NCBI GenBank assembly: GCA_018303855.1
Contig: JAGVXI010000013.1
Coordinates: forward strand, 34,735-98,734
Length of the DNA: 64,000 nucleotides
From: Candidatus Pacearchaeota archaeon
GTDB lineage: Archaea; Nanobdellota; Nanobdellia; Pacearchaeales; GW2011-AR1
Reading direction: 5' to 3'
The notes beneath the pieces are model-generated. The model had not been told where the DNA came from. It was given only the letters and a program-made list of their open reading frames with translations, and did not search any database. Numbering within the stretch: the first letter of the stretch is position 1; each line of letters begins with the position of its first letter. Shown here piece after piece: positions 1 through 64,000 of this stretch. The position numbers were made by a program, and so were the translations under genes.

Positions 1-66
1 AGGAGAATATTGAAACTCAAAAAGCAACCAAGGAATTAATTGAATTGTGTAAAGGGGCAATTTAAA

Positions 67-621
67 ATGGTAGGATTAAGAAAAGCAAGTGCATATTCAA
101 AGAGAACAGTTGTTCCTTATACTCGCAGGAGCAAGAGAAAAGGCAGTAATTTCATAAAAGCAGTTCCAGCTCAAAGCATTGTTAAGTTTACAATGGGGCA
201 GGAAGCTCTTTTTAACAAAGGCAATTTTCCTTTTAGTTTAACTCTTGTTGCAGACGAAAAAGCTCAAATCAGAGCAAATGCTTTGGAAGCATGCAGGCAG
301 TATATAAACAAAAAACTTGATACCATGATGCTTGGGCAGTATGTTTTTAAGGTATTGCCTTATCCACACCATGTTCAGAGGGAAAATAAGATGCTTACAG
401 GTGCAGGAGCAGACAGAATGCAGACTGGGATGAGCTTGTCTTTTGGAAAAGCAGTTGGGCGGGCAGCTATTGTCAATCACGGAACCCGGATATTTTTTAT
501 GGCTGTTGCAAACAAAAAAGCAGAGGATATTGCACGGCATCTTTTGCATGAGATTAAATCAAAGTTGCCATGCAGAACAAAGATTGTTTCTGGGGGAGTG
601 AATGTAATTAAACAGGCTTAA
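67..621 (+). CDS. rpl10e: 50S ribosomal protein L10e (uL16 family)
   Basis: MVGLRKASAYSKRTVVPYTRRSKRKG... is the typical archaeal L10e N-terminus and length. Start taken at the internal ATG rather than the track start at 40. Confidence 0.85.
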   Translation: MVGLRKASAYSKRTVVPYTRRSKRKGSNFIKAVPAQSIVKFTMGQEALFNKGNFPFSLTLVADEKAQIRANALEACRQYINKKLDTMMLGQYVFKVLPYPHHVQRENKMLTGAGADRMQTGMSLSFGKAVGRAAIVNHGTRIFFMAVANKKAEDIARHLLHEIKSKLPCRTKIVSGGVNVIKQA

Positions 622-808
622 ATTAATGTTGGTAGTGGTTTGATTTTAATCTAATTTTTGCGTTCATTATACAATCTGTCAATATCCCTCTTTATACTAA
701 ATTAGTTCCAACTTATTTAACTCTTAAGTGGTAACATAATAGAAAGGTTTATAAATGGGGTTTTGTATGGAAAGTTAAGATAAATTGCTTAAACACAATA
801 AATAAAAA

Positions 809-1438
809 ATGGCATTTGGAAGAAATAAAAGGGAGTTAACTCCTGAACAAGAAGAAAGAATGGTTGCAGCATCTATAGTCATGGGTCCGCATGTTAAAGA
901 TAAAAATGGAAATGTGCATAGAGTGCCTGGCGGTTCTCGAGCTCTTTATGTTGCTAGTAGAGGTAAAGATTATGGAGACAAAGCCCAGCAAGCAACTACT
1001 CTTTTTCAATACGGTAGTGCATTGCAAGGTCAAACATCAGAAGTTGCAAGCATTATTAATTCTAGCCTTGGGATTTCACCAGAAGAGGCGGAAAGATTGT
1101 TAGAGGGGGGCATGGATTTAGGAAGTTTTTATTCTCAATCACTTTCAAGAGCAGATGTGCAGGCTAAAGGCGCAAAAATATACGAGGAATATTTAGATAA
1201 AGTAGAAGTTGGTGTTGTTTTATCTGAGCTTGGTGTTGGCGGGAAAAATTTCCCTAAACTTGCAAAATACTCAAACATGACTATGAAACAACTTAAAGAA
1301 GATGATAGTGCAGTTTACAAAGAACTAAAATCACTTTACTTGGACTATGTTGCAGAAACAGGAATTGGGCAATCAATAAATCAAGTAGGGCATATGAGAG
1401 CAAGCCAAAGAGTTTCTGGGTTGGAGAAAAAACTTTGA
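809..1438 (+). CDS. hypothetical protein, first gene of a 3-gene operon with a strong BRE/TATA promoter
   Basis: Long ORF with consistent coding composition. Conserved promoter motif at 729-756. No recognisable domain. Confidence 0.4.
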   Translation: MAFGRNKRELTPEQEERMVAASIVMGPHVKDKNGNVHRVPGGSRALYVASRGKDYGDKAQQATTLFQYGSALQGQTSEVASIINSSLGISPEEAERLLEGGMDLGSFYSQSLSRADVQAKGAKIYEEYLDKVEVGVVLSELGVGGKNFPKLAKYSNMTMKQLKEDDSAVYKELKSLYLDYVAETGIGQSINQVGHMRASQRVSGLEKKL

Positions 1439-1442
1439 GAAA

Positions 1443-1637
1443 ATGAAACAATTTAAGGATAAAGAAGGAAATGTTGTGGGATATGCTGGTAAAATAGTCG
1501 GACCTGTTATAGTTACTTTGCCTGAAAATTATCACCCAGGAAAAAATGGGCAACCTACAATTCAAGAATTTGGTAAAGCATTAAGAAGGGAATTATCAGA
1601 TTTTCTAGATCCTTCTCATGAAATAATTTTTCTGTAA
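1443..1637 (+). CDS. hypothetical small protein
   Basis: Tightly spaced ORF between 809-1438 and 1648-2127 on the same strand. Confidence 0.3.
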   Translation: MKQFKDKEGNVVGYAGKIVGPVIVTLPENYHPGKNGQPTIQEFGKALRRELSDFLDPSHEIIFL

Positions 1638-1647
1638 AATTCCTAAA

Positions 1648-2127
1648 ATGAACATAGAAAATTTGATGTTGAAGAGGGAGCATTTTTTCCAAGACCCAAA
1701 TAAGCCAATACAATGGTTTACAATGGCTCCAGTTCATCCAATATTAGCTAAACAAGGTTCATTTGATGTGAATTTAGCTTTTAAATGTCTTGATGACGCG
1801 CTTAGATTAACAATCGAAGATGCAAAAGAACTTCCCAAAGGAGCAATAAAGTTTGTAAAAAGAAGGGTTGTTGATGGAAAAGTTAGAAGTGTGCCTTTTA
1901 CAGAAATTTCAGACTCACAAATAGCTTATGACTGGATAAACGATAAAATGGAAGATAAAGAGGGAGTTACAAGATTTAGCAATGATGCAATTCTTATTGA
2001 AGGATTTCCTATAACCTCTGGCAAATTAGAAATAACATCGGACCAGTTAGAGTTGGGTGTGGCTGAGACTATTAGTCTAGATGGTAGAGATTGTATAGAA
2101 TATTTTGGTTTAAACCTACCAAAATAA
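1648..2127 (+). CDS. hypothetical protein
   Basis: ORF of 159 aa in the same operon. No recognisable motif. Confidence 0.4.
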   Translation: MNIENLMLKREHFFQDPNKPIQWFTMAPVHPILAKQGSFDVNLAFKCLDDALRLTIEDAKELPKGAIKFVKRRVVDGKVRSVPFTEISDSQIAYDWINDKMEDKEGVTRFSNDAILIEGFPITSGKLEITSDQLELGVAETISLDGRDCIEYFGLNLPK

Positions 2128-2319
2128 ATATCAGAGGAATATGGGCTTAAAGAAGAAAGTTCTTTGGGTGAACAAGTTTATGTTATGAAACATGGAACGT
2201 ACTGGAGACCACACAACCTAAGTGATATGAGTATGAGGCTTTTTTGCAGAAATTTTGGAATTGTTCTTGGTAACGAAATTGTCAAAGCAAAATATGGCGT
2301 GAAGTCAGAAAAGTAAAAA

Positions 2320-2598
2320 ATGGAAATTGAATGGACAGATGACCAACCAGGATTAAGGCATATTAAAGAGCATATGTTAGAAAGCAAGTTAGTTGATGAT
2401 TTATTTTTATTAATGCAAAAGCATGAGCTTAAAGAAGTCGAAGCTGATAAAGTTATAACAAGTTACGGGTGCACTAATACCTATAACTGTTTTATAAGTG
2501 CTGGTGTTAACAGGGAGGCTTATCTTATTATTATCCAGCAAAATGGTGAAAAAGGTGCACCAAATATAACTGGAGCTGTTGGCAAAATACAGCTTTAG
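2320..2598 (+). CDS. hypothetical protein
   Basis: ORF of 92 aa. No recognisable domain. Confidence 0.3.
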   Translation: MEIEWTDDQPGLRHIKEHMLESKLVDDLFLLMQKHELKEVEADKVITSYGCTNTYNCFISAGVNREAYLIIIQQNGEKGAPNITGAVGKIQL

Positions 2599-2605
2599 AG
2601 CTTTT

Positions 2606-3256
2606 TCATATGTCTTTCTTCTTTTTTCCTTTATAATCCTTAAAGCATTTAGTTAAAGTTTCTTTTCTAATAATAAAAAAGTTCGTGCTATTCCTTAGTT
2701 CATTAGAGTACCCAAATGGAACAAATGCACTTAAAACCTCTTTTCCTGCTTTTTTTATTAATTTTACTGCAGGAACAAAATCAGTATCTCCAGATATTAA
2801 AATACAAACATCACATTCTTTATCAACAACTGACTTTTTTACCATATCAATGGCTATCCATACATCAATCCCCTTTTCCTTTCTAATAATATCTGAAAGG
2901 TCTAAGAAGCTAGCTTCAATTAATGGTTTACAGTTCTTGCATAAATCTAAAGAGTCAATTGTTTCTCTTTTTCTTTTTAATATTTCCTTACTTGATAATC
3001 TTTGCAGTTTTCTTGTTATAACTTTAATTCCTTCCTTTTCAAGTTCTGAAAGAAAACGCATATGGTCATAATAAGTTTTTTCTCCATCTGCAATATCTGG
3101 AATAGAAGCATACCACCTTATTTCCTGAAGAGATAATTTTAAGTTATTGCATATAAGCTTAGCAATTTTGTTTATAGATATCTCGCTTGGTTTAAAGAAT
3201 TTCTTTACATTATGGTACCAATTGTTAGCATCAACAAAGACAATTGCCTTTTTCAT
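2606..3256 (-). CDS. NYN-domain (LabA-like/DUF88) protein
   Basis: N-terminal KAIVFVDANNWYH... and later ISGDTDFVPAV match the LabA/NYN signature. It is paralogous to 26101-26640 and 28909-29460. Confidence 0.7.
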   Translation of the reverse strand: MKKAIVFVDANNWYHNVKKFFKPSEISINKIAKLICNNLKLSLQEIRWYASIPDIADGEKTYYDHMRFLSELEKEGIKVITRKLQRLSSKEILKRKRETIDSLDLCKNCKPLIEASFLDLSDIIRKEKGIDVWIAIDMVKKSVVDKECDVCILISGDTDFVPAVKLIKKAGKEVLSAFVPFGYSNELRNSTNFFIIRKETLTKCFKDYKGKKKKDI

Positions 3257-3306
3257 ATAGAATAACTGATTCAGTTTATTATAAACTTTATGAGGAGAAT
3301 AGGAAG

Positions 3307-3337
3307 CCCGGCATTACTCCGAAGAGCCATACCGGGG
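3307..3337. other. GC-rich hairpin CCCGGCAT-N14-ATACCGGGG, about 50 nt upstream of the NYN gene
   Basis: Inverted repeat seen directly. Related hairpins sit next to the two other NYN genes (26645-26673, 28873-28899). Confidence 0.5.
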
Positions 3338-3422
3338 ACTTGAATATTAATAATAAATCTAAGAGATATTTAAATATATCGTTTTACGGTTGCGTTAAGT
3401 TGTTCTTTTCCTGTTAAATTAC

Positions 3423-4388
3423 TTACCCCTCAATCAGCTCCTTAACAAGCTGAGCCATTGTTCTCATGAAGTCTTCTGTTTTAACTTGCCACTCGTCAAT
3501 CTCTACGCCTTTTAAATCAGTAACTTCGCCGTGTGCAATTTTTTTGTGCAGATAATGCAAATCCCTATAATCAATAACATATTTCATTTTTAACTTTTTA
3601 TTATCAACAAATGTTTCTTTTAAGTTGATTGGAATGTGCTCAGGCGAAGGCGGTGAGACATTTGCTGCAATTAAAGCTGCGTGAGCAGAATCAACCATCG
3701 CCCAGTATAATCCCTCTACTGCATTTAATTCAGCAACTTTGCTTCTAGAAATATGCAATGGAGCTCTTTGAAGGGCATTATAAACAGCTTCTGGCGTTGA
3801 TTTTATTTTGCCTTTTACCAGTAGATATTTTAGAGGCTCAAAAAATCCTCCAAAATCTATAATAGACTCGCCGTACCTTATGATATTTATAACAACTGGA
3901 TCGCCTTTTAGCAAATCTTCCCACCATGTGCTAAGCTTTATTGTGTTAACATGAATCTCCCTATTATAAGGATTGCTTTTCAGGGTTTTTTCAAGTTCTT
4001 CTCTGTACCATGCTATAAGTTCCTGGTCCCAGTTTATGGAAACATCGTCGATGATAATGACAATATCAATATCAGAGCCTGCAACATTGCTTTGCTTGAT
4101 TGTAGAACCAAAGAGAACCACAGATTTAACCATTTTATCAAATTTTTGGTAAACTTTTGTTGCAAAATCAAGGGCAATTTCTGTTTCTCTTTTTAACTGC
4201 AGTGTTGGAAGTTTTTTTGAATCAGGTTTTGAGTTTTTATTTTTATCTTTTTCAGCTTTCTCTTTTTTGTCAGCAAGCAGTTTTTTTACAACTTTGGCTT
4301 CTTGTTTTTCTTCTTCTTTTTTTAATGGTGTTTTATACTGCTCTTTTTTTTCAGCCTGTTTTTTTGCATCTCTTTTTTTCTTTTTCAT
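3423..4388 (-). CDS. nucleotidyltransferase-domain protein with Lys/Glu-rich N-terminal extension
   Basis: VVLFGSTIKQSNVAGSDIDIVIIID is the Pol-beta superfamily GS...D.D motif. The first ~90 aa are KE-rich and low complexity. Confidence 0.6.
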   Translation of the reverse strand: MKKKKRDAKKQAEKKEQYKTPLKKEEEKQEAKVVKKLLADKKEKAEKDKNKNSKPDSKKLPTLQLKRETEIALDFATKVYQKFDKMVKSVVLFGSTIKQSNVAGSDIDIVIIIDDVSINWDQELIAWYREELEKTLKSNPYNREIHVNTIKLSTWWEDLLKGDPVVINIIRYGESIIDFGGFFEPLKYLLVKGKIKSTPEAVYNALQRAPLHISRSKVAELNAVEGLYWAMVDSAHAALIAANVSPPSPEHIPINLKETFVDNKKLKMKYVIDYRDLHYLHKKIAHGEVTDLKGVEIDEWQVKTEDFMRTMAQLVKELIEG

Positions 4389-4628
4389 TTCTACCCCTAT
4401 TCAATAATAAAGATTATGCATTAATAAACAATTGCTTGTTTTTAAATGTTTTTTATGTGAAAAACATCTAATATGCTATTTGATGGTTGATAACTACTAA
4501 ATTTAACCTAGTAAGGAATTGTTAACTTTGAAACAACCTTTACACTACTTTATTAATTGCAATTTATACTCTCAAGAGTGTTTGATAACCTTTTACCATT
4601 AAAACTTTTATTTTGATATTGATACTTT

Positions 4629-6458
4629 TTATTCCATCGGTCTTCCTGTAACTCTGCTTGAACCTCCGGTTATCTGTCCGCCAAGTTCCATTGGCAATCC
4701 GGAAAATCCTGCTCCAAAAGTTTGAAAATGAACTTGTGGTAGTGTTTCTCCATAGCCTGCAAAATAACTCTGCCTTAAACCTAAAGCCTGGTTCCAATAA
4801 GGTGTTTTAATTGAATAAATAGGAGATCCCATTGCTTCTAGTGATGTTGCAAAAGGGGAAGTTTTAAAGTGCTGCCACCAGTTTCCAGCTTCAATAAGTT
4901 TTTTAGCCTCAAATCCTTCTTTTCCAAGCTTTTTCATTATCTCTTTAAATGGAACATTTCCCATGCCCATTGGAAGTTCTGTGTGCTCAAAACCAAAATT
5001 ATCACTTAAGTGAATGTGTTTAAGATAAGGCTTGATTTTTTCTGATTCTTTAACAATATCTTTTTTTTCAAATCCGTATTTTCTCAGCATGTTAATATGT
5101 CCGACATCCCAGGTTACTCCAATAAGTTTTTCAGCTGCTTTTTTTGCTTCTCCTTTTGACATGCCTTCGTTAACTGCTTTTTCCACAAATGTTTCTCTTG
5201 CTTTTTCAACGATTTTTTTTAAGTCTTCTCCACGGGCAAAAGCTGTTCCTGCAGGAGGATTTTCAATAGAAACAATCGGAGCATTATTTCCAAATTTGTC
5301 ATAAGCATTAAACGCAACTTTCCCAAATGTTTCAGCTGCTTTGTCCATTGCAAACTCGTTTAATGGTTTGTGGACTTCTGGTGCATCAAATTCACTGAGC
5401 CTATTTATCATCTGCTGATATGCCATAGACTGCATTTTTGGGTCTCTTGTTGTCTGAGTTATCTGCCCAATTTTATCAGCCATATCTTTAAGTGCTTTTT
5501 TTTCTTCTGGTGTTCCAAATTTATATGCCTTATTAAAAGTAGCATTTAAATTTAATCTTATGTGATCAAGATACCTTTGCGCATTTAATATTTTATTATA
5601 TGCCTCTGCTGAAGTTGGAGTAAGAAGTTGTTCTGGATTTTTGGAGCTTAAAAGTTTTGGCATAATTTCTTGAAGCAATGGATAATTTTCATCTATTAAC
5701 CTGTCTGCTCTTTCTTTGTAAAAAACAACCTGAGATATATCATTATCCCATTCTGTGTCATTTATGGCTTTAACTTCTGCTTCTGCTGTAAATGGAATTC
5801 CTTTAGATATATCATAACCTGTTTTTTGCATAATTTTTTTACCTTCTGATGTTCTCCCACTAATTTCTTCTGGAATTGGATAATGCTTTGTTTCTCTTTT
5901 TACCCCTCTTATTTGCCCTGTTTCTTGATTAATAACCAGCATGCTTTCTGTTATTTCTTCTTTTTCTTTCATTCCAGGCTCTTTTATTTTATAAACTTCT
6001 GGAGCTGGTAAAACAGCTGAAGAGTGAAATGTAACATTTATATTTCCTTTTGAATCAAGTTCATGGCTTCTTTCAACAGCAAGAGCCATCTGCCTTTCTG
6101 CAGTCTGCCTGCCCGCTTCTGTATACCCCTCTTTTGTAATTCCAGAAGGTTCAATTAATGGGCCGTGCACTGTTAAGTCTACTCCTGTTAATTTTGCAAG
6201 TCTTTTAACTTCTTTTAAATGCTGTTGGGGAACAGATTCAAAAAGTTCATTAGAAATCAGTGTTACATCAACTACTTTTGCTCCAGAGGGAATTCTTGCT
6301 GCAACTGCTGAGATAATGTCTGCTGTTCGCGGGTCTGTTGGAAGTCCCAAACTGCCAGCAGCAACTCTATAGCCTGTAAAAAGGCTTCCATACTCAGAGT
6401 CAAATGTGGAGTATCCTCCTTGATAAATATCACTTACTTTAAAATAATTGTCTGCCAT
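4629..6458 (-). CDS. xylose isomerase-like TIM-barrel (sugar phosphate isomerase/epimerase, AP endonuclease 2 family) protein with a large internal insertion
   Basis: The C-terminal WDVGHINM...KHIHLSDN...ELPMGMGNVPF and N-terminal VDLTVHGPL resemble the two ends of the TIM barrel. About 300 aa lie between them. Inference from motifs only. Confidence 0.45.
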   Translation of the reverse strand: MADNYFKVSDIYQGGYSTFDSEYGSLFTGYRVAAGSLGLPTDPRTADIISAVAARIPSGAKVVDVTLISNELFESVPQQHLKEVKRLAKLTGVDLTVHGPLIEPSGITKEGYTEAGRQTAERQMALAVERSHELDSKGNINVTFHSSAVLPAPEVYKIKEPGMKEKEEITESMLVINQETGQIRGVKRETKHYPIPEEISGRTSEGKKIMQKTGYDISKGIPFTAEAEVKAINDTEWDNDISQVVFYKERADRLIDENYPLLQEIMPKLLSSKNPEQLLTPTSAEAYNKILNAQRYLDHIRLNLNATFNKAYKFGTPEEKKALKDMADKIGQITQTTRDPKMQSMAYQQMINRLSEFDAPEVHKPLNEFAMDKAAETFGKVAFNAYDKFGNNAPIVSIENPPAGTAFARGEDLKKIVEKARETFVEKAVNEGMSKGEAKKAAEKLIGVTWDVGHINMLRKYGFEKKDIVKESEKIKPYLKHIHLSDNFGFEHTELPMGMGNVPFKEIMKKLGKEGFEAKKLIEAGNWWQHFKTSPFATSLEAMGSPIYSIKTPYWNQALGLRQSYFAGYGETLPQVHFQTFGAGFSGLPMELGGQITGGSSRVTGRPME

Positions 6459-6784
6459 TTTTTTATTGTGATTAAATGTTATCTGAGTTAATTAATATTT
6501 AACTTTAACAGTTTTAACATGCTGATATAATAATATGCTTCTTATTTTTTTATTATTAGCACTTTTATTGATTATCCCTTTTTTATCCTATATCCAATAA
6601 TTATTTTATGTTTAAATACCTTGTTGATCTTGTTGAAAGATATTTGATTTTATGATTATATTGTAAGATTAAGACTTTTTAATCTATTCTAGTTTAAGAA
6701 ATTCTATTTGTTTATATATTATATTTAACTTTTAAGTAGTTACATAATAGAAAGATTTATAAAATGAGTTGTCCCATATTTTTT

Positions 6785-8410
6785 ATGGTACAAACTATAC
6801 ACCCGGAAGTTGTAGTCAGGGCTTATGATTTAGGTGGTTTTGGCGATATTGCAGGAGCTATGAGAGTTGCGAGCCATTTTCAAAGAACAGGAACAAAAAC
6901 CTTAATTAAAGGAACATCTCATAGTGCTGTAGAAAAACTTGAAATCTTGAGCCCAGATGTAAATTTTAAAGAAAGCCAAGTTGGTTCTGATAATCATGTT
7001 ATAAAAGTAGACATTGCAGGGCATTACAAAGATGGAAGAAATAATGGAAACAATGATGTCCCCCATCATTTTACAGAAGACATGGATAACCCTTCTAATA
7101 GAAGAAAAGAAGTGCCGATTTATTTAAAAAGTGGATTACATTCACACCAACACCCCTCGCAAATCCCATTTTATACTCACATAAACGGACACACGCCTAT
7201 GTTTTACCGTCCATTTAGAGAATGGGATTTACCAAAACCAGGACAAAGAGATGCAAGAAGACAAATTTTAGAAGCTTTAGAAACAAAAAAAAGATTCGCT
7301 CTTTTTAAAAAACCTACTTCTAATCTTCAAAAATTATTAGAAGGTCAAAATAAAATAGGATTTGCCCACATATCCCCTCAAATGCAAGCATGGCCCCCAG
7401 AAAAAATTTTTGAACACCCTTATTTTCATGCTATTTATACTGCACACATATCAAAAGATAGTGATAAATTTACAATTGGTTTATTCTTAAATGGAGAACT
7501 TGAAAAAAGATTAACATCTGTTGCTGAATCAAAATATTGGAATGTTGTTGGAAGAGATGGGCAATCCACAAAATTTAACAGGGATTTGCCAACTTTATTA
7601 TTTTTAGGTTCACAACCACAAACAACAGTTACTGGGTTATTTTTATCTTCAGATATACCCAACCTAGTTACAGGAGACTTATCTTTATCTGATGCCTTAT
7701 ATGGATTAATAGCAATGGATGGACCTGCTTTTTTTTATGAAACTCCAACTTGGAAAATTCCTACCCTTACAGAATTGGGTTCAATACTCATGAAAACAGA
7801 TCCTCATTTAGCTGGAGAATTTATGGTTGGAAGCAATTCTTGTAAGATACTAAAGATAAATCAAAAAAATTCGCAAACTGGAAAAGAGATAGCTAATACC
7901 TTTTTTGAAAGAGTAGTAAATGTTTTCAGCGATAAAAAATATGCTTCTCGATATACAGAAGGTATGAGAACAGCAATCAGAAGAGAAATTCAAAGAAGAT
8001 TTGGTAATGTTCAAGTAGAAAGTAATATGAAAAGAGATTTTTATATTGTACTAGGAGCTCCTTATCTTATACAAGATGCAACTGTACAAGTTGTAGATAC
8101 ATTAAGAGCAAACCCAGAAGCATTAGCAGAAACAGAGAAAGTTAGAAGAATGCTTAAAGATGGTGTGCCAGTAAGTGTCAATGTTCACACCGGTGTTTTA
8201 GAGCCAGAAGTTACACCCTCTTTTAATTTCAAATATGGAGAACTTTCTGATTTATTATCAATTAATCCTTATCTTTATGGTTATAATAAAGATTCTAAAT
8301 CTTTAATAAAGCCAGATTATGAAGGAATAGATTATTTTTTTAACTTTAAGTATGCTCCAAAAAAACTAGAAGATTACTTATATTTTACCTTCTGTAAAAT
8401 CAATTATTAA
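6785..8410 (+). CDS. hypothetical large protein, probably leaderless start at the second Met
   Basis: 548-aa ORF (track start 6764). The TATA box at 6755-6763 sits only about 10 nt from the track ATG, so the ATG at 6785 is more plausible. No recognisable domain. Confidence 0.4.
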   Translation: MVQTIHPEVVVRAYDLGGFGDIAGAMRVASHFQRTGTKTLIKGTSHSAVEKLEILSPDVNFKESQVGSDNHVIKVDIAGHYKDGRNNGNNDVPHHFTEDMDNPSNRRKEVPIYLKSGLHSHQHPSQIPFYTHINGHTPMFYRPFREWDLPKPGQRDARRQILEALETKKRFALFKKPTSNLQKLLEGQNKIGFAHISPQMQAWPPEKIFEHPYFHAIYTAHISKDSDKFTIGLFLNGELEKRLTSVAESKYWNVVGRDGQSTKFNRDLPTLLFLGSQPQTTVTGLFLSSDIPNLVTGDLSLSDALYGLIAMDGPAFFYETPTWKIPTLTELGSILMKTDPHLAGEFMVGSNSCKILKINQKNSQTGKEIANTFFERVVNVFSDKKYASRYTEGMRTAIRREIQRRFGNVQVESNMKRDFYIVLGAPYLIQDATVQVVDTLRANPEALAETEKVRRMLKDGVPVSVNVHTGVLEPEVTPSFNFKYGELSDLLSINPYLYGYNKDSKSLIKPDYEGIDYFFNFKYAPKKLEDYLYFTFCKINY

Positions 8411-8416
8411 ACTTTA

Positions 8417-8629
8417 CTAACCAGACTTAGCCAATTCTTCATCAATTATTTGTTTAAAAGAAGAGAATGGTTGTGCTCCTTCTAAAATCTGCCCATTTAC
8501 AAAGAAAGCAGGTGTTCCTGTAACTTCTGCAGCCTGACAATCGCTAAAGTCTGTTTGAACCTCGCTTCTGAATTTTCCTGAATCTAAGCAACTTCCTATA
8601 TCATAACCTAACTCTTTAGCCCACTTTTC
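8417..8629 (-). pseudogene. 3-prime remnant of a DsbA-like thioredoxin-fold gene, truncated at its 5-prime end by the repeat element
   Basis: Translation EKWAKELGYDIGSCLDSGKFRSEVQTDFSDCQAAEVTGTPAFFVNGQILEGAQPF... aligns with the C-terminal 70 aa of the intact DsbA-like protein at 51546-52154. No start codon or N-terminal CxxC remains. The upstream boundary coincides with the start of the repeat at 8629. Confidence 0.6.
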
Positions 8630-8932
8630 TTATTTATTTTTAATATCAAAAAGTCCTTGTGTTTTACCACACCTTAAAAGGTGTGGTTTGTTTGGACTTT
8701 TGGATGCTCAAGATACCACCACACACTAAAGTGTGTGGTTTTCTTCAAGTATCTTGACATCAAGAAATCCATGTGTGTTTGGTTGGATTTATCAAGAACA
8801 ATAGTTCTTGAGTGTGCTCAAGATTCTTTGAATCTTGGCATTTAGAGACAGAAATGCTAATATTTCTGTGTAAATAACAACAATACTTAGCCGAGCATAT
8901 CTAATAATCATTAATTATAATTTGTCAAAGAC
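8629..8932 (+). mobile_element. MITE-like modular palindromic repeat, copy 1
   Basis: About 300 bp of non-coding sequence with several perfect palindromes (8666-8687 ACCACACCTTAAAAGGTGTGGT, 8719-8738, CAAGAACAATAGTTCTTG). Both ends and internal modules reappear as the reverse complement at 37700-37946. Confidence 0.55.
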
Positions 8933-8998
8933 TAAATAATCTTTACAATTCATTTACAAACTAAAGTAGATGGATTTTTTGCAGAGAAATTAAAAACT

Positions 8999-9601
8999 TT
9001 AAATCCTCACAACCCTTTTGTACTTTTCTTTTGGGTTTTCAAATGGAAGTTTTTTATTTTCCTGCTCTATCTCTCCATGAAGTCTTTCTGGTTCCATGCT
9101 TCCTTGAACAATTCCTCTTCCTTTAAATGGATTCATTAAATCTCTTCTTACATGAGCTTCCTGGGTTGCTCTCTCGTTTCTTACAAGAGTTGGGGGCTCA
9201 ACATAAGTTGCAGTATATTTTTCCATTTCTTTTTCTGCTACTGTTAAAGTTTCATAACCTGCATTTGCACGGTTGTTATATTTTATTATTTGTTCTTGCT
9301 TTTCATCTCTTTTTACTTGGGCATTTGCAGTTCCTTGTTCAAGATTCTGAGTTGTTTGATTCTGAACCTGGATTCTCCTCAATACAGAAGCTGTTGCTGA
9401 TGAAGAAACTGCAGGCAGGAACTGCTGGAATTGGATATTTTCTACCATATCTTCTGCTTCACTTAAAGCTCGTTCCAAGTTTGCCTCATCTATCTTAAGC
9501 TTTATCTTAGGAGATTTATTTTTATTTTTCAACATAATCTTCTGCTCAGCTTTTTGTTTTTCTTTATCTTCCTTCATCCTGCTTTTTTTCTTTTTTGGCA
9601 T
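8999..9601 (-). CDS. hypothetical charged (K/E/Q-rich) protein
   Basis: ORF of 200 aa. Low complexity. No domain recognised. Confidence 0.35.
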   Translation of the reverse strand: MPKKKKSRMKEDKEKQKAEQKIMLKNKNKSPKIKLKIDEANLERALSEAEDMVENIQFQQFLPAVSSSATASVLRRIQVQNQTTQNLEQGTANAQVKRDEKQEQIIKYNNRANAGYETLTVAEKEMEKYTATYVEPPTLVRNERATQEAHVRRDLMNPFKGRGIVQGSMEPERLHGEIEQENKKLPFENPKEKYKRVVRI

Positions 9602-9754
9602 AAAAACAAGAATTATTGATAATTATTAAAACTATCGTATAGGCTTAGCTGAGTTATGTTATTAGATTGAATAATGTAAATAATTTGTAAATAAATACAT
9701 TAGTTTAATTTTGTCAATTATCTAAATATTTTTATAATCAAACCTTTTTTAGCT

Positions 9755-10090
9755 CTAATTAATTTTTATTCTGCTTACCTCTGTTTTGAGTTTTGGCAAA
9801 TCACTTTCTATTATTTTCCATACTCTGTCCATACTTACACCAAAATAAACATGGCTTAATACATCTCTAAATCCTGCTATATCTTTCCAAGCTATCTTGG
9901 GGTACTTTTCTCTAAATGAATTAGGGATATTTTTAACTGCTTCTCCAATTATCTCCAACTGCCTTATTATTGCACTTTGTCTTAATTTATCCTTAGAAAA
10001 TTTCTCGCTGTTTAACCCCCTTGAAAAATTTTCTATATCATTTATGCTTTCTTTAATGTCTTCTATAAACAAGCCTACATTTCTTTTCAT
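9755..10090 (-). CDS. HEPN/DUF86 (HepT-like) toxin component
   Basis: Small protein ending ...RDVLSHVYFGVSMDRVWKII..., typical of DUF86/HepT. It overlaps the upstream MNT gene by 4 nt. Confidence 0.6.
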   Translation of the reverse strand: MKRNVGLFIEDIKESINDIENFSRGLNSEKFSKDKLRQSAIIRQLEIIGEAVKNIPNSFREKYPKIAWKDIAGFRDVLSHVYFGVSMDRVWKIIESDLPKLKTEVSRIKIN

Positions 10091-10605
10091 ATTATTTTTA
10101 TTTCCTCTTTTAAAATATTTTCCTTTATTAAGGGTTTAATAACAGAATATTCTACTAAATCTACTTTTCTCCCAAGAATGTCCTCTAATTTTAATTTTAA
10201 CCTAATAAAACCAAGTAAACTCATGCCTTTATCATTAATTTCAACAGCTATATCAACATCACTATTCTTCTTTTGCTTGCCTCTTGAATAACTTCCAAAA
10301 ATTCCGGCTTTGGTGACTTTATTTTTCATTAAGATTTTGATTATTTTAGACTTAATTTTTTCTATTTCTTTGTTTGGCTTTGTTTTTTTAGACAATAATT
10401 CTTTATCAGCCATTTTCTCTTTTTTTAATAGTTCTGAATTTGGTAATTCAGTTCCAAGATATAACCTTCTTTTTGAGATTTTATTACCATTTCTTACAGA
10501 GATAACTCTATAATAATACTTTCTTCCATTAATGTTTCTAACTTCTGTAAATGTCATAATCTGCTTATGTCTACAATATTTATAAATCCTTCTGTGTGGA
10601 CACAA
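10087..10605 (-). CDS. minimal nucleotidyltransferase (MntA-like) antitoxin component
   Basis: GIFGSYSRGKQKKNSDVDIAVEI is the GS..D.D NTase motif. The N-terminal ~60 aa may be an extension or a mis-called start. Confidence 0.6.
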   Translation of the reverse strand: MCPHRRIYKYCRHKQIMTFTEVRNINGRKYYYRVISVRNGNKISKRRLYLGTELPNSELLKKEKMADKELLSKKTKPNKEIEKIKSKIIKILMKNKVTKAGIFGSYSRGKQKKNSDVDIAVEINDKGMSLLGFIRLKLKLEDILGRKVDLVEYSVIKPLIKENILKEEIKII

Positions 10606-10677
10606 TAAAGATTTAGCAGTTTGCTGGGTGTAAAAAGATATTACCTAAAAGGGTATGCTTTGTTCCAAAAACCCAAT

Positions 10678-12171
10678 TCAAGTATAACTCGGCATACCAT
10701 GAGCTTTCTTAAATGTATCAAACAACTGAAAAGCAGTTCCTGCTCCTTTTTCTGTTGAAAGCCTTCTTAAGTGGTTTTTTTCTATCCAGTCGTCTTTTCT
10801 TATTGGGTTCGCACTTTTTTTCGTGCTTTTTGCTTCTGTTTTTTTCGGCGCTTCTTTTTTATTATAAAATCCAATAAGCGCCAGAAATGGATTTGACTCA
10901 TCTTTTTGCGCTTCTTTTGCTTTTTGCTCAGGTGTTTTATCCTCTAAAAACTCATCGATATCATTTTGCAATTGTTCAAGGCTTTCTGTTGTTGCTCCTT
11001 CAATTAAAGTTAAAACATCCCCTATATCTGATTTATCAAGCTCATAATCTAATTTATCAAGCTCCTCTTGGTTTAAAGCATACCCCTTAAATATTACCTC
11101 TAGTCTTCCTGAAAATCTCCCTCCTTGCTGGGGAATAGCTGTGAATATAACTTCTATTAAAGAACAGGCAAAATAATCTCTTTTTATTTTTAGATTTTTA
11201 AAATCTCTTGGTAGTTCTCCTGTAAGAGCTGCAACTTTTGGGTCTACCTTTTCTTTTCCAAATAAAACAAGCTCCATTCTAACTGTATTAAAAAGATTAA
11301 CCACTCTTGGATCTCTGTTAATTTCTTTCATCTCTAATTTTTGGGCTGCTCTTAAATAAGGCTTTGCCCACCTTGAATAAAGTTTCAATGAATTTACCTG
11401 CTGTTTTAAATATATTTTTTCCATTTCATATCTTTTTCTTAATTCTTTTTCTGATTGTTCTACCCAAATATTGAACTCCTGGACTCTTGCTTTTACAATC
11501 CTTTTAATTTGATCGTTTAAATCAAGCTTATTAGTATCTTCTGGGGTTTTAACAATTAAAAAAGCATCAATAAGCGTCTGGAACCCCATTTGCCCGAGCG
11601 CCATTGCTTTAATGCTTGAGTTTCCTCGTGCAGGATAGTCAACTTTGTCCATCCAGATTTGTTTTAAAGACAAAATAGATGCTTCTTTTATGTTCCTGTC
11701 TTTGGATTTAGTATCAGCATAATACTGCAATCTTATTTTGAATTCTTTTAAGTCATAGATAATATTTAAAATGCCTTTTAGAACAATGCCGGCGTTTGCC
11801 AATAACTTAGACGCTTCATCCTGGACTCTGCTTGCTTTTAAACCTGTTTCTGCAAAATGGCTGCTTCCTGGCGTTGAGGTAAAATTATCTATTAGTTTTT
11901 GCGGAGATAATCCTCTGTCATTCATTAAATCTATAATAAAAAAATAAAGCGGTTCTAATGATTCGCCTCCCGAATTATAAACTAGCCTGTGGGAAGCTTC
12001 AGCGCCGTTTTTATCTATTCTTCCTTTTTCATCTACAACTAAAGCAATTGGTTTAACTTCCTCTGCCTGTATGTTTTCAGCAGAGCCATATTTTGCTAAC
12101 AGTTCTTTGCCGTTTTCTGCATAAAGTTCTGGATTGATTTTCCCAATAATCTGCGGAATTGTTGCCACCAT
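10678..12171 (-). CDS. conserved hypothetical protein (497 aa)
   Basis: Long uninterrupted ORF. No recognisable motif. Confidence 0.4.
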   Translation of the reverse strand: MVATIPQIIGKINPELYAENGKELLAKYGSAENIQAEEVKPIALVVDEKGRIDKNGAEASHRLVYNSGGESLEPLYFFIIDLMNDRGLSPQKLIDNFTSTPGSSHFAETGLKASRVQDEASKLLANAGIVLKGILNIIYDLKEFKIRLQYYADTKSKDRNIKEASILSLKQIWMDKVDYPARGNSSIKAMALGQMGFQTLIDAFLIVKTPEDTNKLDLNDQIKRIVKARVQEFNIWVEQSEKELRKRYEMEKIYLKQQVNSLKLYSRWAKPYLRAAQKLEMKEINRDPRVVNLFNTVRMELVLFGKEKVDPKVAALTGELPRDFKNLKIKRDYFACSLIEVIFTAIPQQGGRFSGRLEVIFKGYALNQEELDKLDYELDKSDIGDVLTLIEGATTESLEQLQNDIDEFLEDKTPEQKAKEAQKDESNPFLALIGFYNKKEAPKKTEAKSTKKSANPIRKDDWIEKNHLRRLSTEKGAGTAFQLFDTFKKAHGMPSYT

Positions 12172-12591
12172 TTTTTTAATTTATTGTCTTATGATGTTGA
12201 AGTTTAATTATACTGCCTATTTATTATAGGTTAACCTACTTTTAATCTCTTATATATCATTTATTTGGTATTATTATAAATTATCGCTTGTTTGCATTCT
12301 CCTATTTATTATTTAAAGAAGGCTGTGTTTAAAAAATGTTTGTACAAACATTTTTTTGAGTTGATTAAAGTAAATAACTGCCAAGACGTGTGGGTTATGC
12401 AGATTTGTTGAGGTGTTATTAAGTATATAAAATCCAGCAATTACTTAATGCAAGGTGAATTACTTTAACCTATAATATTAAGTTTAATCTGTTATTAACC
12501 TTTAGTTTCATCATGTTATTTTTAAACTTCTCTTTATCCAACTTTCTTTTTATTTTCCATATCAATCAGCCAACCATAATTTTAAAAACAA

Positions 12592-12960
12592 ATGCTACTT
12601 ATGTGTTTTATGGGGTTTTTAGGTTTTGGAAAAAAGAGAGATATCGTTGACTTGACAGAGCATTATAAAAGACAGCAGGAAAAACTTGCTCGGCAACAAG
12701 GACAGACTGCCAACTCAATTACTCAAACTGGAAGCGGAGAAGGATTTAGTGTTTTTGATAATTTAGATAATCAAGCCCCATCATCAGCAACTTCTGAAGA
12801 TGTGGATTTTGGCGCAGGAGAAGGAAGTATTGAAGAAAGAAGAAAAAGGCTTGCTAAGAGGTTGATGGAAATGACGACTAAGATTGAAGAATTAAGCAAT
12901 CAGATTTATCATCTTCAGCAGAGGGTTGAGTTATTAGAAAAGAAGACAAGTATTAGGTAA
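12592..12960 (+). CDS. hypothetical coiled-coil protein
   Basis: The C-terminal half has heptad-like content (RRKRLAKRLMEMTTKIEELSNQIYHLQQRVELLEKK). Confidence 0.3.
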   Translation: MLLMCFMGFLGFGKKRDIVDLTEHYKRQQEKLARQQGQTANSITQTGSGEGFSVFDNLDNQAPSSATSEDVDFGAGEGSIEERRKRLAKRLMEMTTKIEELSNQIYHLQQRVELLEKKTSIR

Positions 12961-13193
12961 GGTTGATAACAGTATTCTAATGGCATTAAATAAATTTATT
13001 AACACACTTTTGTTCTATGTTTTATAAAAAATATAAATAGGTTATTCAGTGTCGTCTGATTTTTCAGATTTATCAGCCTCGTCAGTTTCATCAGATTCAG
13101 CATCAGATTTAAGAATATGTCCAATTAGCGCATCCCTGTGTTTCATGCTAAAATACAAGGAATCACTTATATTTAAGTTTAATTATATATAAA

Positions 13194-14975
13194 ATGGCTT
13201 GGAAAAAAGAAAAAATAGACTTTAAGTATAATTTCAAAGTGTATTGGGAAATTTTAAAAGAGCATAAATCCATGTTTTTTGCACTGCTTTTTGTTACCTT
13301 AACAGTTGAGGCTTTGCTTATAGTAGACAAGTTTTTATTTAAAAAAATCATTGACGATGGTACAGAATTTATTGCTGGGACAATTGCCCAAGCAGTTTTT
13401 GTGAAAACCTTATTTGTCCTGGCATCTGTTTTTATTGGGATTTCTTTGATTAGAACTATAGGAAAATGGTTTAATATCCATCTTTTAAATGTGCTAGACG
13501 CACAACTTATCTGGGAATTAAAAAGAAAGTATTTCAATCATATTCTTGGTTTAAGTCATAGTTTTCATACAACTCATAGAACAGGTTCTTTAATATCAAG
13601 ATTAAATTGAGGGGCAGGTGCAATTGAGGCAATGACTGACATTGTTGTATTTAACTTTGCTCCTATGTTTTTCCAGTTAATTGTTGTTGGTTTGTCTATT
13701 GCTTATTTTAGTATTTTGCCAGCAGTAGTTATTTTTGGAGTTTCTATTTTATTTATTTCTTACAGCTATTTTATACAACACATACAGCAGAAATCAAAAT
13801 TATTATTTAATAATTTAGAAGATAGGGAAAAAGGATTTATTAGCGATATTCTCACAAATATTGATTCTATAAAATACTTCGGCAAAGAAAGCGTAATAAA
13901 AGCAAAATTTAAGGTAATAACTGAGAAAACAAAAAAAGCTGGTTTAAGATACTGGAGATATTACAGATGGTTTGATTCTATACAAATTTTAATACTTTCA
14001 ATAGGCACTTTACTTTTGGTTTATTTTCCTTTAATGGATTTTTTAGCAGGGAAAATAACACTTGGAACTTTGGTTTTTATTTACACTGTTTATGGAAATG
14101 TTGTTGGTCCAATGTTTGGTTTTGTCTGGGGGTTAAAAGGATTTTACAGAGCAATGGCTGATTTTCAGTATTTATTTGAATACGGAAAAATTAAAAATGA
14201 CATAAAAGACAGGAAAGATGCGAAAGAACTGCCGATTAGAAAAGGTGAAGTTAATTTTGAAAACATAAGTTTTGACTATGGGAAAAGGAAAATCTTCAGA
14301 AATTTTAATTTAAAGATAAAACCAAATGAAAAAATTGCTTTGGTTGGGCATAGTGGGTGTGGCAAGACAACTTTGATTAAGCTTCTTTACAGATTTTATG
14401 ATGTTAAAGCAGGGGCGATTTACATTGATGGTTATGATATCGAGGAGTTTAAGCAGGAATTTCTGAGAGGTGGATTAAGCATTGTTCCGCAAGAGTGTAT
14501 TTTATTTGATGATAATGTTTATAATAATATTCTATTCAGTAATCCACAAGCTTCTCACAAAGAAGTTTTTGATGCGATAAAACTTTCACAGCTTGATAAA
14601 GTTATAAAAAGCTTTCCTAAAAAAGAGGATACAATTGTTGGAGAAAGAGGAATTAAGCTGAGTGGTGGCGAAAAGCAGAGAGTTTCAATTGCAAGAGCAA
14701 TTCTCGCCAATAAAAGAATTCTTGTTTTAGATGAAGCAACTTCCTCTCTTGATTCTGAAACAGAGCACGAAATTCAGAGTGCGCTTGCAAATCTTTTGAA
14801 AGGAAGAACTTCAATAATTATAGCGCACCGCCTTTCCACAATTATGAATGCGGACAGGGTTGTTGTAATGAGGCAGGGTGAGATTGTTCAGATGGGAAGA
14901 CACAATCAATTGATTAACCAGCCAGGAGAATACAAAAGGTTGTGGAACCTTCAGAAGGGAGGGTATATAAAATAA
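13194..14975 (+). pseudogene. ABC exporter (fused TMD-NBD, MsbA/Sav1866-like) interrupted by a single in-frame TGA at 13608-13610
   Basis: The two track ORFs (13194-13610, 13632-14975) are in the same frame. Read-through gives ...SLISRLN*GAGAIEAMTDIV..., the conserved SRL(T/N)xD region of ABC exporter TM3. Walker A GHSGCGKTT, signature LSGGEKQR and Walker B ILVLDEATS are present. Confidence 0.65.
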
Positions 14976-14998
14976 TCTTTCGTTTAAAAAATAATAAA

Positions 14999-16213
14999 AT
15001 GAACCCAAAAAATATTAAAAAAAAGGCGAGGGCATATGCGCTGAAAAATGCGCTTGCATATGGAGGAAAAGCTCAGGTTGGAGCTGTTCTCTCTGGCTTG
15101 TTTCACGAGGGCTTGAAAAAAGAGGATGTTAAAAGGGCGATTAAAGAGATAAATGAGATAGTTAAAGAAATTAACAGCTTAACATTAAATGAGCAAGCTA
15201 ATCGGTTTCAAGCATTAAAAGAAACTGTAAGCCAAAGGCATGTAAGAGAAGGCTTATCTGAGCTGCCAAATGCAAAAAGAGGAAAAGTTGTCATGAGAAT
15301 TTCTCCTGCCCCAAGCGGGCCAATGCATATTGGAAATGCCTTAGTTGCAGCATTAAATTTTCTTTATGCTCAGAAATACAGTGGGAAATTTTGTGTTAGA
15401 ATAGAAGACACAAATCCTGAAAATATATACAAGCCTGCTTATGCATTGATTAAACAAGATGCAAAGTGGCTTTTTGGAAATAAAACAAAGATTGTTATTC
15501 AATCCAAAAGAATGACCTTTTATTACAAATATGCTGAAAAACTTCTTAAAAAAGGAACTGTTTATGTCTGCACTTGTGCTTCTGAGGATTTTAAAGAAGA
15601 ATATGTTAATAAAATGAAGCCATGTCCTTGCAGGGGTTTAAGTGTTCAAAAGCATTTAGCAAGATGGAAAAAAATGCTTTCTAAAAAAGAAGATAATTAC
15701 AAAGAAGGAGTGGCTGTTTTAAGATTCAAATCTTCAATGACTGACAAAAATCCTGCAATGCGTGATTTTCCTTTGGCAAGAATAAATGAAGCAGAGCATC
15801 CTTTGCAGAAACACAAATATAGGGTTTGGCCTTTGATGAATTTGGCTGTTGCTGTTGATGATATAGATATGAGGATGACTCATATTATTCGCGGGAAAGA
15901 TCATATGGACAACGCAAAAAGACAGTGCATGATTTTTAATGCACTTGGCAAAAAATGTCCTTGGACAGCATTTTTAGGCAGATTCAAATTTAAGGATTTT
16001 AAGTTATCAAAGACAAAAATAAGGCAGGGAATTGAACAGGGAAAATACAAAGGATGGGATGATCCTGCACTGCCGACAATTTCAAGCTTAAGAAAACAGG
16101 GATATAAAAAGCAGGCTTTTTTGAAATTTGCAGAGCATATTGGACTAAGTGAGAATGATAAAGTAATGGGAAAAGAGGATTATCTTGAACTTTTGGATAC
16201 ATTTAATAAATAA
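14999..16213 (+). CDS. gltX: glutamyl-tRNA synthetase, archaeal/eukaryotic type, catalytic domain only (C-terminally truncated)
   Basis: N-terminus ARAYALKNALAYGGKAQVGAVLS, HIGH-like PSGPMHIGNA, LSKTK (KMSKS equivalent) and GWDDPALPT are all present. The ORF stops about 70 aa after LSKTK, with no continuation in any frame up to 16500. Confidence 0.65.
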   Translation: MNPKNIKKKARAYALKNALAYGGKAQVGAVLSGLFHEGLKKEDVKRAIKEINEIVKEINSLTLNEQANRFQALKETVSQRHVREGLSELPNAKRGKVVMRISPAPSGPMHIGNALVAALNFLYAQKYSGKFCVRIEDTNPENIYKPAYALIKQDAKWLFGNKTKIVIQSKRMTFYYKYAEKLLKKGTVYVCTCASEDFKEEYVNKMKPCPCRGLSVQKHLARWKKMLSKKEDNYKEGVAVLRFKSSMTDKNPAMRDFPLARINEAEHPLQKHKYRVWPLMNLAVAVDDIDMRMTHIIRGKDHMDNAKRQCMIFNALGKKCPWTAFLGRFKFKDFKLSKTKIRQGIEQGKYKGWDDPALPTISSLRKQGYKKQAFLKFAEHIGLSENDKVMGKEDYLELLDTFNK

Positions 16214-16504
16214 TTCTATTATTAATCGAAAAGTTTTTAATTATGAAGCCATGCAAAATTATTTGATTAATGCTATAACATTTGGTTATTAAACGCTGTG
16301 ATATTTATTGTGAAAAATAAATAACTCAAAACCTAATTGTGAGGCACCGGTTAATTGCGAACATTTGAGTATAAGGTAAAATCATCATGTTGTTTTACAT
16401 AGTGATGTTCTATGCGTATAGTTATAGTATTCTCAACCTAATTTTAGTAATAACTCTTAATCAACTGCTATCTCTTAATCTACACAAGTAATTAATAAAT
16501 CTCA

Positions 16505-16786
16505 TTAAACCTCTATTATAACAACTCCTTTTTTTATTTTGCATTGACACGCAAGCCTATATCCCTGTTCTTTATTTTCTATACCCATATTTTTTTCCTG
16601 CTCTGTTATATCTGTAAGATTTTTCATTCCCTCCTTAATTTTTATGAGGCAAGTTCCGCATAATCCATCTTCACAAGAAAAAGGAACCTCTAACTTTTTA
16701 CATGCTTGTTTTATTGGCATGCCATCTTCTATTGCTATTTCTTTTTCATCAGAAATAATTTTTGCCATTATAATCTTCAATTGCAA
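16505..16786 (-). CDS. [2Fe-2S] ferredoxin-like protein
   Basis: Cys pattern SCEDGLCGTCLIKI...LACQC in 93 aa. Confidence 0.5.
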   Translation of the reverse strand: MQLKIIMAKIISDEKEIAIEDGMPIKQACKKLEVPFSCEDGLCGTCLIKIKEGMKNLTDITEQEKNMGIENKEQGYRLACQCKIKKGVVIIEV

Positions 16787-16906
16787 GAATTTTTAAACCT
16801 TTTGATGAGAAAACAAAAATTTAATTCAATAAAATTTTAACAGCATGTTTAATTATTTCTATATTGCAACTATTAGTTTTCCCACACCATTTTTAACAAC
16901 TTTATG

Positions 16907-17956
16907 TCAATTTTCTTCCTTCACATATTCTTTATCTTCCTGGGGCAAAACATATTCTCCTTTATTTATATACTCATAAGCATGATATGCTGCAGCAACA
17001 CCTTCTCCAACTCCTGTAATGGCTTGTTTAAATTCTGTATCTGTTACATCTCCTGCTGCATAAAACCCCTCAATATTTGTTTCTGCATTTCTATTTATTA
17101 TTATTTCTTCTTTTTTATTTATTTTAACACCTATTTTTTTAGCCATATTACTAAGAGGTATATGCCCTATATCAACAAATAGCCCATCTATCTTGAATTC
17201 CTTATTTCCTTTATGTGGTTTATCAAGGATAATGCTTGTTATAATCTGGCCTCCCTTTATCTCTATGACGTTGGTATTATTGATAACCTCAACTTTTTTT
17301 TGTTTTATTTTTTCTTCAAGTCTTTGCATGTTTATTGGTTCTGGATGAACTTTTTTCCCTCTATAAAAAACATAAACTTTCTTTGCAAATTCTGTTAAAA
17401 GTAATGTTTCTTTCACAGCACTATCACTACCCCCAACAACCCCAACGGTCTTCCCCCTGAATAAAGGACCGTCGCATAAAGCACAGTAACTTACTCCTTT
17501 ATTTTCAAACTCTTTTTCTCCTGGGACTTCTAATTTTTTCCATTTACTTCCAGTAGCATAAATTATTGTTTTTCCAGAAAATGTTTTCTTTTTTGTTTGA
17601 ACTTCAAAAAATATTCTGTTTTTACGTTCATTTTTTTTAATGATTTCAATTTTTTCATTTATGATATTAATATCATAATCTTTTGTATGATTTTCAATTA
17701 ATTTAGCAAGCCCCTGCCCAGTTATAGAAACAAAACCTGGGTAATTTTCAACAACATGTGTTAAAGTAATTGTTCCTCCAAGCATTTCTCCAATAAGAAG
17801 AGTTTTCATTCCGAGTCTTCCAGCATACATCGCTGCCGCTAAACCAGAAACCCCTGCACCAATGATGATTACATCATAAAAAATATTTTCATTTGGGGTA
17901 AAATTATTCTTTTGCCTTGGATTATAAACAATCTTATAGTCTTTTTCTACACTCAT
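16907..17956 (-). CDS. trxB: thioredoxin-disulfide reductase
   Basis: FAD motif IIGAGVSGLAAAMYAGR, redox-active CALCDG, NADPH motif GVVGGSDSAVKE and C-terminal GFYAAGDV. Confidence 0.75.
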   Translation of the reverse strand: MSVEKDYKIVYNPRQKNNFTPNENIFYDVIIIGAGVSGLAAAMYAGRLGMKTLLIGEMLGGTITLTHVVENYPGFVSITGQGLAKLIENHTKDYDINIINEKIEIIKKNERKNRIFFEVQTKKKTFSGKTIIYATGSKWKKLEVPGEKEFENKGVSYCALCDGPLFRGKTVGVVGGSDSAVKETLLLTEFAKKVYVFYRGKKVHPEPINMQRLEEKIKQKKVEVINNTNVIEIKGGQIITSIILDKPHKGNKEFKIDGLFVDIGHIPLSNMAKKIGVKINKKEEIIINRNAETNIEGFYAAGDVTDTEFKQAITGVGEGVAAAYHAYEYINKGEYVLPQEDKEYVKEEN

Positions 17957-18004
17957 TTTATTTAAATGGGTAAAATATTAATCTTATTTAAACCTTGCTA
18001 AATT

Positions 18005-18980
18005 TTATAGTTTTAATACTTCTTCGACGTTTATCCAGGATTTTTCAGTGTTTAAAGCATCTTCCAATGCAAGTCTTGGACAAGCAGTATTCACCCATGA
18101 TTTAACGAAAGGGAAGTTCTCCATTTCCCTTATGTCAACACCATCTGCAACAAATGTAAAAAACTTTTTTTCTGGAAATTTTATCTTTAATTTTTCAACA
18201 TAGTGAAAATGTTCCTGCCCGGGTTTTGTTGTAACAATAACCCCTACTTTATCTGCCATTAAAAATATCTTTAAATTTTTTTCTTTTAATTTTAAAATAT
18301 TTTCAATCTCTCGTTTATCGTATTCTTTAAGCTTGTTTGTTTTAGGATTAAAAACATAGATAACCTTATTTGAATTAGAATCAGCTTCGCTAAATAATAA
18401 AGCTCTTGGATGAAACATTCCATCCCCCACATAAAGATAAACATCAACTTTCGCAGGCAATTTTAAATTACCATGGTAAATATCACACCCAAGAATTTGC
18501 ATTTTTGATTTTGTTCTTTCTGGCTGTGAGCTTGCAATTTTGATCCCTTGCTCTTCAAGCTGTTTGATAATTTTATCTATTCCATGCAAAAATTGGGTTG
18601 TTGTGTAGATAGCAAGTGTTTTATGCTTTTTTAGCTCATCTATAGCTGATTTAGCTAATTCAATTTTCCCGGTGTATTTGACATTAATAAATTCAACTTT
18701 CATGGTTCTAAGTTCTCCATCCTTTTGGATTTTTTATAAACAAGTTATGCCCAAATTGTATAATTAAATCTACTCTTTTTATCATGGTTATAGGGATATC
18801 ACAACCCCCAAAACACTGTCCTAACCAAACCATCACCTTTGCATCTGTATTCTCTTCAATAGCATTAATGACTTCTTCTGCTCTTTGCTTTAAACCATCT
18901 GGCAATTGTAAAAGGACTGATTTTGCCTCGTGTTTTTTAACAAGTTCAACAACTTTCTTTGTTTCTAAATCATATTCCAT
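18005..18980 (-). pseudogene. dph2: 2-(3-amino-3-carboxypropyl)histidine synthase Dph2 (diphthamide biosynthesis), frameshifted
   Basis: Track ORFs 18708-18980 and 18005-18703 are the N- and C-terminal parts of one Dph2-like protein (LLQLPDGL...FGH...). They lie in different frames, with the junction in an A-rich run (ataaaaaatccaaaagg). Confidence 0.6.
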
Positions 18981-19022
18981 AAAATTACTTAACTTGATTA
19001 TTTTTAAATCTTGTTGATTAAT

Positions 19023-19088
19023 GCTAAGAACCAGATTAAAATTAGTTGGCTAAGAACTCTTTTAACTAAGAACCTTCTGGCTAAGAAT
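19023..19088. promoter_or_regulatory. four direct copies of GCTAAGAA(C/T) in the promoter region of dph2
   Basis: Repeats seen directly at 19023, 19049, 19066 and 19080 between two minus-strand genes. Confidence 0.4.
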
Positions 19089-19108
19089 GTAAGTGTAGCT
19101 GTAATGCT

Positions 19109-20056
19109 TCAAGTAATTAATGCTTCAACTAATTTATTGTTAATTCTCTTACCTTGATTGTCAAATGATTTTTCCCTGCACTTTTTCTTAAACTTATCAA
19201 AGCATTTTTTAGAACAGCATCCATTCATGTTCTTTTCACACTCAACACAGCATACAAAAAGTTTGTCGCATTCAAAATCCCTGCAATTCCTGCACAAATC
19301 ACATTCTTTATCACAGATTTCGCATTTTGTTAGATTATTCCGCTCTTCCCTAATAGAAGTTATGAGCCTTTTGTCAAACACAAAACATTTTCCCTCCCAA
19401 AAGCTATTTCTGAATTGCTCTCCAAAATTCAAAATGCCTCCATCAAGCTGATTTACATCCTTAAATCCTTTTTCTCTAAGATAAGCAGAAGCTTTTTCAC
19501 ATCTAACTCCTCCTGTGCAATACATAACTATCTTATTGTTTTCCATACCATTAAGTTTTTTTATAGCATTTGGAAACTGCCTAAATGTTTTTATGTTTAG
19601 GTGAATTGCGTTTTTGAATCTGCCAAATCTGTATTCATAATCATTTCTTGCATCTAAGATTATAAAATCCTTTCCAGCTTCTCCCTTTTTATACAATTCT
19701 AAAAATTCTTTTGGGGATATTCGTTTTCCAGCATTATTTAAATTAACCTTCTTTTTAAATGCAACAATCTCCTTCTTTACTTTAACAGCTATTTTTGTAA
19801 AAGGATGAGTTTTGCAAATTTCCTCTTTAAATACAATGCCATGAAATCTTTTATCAGTGCTTAAAATTTTTTTATATTTATCTGTTTGTTCCTTCGTCCC
19901 ACAAACAGAACCATTTATTCCCTCTTCCGCAACTAAAATTCGTCCAAGAACCCCTAATTTTCTACACTCTTTTAAATGCTTTAAGACAAATTCTTCTGGA
20001 TTTTTAATAGTTATATACCTATAAAATAATAAAACATGAATTGGTTTTGTCATCAA
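19109..20056 (-). CDS. trhO: rhodanese-domain protein of the TrhO/YceA (UPF0176) family with Cys-rich C-terminal tail
   Basis: VLLFYRY...GRILVAEEGINGSV and rhodanese CTGGVRCEKA are present. The C-terminal tail carries about 14 Cys. Confidence 0.65.
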   Translation of the reverse strand: MMTKPIHVLLFYRYITIKNPEEFVLKHLKECRKLGVLGRILVAEEGINGSVCGTKEQTDKYKKILSTDKRFHGIVFKEEICKTHPFTKIAVKVKKEIVAFKKKVNLNNAGKRISPKEFLELYKKGEAGKDFIILDARNDYEYRFGRFKNAIHLNIKTFRQFPNAIKKLNGMENNKIVMYCTGGVRCEKASAYLREKGFKDVNQLDGGILNFGEQFRNSFWEGKCFVFDKRLITSIREERNNLTKCEICDKECDLCRNCRDFECDKLFVCCVECEKNMNGCCSKKCFDKFKKKCREKSFDNQGKRINNKLVEALIT

Positions 20057-20160
20057 GAAATAAAATCTGACATGTTTATAAAATTTAGCTTATGTTAGGT
20101 TTATTTGTCGAACAATTTTTCATTAAGAACATTTATAAAATCCTATCAATGTATTAATTT

Positions 20161-20394
20161 ATGAAGTATAAAGGTGATAGGCATGGAAATTTAATTGAGG
20201 TCTTACCAAAAGGCGTTGAAAAAAGAGTTAGGCTTGGTTGGACTCCGAGTCCAGGGTTATCTCCATTTAAATCTGATGGGGTAGTTTTTGACTATGATAA
20301 AAATGGAATGTTGCTTCCACCATGTCATGAGGACAGAAGCCAAATTCAAGTTCATTACTCGCCTAAGGTCTTTCAAGATAATTTTTTCTTTTAG
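20161..20394 (+). CDS. hypothetical small protein (3-prime end runs into a tandem repeat)
   Basis: ORF only. The stop codon lies inside the 28-bp repeat. Confidence 0.2.
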   Translation: MKYKGDRHGNLIEVLPKGVEKRVRLGWTPSPGLSPFKSDGVVFDYDKNGMLLPPCHEDRSQIQVHYSPKVFQDNFFF

Positions 20395-20469
20395 CTAAAT
20401 TTAAGATAATTTTTTCTTTTAGCTAAATTTAAGATAATTTTTTCTTTTAGCTAAATTTAAGATAATTTT
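20375..20469. repeat. 28-bp perfect tandem repeat, about 3.4 copies (AAGATAATTTTTTCTTTTAGCTAAATTT)
   Basis: Seen directly. It lies upstream of rpiB. Confidence 0.85.
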
Positions 20470-20502
20470 ATATACATTCTACAATTAATAAGTTCATAAA
20501 AA

Positions 20503-20955
20503 ATGGTGCAAACTAAAATTTATACTGCTAGCGACCATGTAGGTTTCAAGTTAAAGGAAAAGCTGAAAAAATATCTTGATAATGAAGGTTATGAAATAAA
20601 AGATTTTGGTTCACATAAATATAACAAGCTAGATGATTATCCTGATTTTGTAATTCCATTAGCAAAAGCTCTTTCTAAAGATAAAACGTTTAAGGGAGTT
20701 ATCTTCGGTAAATCGGGACAAGGAGAAGCAATTACTGCAAATAAAGTTAAAGGCATAAGGGCAGTTGTTTATTATGGTGGAAACCTAAATATAATAAAAC
20801 TTTCACGACAGCATAATGATTCAAATGTTCTTTCTCTTGGAGCTGGTTTTTTATCTTATCAAGAAGCAGTTAAAGCAGTTGATTTGTGGCTAAAAACTCC
20901 TTTTAGCAATGCCCTAAGGCATAAAAGAAGATTGGGGAAGATTGAAGGGAATTAA
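20503..20955 (+). CDS. rpiB: ribose-5-phosphate isomerase B (RpiB/LacAB family)
   Basis: 150 aa, with GSHKYNKLDDYPDF, GVIFGKSGQGEAITANK and SLGAGF matching the family. Confidence 0.75.
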   Translation: MVQTKIYTASDHVGFKLKEKLKKYLDNEGYEIKDFGSHKYNKLDDYPDFVIPLAKALSKDKTFKGVIFGKSGQGEAITANKVKGIRAVVYYGGNLNIIKLSRQHNDSNVLSLGAGFLSYQEAVKAVDLWLKTPFSNALRHKRRLGKIEGN

Positions 20956-21002
20956 ATACATATAATAATGCAAACATTTAAATAATATACATATGTATAC
21001 AA

Positions 21003-21245
21003 TTGTATATGGAGACAACAATAAGAGTAAATCCAAGAACTAAAGAAGAACTTGATGCTTTTAGGCAATACAAAAGCGAGAGCTATGATGAATTAGTGAG
21101 AAAACTTATTTATTTAGCTAAATTGGCTGAAAAAGAACCCAAACTTAGCCAAAAGACTATTCTTGAAATAAGGGAAGCAAGAGAAAGAATTAAGAAAGGA
21201 GAATTCTATACAGAAGATGAAGCTAAGAAGATTCTTGGCTTGTAA
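21003..21245 (+). CDS. RelE/ParE-associated antitoxin (same family as 37190-37411)
   Basis: TIRVNPRTKEELDAFRQYKSESYDELVRKLI parallels TIQVSKELLEKLAVMKMHEKESYESIIWDLI of the antitoxin upstream of the intact RelE. Confidence 0.5.
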   Translation: MYMETTIRVNPRTKEELDAFRQYKSESYDELVRKLIYLAKLAEKEPKLSQKTILEIREARERIKKGEFYTEDEAKKILGL

Positions 21246-21248
21246 AAG

Positions 21249-21314
21249 ATGTACGAACTTAAGTTTGATAAGAAAGCCACTGAACTCTTCGGAAACCCAC
21301 CCGCCACATAACAT
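21249..21314 (+). pseudogene. RelE/ParE toxin remnant (21 codons)
   Basis: MYELKFDKKATELFGNPPAT* starts 4 nt after the antitoxin stop. It resembles the N-terminus of the intact toxin MYSVELSRTAEKQFFKL at 37412. Confidence 0.4.
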
Positions 21315-21384
21315 TTACAAATTTATAAATTTTATACCACAATCATGGAAAGATTTATAAACATGTGGAAGTATATATTTCCAT

Positions 21385-21915
21385 ATGGAAATAAAAATAA
21401 CCATTTTAAAATCTTTTTTCGAAGAACCAAATAGAAAATTTAGCATCAGACAACTTTCTAGAATCTTGAAGATTAATCATACTACTATAAGGCAACATCT
21501 TAACAAACTTGTTAAAGAAGGTTTTTTATCATTAAAAAAAGAAGAGATATATTCTTTTTATCAGTTGGTTTTATCTAAAAAAACCTTAAACTTGAAGTTA
21601 TATTATAACCTAGAAAAAATCAGAATTTCTAATCTCGTAGAATATTTAGAAAAAGAGTATGATCTGCCTACTATTATACTATTTGGGAGTTATGCCTCGG
21701 CAATGGACGACATAACTAGTGACGTAGACATCTGCATAATTTCAAACATAAATAAAGAGTTTGTGGCACAAAAATACGAGAAAACACTAGGTAGAAAAGT
21801 AAGTATTCACAAGTTTACTAAAATTTCCTGGGAAAAAGCAAAAAAAACAAATCCTAACTTAATAAACAATATCTGCAACGGTTTGGTTTTATCTGGGGAA
21901 TTGGAGGCATTATGA
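21385..21915 (+). CDS. HTH plus nucleotidyltransferase-domain protein (MNT-like)
   Basis: N-terminal wHTH (IRQLSRILKINHTTIRQHLNKLVKEGFL) followed by ILFGSYASAMDDITSDVDICII. A BRE/TATA at 21347-21362 supports a leaderless start. Confidence 0.55.
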   Translation: MEIKITILKSFFEEPNRKFSIRQLSRILKINHTTIRQHLNKLVKEGFLSLKKEEIYSFYQLVLSKKTLNLKLYYNLEKIRISNLVEYLEKEYDLPTIILFGSYASAMDDITSDVDICIISNINKEFVAQKYEKTLGRKVSIHKFTKISWEKAKKTNPNLINNICNGLVLSGELEAL

Positions 21916-22322
21916 ATTTTGAATACAATTTAAAAGAAGGAAAAGTAAAAATGGTTCTGCCCAATAAATTAAGAGCCATGAGTTTTTTTAAATCTTCTGC
22001 CCAAGCTATTGAGATTGTTAAAAGTATCCCCCTAAATTCTACTTCAGCTAAAACCGTTTTCAGAGAGCTTTATGAAGGATTAAGAGAATATTGCGGAGCA
22101 ATTGGTTATTTAAACGGATATAAGTTTATTGACCATGAATCTATAGGTTTTTTCTTAAGAGATGTCCTTAATGAACCCCAACTTTACAAAAAATTTGATA
22201 GGTACAGAAAATTAAGAAATGGAATAAATTATTATGGGGAGAACATAGACATTGAAACTGTAAAGGAAGCGCTTTTGGAAGTTCCAGTATTAATTAAAGA
22301 ATTGGGAAAGTATAAAATATGA
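21912..22322 (+). CDS. HEPN-domain protein, partner of the upstream NTase
   Basis: It overlaps the NTase gene by 4 nt. Size and helical content fit HEPN. Confidence 0.45.
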   Translation: MNFEYNLKEGKVKMVLPNKLRAMSFFKSSAQAIEIVKSIPLNSTSAKTVFRELYEGLREYCGAIGYLNGYKFIDHESIGFFLRDVLNEPQLYKKFDRYRKLRNGINYYGENIDIETVKEALLEVPVLIKELGKYKI

Positions 22323-22957
22323 AACCCCAAATTATCCCCTCAATCATAGCAAAAAATCAAGCAGAACTTAACAAGCGTTTATCTAAAGTAATAAATCTCT
22401 CGTCGATTATTCAGTTAGATATAATGGATGGAAAATTTGTGAAAAACAAGTCTTTATGGTTTGATTTTAAGCTTCCACACAAACCCAGAAAAACTTACGA
22501 AGCTCATTTAATGGTTAAAGAGCCTTTAATTTGGGTTAATGATAAAAAGAATATAAAACAAGTTAACACAGTTATTTTTCATATAGAATCTATTGGTTAT
22601 CCTGACGAAATAATCAGCTTAATCAAATCAAAACATAAAAAAGTCGGAATAGCATTAAACCCTTCTACACCTGTTAATAAGGTTAAACCTTATTTGTCAA
22701 AGATTAGTCAAATAACTACCTTAGCGGTTAATCCTGGTAAGTATGGCTCAAGGTTTTTACCTTCAGTTTTAAACAAGGTCAAACAACTACGAAAACTTAA
22801 ACCAAATCTGAATATAGAAGTTGACGGCGGTTTAGGAGATAAGCATTTGAAAGAGGCAAAAAAAGCAGGCGCCAACATGTTTATTTCAGGAGGATATTTG
22901 CAGAATACGAAGAATTCAAGGGAAGCTTATGGGAAATTGAAGAGGTTGATTGTTTAA
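22319..22957 (+). CDS. rpe: ribulose-phosphate 3-epimerase
   Basis: IIPSIIAKN, QLDIMDGKFV, HLMV, FHIES, ALNPSTP, VNPGKYGSRF and VDGGL match Rpe conserved blocks. Confidence 0.75.
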   Translation: MKPQIIPSIIAKNQAELNKRLSKVINLSSIIQLDIMDGKFVKNKSLWFDFKLPHKPRKTYEAHLMVKEPLIWVNDKKNIKQVNTVIFHIESIGYPDEIISLIKSKHKKVGIALNPSTPVNKVKPYLSKISQITTLAVNPGKYGSRFLPSVLNKVKQLRKLKPNLNIEVDGGLGDKHLKEAKKAGANMFISGGYLQNTKNSREAYGKLKRLIV

Positions 22958-23098
22958 GTAAATTGTTAACATTTAAAGCAGTAATATCTGCAAAATAGGG
23001 ATTATGACCAAAAGCTGAGGTCTTAACTTATTATAACTAACAATCTACAAAAATTTATAAGTCCAGCTAACTATTTTCTATTATTAAAAGAGGTTCAA

Positions 23099-24973
23099 AT
23101 GACCAATTACTTATCTATCTCACACCTTCAAGACATTGCAAATATCATGCGAAGAGATGTCTTAAAAATGACTACGCAAGCTGAAAGCGGGCATCCCACT
23201 TCTTGTTTAAGCGCAGCAGAAATTATGTCTGTGCTGTTTTTTCATGAAATGTCTTATGATACTAAAAACGCACTTAATCCAGATAATGATGAATTTATCC
23301 TAAGCAAGGGACACGCAGCCCCAATTCTTTATTCTGCTTTGTATAATACAGGTTGTATAAATGATAACCTGCTTGACTTGCGAAAATTAAACAGTTTTCT
23401 TGAAGGGCATCCAATTCCTTCTTCAAAACTAAAATGGATAAAAGTAGCTACAGGAAGTTTAGGGCAAGGGTTAAGTGTTGGTGTTGGTATGGCTTTAGCG
23501 GCTAAACTTCAAAATAGGAAATTTAGAACTTATGTTCTTCTTGGGGATAGTGAAATAGCAGAAGGAGAGATTTATGAAGCACTGCAGTTAGGAGCTTATT
23601 ACAAGCTTAACAATATAATCGCAATTGTTGATATTAATCGCCTTGGGCAAAGGGGCGAGACAATGATTGGACATAATATTGCTTTATATAAAAAAAGATT
23701 TAAGGGCTTTGGCTGGAATATTCTTGTATGTGATGGGCATAACATTAAAAAGTTGTTAAAAGTTTTTTCTAAAGTAAAAAACAGCAAAAAACCCTCTATT
23801 ATTTTGGCTAAAACAATAAAAGGAAAAGGAGTTGGTTTTCTTGAAGACAGGGACAGATGGCATGGTACAGCGCTGACAAAAGAGCAACTGCAAAAAGCAT
23901 TAACTGAAATTCCAAATCCTAAAATGCCTAAGATTATTATTAATAAACCGAAAGTTGTTAATGTTAAAACAATTGATAAAACTGCTAAATCACCTGCTTC
24001 AAAATCAAGCCTAATTAACAAAACAAATTACCAGAAATATCAAGAGATCTCAACACGTGAAGCTTATGGAAATGCTCTTGCAAATTTAGCTCTTAAAGAC
24101 AAAACTATTTTGGCAATTGATGCAGAAGTAAGCAATTCTACAAAATCTGAGAAAGTTAAGTATGTAAAACCACGCCAGTTTGTTGAAGCATTTATAGCAG
24201 AGCAAAACATGGCTTCAATGGCTTTAGGTTTGAGTGTTAAAGGATTTAATGTTTTTGCTTCTTCATTTGCCGCTTTCCTTACAAGGGCTCACGACCAAAT
24301 AAGAATGGCTGCGATTTCAAAAGCAGATATAACTTTTTGTGGAAGCCATTCTGGGGTTAGCATAGGAAAAGACGGTGCAAGCCAAATGGGTTTAGAAGAC
24401 TTGCCAATGTTTAGAGATTTGCCAAATAGCATTGTGCTATACCCCAGCGACGCTGTTTCCTGCAATAAATTAACAAAACTTTGTGCTGGCTTAAATAATA
24501 TTAAGTATCTTAGAACAACAAGAGCAGCAACACCTGTTATTTACAAAAATACTGAACAATTTAAGATTGGGGATTTTAAAATTTTAAAGCAAAGCAAAGA
24601 TGATAAACTTGTTTTAATTGGTGCAGGAATAACTTTATATGAAGCTCTAAGAGCTTATTCAGCTTTAAAAAACCAGCATATTAACTCAGCTGTTGTAGAT
24701 TTATACTGCATAAAGCCTTTTAATGCCAAAAAACTTATTAATTTTGTTAAAAAGCATGGCAATAAAATTGTCATTGCAGAAGACCATTATAAAGAAGGAG
24801 GAATTGGAGAAATGATTGCTGAAGAAATTGAAAATGCTAAAAGTGATATAATGCTTAGTCATTTGGCTGTCCAAGAACTGCCTCATTCAGGCACAAAAGA
24901 CGAGTTGCTTGATAAATACGGAATAGACTGGCAGGGTTATGTTGTAGTTGCAAAGGAGATGGTGAGAAGATGA
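23099..24973 (+). CDS. tkt: transketolase (N- and C-terminal halves fused in one 624-aa protein)
   Basis: SGHPTSCLSAAEIMSVLFF, GSLGQGLSVGVGMA, LLGDSEIAEGEIYEA and a C-terminal pyrimidine-binding/transketolase-C domain. Confidence 0.85.
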   Translation: MTNYLSISHLQDIANIMRRDVLKMTTQAESGHPTSCLSAAEIMSVLFFHEMSYDTKNALNPDNDEFILSKGHAAPILYSALYNTGCINDNLLDLRKLNSFLEGHPIPSSKLKWIKVATGSLGQGLSVGVGMALAAKLQNRKFRTYVLLGDSEIAEGEIYEALQLGAYYKLNNIIAIVDINRLGQRGETMIGHNIALYKKRFKGFGWNILVCDGHNIKKLLKVFSKVKNSKKPSIILAKTIKGKGVGFLEDRDRWHGTALTKEQLQKALTEIPNPKMPKIIINKPKVVNVKTIDKTAKSPASKSSLINKTNYQKYQEISTREAYGNALANLALKDKTILAIDAEVSNSTKSEKVKYVKPRQFVEAFIAEQNMASMALGLSVKGFNVFASSFAAFLTRAHDQIRMAAISKADITFCGSHSGVSIGKDGASQMGLEDLPMFRDLPNSIVLYPSDAVSCNKLTKLCAGLNNIKYLRTTRAATPVIYKNTEQFKIGDFKILKQSKDDKLVLIGAGITLYEALRAYSALKNQHINSAVVDLYCIKPFNAKKLINFVKKHGNKIVIAEDHYKEGGIGEMIAEEIENAKSDIMLSHLAVQELPHSGTKDELLDKYGIDWQGYVVVAKEMVRR

Positions 24974-25404
24974 AAGAGAAAATAAGGTTAGCTACTAAAA
25001 AGGATATGCCAAAAATATTAAATCTTTTTAATAGTGATTCTTCTTTAACAGGAGATAATAATATTCAGTATGAAAAATATCATCTAAATGAATATCTGCA
25101 TAATCCTCTTAACAAACTTATAGTTTTTGAAACTGATGGTAAAATTGTGGGAGCTCATTTATTTGAAATTTGGAAAAGAGCAAAATATGCTTATTTAAAT
25201 ATAGTAATAGTAGATAAAAGGCATAGGGGAAAAGGTATTGGCACTAAATTAATGAAATATGCTGAGAAGTTAGCAAAGAAGAATAATTTAAATCTTATTT
25301 TCTTTTTTACAGAAGTTGTAGATAAACCAATGCATAAGCTTGCTACAAAATTAAATTATAAAAAAGGAAAAAAGTTTTACTTTTTCTCAAAGAAACTAAA
25401 ATGA
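24970..25404 (+). CDS. GNAT family N-acetyltransferase
   Basis: VVDKRHRGKGIGTKLMKYAEKLA is the acetyl-CoA binding motif. Confidence 0.65.
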   Translation: MKEKIRLATKKDMPKILNLFNSDSSLTGDNNIQYEKYHLNEYLHNPLNKLIVFETDGKIVGAHLFEIWKRAKYAYLNIVIVDKRHRGKGIGTKLMKYAEKLAKKNNLNLIFFFTEVVDKPMHKLATKLNYKKGKKFYFFSKKLK

Positions 25405-26066
25405 TCCCATCAAAATTAAAAAAATTAAAAATTGAAAAAGAGCATTTTCGCGTTGCGATTTTTGGCTCTGCGCGAGTTGGCAAAAAAGATGAAAATTATC
25501 GCTTGGTTTTTCAACTTGCAAAACTTTTAGGAAGTGAAGGTATAGACATTGTAACAGGTGGAGGTCCAGGCACAATGGAAGCTGCTAATGCAGGTCATAA
25601 AGTAGGAGATAAATTAAATATCTCTCATTCTTATGGATTGCTTATTAAACTTCCAAAAGAACAAAGAGCAAACGCACATTTAGATGTAAAGAAAGAGTTT
25701 ACAAAATTCTCAGAAAGGCTTCATGAGTTTATGAAACTCTCAAATGCAGTAGTTGTTGCTCCAGGAGGCATAGGCACAACTTTAGAGTTTTTTTATACTC
25801 TTCAGCTTGTTCAGGTTAGGCATGTAAAAGACATTCCAATAATTTTAATTGGCTGGCAATGGAAAAAATTAATTGAATGGTTGAAAGAAAATCCAGTCAA
25901 GCAAGGCTATATCTCCTTGAACGAACTTGATTCTATTTATTATGTAAAAACAGTTGATGATGCTTTTTTGCTTATTAAAAAAGCAAGGGAATTAATAGAG
26001 AATAAAGAAAAAAACATTTTCCCAAGATTAAGGAAATATTGCGGAGAAAGATGCAATTTGAGTTGA
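25401..26066 (+). CDS. LOG family protein (TIGR00730 Rossmann-fold, cytokinin riboside 5-prime-monophosphate phosphoribohydrolase-like)
   Basis: VAIFGSARVGKKD, VTGGGPGTMEAANAGH and VVAPGGIGTTLEF are present. Confidence 0.7.
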   Translation: MIPSKLKKLKIEKEHFRVAIFGSARVGKKDENYRLVFQLAKLLGSEGIDIVTGGGPGTMEAANAGHKVGDKLNISHSYGLLIKLPKEQRANAHLDVKKEFTKFSERLHEFMKLSNAVVVAPGGIGTTLEFFYTLQLVQVRHVKDIPIILIGWQWKKLIEWLKENPVKQGYISLNELDSIYYVKTVDDAFLLIKKARELIENKEKNIFPRLRKYCGERCNLS

Positions 26067-26100
26067 TAATTAAACCTTTTAGCCTTTTTTAAGTGTAATA

Positions 26101-26640
26101 ATGAAAGATGAAAAAAGCAAAGAAAGAATCGCCATTTTTATTGATGGAAGCAACCTTTATCATAGCTTAAAAAATTTAAATGTTAATGAAATAAATTTTG
26201 ATAAATTAGTAAAAAAATTAAAAGGCGATAGACAAATTGTTTCTATATTCTATTATAATGCTCCTTTAGACATTAAATATGACCAAAAGAAATACTGGGA
26301 ACAGCAGAAATTTTTTGATAAGTTGAGAAAATTACCTTTCTTCAAAGTTGTTTTATGTAAAATGAGAAAAATAAGAAAAGATGTAAAAATTGTTGGTTAT
26401 GAAGTTAAAGGTGACGATGTTCATTTAGCTGTTGATTTGTTAAGTGGGGCCTATGAAAATCTTTACGATGTTGCAATCATTGTTTCAGGAGACGAAGATT
26501 TTGTTCCTGTTCTAAAAAGGGTCCAAAAATTGGGTAAGAAGGTAGAAAATGCCTATTTTACATCTAGCTCTTCAAATGCATTAAAGAATTCATCAAATAC
26601 TTCAGTTTGCATTAACCATTTTATTAAAGAAATAATATAA
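26101..26640 (+). CDS. NYN-domain (LabA-like) protein
   Basis: RIAIFIDGSNLYHSLKNL...IVSGDEDFVPVLKRVQKLGKKV. Confidence 0.7.
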   Translation: MKDEKSKERIAIFIDGSNLYHSLKNLNVNEINFDKLVKKLKGDRQIVSIFYYNAPLDIKYDQKKYWEQQKFFDKLRKLPFFKVVLCKMRKIRKDVKIVGYEVKGDDVHLAVDLLSGAYENLYDVAIIVSGDEDFVPVLKRVQKLGKKVENAYFTSSSSNALKNSSNTSVCINHFIKEII

Positions 26641-26644
26641 ACTG

Positions 26645-26673
26645 CCCGGTATTGCCCGAAGACCATACCGGGG
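26645..26673. other. GC-rich hairpin CCCGGTAT-N12-ATACCGGGG immediately 3-prime of the NYN gene
   Basis: Seen directly. It shares its core with the 3307-3337 and 28873-28899 hairpins. Confidence 0.5.
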
Positions 26674-26822
26674 AATATATTGTTATCACCCATTCACACT
26701 TTAAAAATTCTTCGGTTGCTATGGGTTGTGCAATATTCTGCATTAATGTTGCCAACTTAATTTATACAACAACATTTAAAACTCTTTCAAGCTTATTTTT
26801 AACATAAAAAGAGGTATACAGA

Positions 26823-27533
26823 ATGGAACTAATTATAACAAAAAATTCGCAAGAAATGGCACGCAAAGCCACGCGAATTATTGCTAATCTTGTAAAAAAT
26901 AAGCCAAAAGCTGTTTTAGGTTTAGCAACAGGAAGAACAATGATTCCTGTTTATAAAGAGCTTGTAAAAATAGCAAGAAAAGAAAAAATTGATTTTTCAA
27001 AAATCACAACTTTTAATGTTGACGATTATCTTGGCTTAAGTGCAAAAAACCCTGCAAGTCATGCTTATTATATGAATAAGCATTTTTTCAGCAAAGCTAA
27101 TATAAACAAAAAAAACACACATTTGCCAGATAAAAACATAAAAAGCTATGGAAAATTAATAAAAAAAGCAGGAGGCATTGATTTACAGCTTCTCGGTATT
27201 GGAAGAAACGGGCATATAGGTTATAATGAACCAGGGCAAGGTTCGACGCTAAACAGCAAAGACAGAAAAATTAAGCTAACTGAAAATACAAGAAAAGCGA
27301 ATTCAGGTGCTTTTCCTTCTTTAAGTAAAGTTCCAAAATATGCAGTTACACTTGGAATTTCAACAATTTTAAAAGCAAGAGAAATTCTTCTTTTGGCAAA
27401 TGGAAAACATAAGGCAGATGCAATTGCCAAAGCTGTAAAAGGCAAGATTTCAAGCAAAAATCCTGCAAGTTTCTTAAGAAAACACAAAAACTGCTTGTTT
27501 ATTGTTGATAGGGAAGCTGGTGGAAAACTATAA
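26823..27533 (+). CDS. nagB: glucosamine-6-phosphate deaminase (NagB/6-phosphogluconolactonase family)
   Basis: LGLATGRTMIPVYKEL, FNVDDYLGL and GIGRNGHIGYNEPG. Confidence 0.7.
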   Translation: MELIITKNSQEMARKATRIIANLVKNKPKAVLGLATGRTMIPVYKELVKIARKEKIDFSKITTFNVDDYLGLSAKNPASHAYYMNKHFFSKANINKKNTHLPDKNIKSYGKLIKKAGGIDLQLLGIGRNGHIGYNEPGQGSTLNSKDRKIKLTENTRKANSGAFPSLSKVPKYAVTLGISTILKAREILLLANGKHKADAIAKAVKGKISSKNPASFLRKHKNCLFIVDREAGGKL

Positions 27534-27549
27534 CCAATTCCAACAAATC

Positions 27550-28092
27550 TTACATCTTGGAAAAATCTCCGTGTGTTGAACCTTCCTCTTTGAAAATTAT
27601 TTTCATTTCATTGGTTGGAATTTTTACAGAATTTGTTCTTACACCAATATTAAATGCACTCTCTTTATTATCATAAATCTCATTATCTATTAAGGTTTTT
27701 ATCTTATTTTTATGTCCAAAAGGAGGGACAGCTCCTACTTCACACCCTGTTTTTTTCATAACTTCTTCTGGATTTGCCATTCGTATTTTGCCTCTTGGCC
27801 ATCCAATTTCATCTGCTACTTTTTTCATATCTACTTTCTTATTTGCAGGAATATCAACAACTACCCAATCATTATTGCCATTAGTCATTACAATTGCTTT
27901 TATCCCTTGTTTTAATTCAAAACCTCTTGTTCTTGCCGCATCTTTACTTGCGATAACTGGCTCATGCTCAATGTAAACAGGATGTAAATCTAACTTAGAG
28001 AATGTTTCTTTTATTCTTTCTAATTCTTCAAAGCCCATACACACATTTAAAGAATTTAGTTTAAATATTTTTTTATAAGTTATCTTAATCAT
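27550..28092 (-). CDS. YbaK/ProX-type aminoacyl-tRNA deacylase domain protein
   Basis: GCEVGAVPPFG plus surrounding YbaK-like blocks. The true start is probably the internal Met (MGFEELERIKE). Confidence 0.6.
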   Translation of the reverse strand: MIKITYKKIFKLNSLNVCMGFEELERIKETFSKLDLHPVYIEHEPVIASKDAARTRGFELKQGIKAIVMTNGNNDWVVVDIPANKKVDMKKVADEIGWPRGKIRMANPEEVMKKTGCEVGAVPPFGHKNKIKTLIDNEIYDNKESAFNIGVRTNSVKIPTNEMKIIFKEEGSTHGDFSKM

Positions 28093-28136
28093 TTTAAAAG
28101 AGATATCCTTAAATAATTCTATTCCTATTTTATCTC

Positions 28137-28742
28137 ATGGCTAATAAAATAACAGCTCTTGTTATTGCTGCCCACCCGGACGATGAAACAATTTGGATGG
28201 GTGGAACAATCTTAAAACGCAAAGATTGGAATTGGACAATAATATCTCTATGTCGTGCAAGTGATAAAGACAGAGAACCAAAATTCAGGAAAGTTTGTAA
28301 GTATTATAATGCTAAATCTATTATTCTTGATTTAGAAGACGACAAGTTAGAACCAATTGATATAAAAGAGATTGTTAATCTATTAAAATCTAATTTAAAA
28401 GTGTTTGATTATAATTATATATTCACCCATGGAGAAAATGGAGAATACAGGCACATAAGGCATAAAGAAGTTCATCAAGCCGTTAAGCAGATGATTATAG
28501 ACAGGGTTTTGTTATGCAAAAAATTATATTTCTTTAATTATGAAAAAGGGTTAAATGTTCCTTATCCAAATTTAATTGCTCCAAAACCAATATTAAACTC
28601 GGACTTTGTTGTTAATCTTACTGAAGAACAACTTAATTTAAAAAAGATGATTGTTAGAGATATTTATGGTTATCCTAATGAAAAAGGATTTGAGTTAATG
28701 AGCTGTAATAAAATTGAGACGTTTAATGTAGATAAATTTTGA
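28137..28742 (+). CDS. PIG-L/LmbE family N-acetylglucosaminyl deacetylase
   Basis: ALVIAAHPDDETIWMGGTI followed by H..D.D is the LmbE signature. Confidence 0.7.
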   Translation: MANKITALVIAAHPDDETIWMGGTILKRKDWNWTIISLCRASDKDREPKFRKVCKYYNAKSIILDLEDDKLEPIDIKEIVNLLKSNLKVFDYNYIFTHGENGEYRHIRHKEVHQAVKQMIIDRVLLCKKLYFFNYEKGLNVPYPNLIAPKPILNSDFVVNLTEEQLNLKKMIVRDIYGYPNEKGFELMSCNKIETFNVDKF

Positions 28743-28872
28743 AAATGAAAGAAGCGGATTTAACACCATGATTAATTTATATAACTCCTAACCCATTAAA
28801 ATTGATTGTCTATTCACAAAAAGACTTTCCGAAAGTTATTTAAAGATGTGGCTGGTACTATGTTCATATGCT

Positions 28873-28899
28873 CCCCGGTATTGCTTCGGCAAGACCGGG
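28873..28899. other. GC-rich hairpin with UUCG tetraloop (CCCCGGUAUUGC-UUCG-GCAAGACCGGG) just upstream of the NYN gene start
   Basis: Seen directly. About 11 bp stem with one mismatch. Confidence 0.5.
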
Positions 28900-28908
28900 T
28901 TTTATACT

Positions 28909-29460
28909 ATGAAACGAGTTGTTCTATTTATTGATGGAAGTAATTTTTATTATGGGCTTAAATCAATTTACGGAGAAGATAAAGAGCTTCATAATTTTAA
29001 TTTTTTAAAACTTGGAGAAAAGCTTGCAGACAAGAGAGATTTGGTGAGAGTATATTATTATAATGCCCCATTAGATTATAAAAATAATCCTGAAAAATAT
29101 GCCAAACAGCAGAAGTTTTTTGACAAAGTTAAAGCAACAGACAAAGTAAAGCTTATTTTAAGTAGACTCCAAAAAAGAAAAATAAAAGGAACTGACAGAT
29201 ACTACTACGCCATAAAAGGAGACGATATTCACTTGGCTTCTGATATGATTAAAGGAGCATATGAAGGCATGTACGATGTTGCTGTTCTCGTTTCTGGAGA
29301 TGGTGATTTTATTCCAGCAGTTAATATTATTCAAGAAAAGGGCAAGCTCGTAGAAAATGCTTATTTCAAACAAAGTTTATCTTGGCATTTAAAACAGGAA
29401 TGTGACAAATCAATAAAATTAACCAAAGAAATTCTTGACTATTGTTTCGATTTAAAATGA
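28909..29460 (+). CDS. NYN-domain (LabA-like) protein
   Basis: MKRVVLFIDGSNFYYGLKSIY...LVSGDGDFIPAVNIIQEKGKLV. Start moved to the internal ATG at 28909. The track N-terminal extension covers the hairpin. Confidence 0.7.
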   Translation: MKRVVLFIDGSNFYYGLKSIYGEDKELHNFNFLKLGEKLADKRDLVRVYYYNAPLDYKNNPEKYAKQQKFFDKVKATDKVKLILSRLQKRKIKGTDRYYYAIKGDDIHLASDMIKGAYEGMYDVAVLVSGDGDFIPAVNIIQEKGKLVENAYFKQSLSWHLKQECDKSIKLTKEILDYCFDLK

Positions 29461-30602
29461 AAATCCTGGTTTTGTATCCATACCCATTAGAACCAGATGG
29501 ACAGAGTTTGCAAGGGCATTATCTTGTTAAAGGGTTAAATGAGCTGGGAATAGAGGCAATGTCTTGCGACAGAGAAGACAACCTACAGAAATTATATGCT
29601 TACAAGTCTTTTCAGCCAGATTTCGTCATAGGTATTGGCTACTGGGGTAATACGCCAGAGCTTGTTCAAAGTCCAATAAATCATAATTTAAATTCTGTTC
29701 CTTGGTTTAATGCAGATGGCTGGGTTGCAAATTACCACAATGTTTTGGAATCACTGCCCTTGCTTGTTGTAACAAGCAACTGGGTTAAACAAACTTACAT
29801 AAGAGATGGCTTGTCTGGAAAGAATATCCATGTTTGCCCAATTGGTTTTGACCCTGAAGTTTTTCATCCAGTTGAAAAAAACAACGAGCAAATAAAAAAA
29901 CTCAGGGAAATGCTCGGTGTTTTAGAGCATGAAAAAATGATTTTTACTGCAGGCGGAGATGTTACAAGCAAAGGCGCGCAAGAGATGTTTAAAGCCTTGG
30001 CAAAAATAGACAAAGAATTTCCAGACTGGAAATATGTGCTTAAAACTTATGATAGTTTTTCAGCAGAAGACCATGGAAAAGAAGAAGAAAAACTTATAGA
30101 AGAACTTGGAATTGACAAGGAAAAAATTATTTACCTAACAGGCAAGTACTCTCCCGAATTCATGGCTTCTTTGCTTCAAGCATGTGATATTTATGCTGCT
30201 CCTTCACGATTAGAAGGTTTTGGTATGATTCAAGTAGAGGCAATGGCATGTGGCAAGCCAGTAATATCAATAAATGTTGGGGGGCCAAAAGATACTATAA
30301 TCCATGCTAAAACCGGTTTTTTAGTAGATGTTGAATCTGAAATAAAATTAGACAGAGAATGGGCATATGATTGGATGGGATTTGAGGAAAAACACCAAAT
30401 TAAATTTGACAAGCCAAAAACTTTTGCTTACAAGGCAGATATTAATCAACTCGCACATTATACGTTAAAACTTATGACAGATGATAATTTAAGAGAACAA
30501 ATGGGAAAACAAGCATCAGAACATGCTTTGCAAAACTTTCATTATAAAATCACAGCAAAGAGGATGCTGGAATTGGTTGAGAAGTATGGTGTGAAGAGGT
30601 AA
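29457..30602 (+). CDS. glycosyltransferase family 4 (GT-B, GT1/GT4 superfamily)
   Basis: EGFGMIQVEAMACGKPVISINVGGPKDTIIHAKTGFLV is the GT4 E-x7-E region. The start MKILVLYPYP is typical. Confidence 0.75.
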   Translation: MKILVLYPYPLEPDGQSLQGHYLVKGLNELGIEAMSCDREDNLQKLYAYKSFQPDFVIGIGYWGNTPELVQSPINHNLNSVPWFNADGWVANYHNVLESLPLLVVTSNWVKQTYIRDGLSGKNIHVCPIGFDPEVFHPVEKNNEQIKKLREMLGVLEHEKMIFTAGGDVTSKGAQEMFKALAKIDKEFPDWKYVLKTYDSFSAEDHGKEEEKLIEELGIDKEKIIYLTGKYSPEFMASLLQACDIYAAPSRLEGFGMIQVEAMACGKPVISINVGGPKDTIIHAKTGFLVDVESEIKLDREWAYDWMGFEEKHQIKFDKPKTFAYKADINQLAHYTLKLMTDDNLREQMGKQASEHALQNFHYKITAKRMLELVEKYGVKR

Positions 30603-30700
30603 AAAAATAGAGAAAGCGTGAAGAGGGGGAAGGAAAGAATTAAAATAAGTAATTTTTGTGCGACTTAAAGCAAGGATTATTATTTGTTTGTCATAGCTAA

Positions 30701-31753
30701 TTAATTTATTGCAATCATTCTTTCAATTGCCTTTAGTGCTTTTTGTCGTGTATTTTCTGGAATATTAATCTCATATACATCGTTTTCTAAACTGTTAAGT
30801 ACCTTTTCTAATGTTATTCTCCTCATATGCGGACAAAAAACGCTGCAAGCTCTTACGAATTCTACTTGTGGGAACTCAGATGACAAATTAGCAGCCATTT
30901 CGCATTCTGTGGCTAAATATATTCTTCTTAGTTCTTGATGGTTTTGTATATATTTGGCCATTTGAGAAGTGCTTCCATAAAAATCTGCTTCTCTCAAAAC
31001 ATCTGGTTTACACTCCCAATGAGCTAGAACGGCAGTTTCTTTTTTACCTTTAGGCATATTAAATTGTTTTCTTATATCTTTAAGCATATCTAAAGTAAAT
31101 TGTTCATGAACTACACATATCCCAAGATTTGAATCATTTTTACCTGGATAAATTAGGTCTATATTTGTTCCTTCGGCAGCTAGATCTTCTTGCATATTCA
31201 TTCCCATAAAAGAATCTGGTAAAAATATTACTTGTTCAGTCTTAAATTCATTTGCGGCATATTTAACAACTTCAAGTGCATTAGCTGAAGTGCAACAGAA
31301 GTCAGATTCTGCTTTTACAGTAGCATAGCTGTTTATGTATGTAACAACTGGTGATTTGGGATATTTTTCTTTATAGGCAAAAACATCTTGTGCCTTAAAT
31401 GGGTCTGCCAAACTGCAACCTGCTTCTAAATCAGCAATCAATACTTTCTTTTTTGGGTTAAGAATTTTTGCAGTTTCCGCCATGAATACTACTCCGTTAA
31501 ATAAAATAATAGGGTTTTCCGCTTTAGCAGCATATCTGCTCAAAGCTAAAGAATCTCCTCTCTATTCTCTTCCAGATAGCTGATATACTATCGGTATCAT
31601 ATAATTATGTCCCAAAATCAAAACATTCTTCTCTTCTTGTAATTGTAAAATCCTTTCTATTTCATCTTGATTAACCAAAAATTCTAGATATTGATCACCA
31701 CTATCTTTCATAATCCTTCTTATTCTCTCTAAATTTTCTTTATATTTTGCCAT
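30701..31753 (-). pseudogene. nadA: quinolinate synthase NadA interrupted by an in-frame TAG (31562-31564)
   Basis: Track ORFs 31562-31753 and 30701-31543 are in the same frame. Read-through gives ILGHNYMIPIVYQLSGRE*RGDSLALSRYAAKAENPIILFNGVVFMAETAKIL. The stop sits at the hydrophobic position of the conserved D-(F/I)-V-GDSL block. Confidence 0.65.
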
Positions 31754-31756
31754 CTT

Positions 31757-32683
31757 TTAGTGTTTTGGTTTTGTTATTACACAGGTATATTCTACGTCGG
31801 AAGCGAATTCTTTCATTCCATCGTTTTTTAATTTTATAGGATCTTTATAATCTCCATTATCTATAATATAAGAGACATTTAAATTATCTAATATTCCACG
31901 CAACTCTTCTACTGTAAGCATTTGAGCCATTGCTCCTATATAATCTTTAACTAATGATTCACTATTCCATCTTTCATCCCCTATTCTAGAAAGTAATGTT
32001 TTCCAATCAGCATCTCTCTTAAGATCTCTGATGTACAACCTTCCACCATTATTTAAAGTAGAATACATTGTTTTTATAGCTAAGGTTGGATCTTTAAATC
32101 TGTGTAAAGCATTTCTGCATACTATATAATTAACATCTTTTATATCAGGCATAATACTTTGTAAATCATATACACTACCTTCTCTAAATTCTAATCCATT
32201 ACTTTTGAATATTTTTTTAACAACACCTGAATCATTAATCCTATAACTTTCTGGCATTCTTTGTTGAAATGATTTTACTTCCTCTATCTTTTGTTGCATT
32301 CTTCCTTTTAAATTATCATAAGCCAATCTTATCATATCCTTAGATAAATCAATACCCACCAAATTCCCATTTGTTTCCTCAAATAGTGCTAAACTCAGTA
32401 ATCCAGAACCGCAACCTACATCTAATATGGTGCCTACATTAGAAGCAGGATGGTTAACAGAATAACACCTTGTTCTATTCCTGAAATCCTGCGCTATTCT
32501 TTTATAAGTTTTTTGTCTTGCTAGTAATCCAATTTTATTATATTCTTCGGCTAATCTTCCAGTCATAGCCTCTTGCGTAAATAAACACTCTCTACCCTTC
32601 ACGTGTATTCCAAACATCTCATTTACTGCCTTGTCTAAAGACGAACATCTTTCAATTTTGGTTCTTTCTATATTATTTACCAT
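31757..32683 (-). CDS. class I SAM-dependent methyltransferase
   Basis: ILDVGCGSGLLSLAL (motif I) and VGIDLS (motif II). Confidence 0.6.
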   Translation of the reverse strand: MVNNIERTKIERCSSLDKAVNEMFGIHVKGRECLFTQEAMTGRLAEEYNKIGLLARQKTYKRIAQDFRNRTRCYSVNHPASNVGTILDVGCGSGLLSLALFEETNGNLVGIDLSKDMIRLAYDNLKGRMQQKIEEVKSFQQRMPESYRINDSGVVKKIFKSNGLEFREGSVYDLQSIMPDIKDVNYIVCRNALHRFKDPTLAIKTMYSTLNNGGRLYIRDLKRDADWKTLLSRIGDERWNSESLVKDYIGAMAQMLTVEELRGILDNLNVSYIIDNGDYKDPIKLKNDGMKEFASDVEYTCVITKPKH

Positions 32684-32779
32684 AATATAGTAGTAACGTA
32701 TAATCTATTTAAAAGAGTGTAGTAGTGGGGGTTACAACATAATAGAAAGAATTATAAATCTGAAATCCCAACAACTAAT

Positions 32780-33496
32780 ATGAAATATGAATTATTAGAA
32801 AAGGCAGGATTAAGCCCAAATGAAGCTAAGTGCTATTTCTCCTTACTAGGAATTGGATCAGCTTCTGCTAATGAAATATCAAGAATATCTGGCGTTCATA
32901 GGGTTTCTGTTTATGATGCCCTAAGAGGACTACGAGAAAAAGGTTTAATTAGTCAAATTACAAAGGCAAATAAACTATTATTTGAAGCTGGAAATCCAAA
33001 TAAAATTTTGGAGATTATAAAAGAAAAAGAGACTATATTAGAGGAGGCTAAGTTAGTAGTACCAGATTTATTGAACTTATTTAATTCTAAAACGGAAAGA
33101 CAAGATATCCACAGCTTTAAAGGACTTGCGGGAATAAAAACGGTTCTAAATGAAATGCTTAATTCAAAGACCGAAATTTTAGATTTTGGAGCGGAACATA
33201 AGATAAAGGAATTCCTGCCTTATGATTATAAGAGATGGGATAATCAAAGGGTAAAAAATAAAACAAAAATGAGAATTGTTGCCAATATTAATATAAAACC
33301 AACCAAATTAAGACTGACGGATATTAAATACATCCCATCTCAATTTAATTCGTCTGTTTCAACCTATATCTTTGATGGAAAAGTTGCTTTAATTATGTGG
33401 GTAGAAAATCCTTTAGCCGTCATTATTGAACATAAAGCAGTTTATCAATCATATAAAAATTATTTTGAGTATCTTTGGAAAACAACAAAGAAGTAA
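32780..33496 (+). CDS. trmB: TrmB family transcriptional regulator
   Basis: N-terminal LLEKAGLSPNEAKCYFSLLGIGSASANEISRISGVHRVSVYDALRGLREKGLI is the TrmB wHTH, followed by a C-terminal effector domain. Confidence 0.7.
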   Translation: MKYELLEKAGLSPNEAKCYFSLLGIGSASANEISRISGVHRVSVYDALRGLREKGLISQITKANKLLFEAGNPNKILEIIKEKETILEEAKLVVPDLLNLFNSKTERQDIHSFKGLAGIKTVLNEMLNSKTEILDFGAEHKIKEFLPYDYKRWDNQRVKNKTKMRIVANINIKPTKLRLTDIKYIPSQFNSSVSTYIFDGKVALIMWVENPLAVIIEHKAVYQSYKNYFEYLWKTTKK

Positions 33497-33512
33497 TCAT
33501 CACCCTTTTTTT

Positions 33513-34667
33513 TCACTTCCCCTTAAACTTAACTTTTTCTAAATGATTTAAAATGTCCTTTAGGGCAACTTTTTTTACTGTTACAACTTCGTCAGCTCCT
33601 CCAGAATAAATTAAAATATCTTTTTCATTCTCATCCATTATTGCACCTGTTGTAAAAATAACATTGCTTACAAAACCTTCTTTTTCATATTTTTTTGTTG
33701 GGATTATAATTGGATGAGGAGATTTTGCTATTAGTTTTGATGGATTTTTCAAATCAAACAAAGCAGCACCAATTGAATAAATTGAATAAACATTATCTTC
33801 TTCAAACATTTTACTTAAAAAATTTGGCAGAATGTTTAATTGGCTATGGTGCTTTTTGTCTGTAACCCCATGATAAAGCAAAAGCCATCCGTCTTTTGTT
33901 TTTATTGGAGGTGCACCAGCTCCAACTCTTGAATAGTCCCATTTTCCTCTTTCAGAAAGTTTTATGGGCTTGGAATTCCCCCAATATTTCAGGTCTTTTG
34001 AAAAAGAAATCCATATATGTGGGGGTGAAAACTGAAAGCTTCCTTCTGGCCTGTTAAAAGCAACATATTCATTATTAATTTTCTCTGGAAAAATCACAAC
34101 ATCTTTATTTTGTTCTCTAAAAATCAAACCTTTTCTTTTCCAGTTTAAAGCATCTTTTGATACAGCACAGCTTGTTGTTATGTTGCCATCAATTGACAAG
34201 CTAACATAAGCCATTATATACTCTTTTCCAAGTTTTGTGATTCTTGGGTCTTCAACCCCCAATTCGCCGTCATTGAATAGCCCCTCAAAAGTTGGGTGTT
34301 TATCTATTGATTTAACTTTAAATCCTGATTTATCAAGTATAACTTTTCTTAAATGAGATATAAATGTCAGCCTTTTTGTTCCTTCTTTGAAAACCAAAGC
34401 AACATCCCTGTCCAATCCCATGTCTTTTTTTGGAAATTTATCTATTTTAACCATGCATTTATTTTTTCCAGAACATCTCGGTGCATAATAATATCTTTTG
34501 TCCTCTATTTTTTTTAGCTTTTCAGCAACCCTAACATAAAGAGCAATATCGCCATTTGGCATTCTTGTAGCTCCTGGATTAAAAGTGCCAATAACTTCAA
34601 ATTTACTTGATGAGGATTTTACATCTTCAGGAGTTACAAGTACAGCCTCTTTTTTTATTGGAATCAT
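33513..34667 (-). CDS. GH130 family glycosidase/phosphorylase (DUF377, PH1107-related)
   Basis: FNPGATRMPNGDIALYVRV, DPRITKLGKEYIMAY and GAGAPPIKTKDGWLLLYHGV. Confidence 0.7.
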   Translation of the reverse strand: MIPIKKEAVLVTPEDVKSSSSKFEVIGTFNPGATRMPNGDIALYVRVAEKLKKIEDKRYYYAPRCSGKNKCMVKIDKFPKKDMGLDRDVALVFKEGTKRLTFISHLRKVILDKSGFKVKSIDKHPTFEGLFNDGELGVEDPRITKLGKEYIMAYVSLSIDGNITTSCAVSKDALNWKRKGLIFREQNKDVVIFPEKINNEYVAFNRPEGSFQFSPPHIWISFSKDLKYWGNSKPIKLSERGKWDYSRVGAGAPPIKTKDGWLLLYHGVTDKKHHSQLNILPNFLSKMFEEDNVYSIYSIGAALFDLKNPSKLIAKSPHPIIIPTKKYEKEGFVSNVIFTTGAIMDENEKDILIYSGGADEVVTVKKVALKDILNHLEKVKFKGK

Positions 34668-34735
34668 GATTTATATTGGATAAAAGGATATAAAAAGGTT
34701 TCATAGGGGAAGGAGTGAGAGGGGAGGTTTAAACA

Positions 34736-34936
34736 CTACCATCCAAAAAGTTCTGCTAAGATCCAAAGGACAAAATATATTGCCCCCATTATTACGACAA
34801 TCCAAGAAATAAATCCTAGAAACCCAAAACTTATTTTGCCGAAATGTTGAATTGCAACAATAGCCACAGCCACTAAAAAAATAATTCCTAAAAAAGGAAT
34901 TACTATCTTATTTTCATTATGTACAAGGTTTGCCAT
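34736..34936 (-). CDS. small two-TM membrane protein
   Basis: Hydrophobic 66-aa ORF. Confidence 0.3.
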   Translation of the reverse strand: MANLVHNENKIVIPFLGIIFLVAVAIVAIQHFGKISFGFLGFISWIVVIMGAIYFVLWILAELFGW

Positions 34937-35068
34937 TTTACTTATTTTTTAGCTGTAACTAGCTTAAACTGATTAATATACAATTATATATAAACTTATC
35001 GATTGCTTGGTACTAAGCACTCAGTAGTGACGATAAACACTTATAAATGCTAAATCACTCTTTTTTCT

Positions 35069-35542
35069 ATGAAAAAAGAGGGGTCTAATGGTTCTCCATT
35101 TATTCGTGAAAGCGAAACCCATGAAAAAATTCATTCTCATTTAAAAGCTCATCCTCGTGGATTAACTACGCAAGAAATTGAAGAGCAGACAGCAATTTCT
35201 AGAAAAGCTGTAGAAAAACATTTGCAAATACTTTTATTTTCTAACGATATTTATATGAAACAAGTTGGAAGTGCTAGAATTTATTATCCAAACCATAGGT
35301 TTCATCATTTGGACTTTCAATATTTTGACTTTGGAAAAAAAAGATTTTATATAGATTTAATAGAAAATGATTATGGGAAATCATTGTTAATTCAGCAAAA
35401 AATAAAAGAAGGAGATAAATGGGTGATGAAAGGAAGTGTGTTTATCCCCTTAGATGCATCACACGAATTCTTAAAAAGATTAAAAGAAGTATTAAATTCA
35501 AAGAGATTAAAAGGAGAGATGAAAAATGGAAAAAATAGGTAA
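35069..35542 (+). CDS. winged-HTH protein, possible regulator upstream of the R-M methylase
   Basis: GLTTQEIEEQTAISRKAVEKHLQILL is HTH-like. It overlaps the MTase start. Confidence 0.4.
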   Translation: MKKEGSNGSPFIRESETHEKIHSHLKAHPRGLTTQEIEEQTAISRKAVEKHLQILLFSNDIYMKQVGSARIYYPNHRFHHLDFQYFDFGKKRFYIDLIENDYGKSLLIQQKIKEGDKWVMKGSVFIPLDASHEFLKRLKEVLNSKRLKGEMKNGKNR

Positions 35543-36401
35543 TTTGGATTTAAACAAAACCCATTTAGGAGATTGCATGGAATTATCCAAAGAATTGCCA
35601 GATGATTCTGTTGATTTAGTTGTAACTTCTCCACCTTATGCAGATACAGTTTCATACGGACATGAAGTAGAAGTTTTTAATCCTGAAAATTATGTAGACT
35701 GGTTTTTACAATTATTTCATGAGGCATATAGATTTTTAAAACCAGCAGGAAGTTTCATTTTGAATATTAATGATAGAGCAACTAATGGAGAAAGAAGCAC
35801 TTATGTTTTTGAATTAGTTTATAGAATTGCAAAAGAAACAAGATTAAAATTATTTGATAGATATATTTGGTTTAAAAAATCTGCTCTTCCTATGCCCGGG
35901 GATAAGAGGCTAAATGACAGAATAGAGTACATTTTCCATTTTGTTAAAGATACGAAAAAATTTAAAACAAATACAGATAGAGTAAGAGAACCATATAAAG
36001 AAATTTCTTTGAGAAGATTCAAAAACAAAGTCCATGGAAACGACATTATCAATTCTGATGGAACTACAGAATTATCCCAAAGAGGAAGTAGTAAACCTCA
36101 TCCACTTGGAAAAAAACCTATAACTGTTTTCAGATTTGATACTGGGAGTGCTTTAAGAGGATTAAAACATCCAGCACCATTTCACCCCCAACTTCCAGAA
36201 TTTTTCATTAAATGGCTAACTGATGAAAAAGACATAGTCTTAGATCCTTTTATGGGGGGAGGAACGACAGGCGTTGTTGCATTAAAACTTAATAGAAAAT
36301 ATTTAGGTTTTGATATTAATCCAGAATACATTAAGATGACTGAAGAAAGGATAAAGGGGGAATTTCCGGATAAAGGATTAAATGATTTTTTAAAGAGATA
36401 G
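35526..36401 (+). CDS. DNA methyltransferase, beta-class N4-cytosine/N6-adenine (type II R-M methylase)
   Basis: DLVVTSPPY (motif IV) precedes FMGGGTTGVVALKLNRKYLGFDINPEY (motif I), the beta-class order. Confidence 0.8.
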   Translation: MEKIGNLDLNKTHLGDCMELSKELPDDSVDLVVTSPPYADTVSYGHEVEVFNPENYVDWFLQLFHEAYRFLKPAGSFILNINDRATNGERSTYVFELVYRIAKETRLKLFDRYIWFKKSALPMPGDKRLNDRIEYIFHFVKDTKKFKTNTDRVREPYKEISLRRFKNKVHGNDIINSDGTTELSQRGSSKPHPLGKKPITVFRFDTGSALRGLKHPAPFHPQLPEFFIKWLTDEKDIVLDPFMGGGTTGVVALKLNRKYLGFDINPEYIKMTEERIKGEFPDKGLNDFLKR

Positions 36402-37079
36402 GCTTTGAGTGATATTCCTCTTTTTGCGAATAATCCTGCACCATTTTTTCTTATATTCTAATTTACCTATAACTGTAATTCCCTTTCTTTTTTTGGCTAT
36501 ATCTATAGGAATCTTTAAAGTGGTAAAACTACTGTGTTCTGTGGGCTTTCCGCTCCATATAGCTTCCATATCATCCCAAACAAAAACTGCTAATTCCGTT
36601 ATAAACTTTTTATTCTCTTTGAAATTTAGTTTTAAGTTTCGGTTTATAGCATAATTTATCAAAATATAATTATTGCATTTTGAGGCAGAGTGGGTTGCAC
36701 CCGTAAAAGAATCATCTGCTTGAGAGGTTTTTATCTCCCACTTCATTTTTGTTTTATCTGGAAAGATAATGTTTAAGTCTCCTATAGCATCATGCGAAGG
36801 TTCAACTATCACATTAAGTTTTTTAAGGTGTTGATTTAAAATATCTATAACCGCACTTTCCCATAAATCAAACATTCTTACCGTTATTAAAACCGTTTTT
36901 TGTCCTTTTTGATCACCAAATGTTAAATCTGGTTGCCATTCATTAATAGACCAATTTTTTTCACAAGCAACACCAAAAACATAGGGAAGACGTCTTTCTA
37001 CATAATTTATAACCTCCCGCGTATAAACCTCTGGTTTTCTCATTTCTACCAAAACTTTTTGTTTTAAAGTGGTTTTCAT
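36390..37079 (-). CDS. putative restriction endonuclease (PD-(D/E)xK-like), convergent with the methylase
   Basis: D...EIK arrangement (GDLNIIFPDKTKMKWEIK). Position and orientation are classic for a type II R-M pair. No strong homology recognised. Confidence 0.4.
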   Translation of the reverse strand: MKTTLKQKVLVEMRKPEVYTREVINYVERRLPYVFGVACEKNWSINEWQPDLTFGDQKGQKTVLITVRMFDLWESAVIDILNQHLKKLNVIVEPSHDAIGDLNIIFPDKTKMKWEIKTSQADDSFTGATHSASKCNNYILINYAINRNLKLNFKENKKFITELAVFVWDDMEAIWSGKPTEHSSFTTLKIPIDIAKKRKGITVIGKLEYKKKWCRIIRKKRNITQSLSL

Positions 37080-37093
37080 TACTTTCTCAAAAT

Positions 37094-37152
37094 CCCCCCA
37101 GCTTTTAATGTTTTCTGTGATATATTAACCCCTTATTCCCCCCCAACCCCCC
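37094..37152 (-). promoter_or_regulatory. G-tract cluster (G6, G7, G6, G4 on the minus strand) upstream of the putative REase gene
   Basis: C-runs on the plus strand at 37094-99, 37129-32, 37138-44 and 37147-52. Highly unusual in this AT-rich sequence. Confidence 0.4.
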
Positions 37153-37189
37153 GCAAAGTTTATATACTATAGCAAATTATATAGTTAAT

Positions 37190-37411
37190 ATGGATACAAC
37201 TATTCAGGTAAGCAAGGAACTGCTGGAAAAACTTGCAGTAATGAAAATGCACGAAAAAGAAAGTTATGAAAGTATTATATGGGACTTGATAGAGGACAGA
37301 ATGGAATTTTCAGAAGAAACAAAAAAGAACATCGCAAAATCTGAAGAAGAAATAAAAGCAAGAAAAACAATCTCTCTTGAACAAATTAAAAAAACTGCAA
37401 GAAGCAAGTAA
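37190..37411 (+). CDS. antitoxin of RelE/ParE module
   Basis: Small protein immediately upstream of the toxin, abutting it. Paralog at 21003. Confidence 0.55.
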   Translation: MDTTIQVSKELLEKLAVMKMHEKESYESIIWDLIEDRMEFSEETKKNIAKSEEEIKARKTISLEQIKKTARSK

Positions 37412-37660
37412 ATGTACTCTGTAGAATTATCACGCACAGCAGAAAAGCAATTTTTCAAACTTTCGGAGAGCATTAGGGAAAGAGTAATTAATGTTTTGGA
37501 AAGAATCAGAGCAAGGCCATATCATTTTGTAAAAAGAAAAGAAGGAACGCCTTATTTTATAGCCAGAATTGGAGATTATAGGGCAATTTTAAGTATTAAC
37601 AACGAACAGCTTAAGATTTATGTTATAGAAGTCGGGCATAGAAAGAATATCTATGGTTAA
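37412..37660 (+). CDS. RelE/ParE family toxin
   Basis: MYSVELSRTAEKQFFKL...GDYRAILSINNEQLKIYVIEVGHRKNIY is the RelE fold signature. Confidence 0.7.
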   Translation: MYSVELSRTAEKQFFKLSESIRERVINVLERIRARPYHFVKRKEGTPYFIARIGDYRAILSINNEQLKIYVIEVGHRKNIYG

Positions 37661-37699
37661 TTTGGTTAATGAATTGTGAAAATTATTTATTCTTTGGAG

Positions 37700-37946
37700 A
37701 ATTATAATTAATTATCATTAGCTATGCTCGGTTAAGTATTATTGCCATTTATGTCAAGATTGCCAATGCAGAAAACCATGCTCTTTAGAGCATGGATGAA
37801 TGCAATCTTGAGCATCCAAAAGTCCAAAACAAACCACACATGTCAAGAATTTTCAATTCTTGAGCACTCTCAGGAATTCACATTCCTGAAGCTTTAGTGT
37901 GTGGTAAAACGCAAGGACTTTTTGATGTTAAAGATCAATAAATAAG
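37700..37946 (-). mobile_element. MITE-like modular palindromic repeat, copy 2 (inverted relative to copy 1)
   Basis: The reverse complement matches the 8629-8932 termini (CTTATTTATT...AAAAAGTCCTTG.GTTTTACCACAC and ...TACTTA.CCGAGCAT..CTAATGATAATTAATTATAATT) and shares the internal TTGGACTTTTGGATGCTCAAGAT module. Confidence 0.55.
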
Positions 37947-37948
37947 TT

Positions 37949-37964
37949 ATGGGCTTTAGCCCAT
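37949..37964. terminator. perfect 16-bp palindrome ATGGGCTTTAGCCCAT between convergent genes
   Basis: Seen directly. It is flanked by A/T runs and sits between RelE (+) and the glycosidase (-). Confidence 0.4.
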
Positions 37965-38015
37965 AGAGAAATTCAGGTTGTCACAAAATATAATGCCCTG
38001 CACTAAAAAATCCCC

Positions 38016-39158
38016 TCACACCAGACACTTCTTAGCCTTCACGCTTTCATAAGCAGCAATGTACATGCCAGCATTCCAGCCCTGGTTTCCTTCTTTGCTT
38101 CCACTTGCAGAAACTCCTGGTTTGCCTGTTTTTCCATTTAACCATTCTGAAAAAAACGGCTTTTGCATATTTGCTTTTGCAAGTAACTCTAATTGTTTTT
38201 CAGCTTCTTTAAACTTCTTTAGTTTAACAAGCGCAAGAACATAAAATCCTCCAATGTAAGTCCATATTCCTGCATTTAGATAATGATAGGGTGTGCGTGC
38301 ATCGCAATCATTAAAATAATCTTCCCAATACTTACTTCCTCTTTTTATTGCAGGATAAATTGCCTTAACAGGAAATGGCTTGTCCACCCTTTTATTTTTA
38401 ATGTAATTAATTATTTTTTCTGCTTGCTCCTTATTTGCTAAGTCATAAATTATTGCAAGTAAATTTCCTAAGCTGTCAAACCACTCGCCAAATTCCTTAT
38501 ATTTTCCATGATTTTTCCATCTCCAAGGCAGATAAAACTCGCCTTGCCACAACTTGTCATCTTTATCTTCATTTACAATTATCTTAAGTTTTTCTGCTAG
38601 AGATTTCTTACCGATTAAATTCAGAATCTTATAGTATAATGCCTGTGTATTAATTGTATGCCCGTATTTGTGAGGAAAAGCATCTTGCCAGTCTGTTGTT
38701 GGCAGTTGTTCTAAAGTTATGTCTTCTCCAAAATCCCTGTATTCAAGCCAGGTAATTGCTTTTTTTATTGCGTTTTTATGCTTCTTGAAAAGCGAGGCTT
38801 CCTTATATCTTTGCTTATAAATATAACTACCAATAATAAACCACAAGCTTGAGTCAACTGATTTAAAGTCAACATGATGCTTTCTTCCTTTAATAAATCT
38901 GTCAACTGCATTTGGAATTTGCCCTTTCTTGCTTTGGTTTTTCGCTAAAGTAATTAATGAGTTTTTAAAAGTCTCTTTAAGTTTTTTATCTTTAAGCAAA
39001 CTTGCTCCTAAAGAAATTATCATGCTGTCTCTTCCAAAAACCATGTCATAGCCAGGGTATGCTGCATAAAACCCGTTTTTAGTTGAGCATTTTTTTAAAA
39101 CCTCAATTGCTTTTTTGTATGCTATTTCTGTTATGCCCTCTTTTTTTATTGGAATCAT
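38016..39158 (-). CDS. six-hairpin (alpha/alpha)6 glycosidase-like protein (GDE_C / GH63-like)
   Basis: Size and W/Y/D-rich blocks (DSSLWFIIGSY, WLEYRDFGEDITLEQLPTTDWQD, GNQGWNAGMY) resemble amylo-alpha-1,6-glucosidase-type domains. Inference. Confidence 0.5.
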   Translation of the reverse strand: MIPIKKEGITEIAYKKAIEVLKKCSTKNGFYAAYPGYDMVFGRDSMIISLGASLLKDKKLKETFKNSLITLAKNQSKKGQIPNAVDRFIKGRKHHVDFKSVDSSLWFIIGSYIYKQRYKEASLFKKHKNAIKKAITWLEYRDFGEDITLEQLPTTDWQDAFPHKYGHTINTQALYYKILNLIGKKSLAEKLKIIVNEDKDDKLWQGEFYLPWRWKNHGKYKEFGEWFDSLGNLLAIIYDLANKEQAEKIINYIKNKRVDKPFPVKAIYPAIKRGSKYWEDYFNDCDARTPYHYLNAGIWTYIGGFYVLALVKLKKFKEAEKQLELLAKANMQKPFFSEWLNGKTGKPGVSASGSKEGNQGWNAGMYIAAYESVKAKKCLV

Positions 39159-39227
39159 TATTTATTATAGAAAGGAGAATATAAAAATGTTTCATAATTT
39201 TGCTATTCTTGCCTCTTCATGAAAAAA

Positions 39228-39440
39228 TCAGCTTAAAACAATTGCTGATTTTAGAGCATCTAAGGGGAGATTTTTGCTTGCATTAAGAATTTCTATTCCC
39301 AATGTTCTTCCGTCTTTATCAAGGTCAATATTAACAGAATCATTTAAGGATATGGTTTCAGCTACCTCTCCTTTGCTTATTTCCTTAAAATAAATGTATG
39401 CTGCATCAGCTTCTTTATCAAATGTTATTTTCATTTCCAT
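39228..39440 (-). CDS. DUF2283-like small protein (putative antitoxin)
   Basis: 70 aa. MKITFDKEADAAYIYF is typical of DUF2283. It overlaps its partner gene. Confidence 0.45.
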   Translation of the reverse strand: MEMKITFDKEADAAYIYFKEISKGEVAETISLNDSVNIDLDKDGRTLGIEILNASKNLPLDALKSAIVLS

Positions 39441-39643
39441 ACAAGAGTTATTATCTTTATAAATTTATTCTCTTTCGCATAAACAACTTTTAAGGTTTTA
39501 TCTCCAAATTTTTTATAAGCTTCAACTTTCCCATTTTTAGTTACAGTGTAATCAGGCATTTCTATTGCAGAAGTAATATCATCTACTTTTATATCCCTCT
39601 CAATCATTCTTTGTTTAGCATGTTCTGTAAATATCACTTTCAT
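39431..39643 (-). CDS. DUF4258-like small protein (putative toxin)
   Basis: 70 aa. FTEHAKQRMIERDI is typical of DUF4258. Confidence 0.45.
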   Translation of the reverse strand: MKVIFTEHAKQRMIERDIKVDDITSAIEMPDYTVTKNGKVEAYKKFGDKTLKVVYAKENKFIKIITLVWK

Positions 39644-39775
39644 TTCAGTTTTTAGCCTCTTTTGTTTGCATTTAATTTAAAGAATTAATAAGTATTAAAA
39701 TGTTACTTGTTGTTAAATAATAACTCGTTATGGAAGTTAAGCTAGTAAATTTAGCTTAATCTTTTTCCCTAACCA

Positions 39776-42028
39776 TCACAACGCCTTATCTTTTTTAAAT
39801 TTTTCTAACAAAAGCCTTGCTGAAAGATATGCCAAAGTAGATTCAGCTCCCTGATTAAGATTAACTGAAAATCTACCCAACCCATCATAACATCCTCCAG
39901 TTGATTCATTATACATCATCTGCTTAAGATAATTTTTACCTAAAAACCAGTTAAATGAAATCACGGCATTCTCATAATATTTCTTATTGCCAGTAACAGA
40001 ATATGCAGTTAAATAGGTGCTTACCATTGAAGAAGCATCAACTGGTTGCTGGTCAAAAAAAGCTCTTTTGCCGTCTTTATTATACCATCCATTTTGTCCA
40101 ATAAGGGATAATTCTCCACCAACTATTAAAAGGCTTGTTAAAAAATCAAGAGTTTCTTTGGCAATATCAAGGTATTTTTTATCTTTTGTTGCAAGATAAG
40201 AATAAAAAAGTGCTTCAGGAATCTTTGAATTAGAATATGTAAGGTATTTTTCAAACCATTGCCATTGCTCTGAAGATTCTTTGTTGTATGATTCAACTAA
40301 GCTGTCTGATAACCTCTTTATTAATGCAAGATTTCTCTTGTGCGAAAATTTTTTGTTGTAGTAATACAGAGCCATGATTGAAAATGCTTTTGCCCTAGGC
40401 GACCTTAATTTTTCAAACCAAGAATAAGCCCTGTTAAATATTGTTTCTGCTTTTTTTGTCACTTCTCCATTATTTTCATTGTTTTCGTTATTTAATTCAC
40501 TTATAGCATAGCTTAAAGATAACATAGCTCTTCCGTATGAATCCTCGCTATAATTCTTGTTTAATTTATTTCTTTGCTGAGAAATATGATTTATAAACTT
40601 CCCAGATTCTTCCTGGCTAAACCCTAAAAAATTAAGATGGGTTTTTATCAGTTCCATAGAAAAGTCCTGATTGTATAATTGATAATGCCGTGTAGCTACA
40701 ATTAATGCTCTTGCATTGTCATCAACAGTATAGCCGGAATTTTTATCTGGATGAAAATGCTCTGCAAATTGTATTATTCCAAAATCATCTGTCAATCTCT
40801 TGAGATGATTTAATTTTATTATAGGGTATTTTTCTGTAACTTCTTTCTTAACTTCAACTATCTGATTGAATATTCTTAAATAAGAAGCAGCGACATTTGA
40901 CCAAGTCATTTGTCTTGTGTTAGCATAAGCATTTTGTTCCAACCTTTCTTTAAATTCAGGGTCAGATAAAATATCATTAACTGCTTTAACATAAGACTCA
41001 GGCTCTTTAAACTCAACTAAAACTCCCCTGTCTGCAGTTAAAAGTTCTTCTGCATATACACTTGGAGTTGAAACTACAGCTTTACCGCAGCCAGTAGCAT
41101 AAGCCAAAGTTCCAGAAACTATCTGATTCTTGTCAAGGTTAGTGCATACATAAACATCACTCGCTAAAAGATATTCAATTAATTCCTGTAAGGTTAAATA
41201 CCTGTTATAAAATTTAACATGTTCCTCTAATTTTAATTCTTTAACAATGTTCATTAAGTGATTTCTGTATTCTTCACCTTCCTCTCCTCTAACTACTGGA
41301 TGTGTCTCTCCAATAATAAGGTAATTAGCTTCAGGATGGTTTTTTATTATTTCAGGCATAGCTTTAATCATGTATTCTATGCCCTTACCCCTGCTTAACA
41401 TTCCAAAAGTGGAGATTATCTTTTTCCCATCTAACCCAAGCTTTTTTTTGTACTTCTCAGCTGATTGCAAAGATACATTTGGAATTCCATGGGGTACAAC
41501 ATGAATTTTTTTAATATTAATTTTGTAATGATTATCTAAAATTTCTTTGGCTTTTTTTGCCATAACAATTACTGCCGCACTTTTTTCAATAATCGCTTCA
41601 ACAACTCTTTTTCTTTCTTGATCTGGAAAAGGCAAGATACTATGAAAAGTTGTAACAACTGGTTTTTCTAATGTTTCAATAAAAGGTATGATATAATTTC
41701 CATACTCGCCGCCAAAAATTCCAAATTCATGCTGTATACACACGATTTTTATTAATTGGGATTTGTTTATTTTCCTCGCGAGGTTTATGTAATCTGAGAT
41801 ATTGCTGCCGTCTATCTGCATCACAACTCTACTGTCATAATTTCTTAATGTTGTATCATTTTCATTTATCGCAACAACCCTTGATTTTAAGCTTGGGTTA
41901 AATCTTTTATTCATTGCGGTAGCAAGATCTCTGGTAAATGTAGCTATCCCACATTCTCGGGGAGGAAATGTTCCAAGAAAGCATATTTTAGAATTGTCTG
42001 TTTCCCGATGAGCTTTTTGTTTATGCAT
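39776..42028 (-). CDS. bifunctional-looking protein: N-terminal GT4 glycosyltransferase fused to C-terminal (alpha/alpha)6 glycosidase-like domain
   Basis: The N-terminal 400 aa has GT4 blocks (STFGMLSRGKGIEYMIKAM, TGCGKAVVST). The C-terminal 350 aa has six-hairpin-like blocks (FAEHFHPDKNSGYTVDDNARAL, GGCYDGLGRF). Confidence 0.6.
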   Translation of the reverse strand: MHKQKAHRETDNSKICFLGTFPPRECGIATFTRDLATAMNKRFNPSLKSRVVAINENDTTLRNYDSRVVMQIDGSNISDYINLARKINKSQLIKIVCIQHEFGIFGGEYGNYIIPFIETLEKPVVTTFHSILPFPDQERKRVVEAIIEKSAAVIVMAKKAKEILDNHYKINIKKIHVVPHGIPNVSLQSAEKYKKKLGLDGKKIISTFGMLSRGKGIEYMIKAMPEIIKNHPEANYLIIGETHPVVRGEEGEEYRNHLMNIVKELKLEEHVKFYNRYLTLQELIEYLLASDVYVCTNLDKNQIVSGTLAYATGCGKAVVSTPSVYAEELLTADRGVLVEFKEPESYVKAVNDILSDPEFKERLEQNAYANTRQMTWSNVAASYLRIFNQIVEVKKEVTEKYPIIKLNHLKRLTDDFGIIQFAEHFHPDKNSGYTVDDNARALIVATRHYQLYNQDFSMELIKTHLNFLGFSQEESGKFINHISQQRNKLNKNYSEDSYGRAMLSLSYAISELNNENNENNGEVTKKAETIFNRAYSWFEKLRSPRAKAFSIMALYYYNKKFSHKRNLALIKRLSDSLVESYNKESSEQWQWFEKYLTYSNSKIPEALFYSYLATKDKKYLDIAKETLDFLTSLLIVGGELSLIGQNGWYNKDGKRAFFDQQPVDASSMVSTYLTAYSVTGNKKYYENAVISFNWFLGKNYLKQMMYNESTGGCYDGLGRFSVNLNQGAESTLAYLSARLLLEKFKKDKAL

Positions 42029-42160
42029 TTCAATGTCCTCTTTTGCTGTAATTCACTGAACTTTCAGGCATTCAAAAGTTTTAAATGTTTCTCTGCTGGA
42101 GAATAAATCTTTCAGTAGCGTATTTTTAGAGCAATTAATAGAAACATAATCTTATTCTCT

Positions 42161-42439
42161 TTAAGTATTTTTTATTGCCTTATTCAGTTCCTTTATCACT
42201 TCCTCTTCTGATATTGAACTACTTTTTCTCCATTGCTCTTTGTAATCTTTCAAGATAATTATAGTTGGTATAGAAAGAATCTTGTATCGTTTTATTAAGT
42301 CATCATTTTCATCAACATCAACCTTAACAAATTTCACCTTATTTTTATACTTTGGGATTACATTGGATGCTAATGCCTTGTCTAAGATAATGCATGATGA
42401 ACACCATTTTCCTGTAAAATCCAACACCTTTAGTTCCAT
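42161..42439 (-). CDS. thioredoxin-fold protein with WCSSC active site
   Basis: FTGKWCSSCIILDK and cis-Pro region ILSIPTIIIL. Confidence 0.6.
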   Translation of the reverse strand: MELKVLDFTGKWCSSCIILDKALASNVIPKYKNKVKFVKVDVDENDDLIKRYKILSIPTIIILKDYKEQWRKSSSISEEEVIKELNKAIKNT

Positions 42440-42440
42440 T

Positions 42441-42806
42441 TTACCTATTCAACAAAGCCTCCTCAATTATCTTAACCCCAAGATATCTATTGTTTTTGAA
42501 TTTACTTGCAACATAGATTACAATTGGCCTTTCTATTTCTCCAAGACTTTTTTCAAACAATTTGTCTATTTTTCCATTTTCTTTAATTGCTTTCCATAAG
42601 TTAATTGGTTCTTGCCCATTTTCACTTTTAATTATTGAGGCAATTTTCGGGATTATTACCTCAAGAGCTTTTTGTATTTTTTCTTTTAGATGCTCCTCGT
42701 CATACTTACTGCCCTTGTATTCCTTTACAAATTCAATAGATAGATTCTGAATTCCTTGCATTTTCTTACTTTGAACTGTCAACAATTTCTTTGATGTCCA
42801 TTTCAA
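42441..42806 (-). CDS. hypothetical protein
   Basis: 121-aa ORF between thioredoxin and DUF302. No motif. Confidence 0.3.
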   Translation of the reverse strand: MKWTSKKLLTVQSKKMQGIQNLSIEFVKEYKGSKYDEEHLKEKIQKALEVIIPKIASIIKSENGQEPINLWKAIKENGKIDKLFEKSLGEIERPIVIYVASKFKNNRYLGVKIIEEALLNR

Positions 42807-43155
42807 CCCACTCAGCTTCTTCTTTGCTTACCTCTGGAAAGAATTGGGAGATTATTGTAGGTTTCATTCCAACAATTTTTACTCTCCCGCCTTCTTCTAA
42901 AACGTTTATTTTACATGGCATACAAAGAGATATCAACCTGTTTTTATTAAGAAAATTATTTGCATGTTTTCCAGAGCAAATCTCAATTATCTTTAATGGT
43001 TTCTGCTCAAAACCTTTTGCTGCTAATCTTTCTTTAACATCATAAATCTGAAACAAACTCCAGCCTTTTTGTTCAACAGCTTTTAAAATAGACACAACAG
43101 CTTCATCAAAATTTTTGTCTGTTTCAACAACATATGCAAAATCTTCTGTTTTCAT
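42766..43155 (-). CDS. DUF302-domain protein (cassette A)
   Basis: 129 aa, about 85% identical to 54019-54408. KGWSLFQIYD...LKIIEICSGKHAN fits DUF302. Confidence 0.65.
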   Translation of the reverse strand: MKTEDFAYVVETDKNFDEAVVSILKAVEQKGWSLFQIYDVKERLAAKGFEQKPLKIIEICSGKHANNFLNKNRLISLCMPCKINVLEEGGRVKIVGMKPTIISQFFPEVSKEEAEWVEMDIKEIVDSSK

Positions 43156-43367
43156 CTTTTTCTTATGTCAGAATTTTGTATTTGCTTAATTAGCCATACT
43201 ATAAATAAGATTAAAGCAATAAAAACAAGGGTCATAAATAACCATCCAAATAACCACATTCCTCCAAAGCCCACCATCCCCATGCTTCCAAAACCAAATC
43301 TCCAAAAACCTAAAAATAATAAAAGAACAGATACTATGATTACAATTATTAAATTATCGTCTTTCAT
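43152..43367 (-). CDS. small Gly/Met/Trp-rich membrane protein (cassette A)
   Basis: 71 aa with GFGSMGMVGFGGMWLFGWLFM and C-terminal VWLIKQI. Paralog at 53382-53594. ATGA overlaps with neighbours. Confidence 0.45.
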   Translation of the reverse strand: MKDDNLIIVIIVSVLLLFLGFWRFGFGSMGMVGFGGMWLFGWLFMTLVFIALILFIVWLIKQIQNSDIRKR

Positions 43368-43636
43368 TTTCCTTTTTGATTAGCCATCAAAGATTTAACA
43401 AGCCAGACAATAACTGCCACTATTAAAACAAGTAATAAGGTGTTTACTAATACAATTGTAACATTAAAAGAATTTTTATAAGAGTCATAATAACCTGGAT
43501 AATTATTCATCATTCCTCCTCCAGAACCCCCCATATTCATCATCATTTGCATCATGCCACTCGATTCACCACAATAAATTCCTTTAGCCATGTTTATATG
43601 AACCTGTCTTAAACTTTCACTTCCTTCTCCACCCAT
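43364..43636 (-). CDS. Met/Gly-rich tail-anchored small protein (cassette A)
   Basis: MGGEGSESLRQVHINMAKGIYCGESSGMMQMMMNMGGSGGGMM... then a C-terminal TM. The first 32 codons are 100% nt-identical to the paralog at 54405-54737. Start chosen at the internal ATG preceded by GGAG. Confidence 0.5.
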   Translation of the reverse strand: MGGEGSESLRQVHINMAKGIYCGESSGMMQMMMNMGGSGGGMMNNYPGYYDSYKNSFNVTIVLVNTLLLVLIVAVIVWLVKSLMANQKGK

Positions 43637-43823
43637 CTTCTCCAGGATGCATTTGTTCCATGTAATAATCCCCAATAGCCTCGAGTTGTTCATCTGTGAG
43701 TTTATCACAACTAATTCCCGAATCTACAAGCTTTTTTGTTTCAGTAAGGTTATGCTCATGGGCAAGCACAAATGCACTAAATAGCATAATCAATAACACT
43801 ATAGGCAGAGCTATTTTTTTCAT
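43617..43823 (-). CDS. small secreted protein with signal peptide (cassette A)
   Basis: MKKIALPIVLLIMLFSAFVLAHEH... then SCDKLTDEQLEAIGDYYMEQMH. AGGAG sits 7 nt upstream. The 3-prime end overlaps the Met-rich gene by 20 nt in the +1 frame. Confidence 0.5.
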   Translation of the reverse strand: MKKIALPIVLLIMLFSAFVLAHEHNLTETKKLVDSGISCDKLTDEQLEAIGDYYMEQMHPGEDGWRRK

Positions 43824-44398
43824 TTTTCTCCTGTGTCTTTTGTTAAGACAATCCCATAATGATACGGTTTTAAATCATATTTCATTGGATGATTAAACCC
43901 GGAATTTACAGCTAATTCAATGCTTTGTTCTGGCTTAAGCCTAAGTTCCATTGGAGGTCCTCTGGGAGTTGTAGGGTCATAATTCCAATGAATAATCCCA
44001 ACCCTCCTTTCTGGTTTTAAAATTCGATAAGCTTCTTCAAGTAGTTTATTTGGCCTGTCTTTAATAAGAATATTAAAAAGAATAACATAATCAACACTTT
44101 CGTCTTCAAGTCCAGTGCCATCTGACATAAAATCACGAAGAATTGCTTTAACATTCTTTAATTTGTGCTCCCTTGCTTTTCTTTGTGTCTCTTTAATCAT
44201 CTTTGGCTCTATATCAAGAGCATAAACTTTTCCCTTTACAATTTTTGCAGCAGGTATGGTAAATATGCCGTAACCACAACCAAAATCAACCAAATTCTCA
44301 ATTTTCTTGTCAATTCCCATTACCTTAAAGATTCTTTCCACATCAAAGAATTTTCTCCACATTTTTTCTTGTGGCATTCCACTTTCCCTAACTTTCAT
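43820..44398 (-). CDS. small class I SAM-dependent methyltransferase (cassette A)
   Basis: VDFGCGYGIFTIPAA (motif I), ALDIEPKM and VGIIHWNY. 192 aa. 72% identical to 55705-56268. Confidence 0.65.
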   Translation of the reverse strand: MKVRESGMPQEKMWRKFFDVERIFKVMGIDKKIENLVDFGCGYGIFTIPAAKIVKGKVYALDIEPKMIKETQRKAREHKLKNVKAILRDFMSDGTGLEDESVDYVILFNILIKDRPNKLLEEAYRILKPERRVGIIHWNYDPTTPRGPPMELRLKPEQSIELAVNSGFNHPMKYDLKPYHYGIVLTKDTGEK

Positions 44399-44723
44399 TT
44401 TTGCTCCTTATTTTTTTGATTAACTTCTCATTTTTTTTAAGCTGTTTAAATAAAATGTCCCTCATAATGTCGCAGGCTTTAATCATCTCTGGATAAGCTA
44501 AGCTATAGTAAATATTCTTGCCGTTTCTTTTTGTTAAAACAAGATTTTTCTGCCTTAAGATAGTAAGGTGCTGTGAGATAGTTGACTGGGAAATTTTAGT
44601 AAGATTCACTAACTCGCCTACATTTCTTTTCTTATTTCTTAATAGATTTATGATCTCCAATCTTACAGGATTTGAAAGCGTTTTACATATTTCAGCATGA
44701 ATTTCATATAATTCTTTGTTCAT
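44388..44723 (-). CDS. ArsR/SmtB family transcriptional regulator (cassette A)
   Basis: LSNPVRLEIINLL...VGELVNLTKISQSTISQHLTILRQKNLV is the ArsR HTH. About 90% identical to 56265-56600. Confidence 0.7.
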   Translation of the reverse strand: MNKELYEIHAEICKTLSNPVRLEIINLLRNKKRNVGELVNLTKISQSTISQHLTILRQKNLVLTKRNGKNIYYSLAYPEMIKACDIMRDILFKQLKKNEKLIKKIRSKNES

Positions 44724-44894
44724 ATCATATTAGGATATTCTAATATTTAAATATCTTTCGCTTATTTGTTGTATATAATACAGCGCATGTTTAATGACTT
44801 TCCAATAAGATAAAAAGAGACATCTGTTAATAAAAATAAGTTTATCATAAAAAATAAGCAGTATTATAGTAGTAATTAGTTAAAAGTATTGTTA

Positions 44895-45662
44895 TTAAAA
44901 AGCATTAATCTCCCCCCCAACTTCCAAAATCCTTCGCATGAGCCTTTCAGCTGGCAGATGCTTTGTACTGAGAGGAACAAAAAAATTCCCCTTTACTCTT
45001 TTTTTGTCAGCACTCACAGAAATCCCAGCAGAATTAATCAGCTCCTTATCATTGTAATTATCTCCAATTGCAAGAACATTCTTCTTTTTTAGTTTTAAAA
45101 GTTTAATTAACTTCTTTAACCCAACTGATTTTGTTTGTTTGCCTTTCAATCCAATATCATAAGCTTCGCTGTTCCATATAAAATACAGCTCTTTATGTTT
45201 AGAAATAATTTTTTCTATTGCTTTAACTCTCTTTTTGCAATGAATTGTTATTGTAAACTCCTTTGGCTCAAATCCTTTTATGCTTTTGCTTTTAATCTGC
45301 CTTAACTTTTCAAAAACTTCTTTTAGTCGTGAAAAGCTGTTAACATGTTGATAAACCTTGCCGTTAAACCATGTTGCACTTCCATTTTCATATGTTAAGC
45401 TCATATAAAGCAAAACATCTGCAAACATTTTTTCAAGCATATATAAGCCTCTTCCAGAATTAATGTTAATGTAAAAGCCTTTATTGTGAAGCTGTTTAAT
45501 CAGTTCAATCTCGCTTTTAGGAATTTTTTTAATTTTAATGTTAAGATATTGCCCATGCTGGCTTATTTCAGTTCCTCTTGGTACAAGAATGCCGTCAACA
45601 TCAAATACAATTAACTTAATGTTTTTTATGTCCTCTTTTTTTAGCTCACTTAGGGGGTTCAT
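44895..45662 (-). CDS. HAD-superfamily hydrolase, subfamily IIB (Cof-like)
   Basis: LIVFDVDGIL (motif I) and VLAIGDNYNDKELI (motif IV). Confidence 0.65.
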   Translation of the reverse strand: MNPLSELKKEDIKNIKLIVFDVDGILVPRGTEISQHGQYLNIKIKKIPKSEIELIKQLHNKGFYININSGRGLYMLEKMFADVLLYMSLTYENGSATWFNGKVYQHVNSFSRLKEVFEKLRQIKSKSIKGFEPKEFTITIHCKKRVKAIEKIISKHKELYFIWNSEAYDIGLKGKQTKSVGLKKLIKLLKLKKKNVLAIGDNYNDKELINSAGISVSADKKRVKGNFFVPLSTKHLPAERLMRRILEVGGEINAF

Positions 45663-45766
45663 TATTATAAATAAACCACGTATAATTATTTTATAAAGTT
45701 AAGCATGAGGTTAATTATTTAAACATAGTTTGCTATGTTAATGCTATAGTAAATTAAAAGAGGAAA

Positions 45767-45917
45767 AATGATAAAACCAAAATGCAATATATGCAAAAAA
45801 GAGCTTAATGATTTTGGAGCTTTGCTTTTTTCACCTCCAGACAACAAAAACAAAGTTGATAAAAAGCATATTTGCAAAGAATGCTATAACAAATTAAAGG
45901 AAGAGTTTGGGTTGTAA
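45767..45917 (+). pseudogene. small zinc-ribbon protein split across two frames (apparent +1 frameshift near 45840)
   Basis: Frame 1 gives MIKPKCNICKKELNDFGALLFSPP... and stops at 45857. The adjacent frame gives ...NNKNKVDKKHICKECYNKLKEEFGL* ending 45917. Together they form a clean CxxC-N24-CxxC ribbon. Read by eye, so coordinates are approximate. Confidence 0.3.
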
Positions 45918-46458
45918 GATGAAAAAGAAAGATGGGGATCGGCTACAAATATACCTCATAAGACATGGTGAAAAAGACAAAGAAGGAAAGCATCTATCTC
46001 AAAACGGAATTAAACAATCTAAACTATTAGCAAAAGAATTAAGTAAAATAAAATTTAATAAGATTTATTCAAGTGATTTAGAAAGATGCATAGAAACGAC
46101 TAATCTTCTAAATAAAAAATTTAAGATAAAGGTGCTTTACAAGTCTGGGTTAAGGGAGGTTAAGGGAAAAGTTAAGGAATTTCCTAAAAAACATAAAAAA
46201 GAAATAAGCAATATAAAAACAGTTTATAACAAATTAATAAAAGAAAAGGGAAAAATTCTTGTTATTAGTAGCGGAATTGTGAATAGGATATTGTTGAGCA
46301 TGTTCCTAAAAATAGAGCCAAGCAAGGCAAATTTTATTCAAAATCCAACAGGGGTTAATTTAATTGATAAAAATATAGAAAAGAACAGATTTAGAATTTT
46401 ATACATGAATAGCACTTCCCATCTTCCAGATAAATTAAAAATAAGACAGATAGAATAA
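45907..46458 (+). CDS. histidine phosphatase (phosphoglycerate mutase-like) family protein
   Basis: LQIYLIRHGEKD is the RHG motif. Confidence 0.55.
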   Translation: MGCKMKKKDGDRLQIYLIRHGEKDKEGKHLSQNGIKQSKLLAKELSKIKFNKIYSSDLERCIETTNLLNKKFKIKVLYKSGLREVKGKVKEFPKKHKKEISNIKTVYNKLIKEKGKILVISSGIVNRILLSMFLKIEPSKANFIQNPTGVNLIDKNIEKNRFRILYMNSTSHLPDKLKIRQIE

Positions 46459-46472
46459 TTGTTACAAATAAA

Positions 46473-47231
46473 ATGAAACACATCTCACTTTCAAAGATCA
46501 CAACTCGCGGAAAAGCTCTTTATTTAGCTTATGACCAAGGAATAGAACATGGTCCCTCAACTGACTTTAATGATAAAAATGTCAATCCTCTTTATATTTT
46601 AGACATTGCAAAAAAAGGAAAATTCAATGGGATTGTTTTTCAAAAAGGCATTGCTGAAAAATACAACAAGGAGATAAGAAAAAGCAAAGTTCCTTTGATT
46701 TTAAAGTTAAATGGAAAAACAAAGTTGTTTAAAGGCGAGCCATTGTCAGCTCAGATTTGCAGTGTTGATGAAGCTATTAATCTTGGAGCAAAAGCAGTTG
46801 GTTTCACAATTTATGTTGGAAGCCAGCACGAAGAACAAATGCTTGAAGAATTTGCAAAGATTGAATCCCAAGCTCATAAAAAGGGCTTGCCTGTTATTGC
46901 CTGGATTTATCCTCGCGGAAGTTCAGTAAAAAAATACTATTCTAAAGAGCTTATGGCATATGCTTCCAGAGTTGGTTTGGAAATTGGAGCAGATATTGCA
47001 AAAATAAACTACAATGGCAATCCAAAAGATTTGCAATGGGCTGTTAAATCAGCTGGCAGATGCAAAGTAGTAATTGCCGGCGGTGTTAAGTTAAGGGAAA
47101 AAGAATTTTTGAAGCAAGCCAAAGATATAATGCAAGCTAGTTGCATGGGCTTAGCAGTAGGAAGAAATGTCTGGCAGGCTAAAAAGCCTTTGGAAGTTGC
47201 GAGGAAATTAAAGAGGATTGTTTTTGGATGA
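46473..47231 (+). CDS. class I fructose-bisphosphate aldolase, archaeal type (DhnA/FbaB family)
   Basis: GADIAKINYNG contains the Schiff-base lysine region. 252 aa, between the glycolytic neighbours. Confidence 0.65.
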   Translation: MKHISLSKITTRGKALYLAYDQGIEHGPSTDFNDKNVNPLYILDIAKKGKFNGIVFQKGIAEKYNKEIRKSKVPLILKLNGKTKLFKGEPLSAQICSVDEAINLGAKAVGFTIYVGSQHEEQMLEEFAKIESQAHKKGLPVIAWIYPRGSSVKKYYSKELMAYASRVGLEIGADIAKINYNGNPKDLQWAVKSAGRCKVVIAGGVKLREKEFLKQAKDIMQASCMGLAVGRNVWQAKKPLEVARKLKRIVFG

Positions 47232-47334
47232 AAGTAATTTTATTTTCGACTTTTAGCAATCGCAACATTTAAATAGTAATATCAGTTGATATTATCATAA
47301 CTTTGTATAAAATTTAGGTAAAATTTGTTAGAAA

Positions 47335-47640
47335 ATGGCAGCACAAATAAAACAAAAAAAACCATATGCTGATATAAATAATATAGCGAGAAGTCCAACG
47401 CTCCAAACAGTTTTAATGGTTGAGAAATTTATTGATAATAATAGCGGGGAGTATAAAAAAACAGATTTATTCAAAAATCTACCAAGGAAAGTAATGTGGC
47501 AAACTTTTCAAGTAATAATGGAATACCTTGAAAGCATATATAAAATAGTGTATGATAGAGATGGTTATGTTGTATATATCTGGAACCCAGAGTTTGCTGC
47601 AAGGTATAAAAATAGAGATGATTTAGAATGGAAGGAATAA
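47335..47640 (+). CDS. hypothetical protein, possible antitoxin of downstream RelE-like gene
   Basis: It overlaps the downstream gene by 13 nt. No motif. Confidence 0.3.
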   Translation: MAAQIKQKKPYADINNIARSPTLQTVLMVEKFIDNNSGEYKKTDLFKNLPRKVMWQTFQVIMEYLESIYKIVYDRDGYVVYIWNPEFAARYKNRDDLEWKE

Positions 47641-47951
47641 TTATATTCTCTGGTGGAGAGTTAAAAAAAGCTTTTGAGGATCTTAAAGAAAAAGACCCTA
47701 AATTACACAGGCATATTGAAAAAGCTCTTTCTGAAATTCGAAGCAATGTTTTTTGTGGTAGAAATGTAAAGAAAAATTTAATCCCCAAGATATTAATTCA
47801 AAAGTATAATATAAACAATCTTTGGATTTATAATCTTCCAGAAGGCTGGAGACTGTTATATGCCCTTACATCACCAGATAAAATTAAAGTTTTAGCAATT
47901 ATCCTTGATTGGATGAGCCATAAAGATTATGAGAGGTTATTTAAATTTTAA
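47628..47951 (+). CDS. RelE/ParE-like toxin-fold protein
   Basis: NLWIYNLPEGWRLLYAL...VLAIILDWMSHKDYERLF resembles the RelE/ParE C-terminal core. Confidence 0.4.
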   Translation: MEGIIIFSGGELKKAFEDLKEKDPKLHRHIEKALSEIRSNVFCGRNVKKNLIPKILIQKYNINNLWIYNLPEGWRLLYALTSPDKIKVLAIILDWMSHKDYERLFKF

Positions 47952-47952
47952 A

Positions 47953-48573
47953 ATGCTCCTCATTGCCAACTTCAAAAACTACAAAAAAGGAAAAAATGCA
48001 CTTAAACTAGCCAAGCTAATACAAAAGTATAACAAGCAAGCCCTAGTTGGTGTTCAATTTCAAGACATTAAATTAGTTTCCAGCAATACAAACCTAAAAG
48101 TTTATTCTCAACAGCTTACCAAAGAATTTAATGCTAAGAAAGTTAAGTTTTTAGGAGCACATGGAACTTTTCTAAATCATAGCGCTTATAAGTTAGGGCT
48201 TAATGATATAAAAAAATTAAATAATAAGTCTAAACAGGCTGGCTTGAAAGTTATTGTTTTTGCAGCAAACCTTAACGAAGTTAAGCAAATTAAGAAATTG
48301 AAACCAAATTACATAGCTTATGAAGACCCAAAACTTATTGGAACAGGAAAAAGCATAACAAAGTACAAGGGAAAAAATGTTGAAAAGTTTGTAAGATTGC
48401 TCAAAGGCACAAAGATTATTCCTGTTTGCGGTGCTGGAATTAGCTCTATTGATGATGTGAAACAAGCTAAAAAGCTTGGATGCAAAGGAGTTGCTATTGC
48501 AAGTGCGATTGCTAATGTTAAAGAAAAAGAAGCAGAGGAATTTTTAAAAGAAATAAAAAGTTTTAATGAATAA
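47953..48573 (+). CDS. tpiA: triosephosphate isomerase, archaeal type
   Basis: LLIANFKNY, FLGAHGTFLNHSAY, YIAYEDPKLIGTG and CGAGIS match archaeal TIM blocks. Start at the internal Met. Confidence 0.75.
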   Translation: MLLIANFKNYKKGKNALKLAKLIQKYNKQALVGVQFQDIKLVSSNTNLKVYSQQLTKEFNAKKVKFLGAHGTFLNHSAYKLGLNDIKKLNNKSKQAGLKVIVFAANLNEVKQIKKLKPNYIAYEDPKLIGTGKSITKYKGKNVEKFVRLLKGTKIIPVCGAGISSIDDVKQAKKLGCKGVAIASAIANVKEKEAEEFLKEIKSFNE

Positions 48574-48626
48574 GAGTTTAAAAATAAAAAAATTTATAAG
48601 TACAATATGGTTTAATACAGCATAAA

Positions 48627-48857
48627 ATGCCAGTAACAATTTATTCAACATCAACTTGTCCTTTCTGCAAGGCAGCAAAGTCTTTTTTTAAAGAGCATAA
48701 AATAAAGTTCAAAGACATTGATGTTTCTAAAAATAAAAAAGCAGCTGAAGAAGCTTATAAAAAATCAGGGGTAAATGCTGTTCCGGTTATTGATATAAAT
48801 GGGATAATAATTATTGGATTTGATCAAAATAAAATAGAAAAAGCACTTAAATTATAA
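48627..48857 (+). CDS. glutaredoxin-like protein (NrdH/Grx, CPFC)
   Basis: VTIYSTSTCPFCKAAKSFF, 76 aa. Confidence 0.65.
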   Translation: MPVTIYSTSTCPFCKAAKSFFKEHKIKFKDIDVSKNKKAAEEAYKKSGVNAVPVIDINGIIIIGFDQNKIEKALKL

Positions 48858-48868
48858 AAGAAATAAAA

Positions 48869-51163
48869 TCAAATCCTCTTTCTTCTTAATAAATTAGCAT
48901 TTGTAACAACAGTTATACTTGATAAAGCCATTGCAATCTCTGCAATAATAGGATGAAGCAAACCCGCAACTGCAACAGGAATGGCAATTGTGTTATATGC
49001 AAAAGCCCAGAATAAATTCTGCTTTATTTTTGAGAAAGTTGCCTTGCTTAAGTTTATTGATTGAACAACTCCATTTAATGAACCTTTAACAAGAACAATA
49101 TCGCCTGCTTCTATTGCAATATCTGTCCCTGTTCCCATTGCAATTCCAACATTGCTTTCTTTAAGTGCAGGGGCGTCATTTATTCCATCTCCAATAAACG
49201 CAACCATTGCTTGTTTTTTCAATTCATTGATTTTTTTTGCCTTGTCTTCTGGCAACACATTTGCTATAACTTCTTTAATTCCAACTTGTTTTGCAATTGC
49301 TTGGGCTGTTTTTTCATTATCCCCAGTTATCATAATTGTTTTATAATCTTCCATATTTAATTTATTAATGGCTTCAATTGAATCTTCTTTAACAGCATCT
49401 GCAATTCCAATAATTCCTATTGCCTTTCCGTTATCAGAAACAATAATTGTAGTAAACCCTTTGCTTTCAAATTCATTTATTTTATTATTAAATTCTTTAA
49501 GATTTATCCCTCTCTCTTTCATTAGGGTTGAATTTCCTATAACTATGCTTTTTTTGCCTATTTCTCCCTCAACTCCTCTTCCTCTTAAAATCTTAAATGC
49601 TTTTACTTCCCTGTATTTTTTTAAATTAGCTTTTTCAACAACAGCTTTTGATAATGGATGCTCACTTAGCTTTTCCAAGCTTGCTGCAACTTCCATTAAA
49701 TATCCTTCCCCAATTTCTGCATAAACTGCCCTAACTTCTGGCTTTCCTTTTGTTATTGTTCCTGTCTTGTCAAACACAATTATTTTAATCTCTTTCATTG
49801 TTTGGATTGCTTCGCCCTTTCTTATGAGAATGCCTCTTTTTGCACCCATACCACTTCCAACCATTAAAGCAGTAGGTGTTGCCAAACCCAAAGCACAAGG
49901 ACATGCGATAACTAAAACAGAAACAGCAACACCTATGGCCCTGCTTAAATCCTTATTAAAATAAAACCAGGCAATAAAAGTTAAAATTGTTATAACTAAA
50001 ACAACAGGCACAAAAACACTTGTTATTTTGTCAGCAAGTGCTTGTATAGGAATTTTTGTTCCCTGGGCTTGCTCAACAAGTTTTATAATATTGGATAAAA
50101 AAGTATCTTTTCCTATTTTAGTTGCTTTAATATACAAAACCCCGTCTTGATTAAGTGTTGCACCAATTACTTTGTCTCCTTTGGCTTTATCAATAGGCAA
50201 GCTTTCACCAGTAACCATGCTTTCATCAACAGCACTTTCTCCTTTAACTATGACTCCGTCTGTTGGAATTTTTTCTCCTGGCTTCACTATTATAACATCA
50301 TTAATTTTAACTTCCGAAATAGAAATCTCAAATTCTTTGTTATTTCTTAAAACAAGGGCATTTTTCGCGCCTAATTCAAGAAGTTTTTTTATTTCTTGGC
50401 TCGCTTTACCTCTTGCCTTCACTTCAACATACTTTCCTGTTAGGAAAAAGGCCATAATCATTGCACTTATGCCAGAATAATCTTGAACATTTATGAAGAA
50501 ACTTAAAACTCCAGTTAAATAAGCAACAACAGTCCCAAGTGCAATCAAAGAATCCATATTAAAATAAAAACTAGTAAATCCCTTTAATCCGCCCTTGAGG
50601 GTTTGAAAACCTAAAACAAATATAATCGGAAAAGAGATAATAAGCAAAACAAATGTCATTTGTTCCGGTGTATTAAACACCTTTAAGCCAAATAATCTTT
50701 CAGAAAACATAATAATAGCTATTGGAATAGTTATCAACCAAGCCCAAATAGTCTTTTTAAACCAAGATTTAATTTCCTTTTCCTCAACACTTCCATGCAC
50801 ATGTTCATTCATCTCTTCGTGGTGTGGATGCTCTTCTTTTTTATGTTCAGAATGTTTTAAATGTTCAATCTGCCTATTATCCTGTCTATCATCAGTAGGC
50901 TCTTTATATTCAATTGACTTATCTTTATTATCCTGCTTATCTTCTTCAAACTCAATTTTTTTAGCGGCATAACCTCCAACTCTTGAAACAGCTTTTTTCA
51001 AATCACTTTCACTAATATCCCCCTCAATTTCAACAAAGCCCTTCTTGGCCATTAAATTAACACTTGCACTTTTTACGCCTTTAACTTTCTTTAAGCTTTT
51101 TTCTATATTAGATGCACAACTAGCACAATGCATTCCTTCAATTTGTATTGTTGCTTTTTTCAT
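48869..51163 (-). CDS. copA: copper-translocating P1B-type ATPase
   Basis: N-terminal HMA domain [12 protein letters not shown], His-rich linker, TM CPC motif [29 protein letters not shown]. Confidence 0.85.
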
Positions 51164-51260
51164 TTTTTATTATTGTTATATCCTAACTTTATATATTCAA
51201 TTCTTTATTAATCATTGCCAGCATTATTTACCATTTTAACTTTTAATCTCTTTATTATAC

Positions 51261-51527
51261 CTACTTAATATTGTTATAAACTACTGTAAAAAGCCAGCCA
51301 ATTATCAGGCTAAGCACAATAATCTCAATTAATCCAGCAATTGTGCTTGATATTGGAACTGTGTCTCTTGCAATTTTGCTTATATCAATTCCGTGAAACA
51401 ATGCTCCAAATGTGCTTACAGTCCATGTTGGGACTATAGCAACAAAAATTGCGCACACTATATAAACAACTCCTGCAACTATTGCCAGTGAATAAGCAAT
51501 TCCCTTTGGGCTTAATTTTTCAACCAT
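51261..51527 (-). CDS. small membrane protein
   Basis: 88 aa, 2-3 TM. Confidence 0.35.
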   Translation of the reverse strand: MVEKLSPKGIAYSLAIVAGVVYIVCAIFVAIVPTWTVSTFGALFHGIDISKIARDTVPISSTIAGLIEIIVLSLIIGWLFTVVYNNIK

Positions 51528-51545
51528 GTTTTATTTTACCCCCTT

Positions 51546-52154
51546 TTATTTTTCTGATTCTTCTTCAATAATATTTTTAATCAGCTCTTTGTTTGCCCCA
51601 AAAACCTTTCTTCCGTTTATGAAAAAAGTTGGGGTTCCCTGAACATCTAGCATCTTTCCGTCATTTAAATCTCTTTCCACTTCGTATTTATACTTTTCAG
51701 AATCTAAACATGAATTAAATTGTTCCTTATTCAACTCGATTTGTATCGCATAGAGCTTTAAACTTTCTTTATCCAGCTTATTTTGATTTTCAAATAAAAT
51801 GTCATGATACTGCCAGAATTTTCCCTGTTCATTGGCACATTCAGCTGCTTCTGCCGCAATAAAAGAATTCTCATGTATTGTTAGGGGAAAATTCCTGTAA
51901 TAAAATACAACATTCTGTTCATTTAAGATTTCATTTATTATAGGTAATGAAGCTTTGCAGGCAGGACACTGAAAATCTGAAAATTCTATGATGATAGTGC
52001 TTGAATCTGAATTTCCTTTTGCAGGGTTTATTCCATTGCCAACATTTTTATAAATCTCTATTGCAGATTTCGGAAGACTAATGTAAATTAGAACCCCAGT
52101 TAATAATATTATAACTAACCCAATAATTACTACTCCTTTATTATCTCCATTCAT
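51546..52154 (-). CDS. DsbA-family thiol:disulfide oxidoreductase, N-terminal TM anchor
   Basis: FSDFQCPACKAS (CPAC active site) and GTPTFFINGRKV cis-Pro region. Confidence 0.65.
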   Translation of the reverse strand: MNGDNKGVVIIGLVIILLTGVLIYISLPKSAIEIYKNVGNGINPAKGNSDSSTIIIEFSDFQCPACKASLPIINEILNEQNVVFYYRNFPLTIHENSFIAAEAAECANEQGKFWQYHDILFENQNKLDKESLKLYAIQIELNKEQFNSCLDSEKYKYEVERDLNDGKMLDVQGTPTFFINGRKVFGANKELIKNIIEEESEK

Positions 52155-52288
52155 TTTTTATTTTCAACAGCATATTTAGTTATTTCAAGATTACAGGATT
52201 TATGTTTCCTGCACCAAGCTTCACATTTTTTTGCAAAAGCTTTTGAATTGTATAACATTCCACATGCCCCACATTTAAAATATCCCAT
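52151..52288 (-). CDS. small Cys-containing protein translationally coupled to dsbA (ATGA overlap)
   Basis: MGYFKCGACGMLYNSKAFAKKCEAWCRKHKSCNLEITKYAVENKK. Its stop TGA overlaps the dsbA ATG. Not in the ORF track (under 60 aa). Confidence 0.35.
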   Translation of the reverse strand: MGYFKCGACGMLYNSKAFAKKCEAWCRKHKSCNLEITKYAVENKK

Positions 52289-52442
52289 CTTTCTTATTAT
52301 GACTTCTTTAATCATTATCTATTTTAAAATCATTTCTCTTTTGGTTTTTTCTTTCCGTCACAGCAACTCATTTTGTTTTTTCTCATTGCATTTAATAAAA
52401 AATTATGCATTTTTCTTAATTTTTCAAGAATTTTTACCATTT

Positions 52443-52673
52443 TTATGATGGAAAGTGTTCTACACAATATCCCTTTATCTCATTGTCTTTAATCATGTCA
52501 CAATATTCCCCATTTAACGTCTGATGCGCAAGATCATGCCAGCAATTATCATCTCCAGGACTGCATTGTTCTGTAGATACTGAATTGCCTGAGATTGTTT
52601 TGTATAATGTAAGAATAAGAGTAGATGTAATTATAAAAATCACGATTAATGCTATTAAATCTATCTTTTTCAT
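52443..52673 (-). CDS. small membrane-anchored Cys-rich protein
   Basis: N-terminal TM then CSPGDDNCWHDLAHQTLNGEYCDMIKDNEIKGYCVEH. Confidence 0.35.
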   Translation of the reverse strand: MKKIDLIALIVIFIITSTLILTLYKTISGNSVSTEQCSPGDDNCWHDLAHQTLNGEYCDMIKDNEIKGYCVEHFPS

Positions 52674-52674
52674 T

Positions 52675-52941
52675 TTATTTAAAATAATCCAAGCAGTATA
52701 AAGTATTTTGATGATGACTTAAATGCTCTTTCCAGTCATTAATGCTCTCCTCATATTCTGGTAACTTGCATTCTGCCGGAATAGGATCTAAGCGATATTT
52801 GTCTAGTTCTTGGTTATTTTGTTTATTAATATTTTGAACAACCTTCCCTGTTGCATTTACTTTAATGAACACAGCTACTGTTAATGACAGAATAACAAAA
52901 ACCAGCCCAATATATATTAGATCTTTATTTATCGTTATCAT
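52675..52941 (-). CDS. small membrane-anchored protein with Cys/His-containing ectodomain
   Basis: N-terminal TM then CKLPEYEESINDWKEHLSHHQNTLYC. Confidence 0.35.
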   Translation of the reverse strand: MITINKDLIYIGLVFVILSLTVAVFIKVNATGKVVQNINKQNNQELDKYRLDPIPAECKLPEYEESINDWKEHLSHHQNTLYCLDYFK

Positions 52942-53371
52942 TTTTCTTTTCTTTGTTTACTTGGTGATATATAACCCCAATTCCAATAATGTTTGAAGCA
53001 ACACCGATAAGAAGAAATTGTAATGTGTATTTGGATAATACTGATAATCCAGAAATTCCAATAACTGCTCCAAGAAACGGGAGTATATTAAGAATATAAT
53101 GGCTGCAGCATAAAATCATGCTAATTGCAGAAATCCCCCCAGATGCAACACTTGTTGAACAGCTTATTGCGTTAAGAGAATTATAGTATGTGAATAAACC
53201 GATTTGCAAACCAAATCCCCCAATAAGCAGAATAATGAGAATGTAATATCTTCTTATAATCTCTGTTGCCATTAAAGGGAAACCTAAGATGTAAAGCACA
53301 ATTAAATTTATAGTTAAAACTATCAAAATTGCACCAATTCCATAAATCCATGCTTTTGTTTTTATGTCCAT
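52925..53371 (-). CDS. polytopic membrane protein
   Basis: 148 aa, about 4 TM, with CC pair (MILCCSHY). Confidence 0.35.
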   Translation of the reverse strand: MDIKTKAWIYGIGAILIVLTINLIVLYILGFPLMATEIIRRYYILIILLIGGFGLQIGLFTYYNSLNAISCSTSVASGGISAISMILCCSHYILNILPFLGAVIGISGLSVLSKYTLQFLLIGVASNIIGIGVIYHQVNKEKKNDNDK

Positions 53372-53381
53372 AGTTTTTTTA

Positions 53382-53594
53382 TTAGTTAGATATCCGAATT
53401 TGTTTAATCAACCAAACAATTAATAATACTAATACAACAATAATTAATAGCATAAAAATCCATCCAAAAAACCACATGCTTCCGAAGCCATAATTAAACA
53501 TACCCATTACCCCCCACATATCTCCAAAACCTCCGAACAGGAATAATGCTAAAATTATTGCTATAACCACAACCAGCGTGTTATCGTTTTTCAT
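53382..53594 (-). CDS. small Gly/Met/Trp-rich membrane protein (cassette B paralog of 43152-43367)
   Basis: GGFGDMWGVMGMFNYGFGSMWFFGWIFM...VWLIKQI. Confidence 0.45.
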   Translation of the reverse strand: MKNDNTLVVVIAIILALFLFGGFGDMWGVMGMFNYGFGSMWFFGWIFMLLIIVVLVLLIVWLIKQIRISN

Positions 53595-53962
53595 TTTCTC
53601 TCACCTCCTTTTAATTTCCTCAAAATATGAATGCAATGTTCAGCCATGTGTTTGTCAATTAAACCCATAAGAGGCTTTATTGTCTGCTCATTTAACCTAT
53701 AATATCTGTATTTTCCTTCAATTTCAACATCCACAAACCCACAATCTTTTAATCTTGATAAGTCATGTGAGACAGCTGTTTGATCTATTTTCAGCTCTTT
53801 AATAATTTCAGACACATTTTTACTGCCTTTCCTTAATAAGTTTATTATCTTTAATCTTGACTCGCTTATAAGAGTTCCAAAAAATATTTTATATGCTCCG
53901 TAAATTTCCTCTTTATAAAACCCCTCCTTATGGAATGATTTTAATATGGCTTTATTTATCAT
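53591..53962 (-). CDS. ArsR-like HTH regulator
   Basis: RLKIINLLRKGSKNVSEIIKELKIDQTAVSHDLSRLKDCGFV. Confidence 0.55.
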   Translation of the reverse strand: MINKAILKSFHKEGFYKEEIYGAYKIFFGTLISESRLKIINLLRKGSKNVSEIIKELKIDQTAVSHDLSRLKDCGFVDVEIEGKYRYYRLNEQTIKPLMGLIDKHMAEHCIHILRKLKGGERK

Positions 53963-54018
53963 ATGAAAACTAAGTACATACAGCTATTTAAGGTTTTCTA
54001 TCCTCATTTTTTAATGTC

Positions 54019-54408
54019 TTATCTTGCTTTATCCACAATTTCTTTAATATCTTTTTCTACTTCTTCAGTTTTTTTTCGACTAACCTCAGGAAAGAATTGG
54101 GAAATTATTGTAGGTTTCATTCCAGCAATCTTTATCTTTCCATTTTCTTCAAGGACATTTATTTTACACGGCATACAAAGAGATATTAACCTGTTTTTAT
54201 TAAGAAAAATATTTGCGTGTTTTCCAGAGCAAATCTCAACTATCTTTAATGGTTTCTGCTTAAATCCCTTTGCAGCCAATCGTTCTTGGATATCATAAAT
54301 CTGAAACAAACTCCAACCTTTTTGTTCAACTGCTTTCAGCACTGAAATAACAGCCTCATCAAAACTTTTATTGGTTTCAACAATATATGCAAAATCTTCT
54401 GTTTTCAT
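54019..54408 (-). CDS. DUF302-domain protein (cassette B)
   Basis: Paralog of 42766-43155. Confidence 0.65.
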   Translation of the reverse strand: MKTEDFAYIVETNKSFDEAVISVLKAVEQKGWSLFQIYDIQERLAAKGFKQKPLKIVEICSGKHANIFLNKNRLISLCMPCKINVLEENGKIKIAGMKPTIISQFFPEVSRKKTEEVEKDIKEIVDKAR

Positions 54409-54737
54409 TTTTTTCTACGCCCTATACCTCTTCCAGAACTCTTTATCTGTTTAATCAACCAAACTATCAGTAGAACTAAAATAATAATCACAAGAATAAT
54501 AAATAACCAACTAAACACATTGTAACCACTATAGTAGCTTCCATTTATTCCTTGCATCATGCTACCCTGTATATTTTGTCCTCCCATCATACCTCCAGAA
54601 CCGCCCATTATTCCACCAGAACCCATCATGTTGCCCCCCATCATCATTTGCATCATGCCACTCGATTCACCACAATAAATTCCTTTAGCCATGTTTATAT
54701 GAACCTGTCTTAAACTTTCACTTCCTTCTCCACCCAT
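54405..54737 (-). CDS. Met/Gly-rich tail-anchored small protein (cassette B)
   Basis: MGGEGSESLRQVHINMAKGIYCGESSGMMQMMMGGNMMGSGGIMGGSGGMMGG... then C-terminal TM LLIVWLIKQI. Confidence 0.5.
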   Translation of the reverse strand: MGGEGSESLRQVHINMAKGIYCGESSGMMQMMMGGNMMGSGGIMGGSGGMMGGQNIQGSMMQGINGSYYSGYNVFSWLFIILVIIILVLLIVWLIKQIKSSGRGIGRRKK

Positions 54738-54918
54738 GCATTTGTTCCATGTAATAATCCCCAATAGCCTCAAACTGTGCATCAGTAAAATTGTTGCAGC
54801 TAATATTAGAATTAATAAGCTGTTTTGTTTCAGCAAAACTCTGTTCATGAGCTGATACTAAGAATGCAATTAGTAGTAATATTCCAAAGGCGAATATTGT
54901 TAGTGTTATTTTTTTCAT
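54718..54918 (-). CDS. small secreted protein with signal peptide (cassette B)
   Basis: MKKITLTIFAFGILLLIAFLVSAHEQS...SCNNFTDAQFEAIGDYYMEQMHGWRRK. GGAGGT sits 7 nt upstream of the internal ATG chosen as start. Confidence 0.5.
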   Translation of the reverse strand: MKKITLTIFAFGILLLIAFLVSAHEQSFAETKQLINSNISCNNFTDAQFEAIGDYYMEQMHGWRRK

Positions 54919-54997
54919 TTTGATACCTCCATTACATTTATTATTACTATATCTGGAATAAGTATCTTGCCACTTAAACCGTTTTAAACCATTATTA

Positions 54998-55468
54998 TCA
55001 TCTTTGCAAATATACATTGTAAGTTTTTCCTGTCCTTTTTCTTTGAATTAAATTTCTCTTATCTAAATTAGTTAAAATTGTTGAAATCTTGGCTTTACTC
55101 CAGTCTAATCTAAACCTTAATGAATCTTGGGTAATTTCCCCAGCTTTTTTTATCTCATCTAAAATATCTTTTTCATCTTTTGACAAAGCTTTTCTTAAGA
55201 TACTATATTCTTTTTCTTTATTTTCATGCTTAAATAAATAAAAGGAAACAAAAAAAACCACAAGAAGTGCAATAATTAATGATATCAAGGTTATAACCGT
55301 AGATTTATTATTAGAACTCCTTATCTGATCCATCATATCTGCCATCGAAGTTGGCTCCTTAACAAAAATTTGGCTTAATATCAAAAGCATAATAAGATAT
55401 AATATAACTCCCACTAACAGAATAAACAATACCTTTGACACATTGTTTATATTTTGTAAATTATTCAT
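54998..55468 (-). CDS. membrane-anchored winged-HTH protein
   Basis: N-terminal TM plus C-terminal ...ISTILTNLDKRNLIQRKRTGKTYNVYL. Similar architecture to 63027-63506. Confidence 0.45.
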   Translation of the reverse strand: MNNLQNINNVSKVLFILLVGVILYLIMLLILSQIFVKEPTSMADMMDQIRSSNNKSTVITLISLIIALLVVFFVSFYLFKHENKEKEYSILRKALSKDEKDILDEIKKAGEITQDSLRFRLDWSKAKISTILTNLDKRNLIQRKRTGKTYNVYLQR

Positions 55469-55691
55469 TTTTCCCCCAGGTTATTTTATTCCACGCGCGT
55501 TCGTGATAATAATAGATAATGATCTTTAAAGTTATTTCAAAAAAACCTACACCAAAGGAGATAATAAAGCTTTTTGTAAAAATAAATACTAAAATTATCG
55601 TTGTAAGTGTTGCAATTATTCTCCAACTAATGCTTTTAACAATACTTCTCTTATGTGTGTCTATTATTTTTTTGTGTTTATCTTTTTTCAT
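55461..55691 (-). CDS. DUF2061 family membrane protein
   Basis: KRSIVKSISWRIIATLTTIILVFIFT...IIYYYHERAWNKITWG. Confidence 0.5.
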   Translation of the reverse strand: MKKDKHKKIIDTHKRSIVKSISWRIIATLTTIILVFIFTKSFIISFGVGFFEITLKIIIYYYHERAWNKITWGKNE

Positions 55692-55704
55692 TTTTATCTT
55701 TAGC

Positions 55705-56268
55705 TTACTTTCTTAAAACAATCCCATAATGATAAGGTTTAAGATTATACATTTTGGGATTGTTAAATCCAAATAAAACAGCTAATTCAATGCTTTGTTT
55801 TGGCTTAAGTCTAAGTTCCATTGGAGGTCCTCTGGGGGTTGTTGTATCATAATTCCAATGAATAATCCCAACTCTCCCTTCTGGTTTTAAAATCCGATAA
55901 GCTTCTTCAAGTAGTCTGTTTGGTTTATCTTTAGTAAGAATATTAAACAGCAGGACATAATCTACACTTTTATCACCAAGTCCGGAACCTTTGGACATAA
56001 AATCACGAAGCATAGTTTTTATATTATTCAATTTATATTCTCTTGCGCCTTTTTGTGTTTCTTCAATCATCTTTGGTTCTATATCAATAGCATAAACCTC
56101 TCCTTTCACTATCTTCGCAGCAGGAACAGTAAAGGTCCCATAACCGCATCCAAAATCTGCTACATCTTTAACCTCTTGATTTAGCCCCAAAGTTCTTAAT
56201 ATTCTGTCAGGTACGAAAAAATTTTCCCACATTTTTTCTTCTGGCATGCCACTTTCTTTAATTTTCAT
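55705..56268 (-). CDS. small class I SAM-dependent methyltransferase (cassette B)
   Basis: ADFGCGYGTFTVPAA and AIDIEPKM. Paralog of 43820-44398. Confidence 0.65.
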   Translation of the reverse strand: MKIKESGMPEEKMWENFFVPDRILRTLGLNQEVKDVADFGCGYGTFTVPAAKIVKGEVYAIDIEPKMIEETQKGAREYKLNNIKTMLRDFMSKGSGLGDKSVDYVLLFNILTKDKPNRLLEEAYRILKPEGRVGIIHWNYDTTTPRGPPMELRLKPKQSIELAVLFGFNNPKMYNLKPYHYGIVLRK

Positions 56269-56600
56269 TTTCCCCTCCTGATTTTTTGGACTAACTTTTC
56301 ATTTTTCTTAAGCTGTTTAAATAAGATATTTCTCATAATATCACAAGCTTTGATCATTTCAGGATAAGCCAGGCTATAGTAAATATTTTTCCCTTTTCTT
56401 TTTGTCAAAACAAGGTTCTTTTGCCTTAAAATAGTAAGATGCTGGGATATAGTTGACTGGGATATTTTAGTAAGATTCACTAACTCGCCGACACTTCTTT
56501 TTTTGTTTCTTAATAGATTTATAACCTCTAATCTTACAGGATTTGATAGTGTCTTGCATATTTCAGAGTGGATTTTATACACTTTTTTGTTCATAATCAT
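56265..56600 (-). CDS. ArsR/SmtB family transcriptional regulator (cassette B)
   Basis: Paralog of 44388-44723. Confidence 0.7.
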   Translation of the reverse strand: MIMNKKVYKIHSEICKTLSNPVRLEVINLLRNKKRSVGELVNLTKISQSTISQHLTILRQKNLVLTKRKGKNIYYSLAYPEMIKACDIMRNILFKQLKKNEKLVQKIRRGK

Positions 56601-56645
56601 ATTAGAATATCCGAATATTTAAATATTTTGGTTTTTATTCGTCAA

Positions 56646-57155
56646 TTAACTTAACTTGCATGATTTATCTATTGATTTTGCTATAAAATGCACTGAAAAA
56701 GCCAAGATAATAATTCCTGCAATCCTAAGCTCTGCTCCTTGAAATGGAAAGTACATGAGGGCAAGAGGCGCTCCAAATAACCCCAAAAGTAAGGCACCGC
56801 ACGTAGGACATCCAACTCCTAAAGCCCCTATAAAGCCTCCACCTATTCCAAAAAGCCCTTTTCTTCCTACAAACGCAAATGAAAATTTATATACTATGAG
56901 TGACAAATAAATACCAAACAATCCTGAAAGCAGGATAATTGAGGCAATTGTTCCATAAATATAACTCGCCCCGCTCATATCAACAGCAATTCTTAAGCTC
57001 ATATCAGCAACAGTTGCTAGCATGAAATAATACAATACTGCAAAGGCAACAACAGAGGTTATTATTGTAATGCCAAAATACTTGCTGTTTGAAAGAATAT
57101 CTTTAATTGTTACTAGCGTTGTTAACAGCTCTTTTTTAATTGACATTTTTTCCAA
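56646..57155 (-). CDS. polytopic membrane protein with CPTC motif
   Basis: GALGVGCPTCGALLLGLFG lies within a TM region. Confidence 0.35.
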   Translation of the reverse strand: MEKMSIKKELLTTLVTIKDILSNSKYFGITIITSVVAFAVLYYFMLATVADMSLRIAVDMSGASYIYGTIASIILLSGLFGIYLSLIVYKFSFAFVGRKGLFGIGGGFIGALGVGCPTCGALLLGLFGAPLALMYFPFQGAELRIAGIIILAFSVHFIAKSIDKSCKLS

Positions 57156-58203
57156 TAGCCTCTTTTATATTTTTATAACCGTCTTTTTCAAGGAGTTTAA
57201 CTATATCTTTGTTTATCATGCTAATAACTGCCGGCCCTCCATAAATCATCCCAGTAATTAACTGCACCAAGCTTGCGCCATTTTTTATCTTTTCATAAGC
57301 GGCATTTCCATTAAAAATTCCTCCAGAACCAATAATCACAAATTTTCCTTTTGTTTTTTTATACACTTTTTTTATCAGGTTGTCTGATTTTTCTCTTATT
57401 GGCTCACCGCTTATACTTCCAGAATATTTTAAGTTTGCATCATTTTGCAGTTTCTCTCTTTTTTTTGATAAATTGCTTATCACAAAACCATTTATTTTGT
57501 ATTTCCGGCTGAGTTTTATTATTTGGTTAAGGTTTTTATTGCTAATATCGGGAGAAAGTTTAAGAAAAATAACCTCGCTTTTTCTAATCACTTTAATCTT
57601 TTTTAACAACTTTTCAAGAAGCTTTGAATCTTCAAAACTTCTTCCATCCCCTGTATTTGGACAACTTATGTTTATCACAATAAAATCACCAATATTTCTC
57701 ATAATCTTAAGGGTTTTAAAATAATCTTCAGCACTTGCATCGCCTTTTATATCGCAGTCATTTGTTTTTGCGATACTTATTGCCAAAGGTATTCTGAATT
57801 TTTTTCCCTTAAGCTTTTTGTAGATATGTTCTGCTCCTTTATTTGCCAAACCATAATTGACAATTATAGCTTTATCTTTTACAAGCCTGTGCACTCTTGG
57901 TTTTGGATTGCCAAAACATTGCTCTGCAGTTATACTTCCTATCTCCATAAATCCAAACCCAACATCAGGAAGGATATCAGTCAATTGAGCATTTTTATCA
58001 AATCCAGCAGACAAGCCAACAGGATTCTCAAATTTAATACCAAAGAGTTTGTTTTCTAGTTTTTTATTTTTATAAACCCACTTTGCCCTCATTAATCTCG
58101 ATAATCTTGTTTTGCCCAAAAAACTGCCTAAAAAAATAGCCAGATTATGAACTTTTTCGGCATCAATTTTAAATAAAATAGGCCTTATTATTTCTTTATA
58201 CAT
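57136..58203 (-). CDS. pyrD: dihydroorotate dehydrogenase with class-2-like N-terminal extension
   Basis: MYKEIIRPILFKIDAEKVH, ENPVGLSAGFDKN, GFGFMEIGSIT, NISCPNT and IIGSGGI. Confidence 0.75.
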   Translation of the reverse strand: MYKEIIRPILFKIDAEKVHNLAIFLGSFLGKTRLSRLMRAKWVYKNKKLENKLFGIKFENPVGLSAGFDKNAQLTDILPDVGFGFMEIGSITAEQCFGNPKPRVHRLVKDKAIIVNYGLANKGAEHIYKKLKGKKFRIPLAISIAKTNDCDIKGDASAEDYFKTLKIMRNIGDFIVINISCPNTGDGRSFEDSKLLEKLLKKIKVIRKSEVIFLKLSPDISNKNLNQIIKLSRKYKINGFVISNLSKKREKLQNDANLKYSGSISGEPIREKSDNLIKKVYKKTKGKFVIIGSGGIFNGNAAYEKIKNGASLVQLITGMIYGGPAVISMINKDIVKLLEKDGYKNIKEAIGKNVN

Positions 58204-58473
58204 TTTATTCTACAATTTAATCTCCCTTCATCCCTGTTCCTTTTCGCTTCATAGCTGTATAATAATATCTGGATACCAATGTTTTTAAATTATTCATATT
58301 CATCTTTATGCCACAAAGTTATGTAACAATCTAAATTTCTCTATGGGCTAAAACCCACAGCTTCTTTATTGATTTTTAATACGGATTAATAGCCAAGGTA
58401 AATAATTATAATACTGGTGGTAGCTAACCGTATTATCAATAACATCATACCACTATTACAATTCATCCTTCTT

Positions 58474-58968
58474 TTATTCCTTACAGCAATCCAAAAGCTT
58501 TTTTATTGAAGAAAAAATCTTGCTTTCTCCTTTTTTATCAGCAACTGCTTCTATTACCTCTTTTCCAGGAGAATTTAATGCCCAAAACAATGCATAAAGC
58601 TCTGCTGAATCCTTGTAAAGTGACTTTGCTTCTTTTTCTTTTCCTTCTTGCAATAATCTGTTCCCAACTTCATATAACCTCATGCTTGAAGCTAAAAAAT
58701 GCTTGCTCATGCACCACTTTTCGCTTTCATCATTGTCTTTAACTATTAAAGCAAGAAGCTTTTTCCTCAATTCTCTTACAGTTTTTAATATATCAAGAAA
58801 TTTATCATCCTGGGTTTTTACATAACTAAAAAAACAATGCTCTTCCAATGATACAAGGTTCATTAAAGCTATGCTCAAATCCTCCCACGCACTTATATCT
58901 AATCTATCTTTAGATTTTATCTTTTCGATGCTGTTAATAAAATTTTTAACCTCCATTTTAAAGAGCAA
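58474..58968 (-). CDS. hypothetical protein
   Basis: 164-aa ORF. No motif. Confidence 0.3.
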   Translation of the reverse strand: MLFKMEVKNFINSIEKIKSKDRLDISAWEDLSIALMNLVSLEEHCFFSYVKTQDDKFLDILKTVRELRKKLLALIVKDNDESEKWCMSKHFLASSMRLYEVGNRLLQEGKEKEAKSLYKDSAELYALFWALNSPGKEVIEAVADKKGESKIFSSIKKLLDCCKE

Positions 58969-59554
58969 ATTGAATTATTAAAGCTGCAACAACTAGCAAG
59001 AAGAAAGTTAATAAAATCCCTTGAAATGGGATATTTCTTCCATACATTTTTTGCTTAATTTTTTTATTTAATCCAGGCGAAACAAATACAATAATTGCCC
59101 CAAGTAAACTGCTTGTTAAAGAATAATTGACAGCATAGGTTACTCCATACTCTCCAATAAATGGAAGGTATAGTGGTCCTATTGCTTTAAATATAGGCAA
59201 TAATGGCAACAAAGTTGTTAAAAAAACAATTGTTATAATCGCTGTTTTTTGAAATGGAATATACCTCTTTTTTGGGATCCTTGCAAACCACATACCCATT
59301 GACATTGCAAAAGCTCCTATAAACAAAGCAATAATTACCTTGCTAATTCCAAGCCAAACAGCTCCTGCAGCAGCTGCCCCTGCTCCAATTGTGCATAAAG
59401 GGCAATGTGCAGAGATAAATTCCAGGGAACTTATTAGCATAAAAGGCAATATTGTTGATAGTAAAACCCCCTTATTATCTTTGTTCTTTAATTTAAACAT
59501 GACAGTTAACGTACTTTTAATGCTTAATGTCCAATTAAAACTTTTTTTTAACAT
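58958..59554 (-). CDS. DsbB-like membrane protein (CPLC in first extracytoplasmic loop)
   Basis: AHCPLCTIGAGAAAAGAVWLGI resembles the DsbB/BdbC CxxC region. About 4 TM. Inference. Confidence 0.4.
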   Translation of the reverse strand: MLKKSFNWTLSIKSTLTVMFKLKNKDNKGVLLSTILPFMLISSLEFISAHCPLCTIGAGAAAAGAVWLGISKVIIALFIGAFAMSMGMWFARIPKKRYIPFQKTAIITIVFLTTLLPLLPIFKAIGPLYLPFIGEYGVTYAVNYSLTSSLLGAIIVFVSPGLNKKIKQKMYGRNIPFQGILLTFFLLVVAALIIQFAL

Positions 59555-59555
59555 T

Positions 59556-60038
59556 TTATATCCTCATGAATTCTTCATAACTTCCATCATTATTCACAGC
59601 ATAAACAACAAAATCTCCGGTTTTTTTACCAAGCATTCCTGGCGCGCCAGAAGGCATCCCAGGCATTGCAATTCCCTTAATATCTGGTTTTTCTTGTAAA
59701 AGTTTTTCAATAGCCTCTAAAGGAACATGCCCTTCCACAAAATAATTTCCAATAATAACTGTATGACAACTTTCCATTTCAGATGGAATTCCATACTGCT
59801 TCTTAATTGAATCTAAAGATTCTAGATTTACAACCTGGGTATTTGGATTTCCCTTGCTTTTAAAATAAGTAATATAAACATCGCAACACCCGCAGCTCAT
59901 GGATTTATAAACTTTCATTTCACCATTAAAACTGCCAATGGTTTCAAAACTGCTCACACTATTGCGTGTAAAAATAAAAGCCAATGCTATTAGTATTACT
60001 ATGCTTCCAATTACCCAAACTAGTGTTTTCTTTTTCAT
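59556..60038 (-). CDS. CopG/DUF411 family copper-binding protein
   Basis: N-terminal TM, then SCGCC (CxCC) and C-terminal MPGMPSGAPGM motif. Confidence 0.55.
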   Translation of the reverse strand: MKKKTLVWVIGSIVILIALAFIFTRNSVSSFETIGSFNGEMKVYKSMSCGCCDVYITYFKSKGNPNTQVVNLESLDSIKKQYGIPSEMESCHTVIIGNYFVEGHVPLEAIEKLLQEKPDIKGIAMPGMPSGAPGMLGKKTGDFVVYAVNNDGSYEEFMRI

Positions 60039-60093
60039 CTTCTTTAATTTATCCTAATTGTAAGAATAAAAAAATAAAAATTGTTTAGTTTAG

Positions 60094-60258
60094 TTAGCAG
60101 CCGCCAACCATTCCGCCATAACTGCTTTTCGCAACTTGTCCTGCTGATTGTCCTGCAGAGATAACCCCTCCAGTTGGGGAGCTTCTGAAAAACACAACAT
60201 AGATAACCGCTAAAACAAGTATAGCAATTACAATCCATAAGATTAACTTTTTATCCAT
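60094..60258 (-). CDS. small membrane-anchored protein ending in M-V-G-G-C
   Basis: MDKKLILWIVIAILVLAVIYVVFFRSSPTGGVISAGQSAGQVAKSSYGGMVGGC. Not in the ORF track (54 aa). The overlapping track ORF 60044-60238 is in the wrong frame. Confidence 0.4.
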   Translation of the reverse strand: MDKKLILWIVIAILVLAVIYVVFFRSSPTGGVISAGQSAGQVAKSSYGGMVGGC

Positions 60259-60332
60259 TATATTGTTTTTAAAATTTATTTCCTCCTTTCATCTTTTCTT
60301 TACTGAATGTGAAAAAACAACAATCTGCCATT

Positions 60333-60548
60333 TTAACATCCCCCAACCATTGTTGGTGCGCCATTTAGATTACTGCTTTGCTGAACTCTTGCAGGAATGG
60401 TTCCATGCATTTCATAATTCATTACTTCGTTGGCTGTCCAACCAGTTGTATCAATTTTTCCAGCTCCTCCTCTGAATAGAATTACATAAATAACTGCAAT
60501 TACAAGTATAGCAATTACCATCCATAAAACCACATTTTTTGTATCCAT
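60333..60548 (-). CDS. small membrane-anchored protein ending in M-V-G-G-C
   Basis: MDTKNVVLWMVIAILVIAVIYVILFRGG...NLNGAPTMVGGC. The N-terminus is paralogous to 60094-60258. Confidence 0.45.
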   Translation of the reverse strand: MDTKNVVLWMVIAILVIAVIYVILFRGGAGKIDTTGWTANEVMNYEMHGTIPARVQQSSNLNGAPTMVGGC

Positions 60549-60632
60549 GTTTTTTCTCCTATTTTCTTTGATTGATTAAGAATAGTTAATTTTTAACATG
60601 CTAAAGGGAAAAATAAAAAATAAAAGCCCCGT

Positions 60633-61313
60633 TTAGCAACCACCAACCATCCCTCCAGATGCCTGGCCCTTTTCAATTCCTCTGTATTTATTGCTTGCCA
60701 AGTTAATGTAGTTGATTTCAATTCCCTGACTTTTTAATACCTGAGCTTTACCTTCATGAATTCCTGGGAAAAACAAAACTTTCCATTTCCCTACTTCTTC
60801 AAGTATCTCTTCATCTGTGAATTCATCTCCATGGTAAAGAATCAAGTACTTTGCCACTCCACGCATAGCATAACTGTGAGCACATCCACATGCTGGTTCT
60901 CCATTCTCAAATATAACAGCTCTTGCTCCACAGCAAAATTCGCATGAGATTCCATTCTCTAACTTATAAAGAATGTTAACATATCTCTCAAAGTTAGCGC
61001 CTGTAAGTGTTTCACTCATATCAATCTTTCCCAAAGTATTTATTGTTTTATCGGCAAGTTGAGGGTTATTTGGGGAAATATCATCATACTTGATTTTCAA
61101 TTCTTCTCCATACACCCTTGGTATCCCTGTTGGAATTATCTCAGAAGCCGGAATAGTTTCAATAACCTGTCCTGTAAACGAACTATCTCCGCCAGGCGAT
61201 TTGCCAAAACTAAACATTAGTAAGCCAGCAAGGACAATCACTGCAGCAATCTGCATGTAAAATCCAGTATTTGACTTGGTTTTTTCCTTTTCGTTTTCTT
61301 CTGTTTCTGCCAT
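60633..61313 (-). CDS. membrane-anchored Cys-rich protein ending in M-V-G-G-C
   Basis: N-terminal TM, SCEFCCGARAVIFENGEPACGCAHS motif, C-terminal ...ASGGMVGGC. Confidence 0.45.
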   Translation of the reverse strand: MAETEENEKEKTKSNTGFYMQIAAVIVLAGLLMFSFGKSPGGDSSFTGQVIETIPASEIIPTGIPRVYGEELKIKYDDISPNNPQLADKTINTLGKIDMSETLTGANFERYVNILYKLENGISCEFCCGARAVIFENGEPACGCAHSYAMRGVAKYLILYHGDEFTDEEILEEVGKWKVLFFPGIHEGKAQVLKSQGIEINYINLASNKYRGIEKGQASGGMVGGC

Positions 61314-61520
61314 TTTTTTTATATTTATTTAATTAATAAACTCAGGAAAAAAATGTTTATATACCTTTAGGAGAAACTAGTTTCAGTAATAATTTAATGA
61401 GTTTTCAAGAAACCCAATTAATTTAGTTGTTGATAGATTATGTTTAACAAATTTTTGAAATTTATATATTATGATGGATAGAATTATCTTCTTACAGATT
61501 TATTTAACCAACAATAAATT

Positions 61521-62069
61521 TCACCTAATAAAATCCTCAATTCTTTCCTTATCATATTCTTCAAGCACTTCAATTTCCCCAAGTTTTGTTAAAGCTATCT
61601 TTGCGTCCATGTTTTTAAATGGCGCAACATAAACATAATCATACGTGTTTGTGAATGCCTCGAGGTTTTCAATTAATCCTTCCTCGCACATGAAATCCTC
61701 ACAATTATAATTAATTACTGCTCCTGGTCTGCCAACTCCATCGGCATGTTCAAGCATATGTTTTTGAATAAGGAGATTCATTGGTTCTTTCATAATATGT
61801 GAAGGAGGATTTTCTTCTATGTGCCCCTGCATATCTGTTGGGGGAAGGATTTTTAGATTAGAGATAACAAAATAAATCCCAAAAACGATCACAGCAAGAA
61901 TAATTAAAAATATCACCAAATTTTTAGTTTTTTTAACAGGAAAGGGTTTTTTTAATTTTTGAGATTGTTCCGGATGTTTGGCAAAATTATGGCTTTCTAA
62001 ACCTTCTTTGCTCCCAAATGTTTTATTACAGAGAGCACATATTATTAATTCTTCCATTTTATTTTTCAC
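61521..62069 (-). CDS. single-pass membrane protein with N-terminal C2H2 zinc finger
   Basis: CALCNKTFGSKEGLESHNFAKH (C-x2-C-x12-H-x4-H), then TM, then ectodomain with HIMKE...HMLEH...YNCEDFMCEEG. Confidence 0.4.
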   Translation of the reverse strand: MKNKMEELIICALCNKTFGSKEGLESHNFAKHPEQSQKLKKPFPVKKTKNLVIFLIILAVIVFGIYFVISNLKILPPTDMQGHIEENPPSHIMKEPMNLLIQKHMLEHADGVGRPGAVINYNCEDFMCEEGLIENLEAFTNTYDYVYVAPFKNMDAKIALTKLGEIEVLEEYDKERIEDFIR

Positions 62070-62121
62070 TATTATATTATTTAGCCTGTATTTAATTACT
62101 TATCTCATGATTCCATTTTTC

Positions 62122-62937
62122 TTACCGCTTTATCTTCCACAATAATAAGATGATTAAGATGTAGTAAGCATAACTAATTAACTCTAACAATGAAGGGTCT
62201 CCATTATACCCAAACAGTTCTTTAAATAATCCTCCAATGCCTCCTTTTTCATGAAGCAAAGGATAACTGCCATCAGGATTTACTTCTGGATTAATATCCC
62301 AAACATGTTCTACGATAGCTGGGAGTATGCCAGCCTCTTGAAATTCATGAATACTCTGGGCAACAAGTCCTGCTGAAAATAAAATAAGGAGTATGCTTGT
62401 TATAGTGAAAAAATATTTTATGTTAATTTTCATTGAACCTACAAAAAGCAGGTAACCTAAGAATATTGCAGCTATTACCCCTAAAAATGCCCACATAAAA
62501 TTAAATCCAGCTGACGCAAAACTTGCTGCACCTAAAAAAATGACTGTTTCAATTCCTTCTCTTAAAACAGCAATAAAAACCAATAAAAATAATCCCACTT
62601 TGCTTGCTTCTTCAATATTTTTTAAGACTCTTTGTTTTATATCTTCTGCAATGTGCTTCTGCCTTATCATCCATAGAATCATTGTTGTTAACAAAACAGC
62701 TCCAACAAGCATTGTTATTCCTTCAAATATCTCTTCTTCTTTTCCTCCAAATCCGCCATAAATCTCAATAAAGATTAGCGCTCCAATAATGCTTGTAACT
62801 ATCCCAAAACCAATTCCAACATAAACTACATTGTTATACTTTGTTTGCTTTGTCCTTGCAAGATAACTTAGAACAATCCCAACTACTAAAGCCACTTCTA
62901 AAGTTTCTCTAAATGTTATAATAAATTCTGATATCAT
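62122..62937 (-). CDS. FTR1-family high-affinity iron permease (EfeU-like)
   Basis: Two RExxE motifs (FRETLEV and LREGIETVIFL) in a polytopic membrane protein. Confidence 0.7.
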   Translation of the reverse strand: MISEFIITFRETLEVALVVGIVLSYLARTKQTKYNNVVYVGIGFGIVTSIIGALIFIEIYGGFGGKEEEIFEGITMLVGAVLLTTMILWMIRQKHIAEDIKQRVLKNIEEASKVGLFLLVFIAVLREGIETVIFLGAASFASAGFNFMWAFLGVIAAIFLGYLLFVGSMKINIKYFFTITSILLILFSAGLVAQSIHEFQEAGILPAIVEHVWDINPEVNPDGSYPLLHEKGGIGGLFKELFGYNGDPSLLELISYAYYILIILLLWKIKR

Positions 62938-63026
62938 TTTTTAAAAAATTGCAGGAATGAGGTTATTTTTATTGATGCTGTTAATTTAATCTGCCTAAAA
63001 CTCTGCAAACACTAACTTTTGCCATT

Positions 63027-63506
63027 CTAATTCTTTAGTACAACAATGTTATTCATGCCTCTGCGCTTTCTTTCTATAAGTTGTTTAGCCTCTAATTTAT
63101 CTAATAGCCTTGTGACTTTTACTTTTCCGATTCCCATTTTTTCCATTAAAGAAGCTTGAAATATTGCCCCATTTTCCTCTTGAAGCAAACTTATCACCTT
63201 CTTTTCCTCTTTATCCAAATTTTTTAAGTCGAGCTTCTTTTTCTTTTCTTTTTCTTTAATTTTCTGCACAACTATTTTTTCAGGCTGTTTAGTAAACATT
63301 AAGAATAATCCAATGATAAAAACCAACCCAGCAATTGATAAACTAATCCATGTTTGAACACCAATAGTATCAAACATTGAGCATGTAGGGCCATGGGTGC
63401 ATGTTTGCCCAACAATGCTTTTTAATGCAGAATTAAAAATTAGCACAATCGCCACTATAACCACTGCAATCCCAATAACAAGATAACCCACATTTTTATT
63501 CTCCAT
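63027..63506 (-). CDS. membrane-anchored winged-HTH protein
   Basis: TM region containing CTHGPTC, then C-terminal ...VTRLLDKLEAKQLIERKRRGMNNIVVL. Confidence 0.45.
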   Translation of the reverse strand: MENKNVGYLVIGIAVVIVAIVLIFNSALKSIVGQTCTHGPTCSMFDTIGVQTWISLSIAGLVFIIGLFLMFTKQPEKIVVQKIKEKEKKKKLDLKNLDKEEKKVISLLQEENGAIFQASLMEKMGIGKVKVTRLLDKLEAKQLIERKRRGMNNIVVLKN

Positions 63507-63525
63507 TTTTTATGTATTCAAAACC

Positions 63526-63999
63526 CTATCCTTCAACAATTATTTTTCCTTTCATATAAGGATGCGGTTTACAATGGTATGCATAAGTCCCTGGATTATT
63601 AAATGTTTTTGCATAAGTTTCTCCATTTTTTAATAAAGGAGAATCTATTTCATTGCCAGTATCTGAAGTAACTGTATGCCCTACACTATCCATATTTGTC
63701 CAAACAACTGAAGTTCCAGCTTTTATCTTTAATTCTTTTGGTGAATAATCAAAACCTTTAATAACCACACTCTCGGTTTTAGCATATTCTGCACTACCAG
63801 CATCTATATCCCCAGCATCAATATTATCCACACTAATCTCATTGGTGTTTTCGTTTCCAGTATTATCTATGTTTGTATCAGCTGTTCCACCATTATCTTT
63901 CATCGTATTTGTTGTATTATTAGGAGTTATTAGAAAATAACCTGCTACAGCAACAATTAAAACCACAGCTATTATGCCTACTATTAGACTTGTTTTCAT
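63526..63999 (-). CDS. cupredoxin (plastocyanin/azurin-like blue copper protein), membrane anchored
   Basis: GHTVTS ... YAYHCKPHPYMKG provides the His, Cys, His, Met type-1 Cu ligand set. Confidence 0.7.
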   Translation of the reverse strand: MKTSLIVGIIAVVLIVAVAGYFLITPNNTTNTMKDNGGTADTNIDNTGNENTNEISVDNIDAGDIDAGSAEYAKTESVVIKGFDYSPKELKIKAGTSVVWTNMDSVGHTVTSDTGNEIDSPLLKNGETYAKTFNNPGTYAYHCKPHPYMKGKIIVEG

Positions 64000-64000
64000 T

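Follow-up and report, generated by a model that had tools for sequence, protein, structure and literature searches.

TrmB, TrmBL1 and the TrmB of Halobacterium are dimeric winged-helix regulators that bind palindromes beside or across the BRE/TATA elements or the start site of their target promoters (PMC4158304). The characterised TrmB operators are TACT-N3-AGTA and TACT-N7-8-GAGTA, and the operator of TrmBL1 (Tgr), named TGM, is TATCAC-N5-GTGATA; in Thermococcales and Halobacterium (TrmBL1, Tgr and Halobacterium TrmB), transcription is activated from sites upstream of the BRE/TATA and repressed from sites that overlie the core or lie downstream of it (PMC4158304). In the work reported here we analysed a 64-kb stretch of DNA from a Candidatus Pacearchaeota archaeon (64,000 nucleotides, hereafter the window; GC ~32%, L10e encoded). 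We know of no characterised TrmB in the DPANN lineage, and no published DPANN or Pacearchaeota promoter or TrmB motif of the type described below was found in the literature searched.

Like the operators of these systems, the elements found in the window are palindromes beside the BRE/TATA. The dyad type of window sites 1 and 2, which we term class R, contains TACT/AGTA tetranucleotides, arranged as TACT-N4-AGTA, a weak likeness of 4 nt, and the regulators of the known systems can control their own gene, as is proposed for this one. Here the half-sites extend over ~10 nt and are separated by N4 or N6. Most targets are orphans and not genes of sugar transport or glycolysis, and the candidate regulators have no sugar-binding subdomain.

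Among the individual proteins, TrmBL2 of the Thermococcales (TK0471 / PF0496), a chromatin-like TrmB paralogue, is the best full-length structural match of TrmB-1, the TrmB-family protein encoded in the window. Both have a truncated C-terminal domain from which the sugar-binding residues are absent (264 aa for TrmBL2, 238 aa for TrmB-1), and each is the most conserved TrmB paralogue of its own clade, although sequence identity between the two is only ~20%. TrmBL2 shows little sequence specificity and is bound within genes as well as between them, whereas TrmB-1 has a precise dyad at its own promoter, the conservation of which points to sequence-specific binding, unlike that of TrmBL2. As regards position, the arrangement also resembles the activator sites of Ptr2, TFB-RF1 and the GvpE UAS, which adjoin the BRE on its upstream side with constant spacing. 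The sites of Ptr2, TFB-RF1 and GvpE compensate for weak core promoters, whereas the BRE/TATA elements described here are near-consensus.

The repeated 22-mer and the core promoter

An initial annotation of this DNA had proposed that one extended promoter element precedes three operons, including that of the TrmB-family gene. The repetition is borne out by a pattern scan of the window, in which ACATAATAGAAAGRWTTATAAA is an exact 22-nt match at 734-755, 6742-6763 and 32737-32758, always on the + strand, against 0.04 copies expected from 100 dinucleotide shuffles; no fourth match was found in the window, even allowing 3 mismatches. Within the window, the extended element is found in only 3 of the ~70 gene upstream regions, which sets it apart from a sequence common to most promoters, the outcome that had been named as a refutation. 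The three sites comprise the following features.

713-736, + strand: class R dyad of site 1, TTATTTAACT-CTTA-AGTGGTAACA
741-746, + strand: BRE of site 1, AGAAAG, from comparison with the generic core
748-755, + strand: TATA box of site 1, TTTATAAA; inferred start at ~777, leader of ~32 nt to ATG 809
6721-6744, + strand: class R dyad of site 2, ATATTTAACT-TTTA-AGTAGTTACA
6749-6754, + strand: BRE of site 2, AGAAAG
6756-6763, + strand: TATA box of site 2, TTTATAAA
32718-32739, + strand: dyad of the trmB-1 class at site 3, TGTAGTAG-TGGGGG-TTACAACA, between two divergent core promoters
32744-32749, + strand: BRE of site 3, AGAAAG
32751-32758, + strand: TATA box of site 3, ATTATAAA

The single consensus that had been drawn through the three sites stands for the 22-mer, which is exact at each of them, but it cannot be extended: the overlap of site 3 with sites 1 and 2 is limited to the promoter-proximal 22 nt, and a 3-nt indel is needed further upstream. 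Sites 1 and 2 have a longer block in common (714-762 and 6722-6770, 49 nt, 86% identity). Their sequence is GT(A/T)ACATAATAG, and that of site 3 is GTTACAACATAATAG. In order, the 22-mer runs through the outer end of a dyad (ACA), a linker of 4 nt, AGAAAG as BRE and TTTATAAA as TATA box. The "extra" identity ACATAAT corresponds to this outer end plus the linker, since the class R palindrome runs into that ACA. The 22 bases common to sites 1-3 are the same architecture, from dyad end to TATA box, and not one operator; sites 1 and 2 both belong to class R, but the trmB promoter has a different dyad, so that the common operator proposed for all three would hold for the first two.

At each of the three sites a single base separates AGAAAG from the TATA box. 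The initial reading of AAAG plus TATA as an archaeal BRE/TATA is sound, as AAAGnTTTAWAWA is found upstream of many unrelated genes, both in related genomes and in the window, and AAAR-N-TTTAWAWA is the generic BRE/TATA of this lineage. In the window such generic promoters occur for example at 10087-10557(-), at 19109(-) and at 21385, the last of which is detailed here.

21348-21361, + strand: GAAAGATTTATAAA, a generic BRE/TATA without upstream dyad (HTH-nucleotidyltransferase gene, 21385)

The short motif formerly reported before this nucleotidyltransferase gene is thus present, but without the upstream part; it is a generic BRE/TATA and falls outside the regulon. Related DNA contains 89 AAAR-N-TTTAWAWA cores, and the 47 non-seed ones are mostly without the upstream element. 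Ordinary promoters keep AAAGnTTTAWAWA without the palindrome, and the palindrome is therefore not part of the generic promoter. The view that the upstream extension exceeds basal needs is supported, in that it is dyad-symmetric, conserved across species and not found in the generic promoter.

The distance from the first T of the TATA box to the ATG is 29 nt at both 6785 and 32780, and lies between 28 and 32 nt in 23 of the 43 scorable downstream ORFs of other species (36-37 nt in 6 more). In archaeal core promoters an A/T-rich TATA octamer, preceded by a purine-rich BRE, is centred ~26 nt before the start site. This spacing makes leaderless transcripts plausible, and leaderless mRNAs from 6785 and 32780, as had been suggested for both genes, are plausible with start sites placed by inference. 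At site 1, 61 nt separate the start of the TATA box from ATG 809, the same distance as in a related locus (L006).

The window holds several other repeats. A non-coding repeat of ~350 nt is present at 8630-8980 (+), 37642-37988 (-) and, partially, 58319-58379, with copies 78-88% identical; it has stops in all frames, several short hairpins and no Rfam match. Indeed, Rfam models gave no match at gathering score anywhere in the window, and a tRNA scan of the window was empty. A multi-gene cluster is duplicated at 42764-44703 and 54017-56574 (81-86% identity), including a 99-nt tract that is 100% identical (43538-43636 and 54639-54737), perhaps as a result of gene conversion. At 20344-20483, directly upstream of ORF 20503-20955, the 28-nt unit TTTAAGATAATTTTTTCTTTTAGCTAAA is repeated four times in tandem, and these units could be iterated binding sites.

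The putative class R operator and its spread

The species-representative genome collection was scanned once with ACATAATAGAAAGNNTTATAAA, which yielded 51 loci. Forty-four of them carry archaeal labels (~41 assemblies), mostly Pacearchaeota, Woesearchaeota and Nanoarchaeota, with a few labelled only "archaeon" or "Methanosarcinales"; the other 7 are labelled bacterial and have unrelated contexts, except for one (L009) that looks archaeal. As 20 of the 22 bases were fixed by the pattern used, the cross-species conservation of this part is not independent evidence. From the unforced flanks of 46 sites in other species, the class R consensus was obtained as TGTTAyTACT-N4-AGTAGTAACA, a palindrome of ~24 bp (base by base, t-G-T-w-A-y-w-A-C-T-wwww-A-G-T-a-g-T-w-A-C-A; the core is also written ..ACT-N4-AGTrGTwACA). 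The dyad scores on both strands. Its axis lies between -10 and -9, with symmetric pairs from -21 to +2, and the information content over the 46 sites is at least 0.7 bits at -16, -13, -12, -7, -6, -3 and -2. The outer left half is degenerate at both window sites, while at site 1 nothing is lost from the inner ACT-N4-AGT or from the right half. The sequence downstream of the 22-mer is not conserved between species. The composite module is clade-wide, across dozens of uncultivated DPANN species, and is not peculiar to the source genome.

Variants of class R have a linker shorter by 1-2 bases, or carry ACAAAATAG. As the linker between dyad and BRE varies by 1-2 nt, a gapless PWM scan under-counted class R, and a regular expression with a flexible linker worked better; a loose regular expression for the ACT-N4-ART dyad returned mostly noise. 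In ~327 kb of related DNA that had not been selected for the motif, the flexible-linker search found class R at three positions (L067:4589, L081:2544 and L143:15217), and it also recovered class R at the promoter of an orthologue of the site 2 gene (L144). The density is estimated at ~1 promoter per 100 kb, with 2 in the window, which fits a small regulon. At one locus (L040, 7395-7445), two back-to-back class R promoters, each with a separate BRE/TATA, have one common dyad, which is a putative bidirectional operator.

These data bear on the possibility that the block is nothing but an extended core promoter, strong and constitutive, which only the basal factors TBP and TFB, the latter perhaps in the form of a paralogue, would recognise. 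Such a promoter would account for the fixed spacing to the BRE/TATA, for the near-perfect core elements and for the "TAG" before AAAG, which is common among generic promoters as well. Moreover, four loci contain the exact 22-mer without the class R dyad (L026, L027, L029 and L048), so the basal machinery could favour part of the block. TFB contacts the BRE, and the known extent of its contacts falls well short of 34 bp upstream of the TATA box. The class R symmetry, however, reaches 34 bp upstream of the TATA box, well past the BRE, and the length of the linker varies by 1-2 nt. In addition, most equally good BRE/TATA promoters have no dyad, and a single dyad can serve two divergent promoters, both at L040 and between trmB-1 and the neighbouring methyltransferase gene. 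We thus regard a purely basal role as improbable.

Two of the four loci without the dyad are promoters of Fic genes (L027, 3880-3950, and L048, - strand, 3690-3740), where the exact 22-mer is flanked by short repeats of its own in place of the class R dyad: ttacccct...aggggtaag and gtagacattacgtct...gtagacgt, respectively. At another locus (L045, 2288-2300), a run of 12 G follows directly on the class R TATA box; it may have arisen in assembly or be a tract subject to phase variation.

The trmB-1 promoter and the TrmB paralogues

Site 3 lies in the intergenic region between trmB-1 and a divergent gene, with the following features in addition to those given above.

32780-33496, + strand: trmB-1, encoding a 238-aa TrmB-family regulator, with its ATG 29 nt after the start of the TATA box
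31757-32683, - strand: divergent gene for a SAM-dependent methyltransferase, which has the trmB-1 operator in common
32706-32713, - strand: TATA box of the divergent methyltransferase gene, TTTAAATA; distance 4 nt to the dyad (left end) and 30 nt to ATG 32683
32690-32697, + strand: additional isolated half-site GTAGTAAC, downstream of the divergent TATA box and ahead of the methyltransferase ATG

TrmB-1 matches PF01978 over residues 6-73 (56.6 bits against a cut-off of 25.6). No match to PF11495, the C-terminal sugar-binding effector domain present in TrmB and TrmBL1, was found, and all NCBIfam equivalogs scored far under their cut-offs (27 bits against 530 for the TrmBL2 equivalog). Its AlphaFold model, of moderate confidence (pLDDT 65), combines a winged helix with a long helix (73-103) and a C-terminal domain that is PLD-like, and the best fold matches in the PDB are full-length TrmBL2, then Pfu TrmB. 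TrmB-1 is a TrmB-family member of TrmBL2-like architecture, probably without sugar sensing. It is encoded on contigs from Rifle aquifer metagenomes. More than 120 clusters at 70-82% identity, nearly all of equal length, were found, and this conservation is well above that of the other two target proteins examined. Two residues of the recognition helix, Y45 and D46, are invariant in 38 TrmB-1 orthologues and align with Y50/D51 of Pfu TrmB (3QPH), which are recognition-helix residues of that protein (PMC4158304).

Orthologues of trmB-1 and their flanks were taken from a metagenome scan. In 28 of the 29 orthologue promoters, the dyad TGTAGTAA-N6-TTACAACA is present with invariant spacing, and in the lone exception the dyad promoter sits ~750 nt further upstream. 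The promoters consist of TGTAGTA(A)-N6-TTACAACA, a ~3-nt linker, AGAAAG, TTTATAAA and a leaderless ATG, and most of the orthologues also have the divergent dyad-TATA arrangement. Through ~700 kb of related DNA, the trmB-1 dyad matches the trmB-1 promoters, on both strands where the palindrome is perfect, and one further locus (L063), where it lies ~90 nt upstream of another TrmB paralogue; two other matches (L019 and L086) look like chance. The site 3 dyad is, as far as can be judged from its sequence, a private operator of TrmB-1 and the divergent neighbour gene. A single half-site, GTTACTA(C), is often found near the start of the divergent gene (also in L068, L070, L071 and L077), which suggests a second contact point near the methyltransferase start.

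Two genes on the - strand, 33513-34667, a GH130 gene adjoining trmB, and 38016-39158, have common 5' ends and upstream sequences that are 85% identical (34646-34705 and 39137-39196) and contain ATGAAACnTTTTTATAT. This stretch is a second common promoter and possibly an operator.

Class R and the trmB-1 dyad are related in several respects: both end in ...ACA 3-4 nt before AGAAAG, both contain the 8-mer GTAGTAAC, and the TAnTA core is equally far from the dyad centre in both, as is expected from paralogous dimeric winged-helix proteins. They differ in the central base (Y in class R, G in the trmB-1 class), in the neighbouring base and in the spacer (N4 against N6), and the common 8-mer is oppositely oriented to the dyad centre. 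Given these differences, the TrmB of the window may not serve sites 1 and 2, the regulator of which may be a different TrmB paralogue encoded outside the window.

A candidate for this role is a paralogue of 256-261 aa, termed TrmB-2, which is encoded behind the exact 22-mer with class R flanks in three species. It is the first gene after the motif in one (L052) and the second in two (L011 and L032), and its sequences are 41-47% identical between species. Its relationship to TrmB-1 is only distant, and the one BLASTP comparison between the two that aligned gives 31% identity over 132 residues. One orthologous group is thus met three times among ~94 first-or-second gene slots, where a rough estimate gives 0.1 expected, the enrichment of TrmB genes downstream of the motif being counted on four cases only. 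These three occurrences, far above chance, make TrmB-2 the best candidate factor for class R; no TrmB-2 is encoded in the 64-kb window. TrmB-1 is an alternative candidate, as its half-site 8-mer is present in class R, and a cascade from TrmB-1 to TrmB-2 is possible. Yet another TrmB paralogue, of a third kind and 246 aa long, is found in L143 (13960-16915), where it is followed by the class R promoter (15217) of a MutS-like gene.

A more distant TrmB group (32-37% identity; L098, L101, L103 and L104) has its own dyad, GTTGTTAT-N5-ATAACAAC, which abuts its own TATA box. Three groups of TrmB paralogues thus have dyads of their own at their own promoters, the pattern expected of autoregulated paralogous dimers. 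This pattern has to be weighed against the possibility that the dyads are operators of a regulator outside the TrmB family, of the Lrp/AsnC, ArsR or RHH type, with the TrmB genes as ordinary members of its regulon. Genes for HTH_AsnC, ArsR and RHH proteins are indeed common in the same loci, and the likeness of the half-sites to known TrmB sites spans only 4 nt in AT-rich DNA (tACT-N4-AGTa in class R, reversed to AGTA..TACw in the trmB-1 class). The dyads in the promoters of the three groups are nevertheless the usual signature of autoregulation, and the extreme conservation of TrmB-1 matches that of its dyad, so that we consider a regulator of another family rather unlikely. The link to TrmB and the autoregulation put forward in the initial annotation gain comparative support from the trmB-1 promoters and from the position of TrmB-2 behind class R, but sites 1 and 2 may belong to another paralogue.

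Class R genes and the proposed regulation

The class R genes of the window are listed first.

809-1438, + strand: site 1 gene; its 209-aa product is an orphan, matched by neither Pfam nor NCBIfam
6785-8410, + strand: site 2 gene, encoding a 541-aa protein with a predicted GT-B glycosyltransferase fold

The site 1 gene is one of two ORFs, 209 nt apart, in the region 809-2127. A word-index homology search with its 209-aa product returned the query alone, and a full HMMER search against 1.8 billion representatives found four distant relatives; the protein is weakly similar to one encoded behind the motif in another locus (L024). The site 2 gene had been described as a 548-aa unknown. The N-termini of its orthologues place the true start at ATG 6785, which gives 541 aa; the mechanical ORF has its first ATG at 6764, at the site 2 TATA box. 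Its homologues share 33-58% identity and, where named, come only from Woesearchaeota or Nanoarchaeota. The structural model is confident (pLDDT 82, pTM 0.83) and predicts the GT-B fold of glycosyltransferases, with the EarP rhamnosyltransferases as nearest match. A class R variant is kept at two of the three GT-B orthologues examined (L142, 53% identity; L144, 41%), where the TATA-ATG spacing is again 29 nt, and this association of gene and motif has therefore outlived deep divergence. The third orthologue (L143) is without the motif, and a class R promoter lies 2.6 kb from it.

In other species, ~33 of the 43 proteins encoded downstream of the 22-mer have no Pfam domain. Recurrent families behind the motif are one of four members (L022, L041, L050 and L051), two Fic proteins, two small LysM proteins and the TrmB family. 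Searched against PHROGs and PADLOC, these 43 proteins gave matches only to Fic and a helicase. The targets of class R are mostly lineage-specific orphans, together with the GT-B glycosyltransferase-like gene, Fic genes and a TrmB paralogue.

A promoter placed before so many non-homologous genes, mostly orphans, and with 49 nt common to sites 1 and 2, might have spread by copying and not have been kept by regulation; it could be the end of a MITE, a site for the attachment of cassettes, a "mobile promoter" or another mobile or recombination-related repeat. The conserved block is short (~45 nt), however, and is single and always oriented towards the gene, with constant spacing to the ATG; neither a second end, paired terminal repeats or a target-site duplication nor a nearby transposase or recombinase was found, and the flanks are unrelated on both sides. 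Moreover, the block is conserved in front of GT-B orthologues that have diverged to 41-53% identity, and we hold spread by copying to be very improbable. A viral or mobile origin was also considered and rejected, as the 5 matches of a viral_contigs scan have unrelated flanks and were taken as chance.

We favour, with reasonable but not high confidence, the reading that the modules are TrmB-family operators beside the BRE which control a small, clade-wide regulon of mostly orphan genes. At each promoter, the near-consensus BRE/TATA core would set initiation ~29 nt downstream, on or beside the ATG, with the dyad operator of ~22-24 bp placed four bases upstream of the BRE. Dimers of TrmB-family proteins would bind the dyads and steer the recruitment of TFB/TBP at the adjoining BRE. 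TrmB-1 would act on its own promoter, in autoregulation, and class R would be acted on by the TrmB-2 paralogue or by TrmB-1.

As to the sign of this control, we lean slightly towards repression over activation. The cores are near-consensus, and the trmB-1 dyad overlaps the BRE position of the divergent promoter, which are the grounds for this leaning; the activation seen from upstream sites in TrmBL1, Tgr and Halobacterium TrmB counts against it.

A bolder interpretation, which we put forward as a long shot, is that class R could be a master switch conserved in Pacearchaeota, Woesearchaeota and Nanoarchaeota alike. A TrmBL2-like regulator, or a cascade from TrmB-1 to TrmB-2, would hold strong leaderless promoters off, and a set of fast-evolving orphan genes specific to their lineages, perhaps for host interaction or surface modification (as the EarP-like glycosyltransferase may suggest), would be freed together, for example on host contact. 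If this were true, these uncultivated symbionts would gain their first defined regulon, with the motif as a genome-wide marker of an "accessory programme".

To our knowledge, almost nothing is known of gene regulation in Pacearchaeota and Woesearchaeota, which are uncultivated and have very few annotated regulators. Under the favoured reading of TrmB-family operators, the promoters described here would show cleanly how paralogous TrmB-like regulators can each have a separate dyad variant while its position in the promoter stays identical. Furthermore, the motif may serve as a sequence tag for a small co-regulated set of otherwise unannotatable orphan genes in hundreds of metagenome-assembled genomes. 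A conserved cis-element together with a candidate regulator family would thus provide a culture-free handle on regulation in these organisms, testable with recombinant protein and synthetic DNA.

Follow-up and report, generated by a model that had tools for sequence, protein, structure and literature searches.

Two inverted hairpin-rich loci on a Pacearchaeota contig, each probably built around a copy of a dispersed, structure-defined repeat of DPANN archaea

Two composite loci in inverted orientation

The window, that is, the whole 64-kb stretch of DNA that was analysed (G+C about 32%), holds a homologous pair of loci at 8629–8968 (minus sense) and 37661–37975 (plus sense), which are inverted relative to each other. 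The first locus (copy 1) abuts a DsbA/Thioredoxin_4-like gene remnant on the minus strand (8420–8629). The second (copy 2) is flanked by a ParE/RelE-type gene (PF05016) and a convergent GH100-like gene, in agreement with the RelE toxin and convergent glycosidase named in the original prediction. BLAST detected three blocks common to both loci: 73–95 nt on the A/T-rich (5′) side (83–86%), 35 nt in the centre (97%) and 43–56 nt at the 3′ end (86–91%). The hairpins situated between these blocks differ from copy 1 to copy 2. Furthermore, end-motif matches in the window were confined to 8645–8672 (plus)/37899–37926 (minus) and 8882–8905 (plus)/37717–37740 (minus), with none expected by chance. The end motifs lie where they had been placed at the outset and, together with the three blocks, confirm a pair of look-alike stretches inverted to each other; the comparison of the two copies likewise bears out the claim that they share internal modules in a rearranged order.

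Perfect hairpins with a stem of at least 8 bp number 27 in the window, compared with 7–16 in shuffled windows, and eight of them are located in the two loci (five in copy 1, three in copy 2), matching the several perfect palindromes per copy noted earlier. The sense adopted for the repeat unit is the minus strand for copy 1 and the plus strand for copy 2. Both strands at both loci fold far beyond shuffled sequences (z-scores of −5.3 to −9.2, among them −9.2 and −5.8), and they fold equally because the stems are perfect palindromes. No conserved ORF was found within copy 1 or copy 2, consistent with the earlier statement that no transposase is encoded. Contigs identical to the window are present in many Rifle aquifer metagenomes. 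Every Rifle contig with the two loci is 100% identical, giving no population signal of strain variation.

The location of the loci was predicted correctly, but their extent was not: homology reaches ~8968 and ~37661 on the promoter-like side and additionally includes 37927–37975 on the other side. Moreover, the 250–300 bp stretches had been regarded as one element each, which does not hold, as each is a composite of a private 5′ block, extra hairpins, a core that belongs to a wider repeat family and a separately repeated tail module. Only 8645–8760 (copy 1) and 37751–37926 (copy 2) belong to this family, and these were the only two copies that the covariance model R1 detected in the window.

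In copy 1, the A/T-rich 5′ block with TATA-like stretches (8881–8968, minus) is common to copy 2 only, with 86% over 73 nt to 37668–37740. It is followed by extra hairpin modules upstream of the core (8765–8869, minus), which are perfect palindromes and comprise H1 (8848–8869), a mini double-hairpin unit (TGCCAAGATTC..GAATCTTGAGCAC plus TCAAGAAC..GTTCTTGA; 8792–8840) and H4 (8765–8790). Mini-units of this type are also found in L033, L100, L115, L124 and L130, all of them loci in other genomes, and nested in copy 2. The family core itself, a double-hairpin unit (8645–8760, minus; R1 141.7 bits, E 4e-27; alignment A2), contains the P1 arms (8749–8757 and 8708–8716), the P2 hairpin (8719–8738), the P3 arms (8694–8705 and 8645–8656) and the P4 hairpin (8667–8686). 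A short 3′ tail, ATTAAAAATAAATAAG (8629–8644, minus), is homologous to the tail module of copy 2 and abuts the dsbA remnant.

The 5′ block of copy 2 (37668–37741, plus) is homologous to 8881–8954, with weaker similarity starting right from the stop codon of the ParE/RelE gene (37660). The core (37751–37926, plus) was recognised by R1 with 67.5 bits, in an alignment interrupted by a nested insert, and by its RNA fold. It is composed of the P1 arms (37754–37763 and 37802–37811), the P2 hairpin (37776–37795), the P3 arms (37814–37825 and 37915–37926) and the P4 arms (37834–37840 and 37897–37904), with a nested mini double-hairpin unit (37841–37891) between the P4 5′ arm and the P4 loop. The tail module (37927–37973, plus) carries the hairpin TATGGGCTTTAGCCCATA, which is the 16-bp palindrome originally reported to follow copy 2. 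With 89% over 46 nt, this tail resembles 58334–58379, where a third, stand-alone tail-plus-hairpin module is present on the minus strand (58334–58380) with no core. The tail-module hairpin is the same as P4 in the copies of genome JBBSYH01. The 58.3-kb locus was also considered as an ‘empty’ version of the whole flank, and this was rejected: only the tail is significant there, the score of the 5′ block match being reached by 14 of 500 and 125 of 500 shuffles.

Searches for further copies of the 5′ block in genome representatives, IMG/VR and JGI metagenomes (exact patterns) returned the same two loci and chance matches, and no similarity to it was seen in the DPANN loci. The wider family therefore does not include the 5′ block. 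A 29-kb mobile island bounded by the inverted copies was rejected as well, because the interval contains housekeeping genes (a GluRS-type synthetase, an ABC transporter, transketolase, NadA and others).

Architecture and covariation of the repeat unit

The unit has the skeleton ATGTCAAG...CTTGAGCATCCAAAAGTCC...GGACTTTTTGAT, with boundaries at ATGTCAAG...TTTTTGAT, and consists of two hairpins, P1 and P3, each with an optional inner hairpin (P2 and P4, respectively). Since P2 and P4 are optional, the length ranges from ~65 to ~180 nt. The 5′ half reads (TT)ATGTCAAG–P1 5′ arm–..GAAAAC–P2 hairpin–..–P1 3′ arm–CTTGAGC, and the 3′ half ATCCAAAAGTCC–.AAACAAAC–P4 hairpin–..AAC.CA–AGGACTTTTTGAT. Conserved elements are the foot ATGTCAAG/CTTGAGCA of the 5′ hairpin P1 and the arms ATCCAAAAGTCC/GGACTTTTTGAT of the 3′ hairpin P3. 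P2 and P4 are of the type AAAC-C(stem)-TTTA-(stem)G-GT, and mini-units can nest inside them.

RNAalifold predicted four helices from a MAFFT alignment of 34 full-length copies, with compensatory double changes in 19 of the 35 predicted pairs. Paired cells amounted to 99.3%, compared with 81.3% in shuffles and 30–45% with slid partners, and 252 double-change cells were observed versus 92 expected. Covariation is very strong in P1, P2 and P4, while P3 and the P1 feet are invariant. The invariance of the central 18-mer is partly an effect of how the family was collected, which is not so for ATGTCAAG and GGACTTTTTGAT, both invariant in 78–80 copies. The stems are nearly purely Watson–Crick, and the ratio of G.U to A.C mismatches was 16:2 in the unbiased MAFFT alignment and 40:15 among 94 unique copies. 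The central loops are biased as well (TTTA in 40, TAAA in 10). Taken together, the G.U and loop biases indicate that one particular strand folds, either as RNA or as single-stranded DNA.

Within one genome, loops occur in both orientations, and the interior of P1 is wholly inverted in L051 compared with L049 of the same genome. In copy 2, L115/L134, L124 and L033, a mini-unit sits inside a hairpin of the P2 or P4 type, where it separates the 5′ arm from the loop; in L115/L134 this hairpin is P2. Loop flips, inversion of the P1 interior and nested mini-units point to events at the DNA level. The two ends of the unit are not inverted repeats of each other, the 5′ end ATGTCAAG having only AT in common with the reverse complement of the 3′ end, ATCAAAAAG (alignment A2 and logos). 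Similarly, the sequences of P1 (UCAAG.../...CUUGA) and P3 (AUCCAAAAGUCC/GGACUUUUUGAU) are unrelated.

The covariation, the conserved unpaired linkers and the terminal U5 run are equally expected of a functional RNA, which is a point against a mobile element. According to an RNA-based explanation, the units would be structured non-coding RNA genes or cis-acting RNA modules, for example protein-binding or 3′-end/terminator hairpins, with a copy number that reflects function, and the two window loci would be RNA gene paralogues transcribed from the conserved TATA-like 5′ block. The one-sided G.U bias, the end of the unit in a stem followed by U5 (an archaeal termination signal), the conserved A/T-rich block upstream of both window copies and their folding z-scores would all fit such a role. 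However, both strands fold equally well, and the flips of loops and even of a whole P1 interior alter an RNA sequence while leaving a DNA palindrome intact. In addition, Rfam 15 gave no match over the window at the gathering score, only chance-level matches over both loci at E ≤ 10, and no family for the copies in 17 other loci. An RT-16 RNA match near the copy in L122 was discarded, as no reverse transcriptase is located beside it.

Distribution of the family in DPANN archaea

The family was collected by the exact 18-mer TTGAGCATCCAAAAGTCC, and ~8 kb around each copy was examined. Among one-genome-per-species representatives, this 18-mer gave 107 matches, of which ~95 are full units in ~35 MAGs labelled Woesearchaeota, Nanoarchaeota or Pacearchaeota; the lineage that bears the repeat is Nanoarchaeota of the Woesearchaeales/Pacearchaeales type. 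The ~13 bacterial matches lack any other motif of the unit and fit the ~17 chance matches expected from a hand estimate based on collection size and pattern length. The viral matches L010 and L143–L145 were likewise dismissed as chance matches, and the phage collection contained no match to the repeat. Exact-18-mer copies reach ten in each of the genomes JAUSKH01 and JBBSYH01, nine in JAHIEH01, eight in CAYNKB01 and six in CAYIOA01, and R1 adds at least 15 copies without the exact 18-mer inside the same 8-kb loci.

Mean identity among copies is 95% within one genome versus 70.5% between genomes, a pattern that could result from amplification within genomes or from concerted evolution by gene conversion. 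In the papers searched in full text, no description of a repeat of this kind in DPANN archaea was found, and DPANN are absent from a review of prokaryotic MITEs published in 2024. As far as could be found, this is apparently a lineage-wide repeat family that has not been described previously. In practice, it can serve as a lineage marker, it is a likely source of contig breaks and mis-binning in MAGs, and it is a trap for ncRNA and gene prediction.

The two window copies belong to different subfamilies, as their P1–P2 domains are only 70% alike. The P1–P2 domain of copy 2 is 94% alike to those of L135, L102 and L037 from other species, and that of copy 1 is 85–89% alike to those of L122, L071, L068, L069 and L045. 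This bears on a simpler explanation restricted to the window loci, namely segmental duplication of one ~300 bp intergenic stretch followed by indels, in which transposition would play no part in placing them. Only two copies occur in the 64 kb, and the 5′ block and tail are common to these two loci only, as a duplication would predict. Against it stand the different-subfamily cores, far closer in the case of copy 2 to units of other species than to copy 1, and the tail module that also occurs alone at 58334–58380. The flanks thus give the impression of independent modules and not of a single duplicated block, and we consider duplication on its own a rather doubtful account. Nevertheless, the presence of two copies with private common flanks within 64 kb implies that local duplication contributed as well. 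Judging from the sequences, it is possible that two subfamily members landed beside a pre-existing repeated flank, or that a duplicated locus later swapped its core.

Genomic context and copies within genes

By a crude ORF call, 62 of 81 copies are intergenic. Of the upstream genes, 34 share the strand of the copy and 36 do not; of the downstream genes, 50 are convergent and 28 co-directional. The proteins encoded next to the copies are diverse: the 150 neighbours represent 144 Pfam families, among them tRNA synthetases, FtsZ, RuBisCO, Rad51 and topoisomerase, with no enrichment of transposases. The upstream flank shows TT at −2/−1 (92% and 77% of copies) and a T-rich stretch at −7 to −4 and otherwise no positional signal; the downstream flank shows only a weak TTT. 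Over ~80 copies, no conserved promoter was found upstream, the information content from −70 to −7 being at most 0.3 bit, and the common upstream block is limited to the two window copies. Beyond the TT and T-rich stretch there is no positional signal, and the units are therefore without a promoter of their own.

Four of the ~95 copies are read through by long ORFs, two of them with Pfam domain support, and such ORF-internal copies occur in both orientations. In L131, a copy is inserted antisense and in frame in the linker of a transketolase, between Transketolase_N (8–270) and Transket_pyr (323–466), and adds ~22 residues (KSKSPSGSSGLLDAQSVSK..). This insert is absent from 11 homologues (52–66% identity in the aligned region, ~70% for the full-length protein) and from the orthologue in the window, whose linker does not contain a degenerate copy either. 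The repeat can remodel proteins, as in this transketolase linker. In L142, the copy is located inside the Ofd1_CTDD domain match of an Ofd1-like oxygenase. In the relatives L055 and L129, a copy lies 4 nt past the stop codon of a gene whose window orthologue (20987–21241) has no copy there, although the far flank is not alignable and this is not a clean empty site.

These observations weigh further on the RNA-based explanation. Around 80 copies without a conserved upstream promoter, random orientation to the upstream gene and unrelated neighbours all argue against it, and ORF-internal copies in both orientations are hard to reconcile with dedicated RNA genes. The structured ncRNA locus that had been put forward as the alternative is thereby weakened and is kept alive by the G.U bias on one strand; overall, we regard it as unlikely, for the family and for the window loci alike.

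Target-site duplications, which had been suggested as a check, were searched with k = 2–8 at all boundary offsets in 80 copies and none was found, the excess over shuffled partners being at most ~5 copies. Likewise, a parent IS with the same ends was not seen in 0.68 Mb of DPANN loci, and none is known. A further explanation takes the unit as a palindrome-associated (PATE-type) derivative of IS200/IS605, in which a Y1 (HUH) transposase from another part of the genome would move the ends in the form of single-stranded hairpins. In line with this, the unit has subterminal hairpins with conserved feet at both ends, neither terminal inverted repeats (TIRs) nor target-site duplications (TSDs), and a strand-specific asymmetry of mismatches. 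Furthermore, its 5′ flank is T-rich and partly conserved, including the TT at −2/−1, and the unit ends in TTGAT, which we take to be the target of ISDra2. On the other hand, IS200/IS605 ends carry similar hairpins, and the left and right hairpins P1 and P3 of the DPANN unit are not alike. None of the copies observed contained a gene between its ends. Among the proteins neighbouring any copy (~8 kb each) no Y1 transposase was found, and phmmer searches of 3304 ORF fragments from 0.9 Mb gave no match to Y1 transposase/RAYT, both being weak tests and the latter using approximate queries. A PATE-type origin appears quite improbable to us.

Comparison with known elements and proposed behaviour

The closest behavioural analogues are the Rickettsia palindromic elements (RPEs), REP/BIME mosaics and organellar double-hairpin elements. 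RPE families are specific to Rickettsia. Like them, the DPANN repeat consists of small non-coding palindromes dispersed in the small A/T-rich genomes of host-dependent microbes, with in-frame gene copies (L131 and L142). It differs from them in its occurrence in an unrelated lineage (archaea), with no sequence relationship seen, and in its architecture of two side-by-side hairpins with optional inner ones instead of one long stem; moreover, its in-gene copies seem to be a minority (4 of ~95, two with Pfam support). RPEs are described as small (~100–150 bp) non-coding palindromic repeats found in intergenic regions as well as in frame in conserved protein genes, to which they add a peptide (PMC10969869, PMC2229807). 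The resemblance is one of behaviour only, and no membership is claimed.

With REP/BIME/REPIN sequences, the repeat shares extragenic palindromes that are defined by structure, their foot being conserved and their stems variable, the lack of TIRs and TSDs, mosaic or modular clusters and genome-specific families. A REP is a 20–40 nt imperfect palindrome following a GTAG-like tetranucleotide, REPINs are inverted pairs of these, and the RAYT gene, which encodes the Y1/HUH enzyme that mobilises REP/BIME/REPIN, is flanked by REPs. In contrast, the DPANN unit has no GTAG-type 5′ tetranucleotide, its two hairpins differ from each other and are arranged in tandem rather than as an inverted pair, its host is archaeal, and no RAYT was found with it in the weak test described above.

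Integron attC sites were also considered, as integrons have been reported in Archaea and such recombination sites share the conservation of structure while sequence varies, strand-specific folding and conserved stem feet. However, attC sites form co-oriented arrays with gene cassettes next to intI. The DPANN units lack the R″/R′ core sites (RYYYAAC/GTTRRRY), contain two different hairpins each, are dispersed in either orientation beside housekeeping genes, and are not found as co-oriented arrays separated by cassettes. An attC-like nature is thus contradicted by both sequence and context, and we treat this extremely improbable reading as excluded. An independent ncRNA gene family, for its part, would differ from the repeat in having a conserved promoter of its own and a consistent genomic context.

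Classical prokaryotic MITEs (Correia/NEMIS, RUP, ERIC and the Sulfolobus SM elements) are <200 bp, non-coding, multi-copy and stem-loop-forming, mainly intergenic and sometimes present as in-frame ORF fusions (PMC2229807). The DPANN units are similar in length (65–180 nt), in having no conserved ORF and in their many dispersed copies (~95 in ~35 genomes, at least 10 in some), but they lack the defining TIRs and TSDs. Hence, the repeat is ‘MITE-like’ only in the broad sense and is not a strict MITE. Of the original proposal of a MITE-like non-autonomous transposon, the part that stands is a multi-copy, non-coding, dispersed palindromic family with insertion behaviour; TIRs, TSDs and the units as first delimited, which are composite, do not.

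Combined, each window locus is probably a composite around one copy of a small non-coding, non-autonomous, structure-defined dispersed repeat of DPANN archaea. Nested copies, in-frame gene copies and genome-specific subfamilies constitute insertion behaviour, and ‘non-autonomous mobile element’ is therefore the best reading. The structure, copy number and dispersal of the family, its in-frame gene copies and its lack of a conserved promoter, TIRs and TSDs are observed directly; its mobility we infer, as the comparisons yielded no close relatives with a clean pair of filled and empty sites. The repeat may spread, or may have spread, as selfish DNA and would be mobilised in trans by an enzyme recognising the folded single strand of one particular strand. 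Such movement would be akin in principle to that of REP/RAYT, IS200/IS605 ends or integron attC, and not to DDE cut-and-paste. In the window, two members of different subfamilies would have come to lie beside a private repeated flank (5′ block and tail module). More tentatively, the family may represent a so far undescribed, structure-defined type of mobile element of DPANN. Such an element would lack inverted ends and TSDs and move in single-stranded form, with one particular strand folded. It would also insert into the loops of its own hairpins, invert loops and the interior of stems and now and then add peptides to essential proteins of these minimal genomes.

The genomes of DPANN archaea are among the smallest known for any cell. 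A family with at least 10 copies per ~1-Mb genome would mean that selfish DNA persists even in such reduced genomes. With its very clean covariation, its lack of TIRs and TSDs and its strand asymmetry, the repeat lends itself well to a search for the recognising enzyme. The pair of loci noticed at first was a true positive with a broader meaning, as it marks a lineage-wide, structure-defined non-autonomous repeat family.

Further parallels (PMC2800124, PMC2229807) are offered by the mitochondria of fungi and sponges, with their double-hairpin elements and GC-cluster hairpins, and by Methanocaldococcus jannaschii, with palindromic repeats that have coding potential (Suyama et al. 2005, as cited in PMC2229807). 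Neither their genomes nor their sequences are related to those of the DPANN repeat. The common features would be G+C-richer hairpin modules that invade A/T-rich compact genomes, a two-hairpin architecture, nesting and occasional in-frame presence in genes.

The dsbA junction at copy 1

The gene remnant next to copy 1 (8420–8629, minus) encodes the C-terminal ~70 codons of a DsbA/Thioredoxin_4-like protein and is preceded by an in-frame TAA (8630–8632). Its profile matches cover the C-terminal part only (DSBA 131–190 of 191, Thioredoxin_4 114–165 of 165), and its nearest homologues extend upstream of ..LK(A/K)WAKELGYDI, where the remnant is truncated. The missing 5′ part was found neither beyond copy 1 nor beside copy 2 nor elsewhere in the 64-kb window, where the sole other match to it is a separate intact paralogue at 51546–52154 with 35–54% identity. 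The claim that copy 1 truncates dsbA thus holds for the junction and for the remnant, which retains the last profile third behind an in-frame stop, but not for a simple insertion, as the 5′ two-thirds are nowhere in the window. Deletion or illegitimate recombination therefore has to be assumed, and loss of the 5′ part in this way at the repeat is the simplest account of the dsbA pseudogene that copy 1 adjoins. The repeat may in general cause local rearrangements and pseudogene junctions of this kind.

The first 10 bases of the remnant, TGGGCTAAAG, are identical to the tail hairpin's 5′ arm together with its loop in flipped form (TGGGCTTTAGCCCA in copy 2). Speculatively, this 10-nt match between gene and tail hairpin might have acted as microhomology in the loss of the dsbA 5′ part. 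An inversion between copies 1 and 2 as the cause of the truncation was unsupported by evidence, and the idea that the repeat acts as an RNA leader of the dsbA fragment was rejected because copy 2 faces a convergent gene. An empty site for copy 1 could not be established, since the 548-aa protein beside it has homologues, labelled Woesearchaeota or Nanoarchaeota, of no more than 58% identity and without conservation of gene order. A 60-aa version of the dsbA remnant is named ‘thioredoxin domain-containing protein [Candidatus Pacearchaeota archaeon]’ in an NCBI record (P0157).

Family copies within open reading frames

Besides lying between genes, the dispersed double-hairpin repeat is also found inside open reading frames (ORFs). 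In a Woesearchaeota MAG contig (L131, CAYUCQ010000015), a short antisense copy at 3942-4006 is inserted in frame in the interdomain linker of a transketolase. It supplies about 22 extra residues (KSKSPSGSSGLLDAQSVSKTL), which are absent in 12 homologues. Three other collected loci carry a copy within an ORF of more than 160 codons: at L142:7657-7724 an Ofd1_CTDD match spans the insert, at L124:7016-7092 a Cys-rich zf-like domain follows it, and at L105:594-685 the ORF, which has no Pfam match, reads through the copy.

Structural variants of the repeat

The interior of helix P1, comprising the linker and the inner hairpin P2, is wholly inverted between L051:1992-2118 and L049:42-168, both from JAHIEH01. 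Small loops likewise occur in either orientation inside single genomes (TTTA/TAAA and TTTCAA/TTGAAA). This flip-flop of the P1 interior and loops points to hairpin or template-switch events at the DNA level.

A minimal variant at L094:3870-3922 (+) lacks P1 altogether, with ATGTCAA joined straight to AAGTCC...GGACTTTTTGAT; the 3′ hairpin can therefore persist by itself. The module made up of a tail and the GGGYTTTAGCCC hairpin, found 3′ of the core of copy 2, also stands alone at window 58334-58380 (-) between two co-directional genes. It looks like a 3′-end or terminator module.

Genomic surroundings of the copies

One contig binned as Sideroxydans, a bacterial MAG, opens with a genuine family copy (L050:43-123); the contig was probably mis-binned or has a chimeric end. 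Further copies at contig ends were observed in L093, L100 and L127, and the contigs of L009 and L016 end inside or next to copy 2.

Toxin-antitoxin-type pairs adjoin both window copies and the L122 copy, at window 9755-10605 (-), window 37190-37660 (+) and L122:474-1578, respectively. The pair types beside copies are HepT/MNT nucleotidyltransferase, ParE/RelE with a DUF7557-like partner, and HEPN with NTP_transf_2. Their proximity may simply reflect the frequency of such pairs in these genomes. About 1.2 kb from the repeat copy, the 4-kb L122 contig also contains an Rfam RT-16 RNA match (1582-1748, (-), 68 bits, above the gathering score), and none of its six ORFs encodes a reverse transcriptase.

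The window also encodes a 548-aa protein without a Pfam domain (6764-8410, (+)). Its 36 homologues share at most 58% identity with it, except for one near-identical copy, and every one that carries a name belongs to Woesearchaeota or Nanoarchaeota. The protein represents a family specific to this lineage, without assigned function.

Since an intact DsbA-like paralogue of 202 aa is present at window 51546-52154 (-), with 35-54% identity to the homologues of the remnant, the truncated DsbA-like gene abutting copy 1 (8420-8629) is probably dispensable. Separately, dozens of database DsbA-like homologues (among P0160-P0276) are called as 111 aa with a common internal 'MH' start. Long contigs show this too, so that the N-terminal portion with CxxC looks as though it had been consistently removed. 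One conceivable cause is a stop codon recoded in frame, for instance as selenocysteine.

What the first reader, a model, noticed from the sequence alone, without database searches (positions are those of the whole stretch)
14999..16504. Glutamyl-tRNA synthetase lacking its anticodon-binding C-terminal domain
The archaeal-type GluRS has all catalytic-domain landmarks (HIGH-like HIGN, LSKTK, GWDDPALPT) but terminates about 70 aa after the KMSKS-equivalent. A 290-bp AT-rich non-coding stretch follows, with no ORF in any frame. Either this is a pseudogene, or the C-terminal domain is encoded elsewhere as a split gene. Split genes for large enzymes (AlaRS, reverse gyrase) are established in Nanoarchaeum equitans, but a split GluRS would be new. 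A third possibility is a Glu-Q-RS-like catalytic-only paralog.
Basis: partly seen in the sequence, partly recalled or inferred. Interest (0 to 1): 0.5.

Follow-up and report, generated by a model that had tools for sequence, protein, structure and literature searches.

The report
Archaeal GluRS without its anticodon-binding domain
This is an intact, conserved glutamyl-tRNA synthetase that has lost its whole anticodon-reading domain in a large group of tiny-genome (Pacearchaeota-like DPANN) archaea; it is neither a broken gene nor half of a split gene, and it suggests these cells charge tRNA-Glu without reading the anticodon.

Summary
Window 14999-16213 (+) encodes a 404-aa archaeal-type GluRS. 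It has the YqeY N-domain, Rossmann core, Zn-binding CP insertion and stem-contact fold. It stops exactly where the two beta-barrel anticodon-binding domains begin in the solved M. thermautotrophicus enzyme. A 291-nt, 26.5% GC spacer follows and holds no remnant.

Pseudogene and misassembly are rejected. The 120 best database relatives (61-71% identical) are all 395-426 aa, and 24 GTDB species have the same stop position. Ninety catalytic-core columns are conserved as in full-length Woesearchaeota enzymes.

The split-gene reading is not supported. I found no C-domain in the window or within +-10 kb in 24 related genomes, and no standalone C-domain protein family.

The short clade is nested inside full-length DPANN GluRS. 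Its sister is a 468-aa intermediate at the same syntenic locus, so the domain was lost stepwise in place.

Similar losses occur independently in at least two other DPANN lineages.

Most likely this is the housekeeping non-discriminating GluRS working without anticodon recognition. I could not search a whole genome, so a second GluRS elsewhere is not excluded. I found no description of this in the literature I could search.

The parts
14999..16213 (+). Complete gene for a 404-aa short archaeal-type glutamyl-tRNA synthetase (stop TAA 16211-16213)
   Evidence: ORF. PF00749 E=1.6e-64. NCBIfam PRK04156 scores 431 bits over profile 3-392 of 567. 3aii E=3e-89. AlphaFold2 pLDDT 93. Best PDB fold match is 3aii, rmsd 1.9 A over 316 columns.
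14999..15232 (+). N-terminal YqeY-like helical domain (aa 1-78), retained
   Evidence: Aligns to 3aii residues 10-85, which the structure paper calls the YQEY domain. Modelled as four helices, aa 3-76. Mean column conservation in the short clade is 0.74.
15284..16033 (+). Class I catalytic core (aa 96-345): Rossmann fold plus CP insertion. It carries HIGN (nt 15326-15337), the Zn-site cysteines CxC...CxC (aa 191-211, nt 15569-15631) and the KMSKS-equivalent LSKTK (nt 16004-16018).
   Evidence: Ninety columns across the protein are >=90% conserved and identical in short and full-length clades. The core's net charge is +27 here, against about +5 in full-length enzymes of equally AT-rich genomes.
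16034..16210 (+). Stem-contact-fold domain (aa 346-404) with GWDDP. The protein ends at ...EDYLELLDTFNK, exactly at the SC-fold/beta-barrel junction.
   Evidence: Full-length relatives continue after the homologous ...YNK/FNK with the barrel sequence.
16214..16504 (.). 291-nt AT-rich intergenic spacer (26.5% GC). It holds no remnant of the C-domain or of the pilin-like gene that follows gltX in relatives.
12592..12960 (+). Small coiled-coil protein (122 aa). It belongs to the conserved neighbourhood and lies directly upstream of the short gltX in most relatives.
   Evidence: Gene-neighbour clustering found it in 15 of 23 loci. Only weak DivIC-like Pfam hits.
10678..12171 (-). Conserved ~470-500-aa protein with no Pfam match. 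It is a synteny marker shared with the locus of the 468-aa intermediate GluRS.
   Evidence: 41% identical to the L062 homologue. No Pfam family.
3423..6458 (-). Nucleotidyltransferase (3423-4388) and an AP_endonuc_2-like 609-aa protein (4629-6458). They are further synteny markers of the conserved gltX neighbourhood.
   Evidence: Pfam. Synteny.

Best explanation
The gene encodes the housekeeping, probably non-discriminating, glutamyl-tRNA synthetase of a Pacearchaeota-like DPANN (Nanobdellota) archaeon. In this lineage the enzyme has lost both beta-barrel anticodon-binding domains by stepwise C-terminal truncation at its native locus: about 560 aa, then 468 aa keeping only the last strands of the proximal barrel, then about 400 aa.

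Shown: the remaining domains are YqeY, the Rossmann core, the Zn-binding CP insertion and the SC-fold. They are intact, confidently folded and strongly conserved across a large monophyletic clade.

Inferred: the enzyme still glutamylates tRNA-Glu, and tRNA-Gln for GatDE. It would recognise tRNA through the acceptor stem and D-arm/elbow, using the catalytic core, the SC-fold and the YqeY domain, and not the anticodon. A markedly more basic catalytic core would help it bind tRNA.
For: 1. Clean truncation at a domain boundary. The protein aligns to 3aii residues 10-385, and the barrels start at residue 400.

2. The short form is conserved. The 120 best hits are 395-426 aa, 61-71% identical and carry PF00749 only. 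In 24 GTDB species the stop falls 3-24 nt after the end of the match.

3. The enzyme is constrained. Ninety columns are >=90% conserved and identical to full-length Woesearchaeota enzymes. The HIGH, KMSKS-like, Zn-Cys and GWDD motifs are kept, and every domain has a mean column conservation of 0.74-0.81. The model has pLDDT 93 and its best fold match is 3aii.

4. The clade is monophyletic and nested within full-length DPANN GluRS. Its sister is the 468-aa P0121, whose tail matches only C-domain HMM positions 110-165.

5. Positional orthology. The 468-aa gene shares the upstream genes with short-form loci and with the window: nucleotidyltransferase 60% identical, AP_endonuc_2-like protein 40%, and the ~470-aa protein 41-43%.

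6. The two forms are separated by lineage. The nearest full-length clade is named only Woesearchaeota or Nanoarchaeota and shares no contig with the short forms. All 55 GTDB loci come from different assemblies.

7. No C-domain elsewhere.

8. Independent short forms sit next to the L7Ae-S28e ribosomal operon in two other DPANN lineages.

9. The catalytic-core net charge averages +17.4 in 22 short-clade enzymes, against +4.8 in 8 full-length enzymes at matched GC.

10. Precedent. An engineered C-truncated E. coli GluRS remains specific for tRNA-Glu (Dubois et al. 2009, cited in PMC3927822).
Against: No complete genome could be searched. A second GluRS in the same organisms, whether full-length archaeal or bacterial-type, is therefore not excluded.

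The GTDB scan used peptide patterns taken from this protein, so it would miss divergent second copies. The contig cross-check covers only the best 120 entries of each list.

The protein scores below NCBIfam's curated cut-offs for archaeal GluRS, because a third of the profile is missing.

No aminoacylation data exist, and the anticodon is a major identity element for well-studied GluRS enzymes.

The charge shift rests on only 2-3 independent evolutionary events and is absent in the Micrarchaeota short form.
Confidence: 0.6

Rival explanations
1. Catalytic-only paralog with a non-canonical job, analogous to bacterial Glu-Q-RS. It would modify a tRNA or glutamylate another acceptor, while another GluRS encoded elsewhere in the genome does the housekeeping charging.
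For: The architecture (catalytic domain without an anticodon-binding domain) is the one known from Glu-Q-RS. Whole genomes could not be searched. The score is below the curated GluRS cut-offs.
Against: By sequence it is an archaeal GluRS: 431 bits to PRK04156, against 113 bits to the Glu-Q-RS model whose cut-off is 277. It keeps the YqeY N-domain and the SC-fold. It differs from full-length Woesearchaeota enzymes (mean 48% identity) little more than those differ among themselves (mean 60%, range 47-88%). It occupies the same locus as a 468-aa form that retains part of the barrel. No contig or assembly was seen with both forms. From my own knowledge, queuosine, the Glu-Q-RS substrate, is not an archaeal modification.
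Confidence: 0.2
2. Split gene. The anticodon-binding beta-barrels are encoded as a separate ORF elsewhere and join the catalytic half in trans, as with N. equitans AlaRS.
For: Split genes are documented in DPANN archaea (PMC6349945). This window itself carries a split Dph2. One ENA contig (L004) has a lone 177-aa C-domain ORF.
Against: An HMM built from 112 C-domains finds nothing in the window, in L001-L003, in 24 related GTDB loci with up to +-10 kb of flank, or in L064-L066. A C-domain profile search of 5.8 billion proteins returned only 56 short proteins. These start at variable internal positions, almost all lie on contigs under 3 kb, and none lies on the long contigs that carry short GluRS. 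L005 is a scaffold-gap artefact. L004 is a single odd contig in which the ORF overlaps a truncated hydrolase gene. The 468-aa intermediate shows erosion of the domain, not fission.
Confidence: 0.05
3. Pseudogene, or an assembly or sequencing artefact that truncates a normal GluRS at 16214.
For: The neighbouring ABC-transporter gene has an in-frame TGA, so this sequence does contain at least one disrupted gene or sequencing error.
Against: The same length and stop position occur in more than 120 clusters and in 24 species. An identical 404-aa protein is found in independent ENA assemblies (P0001). No barrel remnant lies downstream in any frame. The stop is a double in-frame TAA. Conservation is strong throughout.
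Confidence: 0.02

Closest known systems
Archaeal non-discriminating GluRS (GlxRS-A; M. thermautotrophicus, PDB 3AII)
   Same: Same family by sequence and predicted fold. It shares the YqeY N-domain, the Rossmann core, the Zn-binding CP insertion and the SC-fold. Identity over the structural alignment is 40% (316 columns, rmsd 1.9 A).
   Different: It lacks residues equivalent to 400-552, that is both beta-barrels that read the anticodon. Its catalytic core is much more basic.
Bacterial Glu-Q-RS (YadB)
   Same: A natural member of the GluRS family consisting of a catalytic domain without an anticodon-binding domain.
   Different: YadB derives from bacterial-type GluRS, is about 300 aa, has no YqeY domain, coexists with a normal GluRS and glutamylates queuosine of tRNA-Asp. 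The window protein matches the YadB models far below their cut-offs and groups with archaeal GluRS.
Engineered C-truncated E. coli GluRS (Dubois et al. 2009, Biochemistry 48:6012; cited in PMC3927822)
   Same: It shows that a GluRS stripped of its distal anticodon-binding domain can still charge tRNA-Glu specifically (title and citation seen; the details are from my own knowledge).
   Different: It is a laboratory construct of the bacterial alpha-helical-cage type. Here the loss is natural, fixed across a clade, and concerns the beta-barrel type.
Delta-N PylRS of Methanomassiliicoccales
   Same: A natural aaRS that lost its separate tRNA-binding domain, with no trans-encoded replacement, and is still used for translation (PMC9499178).
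   Different: It belongs to a different class (class II). The domain lost is N-terminal, and PylRS does not read the anticodon in any case.
Split aaRS genes of Nanoarchaeum equitans (AlaRS)
   Same: A DPANN context, and an aaRS gene that ends at a domain boundary.
   Different: There the missing half exists as a second gene. Here no second half was found.

Membership tests
Archaeal-type GluRS (GlxRS-A; NCBIfam PRK04156 / TIGR00463) | Class I E/Q catalytic domain (PF00749) with HIGH and KMSKS-type motifs | tested here: met
   PF00749 scores 218 bits. HIGN and LSKTK are present; the clade consensus is HIGH.
Archaeal-type GluRS (GlxRS-A; NCBIfam PRK04156 / TIGR00463) | N-terminal YqeY-like extension, Zn-binding CP insertion and SC-fold | tested here: met
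   Aligned to 3aii residues 10-385. Domain map. The CxC...CxC cysteines are invariant or nearly invariant. The model is confident.
Archaeal-type GluRS (GlxRS-A; NCBIfam PRK04156 / TIGR00463) | C-terminal beta-barrel anticodon-binding domains (PF03950 + PF20974) | tested here: not met
   No Pfam hit. The profile match stops at position 392 of 567. A C-domain HMM finds nothing in the window.
Archaeal-type GluRS (GlxRS-A; NCBIfam PRK04156 / TIGR00463) | Score at or above the curated equivalog cut-off | tested here: not met
   431 bits against a cut-off of 516 (PRK04156), and 351 against 402 (TIGR00463). The shortfall matches the missing third of the profile.
Archaeal-type GluRS (GlxRS-A; NCBIfam PRK04156 / TIGR00463) | Glutamylation of tRNA-Glu (and tRNA-Gln) | not testable with these tools
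   Needs an enzyme assay.
Glu-Q-RS (YadB) | Sequence membership (TIGR03838 / PRK05710 models at or above cut-off) | tested here: not met
   113 bits against a cut-off of 277; the other four Glu-Q-RS models listed are also far below theirs.
Glu-Q-RS (YadB) | Coexists with a canonical full-length GluRS in the same genome | tested here: inconclusive
   No contig or assembly was seen with both forms, and there is no second copy in the 64-kb window. No whole genome was searched.
Glu-Q-RS (YadB) | Acts on queuosine-34 of tRNA-Asp | not testable with these tools
   From my own knowledge, archaea use archaeosine and not queuosine. Not examined here.
Split (two-gene) aminoacyl-tRNA synthetase | The complementary half is encoded as a separate conserved ORF | tested here: not met
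   No C-domain ORF in the window, in the related loci, or as a protein family in the database. Limit: remote positions in the genome were not read directly.

The most novel reading that the evidence does not exclude
An entire order-level clade of DPANN archaea, and independently at least two other DPANN lineages, translate with a GluRS that has no anticodon-binding domain at all. Glutamate and glutamine identity would then be set without reading the anticodon, with help from the YqeY domain and a highly basic catalytic core. This would be a living example of the catalytic-domain-only GluRS once postulated for early evolution.
Probability: 0.5. Interest if true: 0.7.

Novelty: new variant of a known kind. 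Interest (0 to 1): 0.58.

Why it matters
Every canonical GluRS and GlnRS studied so far carries an anticodon-binding domain. GluRS also needs bound tRNA to activate glutamate.

A naturally domain-less enzyme serving as the only GluRS would show that anticodon reading is dispensable for Glu/Gln identity in very small genomes. It would provide a natural minimal class Ib synthetase for biochemical and structural work. It would also make the old idea that the ancestral GluRS was a catalytic domain alone directly testable (discussed in PMC2978374 and PMC3927822).

There is a practical side as well. Curated annotation models score this essential gene below threshold, so it may be under-called in DPANN genome annotation.

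Tried and rejected
The single genome-contig scan was then spent on the window protein. That scan cannot detect divergent second copies.
- Downstream ORFs of 150-164 aa in L001 and L003 as possible trans partners: they are pilin-like proteins with class III signal peptides, not barrel domains.
- Short C-domain proteins as a standalone family: they are fragments with variable starts. L005 is a scaffold-gap split and L004 a single odd contig.
- Synteny between short-form loci and Woesearchaeota full-length loci: not conserved. Positional orthology could be shown only to the 468-aa intermediate. There is also a loose shared linkage to L7Ae-S28e.
- Alternative genetic code as an explanation of the stops: rejected. 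TGA ends 19 of 54 long ORFs, and the GluRS stop is TAA.
- RNA elements or a gene remnant in the 291-nt spacer: none.
- tRNA-Glu comparison: only one tRNA-Glu from a short-form locus was available (L042), and it looks ordinary. That is too few to draw any conclusion.
- Literature: four full-text searches and seven papers gave no description of an archaeal GluRS lacking its anticodon-binding domain. The preprint on 208 complete Nanobdellota genomes lists aaRSs among its single-copy core genes but does not name GluRS.

Full report
**Observation**

Window 14999-16213 (+) is a single ORF of 404 codons ending in TAA, with a second in-frame TAA three codons later. Pfam recognises only the class I Glu/Gln catalytic domain PF00749, over aa 96-396.

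The best NCBIfam models are the two archaeal GluRS equivalogs. They match only profile positions 3-392 of 567 and 5-384 of 560, so they fall below their curated cut-offs (431 against 516 bits, 351 against 402). The Glu-Q-RS models score 113 bits or less against cut-offs of 250 or more.

Against solved structures the best match is M. thermautotrophicus ND-GluRS (3aii, E=3e-89), with query residues 12-391 aligned to chain residues 10-385 of 553. The paper on that structure gives the domain limits: YQEY domain 1-85, Rossmann fold 86-170 and 288-331, CP insertion 171-287, SC-fold 354-399, proximal barrel 400-408 and 500-552, distal barrel 409-499 (PMC2978374).

The window protein therefore keeps everything up to and including the SC-fold and ends at the junction with the barrels. 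The spacer 16214-16504 is 291 nt with 26.5% GC. It holds only 34-35-aa ORFs, no Rfam match and no similarity to the missing domain.

**Not a pseudogene or an artefact**

A search of 5.8 billion proteins returned 3205 hits at E<=1e-20. The best 120 are all 395-426 aa, are 61-71% identical to the query and carry PF00749 only. One of them is an identical 404-aa protein from other ENA assemblies, and some of the rest lie on contigs of 150-777 kb.

Among GTDB species representatives, 55 loci from 55 different assemblies were recovered. All 24 with at least 53% identity end 3-24 nt after the end of the match or run off the contig. All 29 with at most 51% identity continue for about 450-540 nt into a fused barrel domain.

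Comparing 120 short forms with 120 full-length enzymes of the nearest clade, 90 columns are >=90% conserved with the same residue in both. The HIGH, Zn-Cys (CxC...CxC), KMSKS-like and GWDD motifs are kept. Mean column conservation is 0.74-0.81 in every retained domain.

AlphaFold2 gives a confident model (pLDDT 93, pTM 0.78). Its best PDB match is 3aii, with rmsd 1.9 A over 316 columns.

The window's Asn in HIGN is an individual variant. The same position varies (G/N/S/T and others) in bacterial GluRS (PMC3927822).

**Not a split gene, as far as can be tested**

An HMM built from 112 C-terminal domains finds nothing (best E 0.6) in the six-frame translation of the window and of two 21-kb loci from 765-777-kb contigs. 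It also finds nothing in the 24 short-form GTDB loci with up to 10 kb of flank on each side, while it detects the fused domain in every full-length locus.

A profile of the domain searched against the protein database returned only 56 short proteins. They begin at variable internal positions of GluRS, and almost all lie on contigs under 3 kb, so they are gene fragments. None lies on the long contigs that carry short GluRS.

Three cases on longer contigs were inspected. One is a scaffold-gap split (L005). One begins 178 nt from a contig end (L006). One is a single odd contig in which the ORF overlaps a truncated hydrolase gene (L004).

The ORF that follows gltX in most relatives is a pilin-like protein with a class III signal peptide.

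**Origin**

In a neighbour-joining tree of the retained region, the short forms make one clade. Its sister is P0121, a 468-aa protein that is 60% identical to the window protein; seven of the eight members of its cluster are 468 aa. Next come full-length enzymes of 553-570 aa.

P0121 and the unrelated 474-aa P0140 keep only the last ~65 residues (LMPD...FWFAHK). These match C-domain HMM positions 110-165, the closing strands of the proximal barrel.

The P0121-type gene (L062) lies downstream of the same genes as the short forms and the window gene: a nucleotidyltransferase (60% identity), an AP_endonuc_2-like 600-aa protein (40%) and a ~470-aa protein with no Pfam match (41-43%). This is positional orthology. 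It argues for stepwise erosion of the domain in one gene lineage and against a new paralog.

The nearest full-length clade carries only Woesearchaeota or Nanoarchaeota names, while short forms are named Pacearchaeota, Nanoarchaeota or just archaeon. No contig length is shared between the two best-120 lists. NCBI names of such MAGs are unreliable, so I place the window only as a Pacearchaeota-like Nanobdellota archaeon. Its 31-32% GC fits the small-genome orders described in bioRxiv 10.64898/2026.05.13.725050.

**Recurrence**

Other ~400-aa forms end at the same boundary and are scattered among full-length sequences in the tree. They are P0136 (399 aa, 6 contigs up to 271 kb), P0204 (404 aa, Micrarchaeota CG1_02_51_15) and P0131 (412 aa).

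Their loci confirm that other genes follow directly and that no barrel is present. In L064 and L065, as in L062, the next operon is L7Ae-S28e. That linkage is also seen near full-length gltX in L028 and L030 and near a short form in L013.

Some other apparent short forms (P0127, P0144, P0240) are merely fragments of full-length clusters.

**Mechanism**

Shown: the catalytic machinery, the YqeY domain and the SC-fold are retained and constrained.

Also shown: the catalytic core (aa 96-345) has a mean net charge of +17.4 in 22 enzymes of the short clade (+27 in the window protein). The intermediate form has +21 and the independent P0136 lineage +17. Eight full-length enzymes from genomes of the same ~30% GC average +4.8 (Mann-Whitney p=5e-5, not corrected for phylogeny). 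The Micrarchaeota short form does not share this shift (+2).

Inferred: the enzyme is the cell's ND-GluRS. It would bind tRNA-Glu and tRNA-Gln through the acceptor stem and the D-arm or elbow, using the core, the SC-fold and the YqeY domain. The extra lysines would compensate for the lost binding energy.

Supporting knowledge:
- An engineered C-truncated E. coli GluRS is still specific for tRNA-Glu (Dubois et al. 2009, cited).
- A YqeY domain is appended to D. radiodurans GlnRS (PMC1865053, abstract). That it increases tRNA affinity there is my recollection of that paper, which I did not read here.
- Archaeal ND-GluRS forms a complex with GatDE, which itself recognises the D-loop and the first base pair of tRNA-Gln (PMC9499178).
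- PylRS variants that lack their tRNA-binding N-domain function naturally.

**What remains open**

I could not read a whole genome of the clade. The main rival therefore stands at about 0.2: a catalytic-only paralog beside another GluRS, possibly of bacterial type.

The GTDB scan used peptides from this protein and would miss a divergent second copy. There is no second PF00749 gene in the 64-kb window or the fetched flanks, but that covers only a small part of a ~0.7-1 Mb genome.

**Novelty**

Four full-text searches and seven papers turned up no description of an archaeal GluRS without its anticodon-binding domain. The papers included AARS Online, a review of aaRS paralogs, DPANN genomics reviews and the 208-genome Nanobdellota preprint. 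AARS Online lists the beta-barrel domain as part of the GlxRS-A family.

I rate this a new variant of a known kind. It is of moderate to good interest for aaRS and tRNA-identity research, and it can be tested directly by biochemistry.

Noticed in passing
window 13194-14975 (+), stop at 13608-13610: The ABC exporter gene directly upstream of gltX is interrupted by one in-frame TGA (…SRLN*GAGAIEAMTD). The 593-aa homologue in L003 has Arg at that position (…SRLNRGSSSIESLTD). TGA is a normal stop elsewhere in the window (19 of 54 long ORFs). This looks like a nonsense mutation or a sequencing error, not recoding.
   Followed up: partly
window 18708-18980 (-) and 18005-18703 (-): Diphthamide synthase Dph2 is encoded as two adjacent ORFs of 90 aa and 232 aa, matching Pfam PF01866 profile positions 1-58 and 65-277. 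This fits the split dph2 reported for Pacearchaeota and Woesearchaeota (Narrowe et al. 2018, cited in PMC6349945).
   Followed up: partly
L001 11245-11739, L003 11295-11747 and 14 other short-form loci; absent at window 16214-16504: In 16 of 23 loci a ~145-170-aa pilin-like protein with a class III signal peptide follows the short gltX on the same strand, 35-210 nt downstream. The window has lost it or never had it; a 2Fe-2S ferredoxin gene on the opposite strand follows instead.
   Followed up: partly
window 15284-16033 and homologous regions of L007-L027, L062, L064: The catalytic core of the short and intermediate GluRS forms is far more basic (net charge +10 to +27) than that of full-length relatives from equally AT-rich genomes (0 to +11). 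The Micrarchaeota short form (L065) is an exception at +2.
   Followed up: yes
L064 4001-5200; L065 4001-5215; L066 329-1567: ABD-less GluRS genes of ~400 aa also occur in unrelated DPANN lineages, including Micrarchaeota CG1_02_51_15. In L064 and L065 they lie next to the L7Ae-S28e operon. This suggests recurrent loss of the domain.
   Followed up: partly
L004 1548-2081: A lone 177-aa GluRS beta-barrel ORF on an 8.2-kb ENA contig overlaps the end of a truncated IU_nuc_hydro ORF. It is the only candidate for a free-standing C-domain that I saw. It may be an assembly chimera.
   Followed up: partly
L001 13603-13674, and L007, L008, L009, L011, L016, L021, L023: A tRNA-His gene lies a few kb downstream of the short gltX in 11 of 25 short-form loci scanned. 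In several of them (L001, L007, L008, L009, L011) it sits next to the histidyl-tRNA synthetase gene.
   Followed up: no
L052 (DATJPO010000017.1); L032, L033, L037 and others: Record titles are unreliable. A 3.2-kb contig carrying a Pacearchaeota-type GluRS (56% identical to the window protein, cut by the contig end) is filed under 'Candidatus Omnitrophota bacterium'. Several Woesearchaeota-type loci are titled 'uncultured Methanosarcinales archaeon'. Binning or naming errors are likely.
   Followed up: no
window 1-64000: There are no tRNA, rRNA or other Rfam-family genes anywhere in the 64-kb window. The window is rich in glycosyltransferases and glycoside hydrolases/phosphorylases (e.g. 29442-30602, 33513-34667, 38016-39158, 39776-42028). 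It also encodes a heavy-metal P-type ATPase (48869-51163) and a transketolase (23099-24973).
   Followed up: no

Follow-up and report, generated by a model that had tools for sequence, protein, structure and literature searches.

The window analysed here, a stretch of archaeal DNA of 64 000 nt, carries three genes for NYN-domain proteins (NYN1, NYN2 and NYN3), each with a GC-rich hairpin (H1, H2 and H3, respectively) at one of its ends. The locus is shared by closely related strains, the source names being Candidatus Pacearchaeota and Nanoarchaeota (DPANN archaea). The three hairpins follow a common plan, which consists of an A/U-rich tail, a C, a GC-rich lower stem of 6–8 bp, a 1×1 purine–purine mismatch, an upper stem of 3–4 bp and a c(UUCG)g loop. 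The genes and features of the three units are listed below by coordinates and strand.

2606..3256, minus strand: NYN1 gene, 216 aa (PF01936, E 2e-16).
3276..3289, minus strand: further BRE/TATA-like element (AAAGTTTATAATAA), its centre ~25 nt ahead of the NYN1 ATG; predicted from consensus.
3307..3337, minus strand: hairpin H1, CCCCGGUAU-G-GCUC-UUCG-GAGU-A-AUGCCGGG; assigned by pattern match, fold energy and covariation in alignment A6.
3338..3348, minus strand: single-stranded 5′ tail of the H1 RNA (AAUAUUCAAGU), near-invariant in six NYN1 orthologue loci; holds the predicted transcription start.
3366..3378, minus strand: promoter-like TATA element of the H1 RNA (TATATTTAAATAT), 30–42 nt upstream of the hairpin; predicted from consensus, in agreement with the TATA peak at −40..−31 of 57 archaeal units and with the same layout as in the NYN1 orthologue loci L211–L216.
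26101..26640, plus strand: NYN2 gene, 179 aa (PF01936, E 4.5e-28; PADLOC HEC-09, E 7e-22).
26616..26644, minus strand: U-rich 3′ tail of the H2 RNA (CAGUUUAUAUUAUUUCUUU...), which overlaps the stop codon and last codons of NYN2 in antisense.
26645..26673, minus strand: hairpin H2, CCCCGGUAU-G-GUC-UUCG-GGC-A-AUACCGGG, opposite in direction to NYN2; covariance model match of 26.5 bits.
26674..26681, minus strand: 5′ tail of the H2 RNA (AAUAUAUU), with the conserved ATAT(A/G)yyC found ahead of the hairpins.
26699..26715, minus strand: BRE/TATA-like element of the H2 RNA (CCGAAGAATTTTTAAAG); nearly the same motif and distance occur in loci L070, L071, L072, L078 and L085.
28829..28845, plus strand: BRE/TATA-like element (CCGAAAGTTATTTAAAG) of the H3 RNA and NYN3 transcript, positioned as in the archaeal units.
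28865..28872, plus strand: 5′ tail of H3 (CAUAUGCU), the conserved tail motif.
28873..28899, plus strand: hairpin H3, CCCCGGU-A-UUGC-UUCG-GCAA-G-ACCGGG; covariance model match of 59.5 bits, covariation in alignment A2.
28900..28908, plus strand: UUUU tract and 9 nt spacer before NYN3 (short-spacer class).
28909..29460, plus strand: NYN3 gene, 183 aa (PF01936, E 1e-24; AlphaFold2 model with pLDDT 92.7).

The window has a GC content of 31.9%. It was scanned with the pattern CCCGGYAT-N(5-25)-CCGGG, which gave three matches only (3307–3336, 26645–26672 and 28874–28899), the number expected from 100 shuffles of the window being 0; the positions of the hairpins and their uniqueness in the window, as given in the original prediction, were thereby confirmed. 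The same holds for its claims that each hairpin lies less than 60 nt from the start or end of a gene and that these genes belong to the NYN family (PF01936, E 2e-16 to 5e-28): H1 is located upstream of the NYN1 ATG (3256, minus strand) with a gap of 50 nt, H2 starts 4 nt past the NYN2 stop codon (26640), and 9 nt separate H3 from the NYN3 ATG (28909). By a rough estimate of our own, ~(360/64000)^3, the chance that all three hairpins fall within 60 nt of NYN gene ends is ~2e-7. A covariance model built from relatives and run on the 64 kb recovered H3 and H2 with the scores listed above and no further matches, and a comparably stable hairpin was found at the equivalent position of only ~4 of the 58 other long ORFs of the window.

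The correct strand was assigned as minus for H1 and H2 and as plus for H3, on which the fold energies were −19.0, −16.8 and −16.3 kcal/mol (z-scores −3.1, −2.6 and −3.1) for H1, H2 and H3, respectively. Folded on the plus strand, H1 reached only −12.3 kcal/mol; both H1 and H2 fold worse on the opposite strand because their G.U pairs turn into A.C mismatches. The UUCG loop, which had been assigned to the hairpin at 28873–28899, is present there but does not set it apart, as all three hairpins have UUCG when read on the correct strand. It also follows from the minus-strand fold of H2 that this element is antisense to NYN2, rather than a structure of a sense 3′ UTR.

Conservation was analysed at 80 NYN loci, which were collected by a protein-guided scan with one genome per species. 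The hairpin adjoins the NYN gene in 78 of these; one of the two exceptions has no upstream sequence, and in the other (L035) the match lies 426 nt upstream of an NYN gene with a duplicated N-terminus. No intact NYN gene lacked a hairpin among the loci examined, and intact hairpins outlast decayed NYN genes. The hairpin types H1, H2 and H3 follow the protein clades NYN1, NYN2 and NYN3, and a near-invariant H1 unit was found upstream in all six NYN1 orthologue loci (6/6). In NYN3-type loci the lower stem varies yet stays paired (CCCCGG/CCGGG, CCCCAG/CUGGG, CCCCAU/GUGGG, CCUGCC/GGCAGG and others).

Pair counts were taken from MAFFT alignments because model-based alignment leans toward the structure of the model itself. 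In alignment A2 of H3-type hairpins from 25 NYN3-type loci, 94.8% of the cells were paired, a value lowered slightly by the inclusion of a subgroup with a 1 nt bulge in place of the 1×1 mismatch; controls in which the pairing was slid gave 29–51%. Cells with double changes numbered 39, compared with 14.1 ± 2.7 after shuffling, and none of 500 shuffles reached 39. Many of the sequences are akin, here as in the other counts given, so that fewer independent events lie behind the figures than they suggest. The H1/H2-type alignment A6 was 93.1% paired, and U.G was the most frequent pair at two positions, which fixes the strand of this type. Compensatory pairs thus exceeded both the shuffled and the slid controls, as expected of a structured RNA; this is the outcome of the covariation analysis across relatives that the original prediction had called for.

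For the analysis of orientation, a covariance model was built on upstream H3-type units only and run on the window and the 80 loci (318 kb, both strands, E<=1). Its 66 matches comprised 39 upstream of the NYN gene in sense, 19 downstream in antisense, none downstream in sense, 4 upstream in antisense and 4 far from the gene. The 19 downstream-antisense matches, none of which was in the training set, sit directly after the gene. Three of the four upstream-antisense matches come from near-palindromes already matched on their other strand, and the fourth (L076) is weak and unexplained; the four far matches consist of two artefacts of the stop-codon rule, the L035 match mentioned above and one hairpin of L042 that follows an unrelated gene, the only orphan in the 80 loci. 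From these placements it follows that the 3′ end of the hairpin always points at the NYN gene, and about one third of the units are convergent with, and antisense to, that gene. At archaeal loci, the units are upstream of NYN3-like and NYN1-like genes and convergent with NYN2-like ones, with the exception of L042, which has both; bacterial NYN genes, for which NYN3 was the best match, occur in either arrangement, upstream or convergent. Intrinsic terminators of the neighbouring genes were considered as an identity of the hairpins and were rejected, with 0/66 matches downstream in sense.

The association was also approached from the side of the hairpin. Metagenome contigs were scanned with the pattern CCC-N4-UUGCUUCGGCAA-N4-GGG, genes being ignored, which gave at least 120 loci; hairpins with a paired lower stem, a non-canonical 1×1 mismatch and at least 300 nt of room were taken as the test set. 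Among the matches listed, 49 of 62 mismatch-bearing hairpins were followed by an NYN gene on the same strand, whereas none of 40 fully paired look-alikes, which are canonically paired at the mismatch position and are terminator-like, was near an NYN gene; these fractions hold for the hairpin class with the UUGC-UUCG-GCAA core only and include four matches from viral contigs. Of the remaining 13 mismatch hairpins, at least six precede truncated NYN frames, one of them broken by an IS200-like gene. None of the four viral-contig matches to the pattern was near an NYN gene, and in three of the four a standard pair takes the place of the mismatch. The contrast between 49/62 and 0/40 among the matches listed identifies the mismatch as the defining feature and means that the association holds both ways. 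Genome-wide occurrence of the hairpin unrelated to NYN genes, or a lack of conservation in relatives, had been named at the outset as the grounds on which the association would fall; the link to NYN genes was found in both directions, and it is kept in relatives.

Longer NYN-linked units were found in Omnitrophota, WOR-3, Brocadiales, Planctomycetia, Chloroflexota, a Bacillota genome and Methanomicrobiales. The bacterial units begin with a predicted sigma-70 promoter, after which the linker AAUUAACUC stands before each of two hairpins; hairpin 2 carries a U tract and is followed by the ribosome-binding site and the NYN gene. The sigma-70 promoter is near-consensus (11/12 matches), and hairpin 2 fits the terminator consensus. 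Elsewhere the whole bacterial-type unit is convergent downstream of the NYN gene, with its promoter on the other strand. Compensatory changes were found in 12 of the 17 pairs of the bacterial and methanogen alignment A4 (RNAalifold), and the archaeal covariance model recognises hairpin 1 of several bacterial units. Only three relatives of NYN3 were found in the plasmid and phage collections searched, two of which have upstream multi-hairpin units: a copy on the plasmid pCCELLA01 of the cultivable Carboxydocella thermautotrophica (CTH_10004), which adjoins ArdC and has four hairpins and a terminator ahead of the NYN gene, and a phage-like scaffold with three hairpins upstream of NYN; the GC-rich Streptomyces locus was uninterpretable. 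The module is thus rare on the plasmids and phages of the collections searched.

Sequence consensus was used to look for signals of separate transcription. In 57 archaeal units a purine-rich BRE and a TATA-like motif are found at −42..−31 from the hairpin, and 103 of 130 occurrences of TATA-like hexamers fell at −40..−31. The archaeal units have the conserved ATAT(A/G)yyC at −8..−1, where the start of transcription is expected. At least six T are present in the first 10 nt past the hairpin in 43/57 archaeal units; a run of at least four T occurs in 40/57, and one of at least five in only 23/57. Judged by these signals, each hairpin unit looks like it has its own promoter, and the hairpin RNA would be an abundant, discrete transcript with its 3′ end at the U tract. 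The spacers between hairpin and ATG fall into two groups, with 8–15 nt at 11 loci, including the NYN3 locus of the window, and 41–53 nt at others, including that of NYN1. The 41–53 nt spacers share cuAAAG-TTTATTAA at about −30..−21 from the ATG, a putative second promoter that would give a separate, near-leaderless NYN1 transcript; the 9 nt spacer of NYN3 is too short for a second promoter, so that NYN3 would be expressed only by read-through from the hairpin promoter. In the H2-type units, which are convergent, the U-rich tail reaches into the end of the NYN coding region.

The proteins themselves were assigned by profile search and by structure prediction. Their PF01936 scores are 61, 99 and 88 bits for NYN1, NYN2 and NYN3, respectively (cutoff 24.2); mutual identity is 29–48%, and NYN1 orthologues are unusually conserved (76–86% identical). 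A Foldseek search with the AlphaFold2 model of NYN3 (pLDDT 92.7) retrieved VPA0982 (2qip, 4e-10) and the NYN domain of MARF1 (6e-5), as well as T5 flap endonuclease, and residues D9, D106, D123, D131 and D133 are invariant in 23 sequences from three clades. By this model the NYN proteins have a predicted PIN-like fold with conserved acidic metal-binding residues. By sequence and fold, the three proteins of the window belong with the NYN.COG1432/LabA-like proteins (PF01936), VPA0982 (2qip) and HEC-09, the last being a PADLOC defence candidate that is matched by NYN2 and NYN3. HEC-09 is an NYN protein embedded in Hma defence loci, for which no phage protection was seen in the one published test; the function of NYN.COG1432 is listed as unknown in a survey of the PIN superfamily (PMC5499597), and a CRISPR-associated PF01936 protein was described as a non-specific, Mn-dependent ssRNA endonuclease (bioRxiv 10.1101/2024.04.08.588522).

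No conserved protein neighbour of the NYN genes was found, the largest family of flanking ORFs being present at 4/80 loci. Toxin–antitoxin or defence genes were only modestly frequent, at ~10 of 128 neighbours as a raw count without a genome background, and the neighbours include MNT-type nucleotidyltransferases (6/128), MazF, PIN proteins and transposases; the surroundings hint only weakly at a toxin–antitoxin or defence context. Strain L005, which is without NYN2 and H2, was compared with the window as a candidate for a precise insertion or deletion and rejected as such: synteny breaks at the start of nagB, and the locus is uninformative.

Covariation, promoter-like signals, the terminator-like tail, the orientation rule, the clade-specific types, the lack of a protein partner and the hairpins that outlast their genes are together best fitted by a two-component RNA–protein module. 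Our leading interpretation, held tentatively and at a little short of even confidence, is that a small RNA transcribed on its own would be the cognate partner of the NYN ribonuclease, most likely as an inhibitor or regulator in the manner of a type III RNA antitoxin. The archaeal RNA would be ~40–50 nt long and consist of an A/U-rich 5′ tail of 7–11 nt, the GC-rich mismatch hairpin and a U-rich tail. Its own BRE/TATA promoter would drive it, always toward the adjoining NYN gene and in excess, and as a cognate ligand it would hold the NYN nuclease inactive or down-regulated; the protein may bind, and perhaps cut at, the junction of tail and hairpin. In the H3 type, NYN mRNA would be made in smaller amounts, by read-through past the hairpin; in the H1 type it would come from the second, neighbouring promoter, and in the H2 type the RNA would be antisense to the 3′-terminal part of the NYN mRNA. 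A toxin-like protein is favoured by the invariant acidic residues and the NYN fold, the endonuclease activity of a PF01936 relative, the matches to HEC-09 and the plasmid copy beside ArdC, and the abiF RNA provides a precedent. The absence of phage defence by HEC-09 in the one published test counts against a toxin–antitoxin role, as do the single archaeal hairpin in place of tandem identical repeats, the different toxin fold, the modest frequency of toxin–antitoxin or defence genes nearby, the scarcity of T runs of five or more (23/57 archaeal units) and the rarity of the module on the plasmids and phages searched; the conservation of NYN1 fits a housekeeping function equally well. The original prediction had offered cis targets, autoregulatory elements or small structured RNAs co-mobilised with the gene; among these a gene-linked small structured RNA is favoured, a purely cis-acting target in a 5′ or 3′ UTR is inadequate because of the antisense class, which includes 26645–26673, and co-mobilisation was not borne out, as no mobile-element boundaries were found.

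Pure autoregulation without any toxin is the main alternative, possible but doubtful. The NYN protein would bind or cut the hairpin on nascent transcripts and so set its own expression, much as other ribonucleases do by way of hairpins on their mRNAs; upstream hairpins would serve to attenuate the sense transcript, and downstream ones to control an antisense transcript. In the 8–15 nt class, to which NYN3 of the window belongs, the hairpin must indeed be part of the NYN mRNA leader; the bacterial hairpin 2 with its U tract is terminator-like and lies between promoter and ribosome-binding site, and, with the 3′ end of the hairpin facing the gene, read-through always enters the gene, whether in sense or antisense. 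The high conservation of NYN1 would also suit a tightly controlled cellular enzyme. The long-spacer class, however, seems to have its NYN promoter past the hairpin, which places the hairpin outside the mRNA there; the sense and antisense layouts would need opposite effects from the same protein–RNA contact, and intact hairpin units survive beside truncated NYN genes. Separate promoters and the antisense class are explained less simply by autoregulation.

It is unlikely that the small RNA belongs, as a structural or specificity subunit, to an NYN ribonucleoprotein for cellular RNA processing, in which it would activate or target the nuclease. Clade-specific cognate hairpins, a conserved single-stranded tail next to a helix, the near-invariance of both NYN1 and H1 across orthologues and the lack of a conserved protein partner would all agree with such a particle; against it, the tail is conserved rather than variable, which is not what a programmable guide would look like, no target complementarity was identified, and the facing orientation, with a terminator ahead of the gene, is better explained by coupling of expression. 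Nor do we think it probable that the RNA is an obligate subunit of a minimal NYN ribonucleoprotein, whose tail and mismatch helix would position or license NYN on specific cellular or viral RNA, as a new RNA-dependent class of nuclease.

An element acting at the DNA level, as an operator palindrome, an attC-like recombination or cassette site or the end of a mobile element, in double-stranded or extruded single-stranded form, is highly improbable and is contradicted by the covariation. The placement of the units, forward upstream and inverted downstream, resembles that of inverted terminal repeats, and L042 has hairpins on both flanks of its NYN gene; but pairing is kept while the sequence drifts, G.U is tolerated on one strand only, the c(UUCG)g loop is a stable type specific to RNA, the majority of loci carry one copy, the window has no further ones, and neither arrays nor direct-repeat scars nor attC core sites came to light. 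Least credible of all, and contradicted by the orientation and metagenome results, is an accidental vicinity of NYN genes to generic terminators or mRNA-stabilising hairpins: the GC-rich stems are followed by U-rich sequence and the bacterial hairpin 2 fits the terminator consensus, but same-core look-alikes without the mismatch were near NYN in 0/40 cases against 49/62 with it, among the matches listed, the U tract points toward NYN and not away from an upstream gene (0/66 downstream in sense), only ~4/58 other long ORFs of the window have a comparable hairpin, and hairpins are not required for archaeal transcription termination.

Known RNA families were searched for with Rfam 15, which includes abiF. 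At the gathering score, the window and 17 related loci yielded one tRNA only, and a search of the hairpin regions at E<=5 gave no meaningful match. A split tRNA or a fragment of another known RNA was unsupported, as ARAGORN found no tRNA and Rfam nothing relevant; integron attC sites and repeated extragenic palindromes were likewise rejected, as the 64 kb contain three copies and each of them adjoins an NYN gene. The sources consulted on NYN.COG1432/LabA-like proteins and HEC-09 make no mention of an associated RNA, the terms 'NYN', 'LabA', 'abiF' and 'nuclease' are absent from the main text of a paper on 224 candidate RNA motifs, and no description of an NYN–hairpin association was found in the literature searched.

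The pairing of hairpin and NYN gene recurs in nearly all archaeal and bacterial relatives examined and points to an undescribed RNA partner. NYN proteins of PF01936/COG1432 are among the largest prokaryotic nuclease families without a known function (PMC5499597), for which an RNA partner would be the first concrete lead; the question for NYN now becomes one of the role of the RNA, as inhibitor, regulator or guide of the enzyme. The hairpin unit is an RNA family absent from Rfam, of which a genome-reduced DPANN lineage keeps three copies, each with its NYN gene, in 64 kb, and it is a source of annotation error, as gene callers stretch NYN ORFs through the hairpin. The hairpin RNA may also bear on the role of the defence candidate HEC-09. 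If the RNA were an antitoxin, RNA-antitoxin systems would gain a further toxin fold and, to our knowledge, reach the archaea for the first time; if it were a subunit, the nuclease class would be one common to DPANN archaea, methanogens and many bacterial phyla.

Among known systems, the type III toxin–antitoxin systems (ToxIN, CptIN and TenpIN) are alike in that an endoribonuclease gene is preceded by a short structured RNA on the same strand under one promoter, with a terminator between RNA and gene that leaves the RNA in excess; there is no protein antitoxin, and RNA and protein form cognate pairs. The arrangement of an upstream same-strand RNA with a terminator is present in the bacterial upstream units and, in outline (U tract), in those of H3 and H1; it is absent for H2 and 18 other convergent units. 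The predicted fold of the putative toxin is NYN/PIN-like and not that of ToxN, AbiQ, CptN or TenpN. Known antitoxins consist of two to five identical tandem repeats, whereas the archaeal RNA has one hairpin and the bacterial units have two to four non-identical hairpins with a repeated AAUUAAC linker, and about one third of the units described here run convergent with their gene and antisense to it, a layout not known from type III systems. We know of no type III system described in archaea.

The abiF RNA motif (RCd22) of Clostridioides difficile neutralises the toxic AbiF protein (Abi_2, HEPN-like) by direct contact, in cis and in trans (bioRxiv 10.1101/2025.04.15.648962). It is similar in that a conserved hairpin motif was spotted through its link to a nuclease-type gene; protein family and RNA are different ones. 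Ribonucleases that regulate themselves through hairpins on their own transcripts include those with the E. coli rnc and rne leaders and mammalian Regnase-1, a NYN/PIN-like RNase by which a stem-loop within the 3′ UTR of its own mRNA is cleaved. A structured element is linked to a nuclease gene there as well, and the short-spacer hairpin lies in the NYN leader, but the element described here has its own predicted promoter, is sometimes antisense and is often followed by a putative separate promoter for the gene. Convergent antisense RNAs that overlap at the 3′ end are found in type I toxin–antitoxin systems (B. subtilis txpA/RatA and bsrG/SR4), the toxins of which are small membrane peptides. 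The H2-type unit is likewise convergent, and the 3′ end of its RNA would overlap that of the NYN2 mRNA; the same hairpin family, however, also occurs upstream in sense, where antisense pairing is impossible.

The reading frames of the NYN genes were prolonged upstream across the adjoining hairpin both by ORF finders and in public gene calls (window 28846-29460 and the NYN1 orthologue loci L211, L212 and L216). For NYN3, the NYN-domain gene at 28909-29460 on the plus strand, the ORF finder gave a 204-aa ORF beginning at 28846 and running across its hairpin H3; the calls for orthologues of NYN1 (2606-3256, minus strand), prolonged in the same manner, comprised 252-268 aa. The N-terminal extensions that result are false.

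Decayed or split NYN genes were found beside intact hairpins. In one closely related strain, the counterpart of NYN2 (window 26101-26640, plus strand) lies in two overlapping pieces (L004, 231-732) next to an intact H2 hairpin, and the gene called there encodes 132 aa without a Pfam match. Among the metagenome matches listed, truncated NYN frames follow intact hairpin units (the hairpin with its tails and promoter-like signals) at L133 (about 690-1000), L089, L120, L145, L178 and L194; at L133 the truncated frame is directly followed by an IS200-like gene. At two NYN-less hairpin units, L167 and L202, the neighbouring ORF resembles by eye a PIN/VapC-type protein (DTSVWL and DTYAWVEYF motifs), which could be a coincidence or could reflect exchange of the nuclease partner.

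Unusual arrangements of the unit were also observed. At locus L042, a single NYN gene carries hairpin units on both sides, upstream in sense and downstream in antisense orientation, and an additional copy of the extended hairpin is located directly behind an unrelated 236-aa gene and is thus an orphan unit.

Hairpin units at locus L042
815-874, minus strand, hairpin unit
1410-1455, plus strand, hairpin unit
2032-2091, minus strand, hairpin unit

A further class of units is distinguished by the conserved tail AUUGCAUC (L100, L103, L106, L163, L164, L168, L170, L186, L192, L203 and L204); its NYN gene begins 0-5 nt past the hairpin and is just 28-36% identical to the window paralogues.

Elsewhere in the window, the intergenic positions 20375-20469, directly upstream of the ORF at 20503-20955, consist of 3.4 tandem copies of a 28-nt repeat (AAGATAATTTTTTCTTTTAGCTAAATTT) that match perfectly (100%). 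Positions 21010-21310 hold a small ORF (METTIRVNPRTKEELDAFRQYK...) and then a 20-codon stub, MYELKFDKKATELFGNPPAT; by eye, the pair resembles a candidate antitoxin gene and, behind it, a RelE/ParE-type toxin gene cut off soon after its start. Neither tRNA genes nor Rfam families at gathering score were found in the 64 kb searched (window 1-64000).

The gene directly upstream of the hairpin unit of NYN1 (H1), at 3423-4388 on the minus strand, encodes a nucleotidyltransferase (Polbeta/NTP_transf_2) with an additional weak HEPN match; elsewhere, nucleotidyltransferases of the MNT type are the most frequent neighbours of NYN modules (6 of 128).
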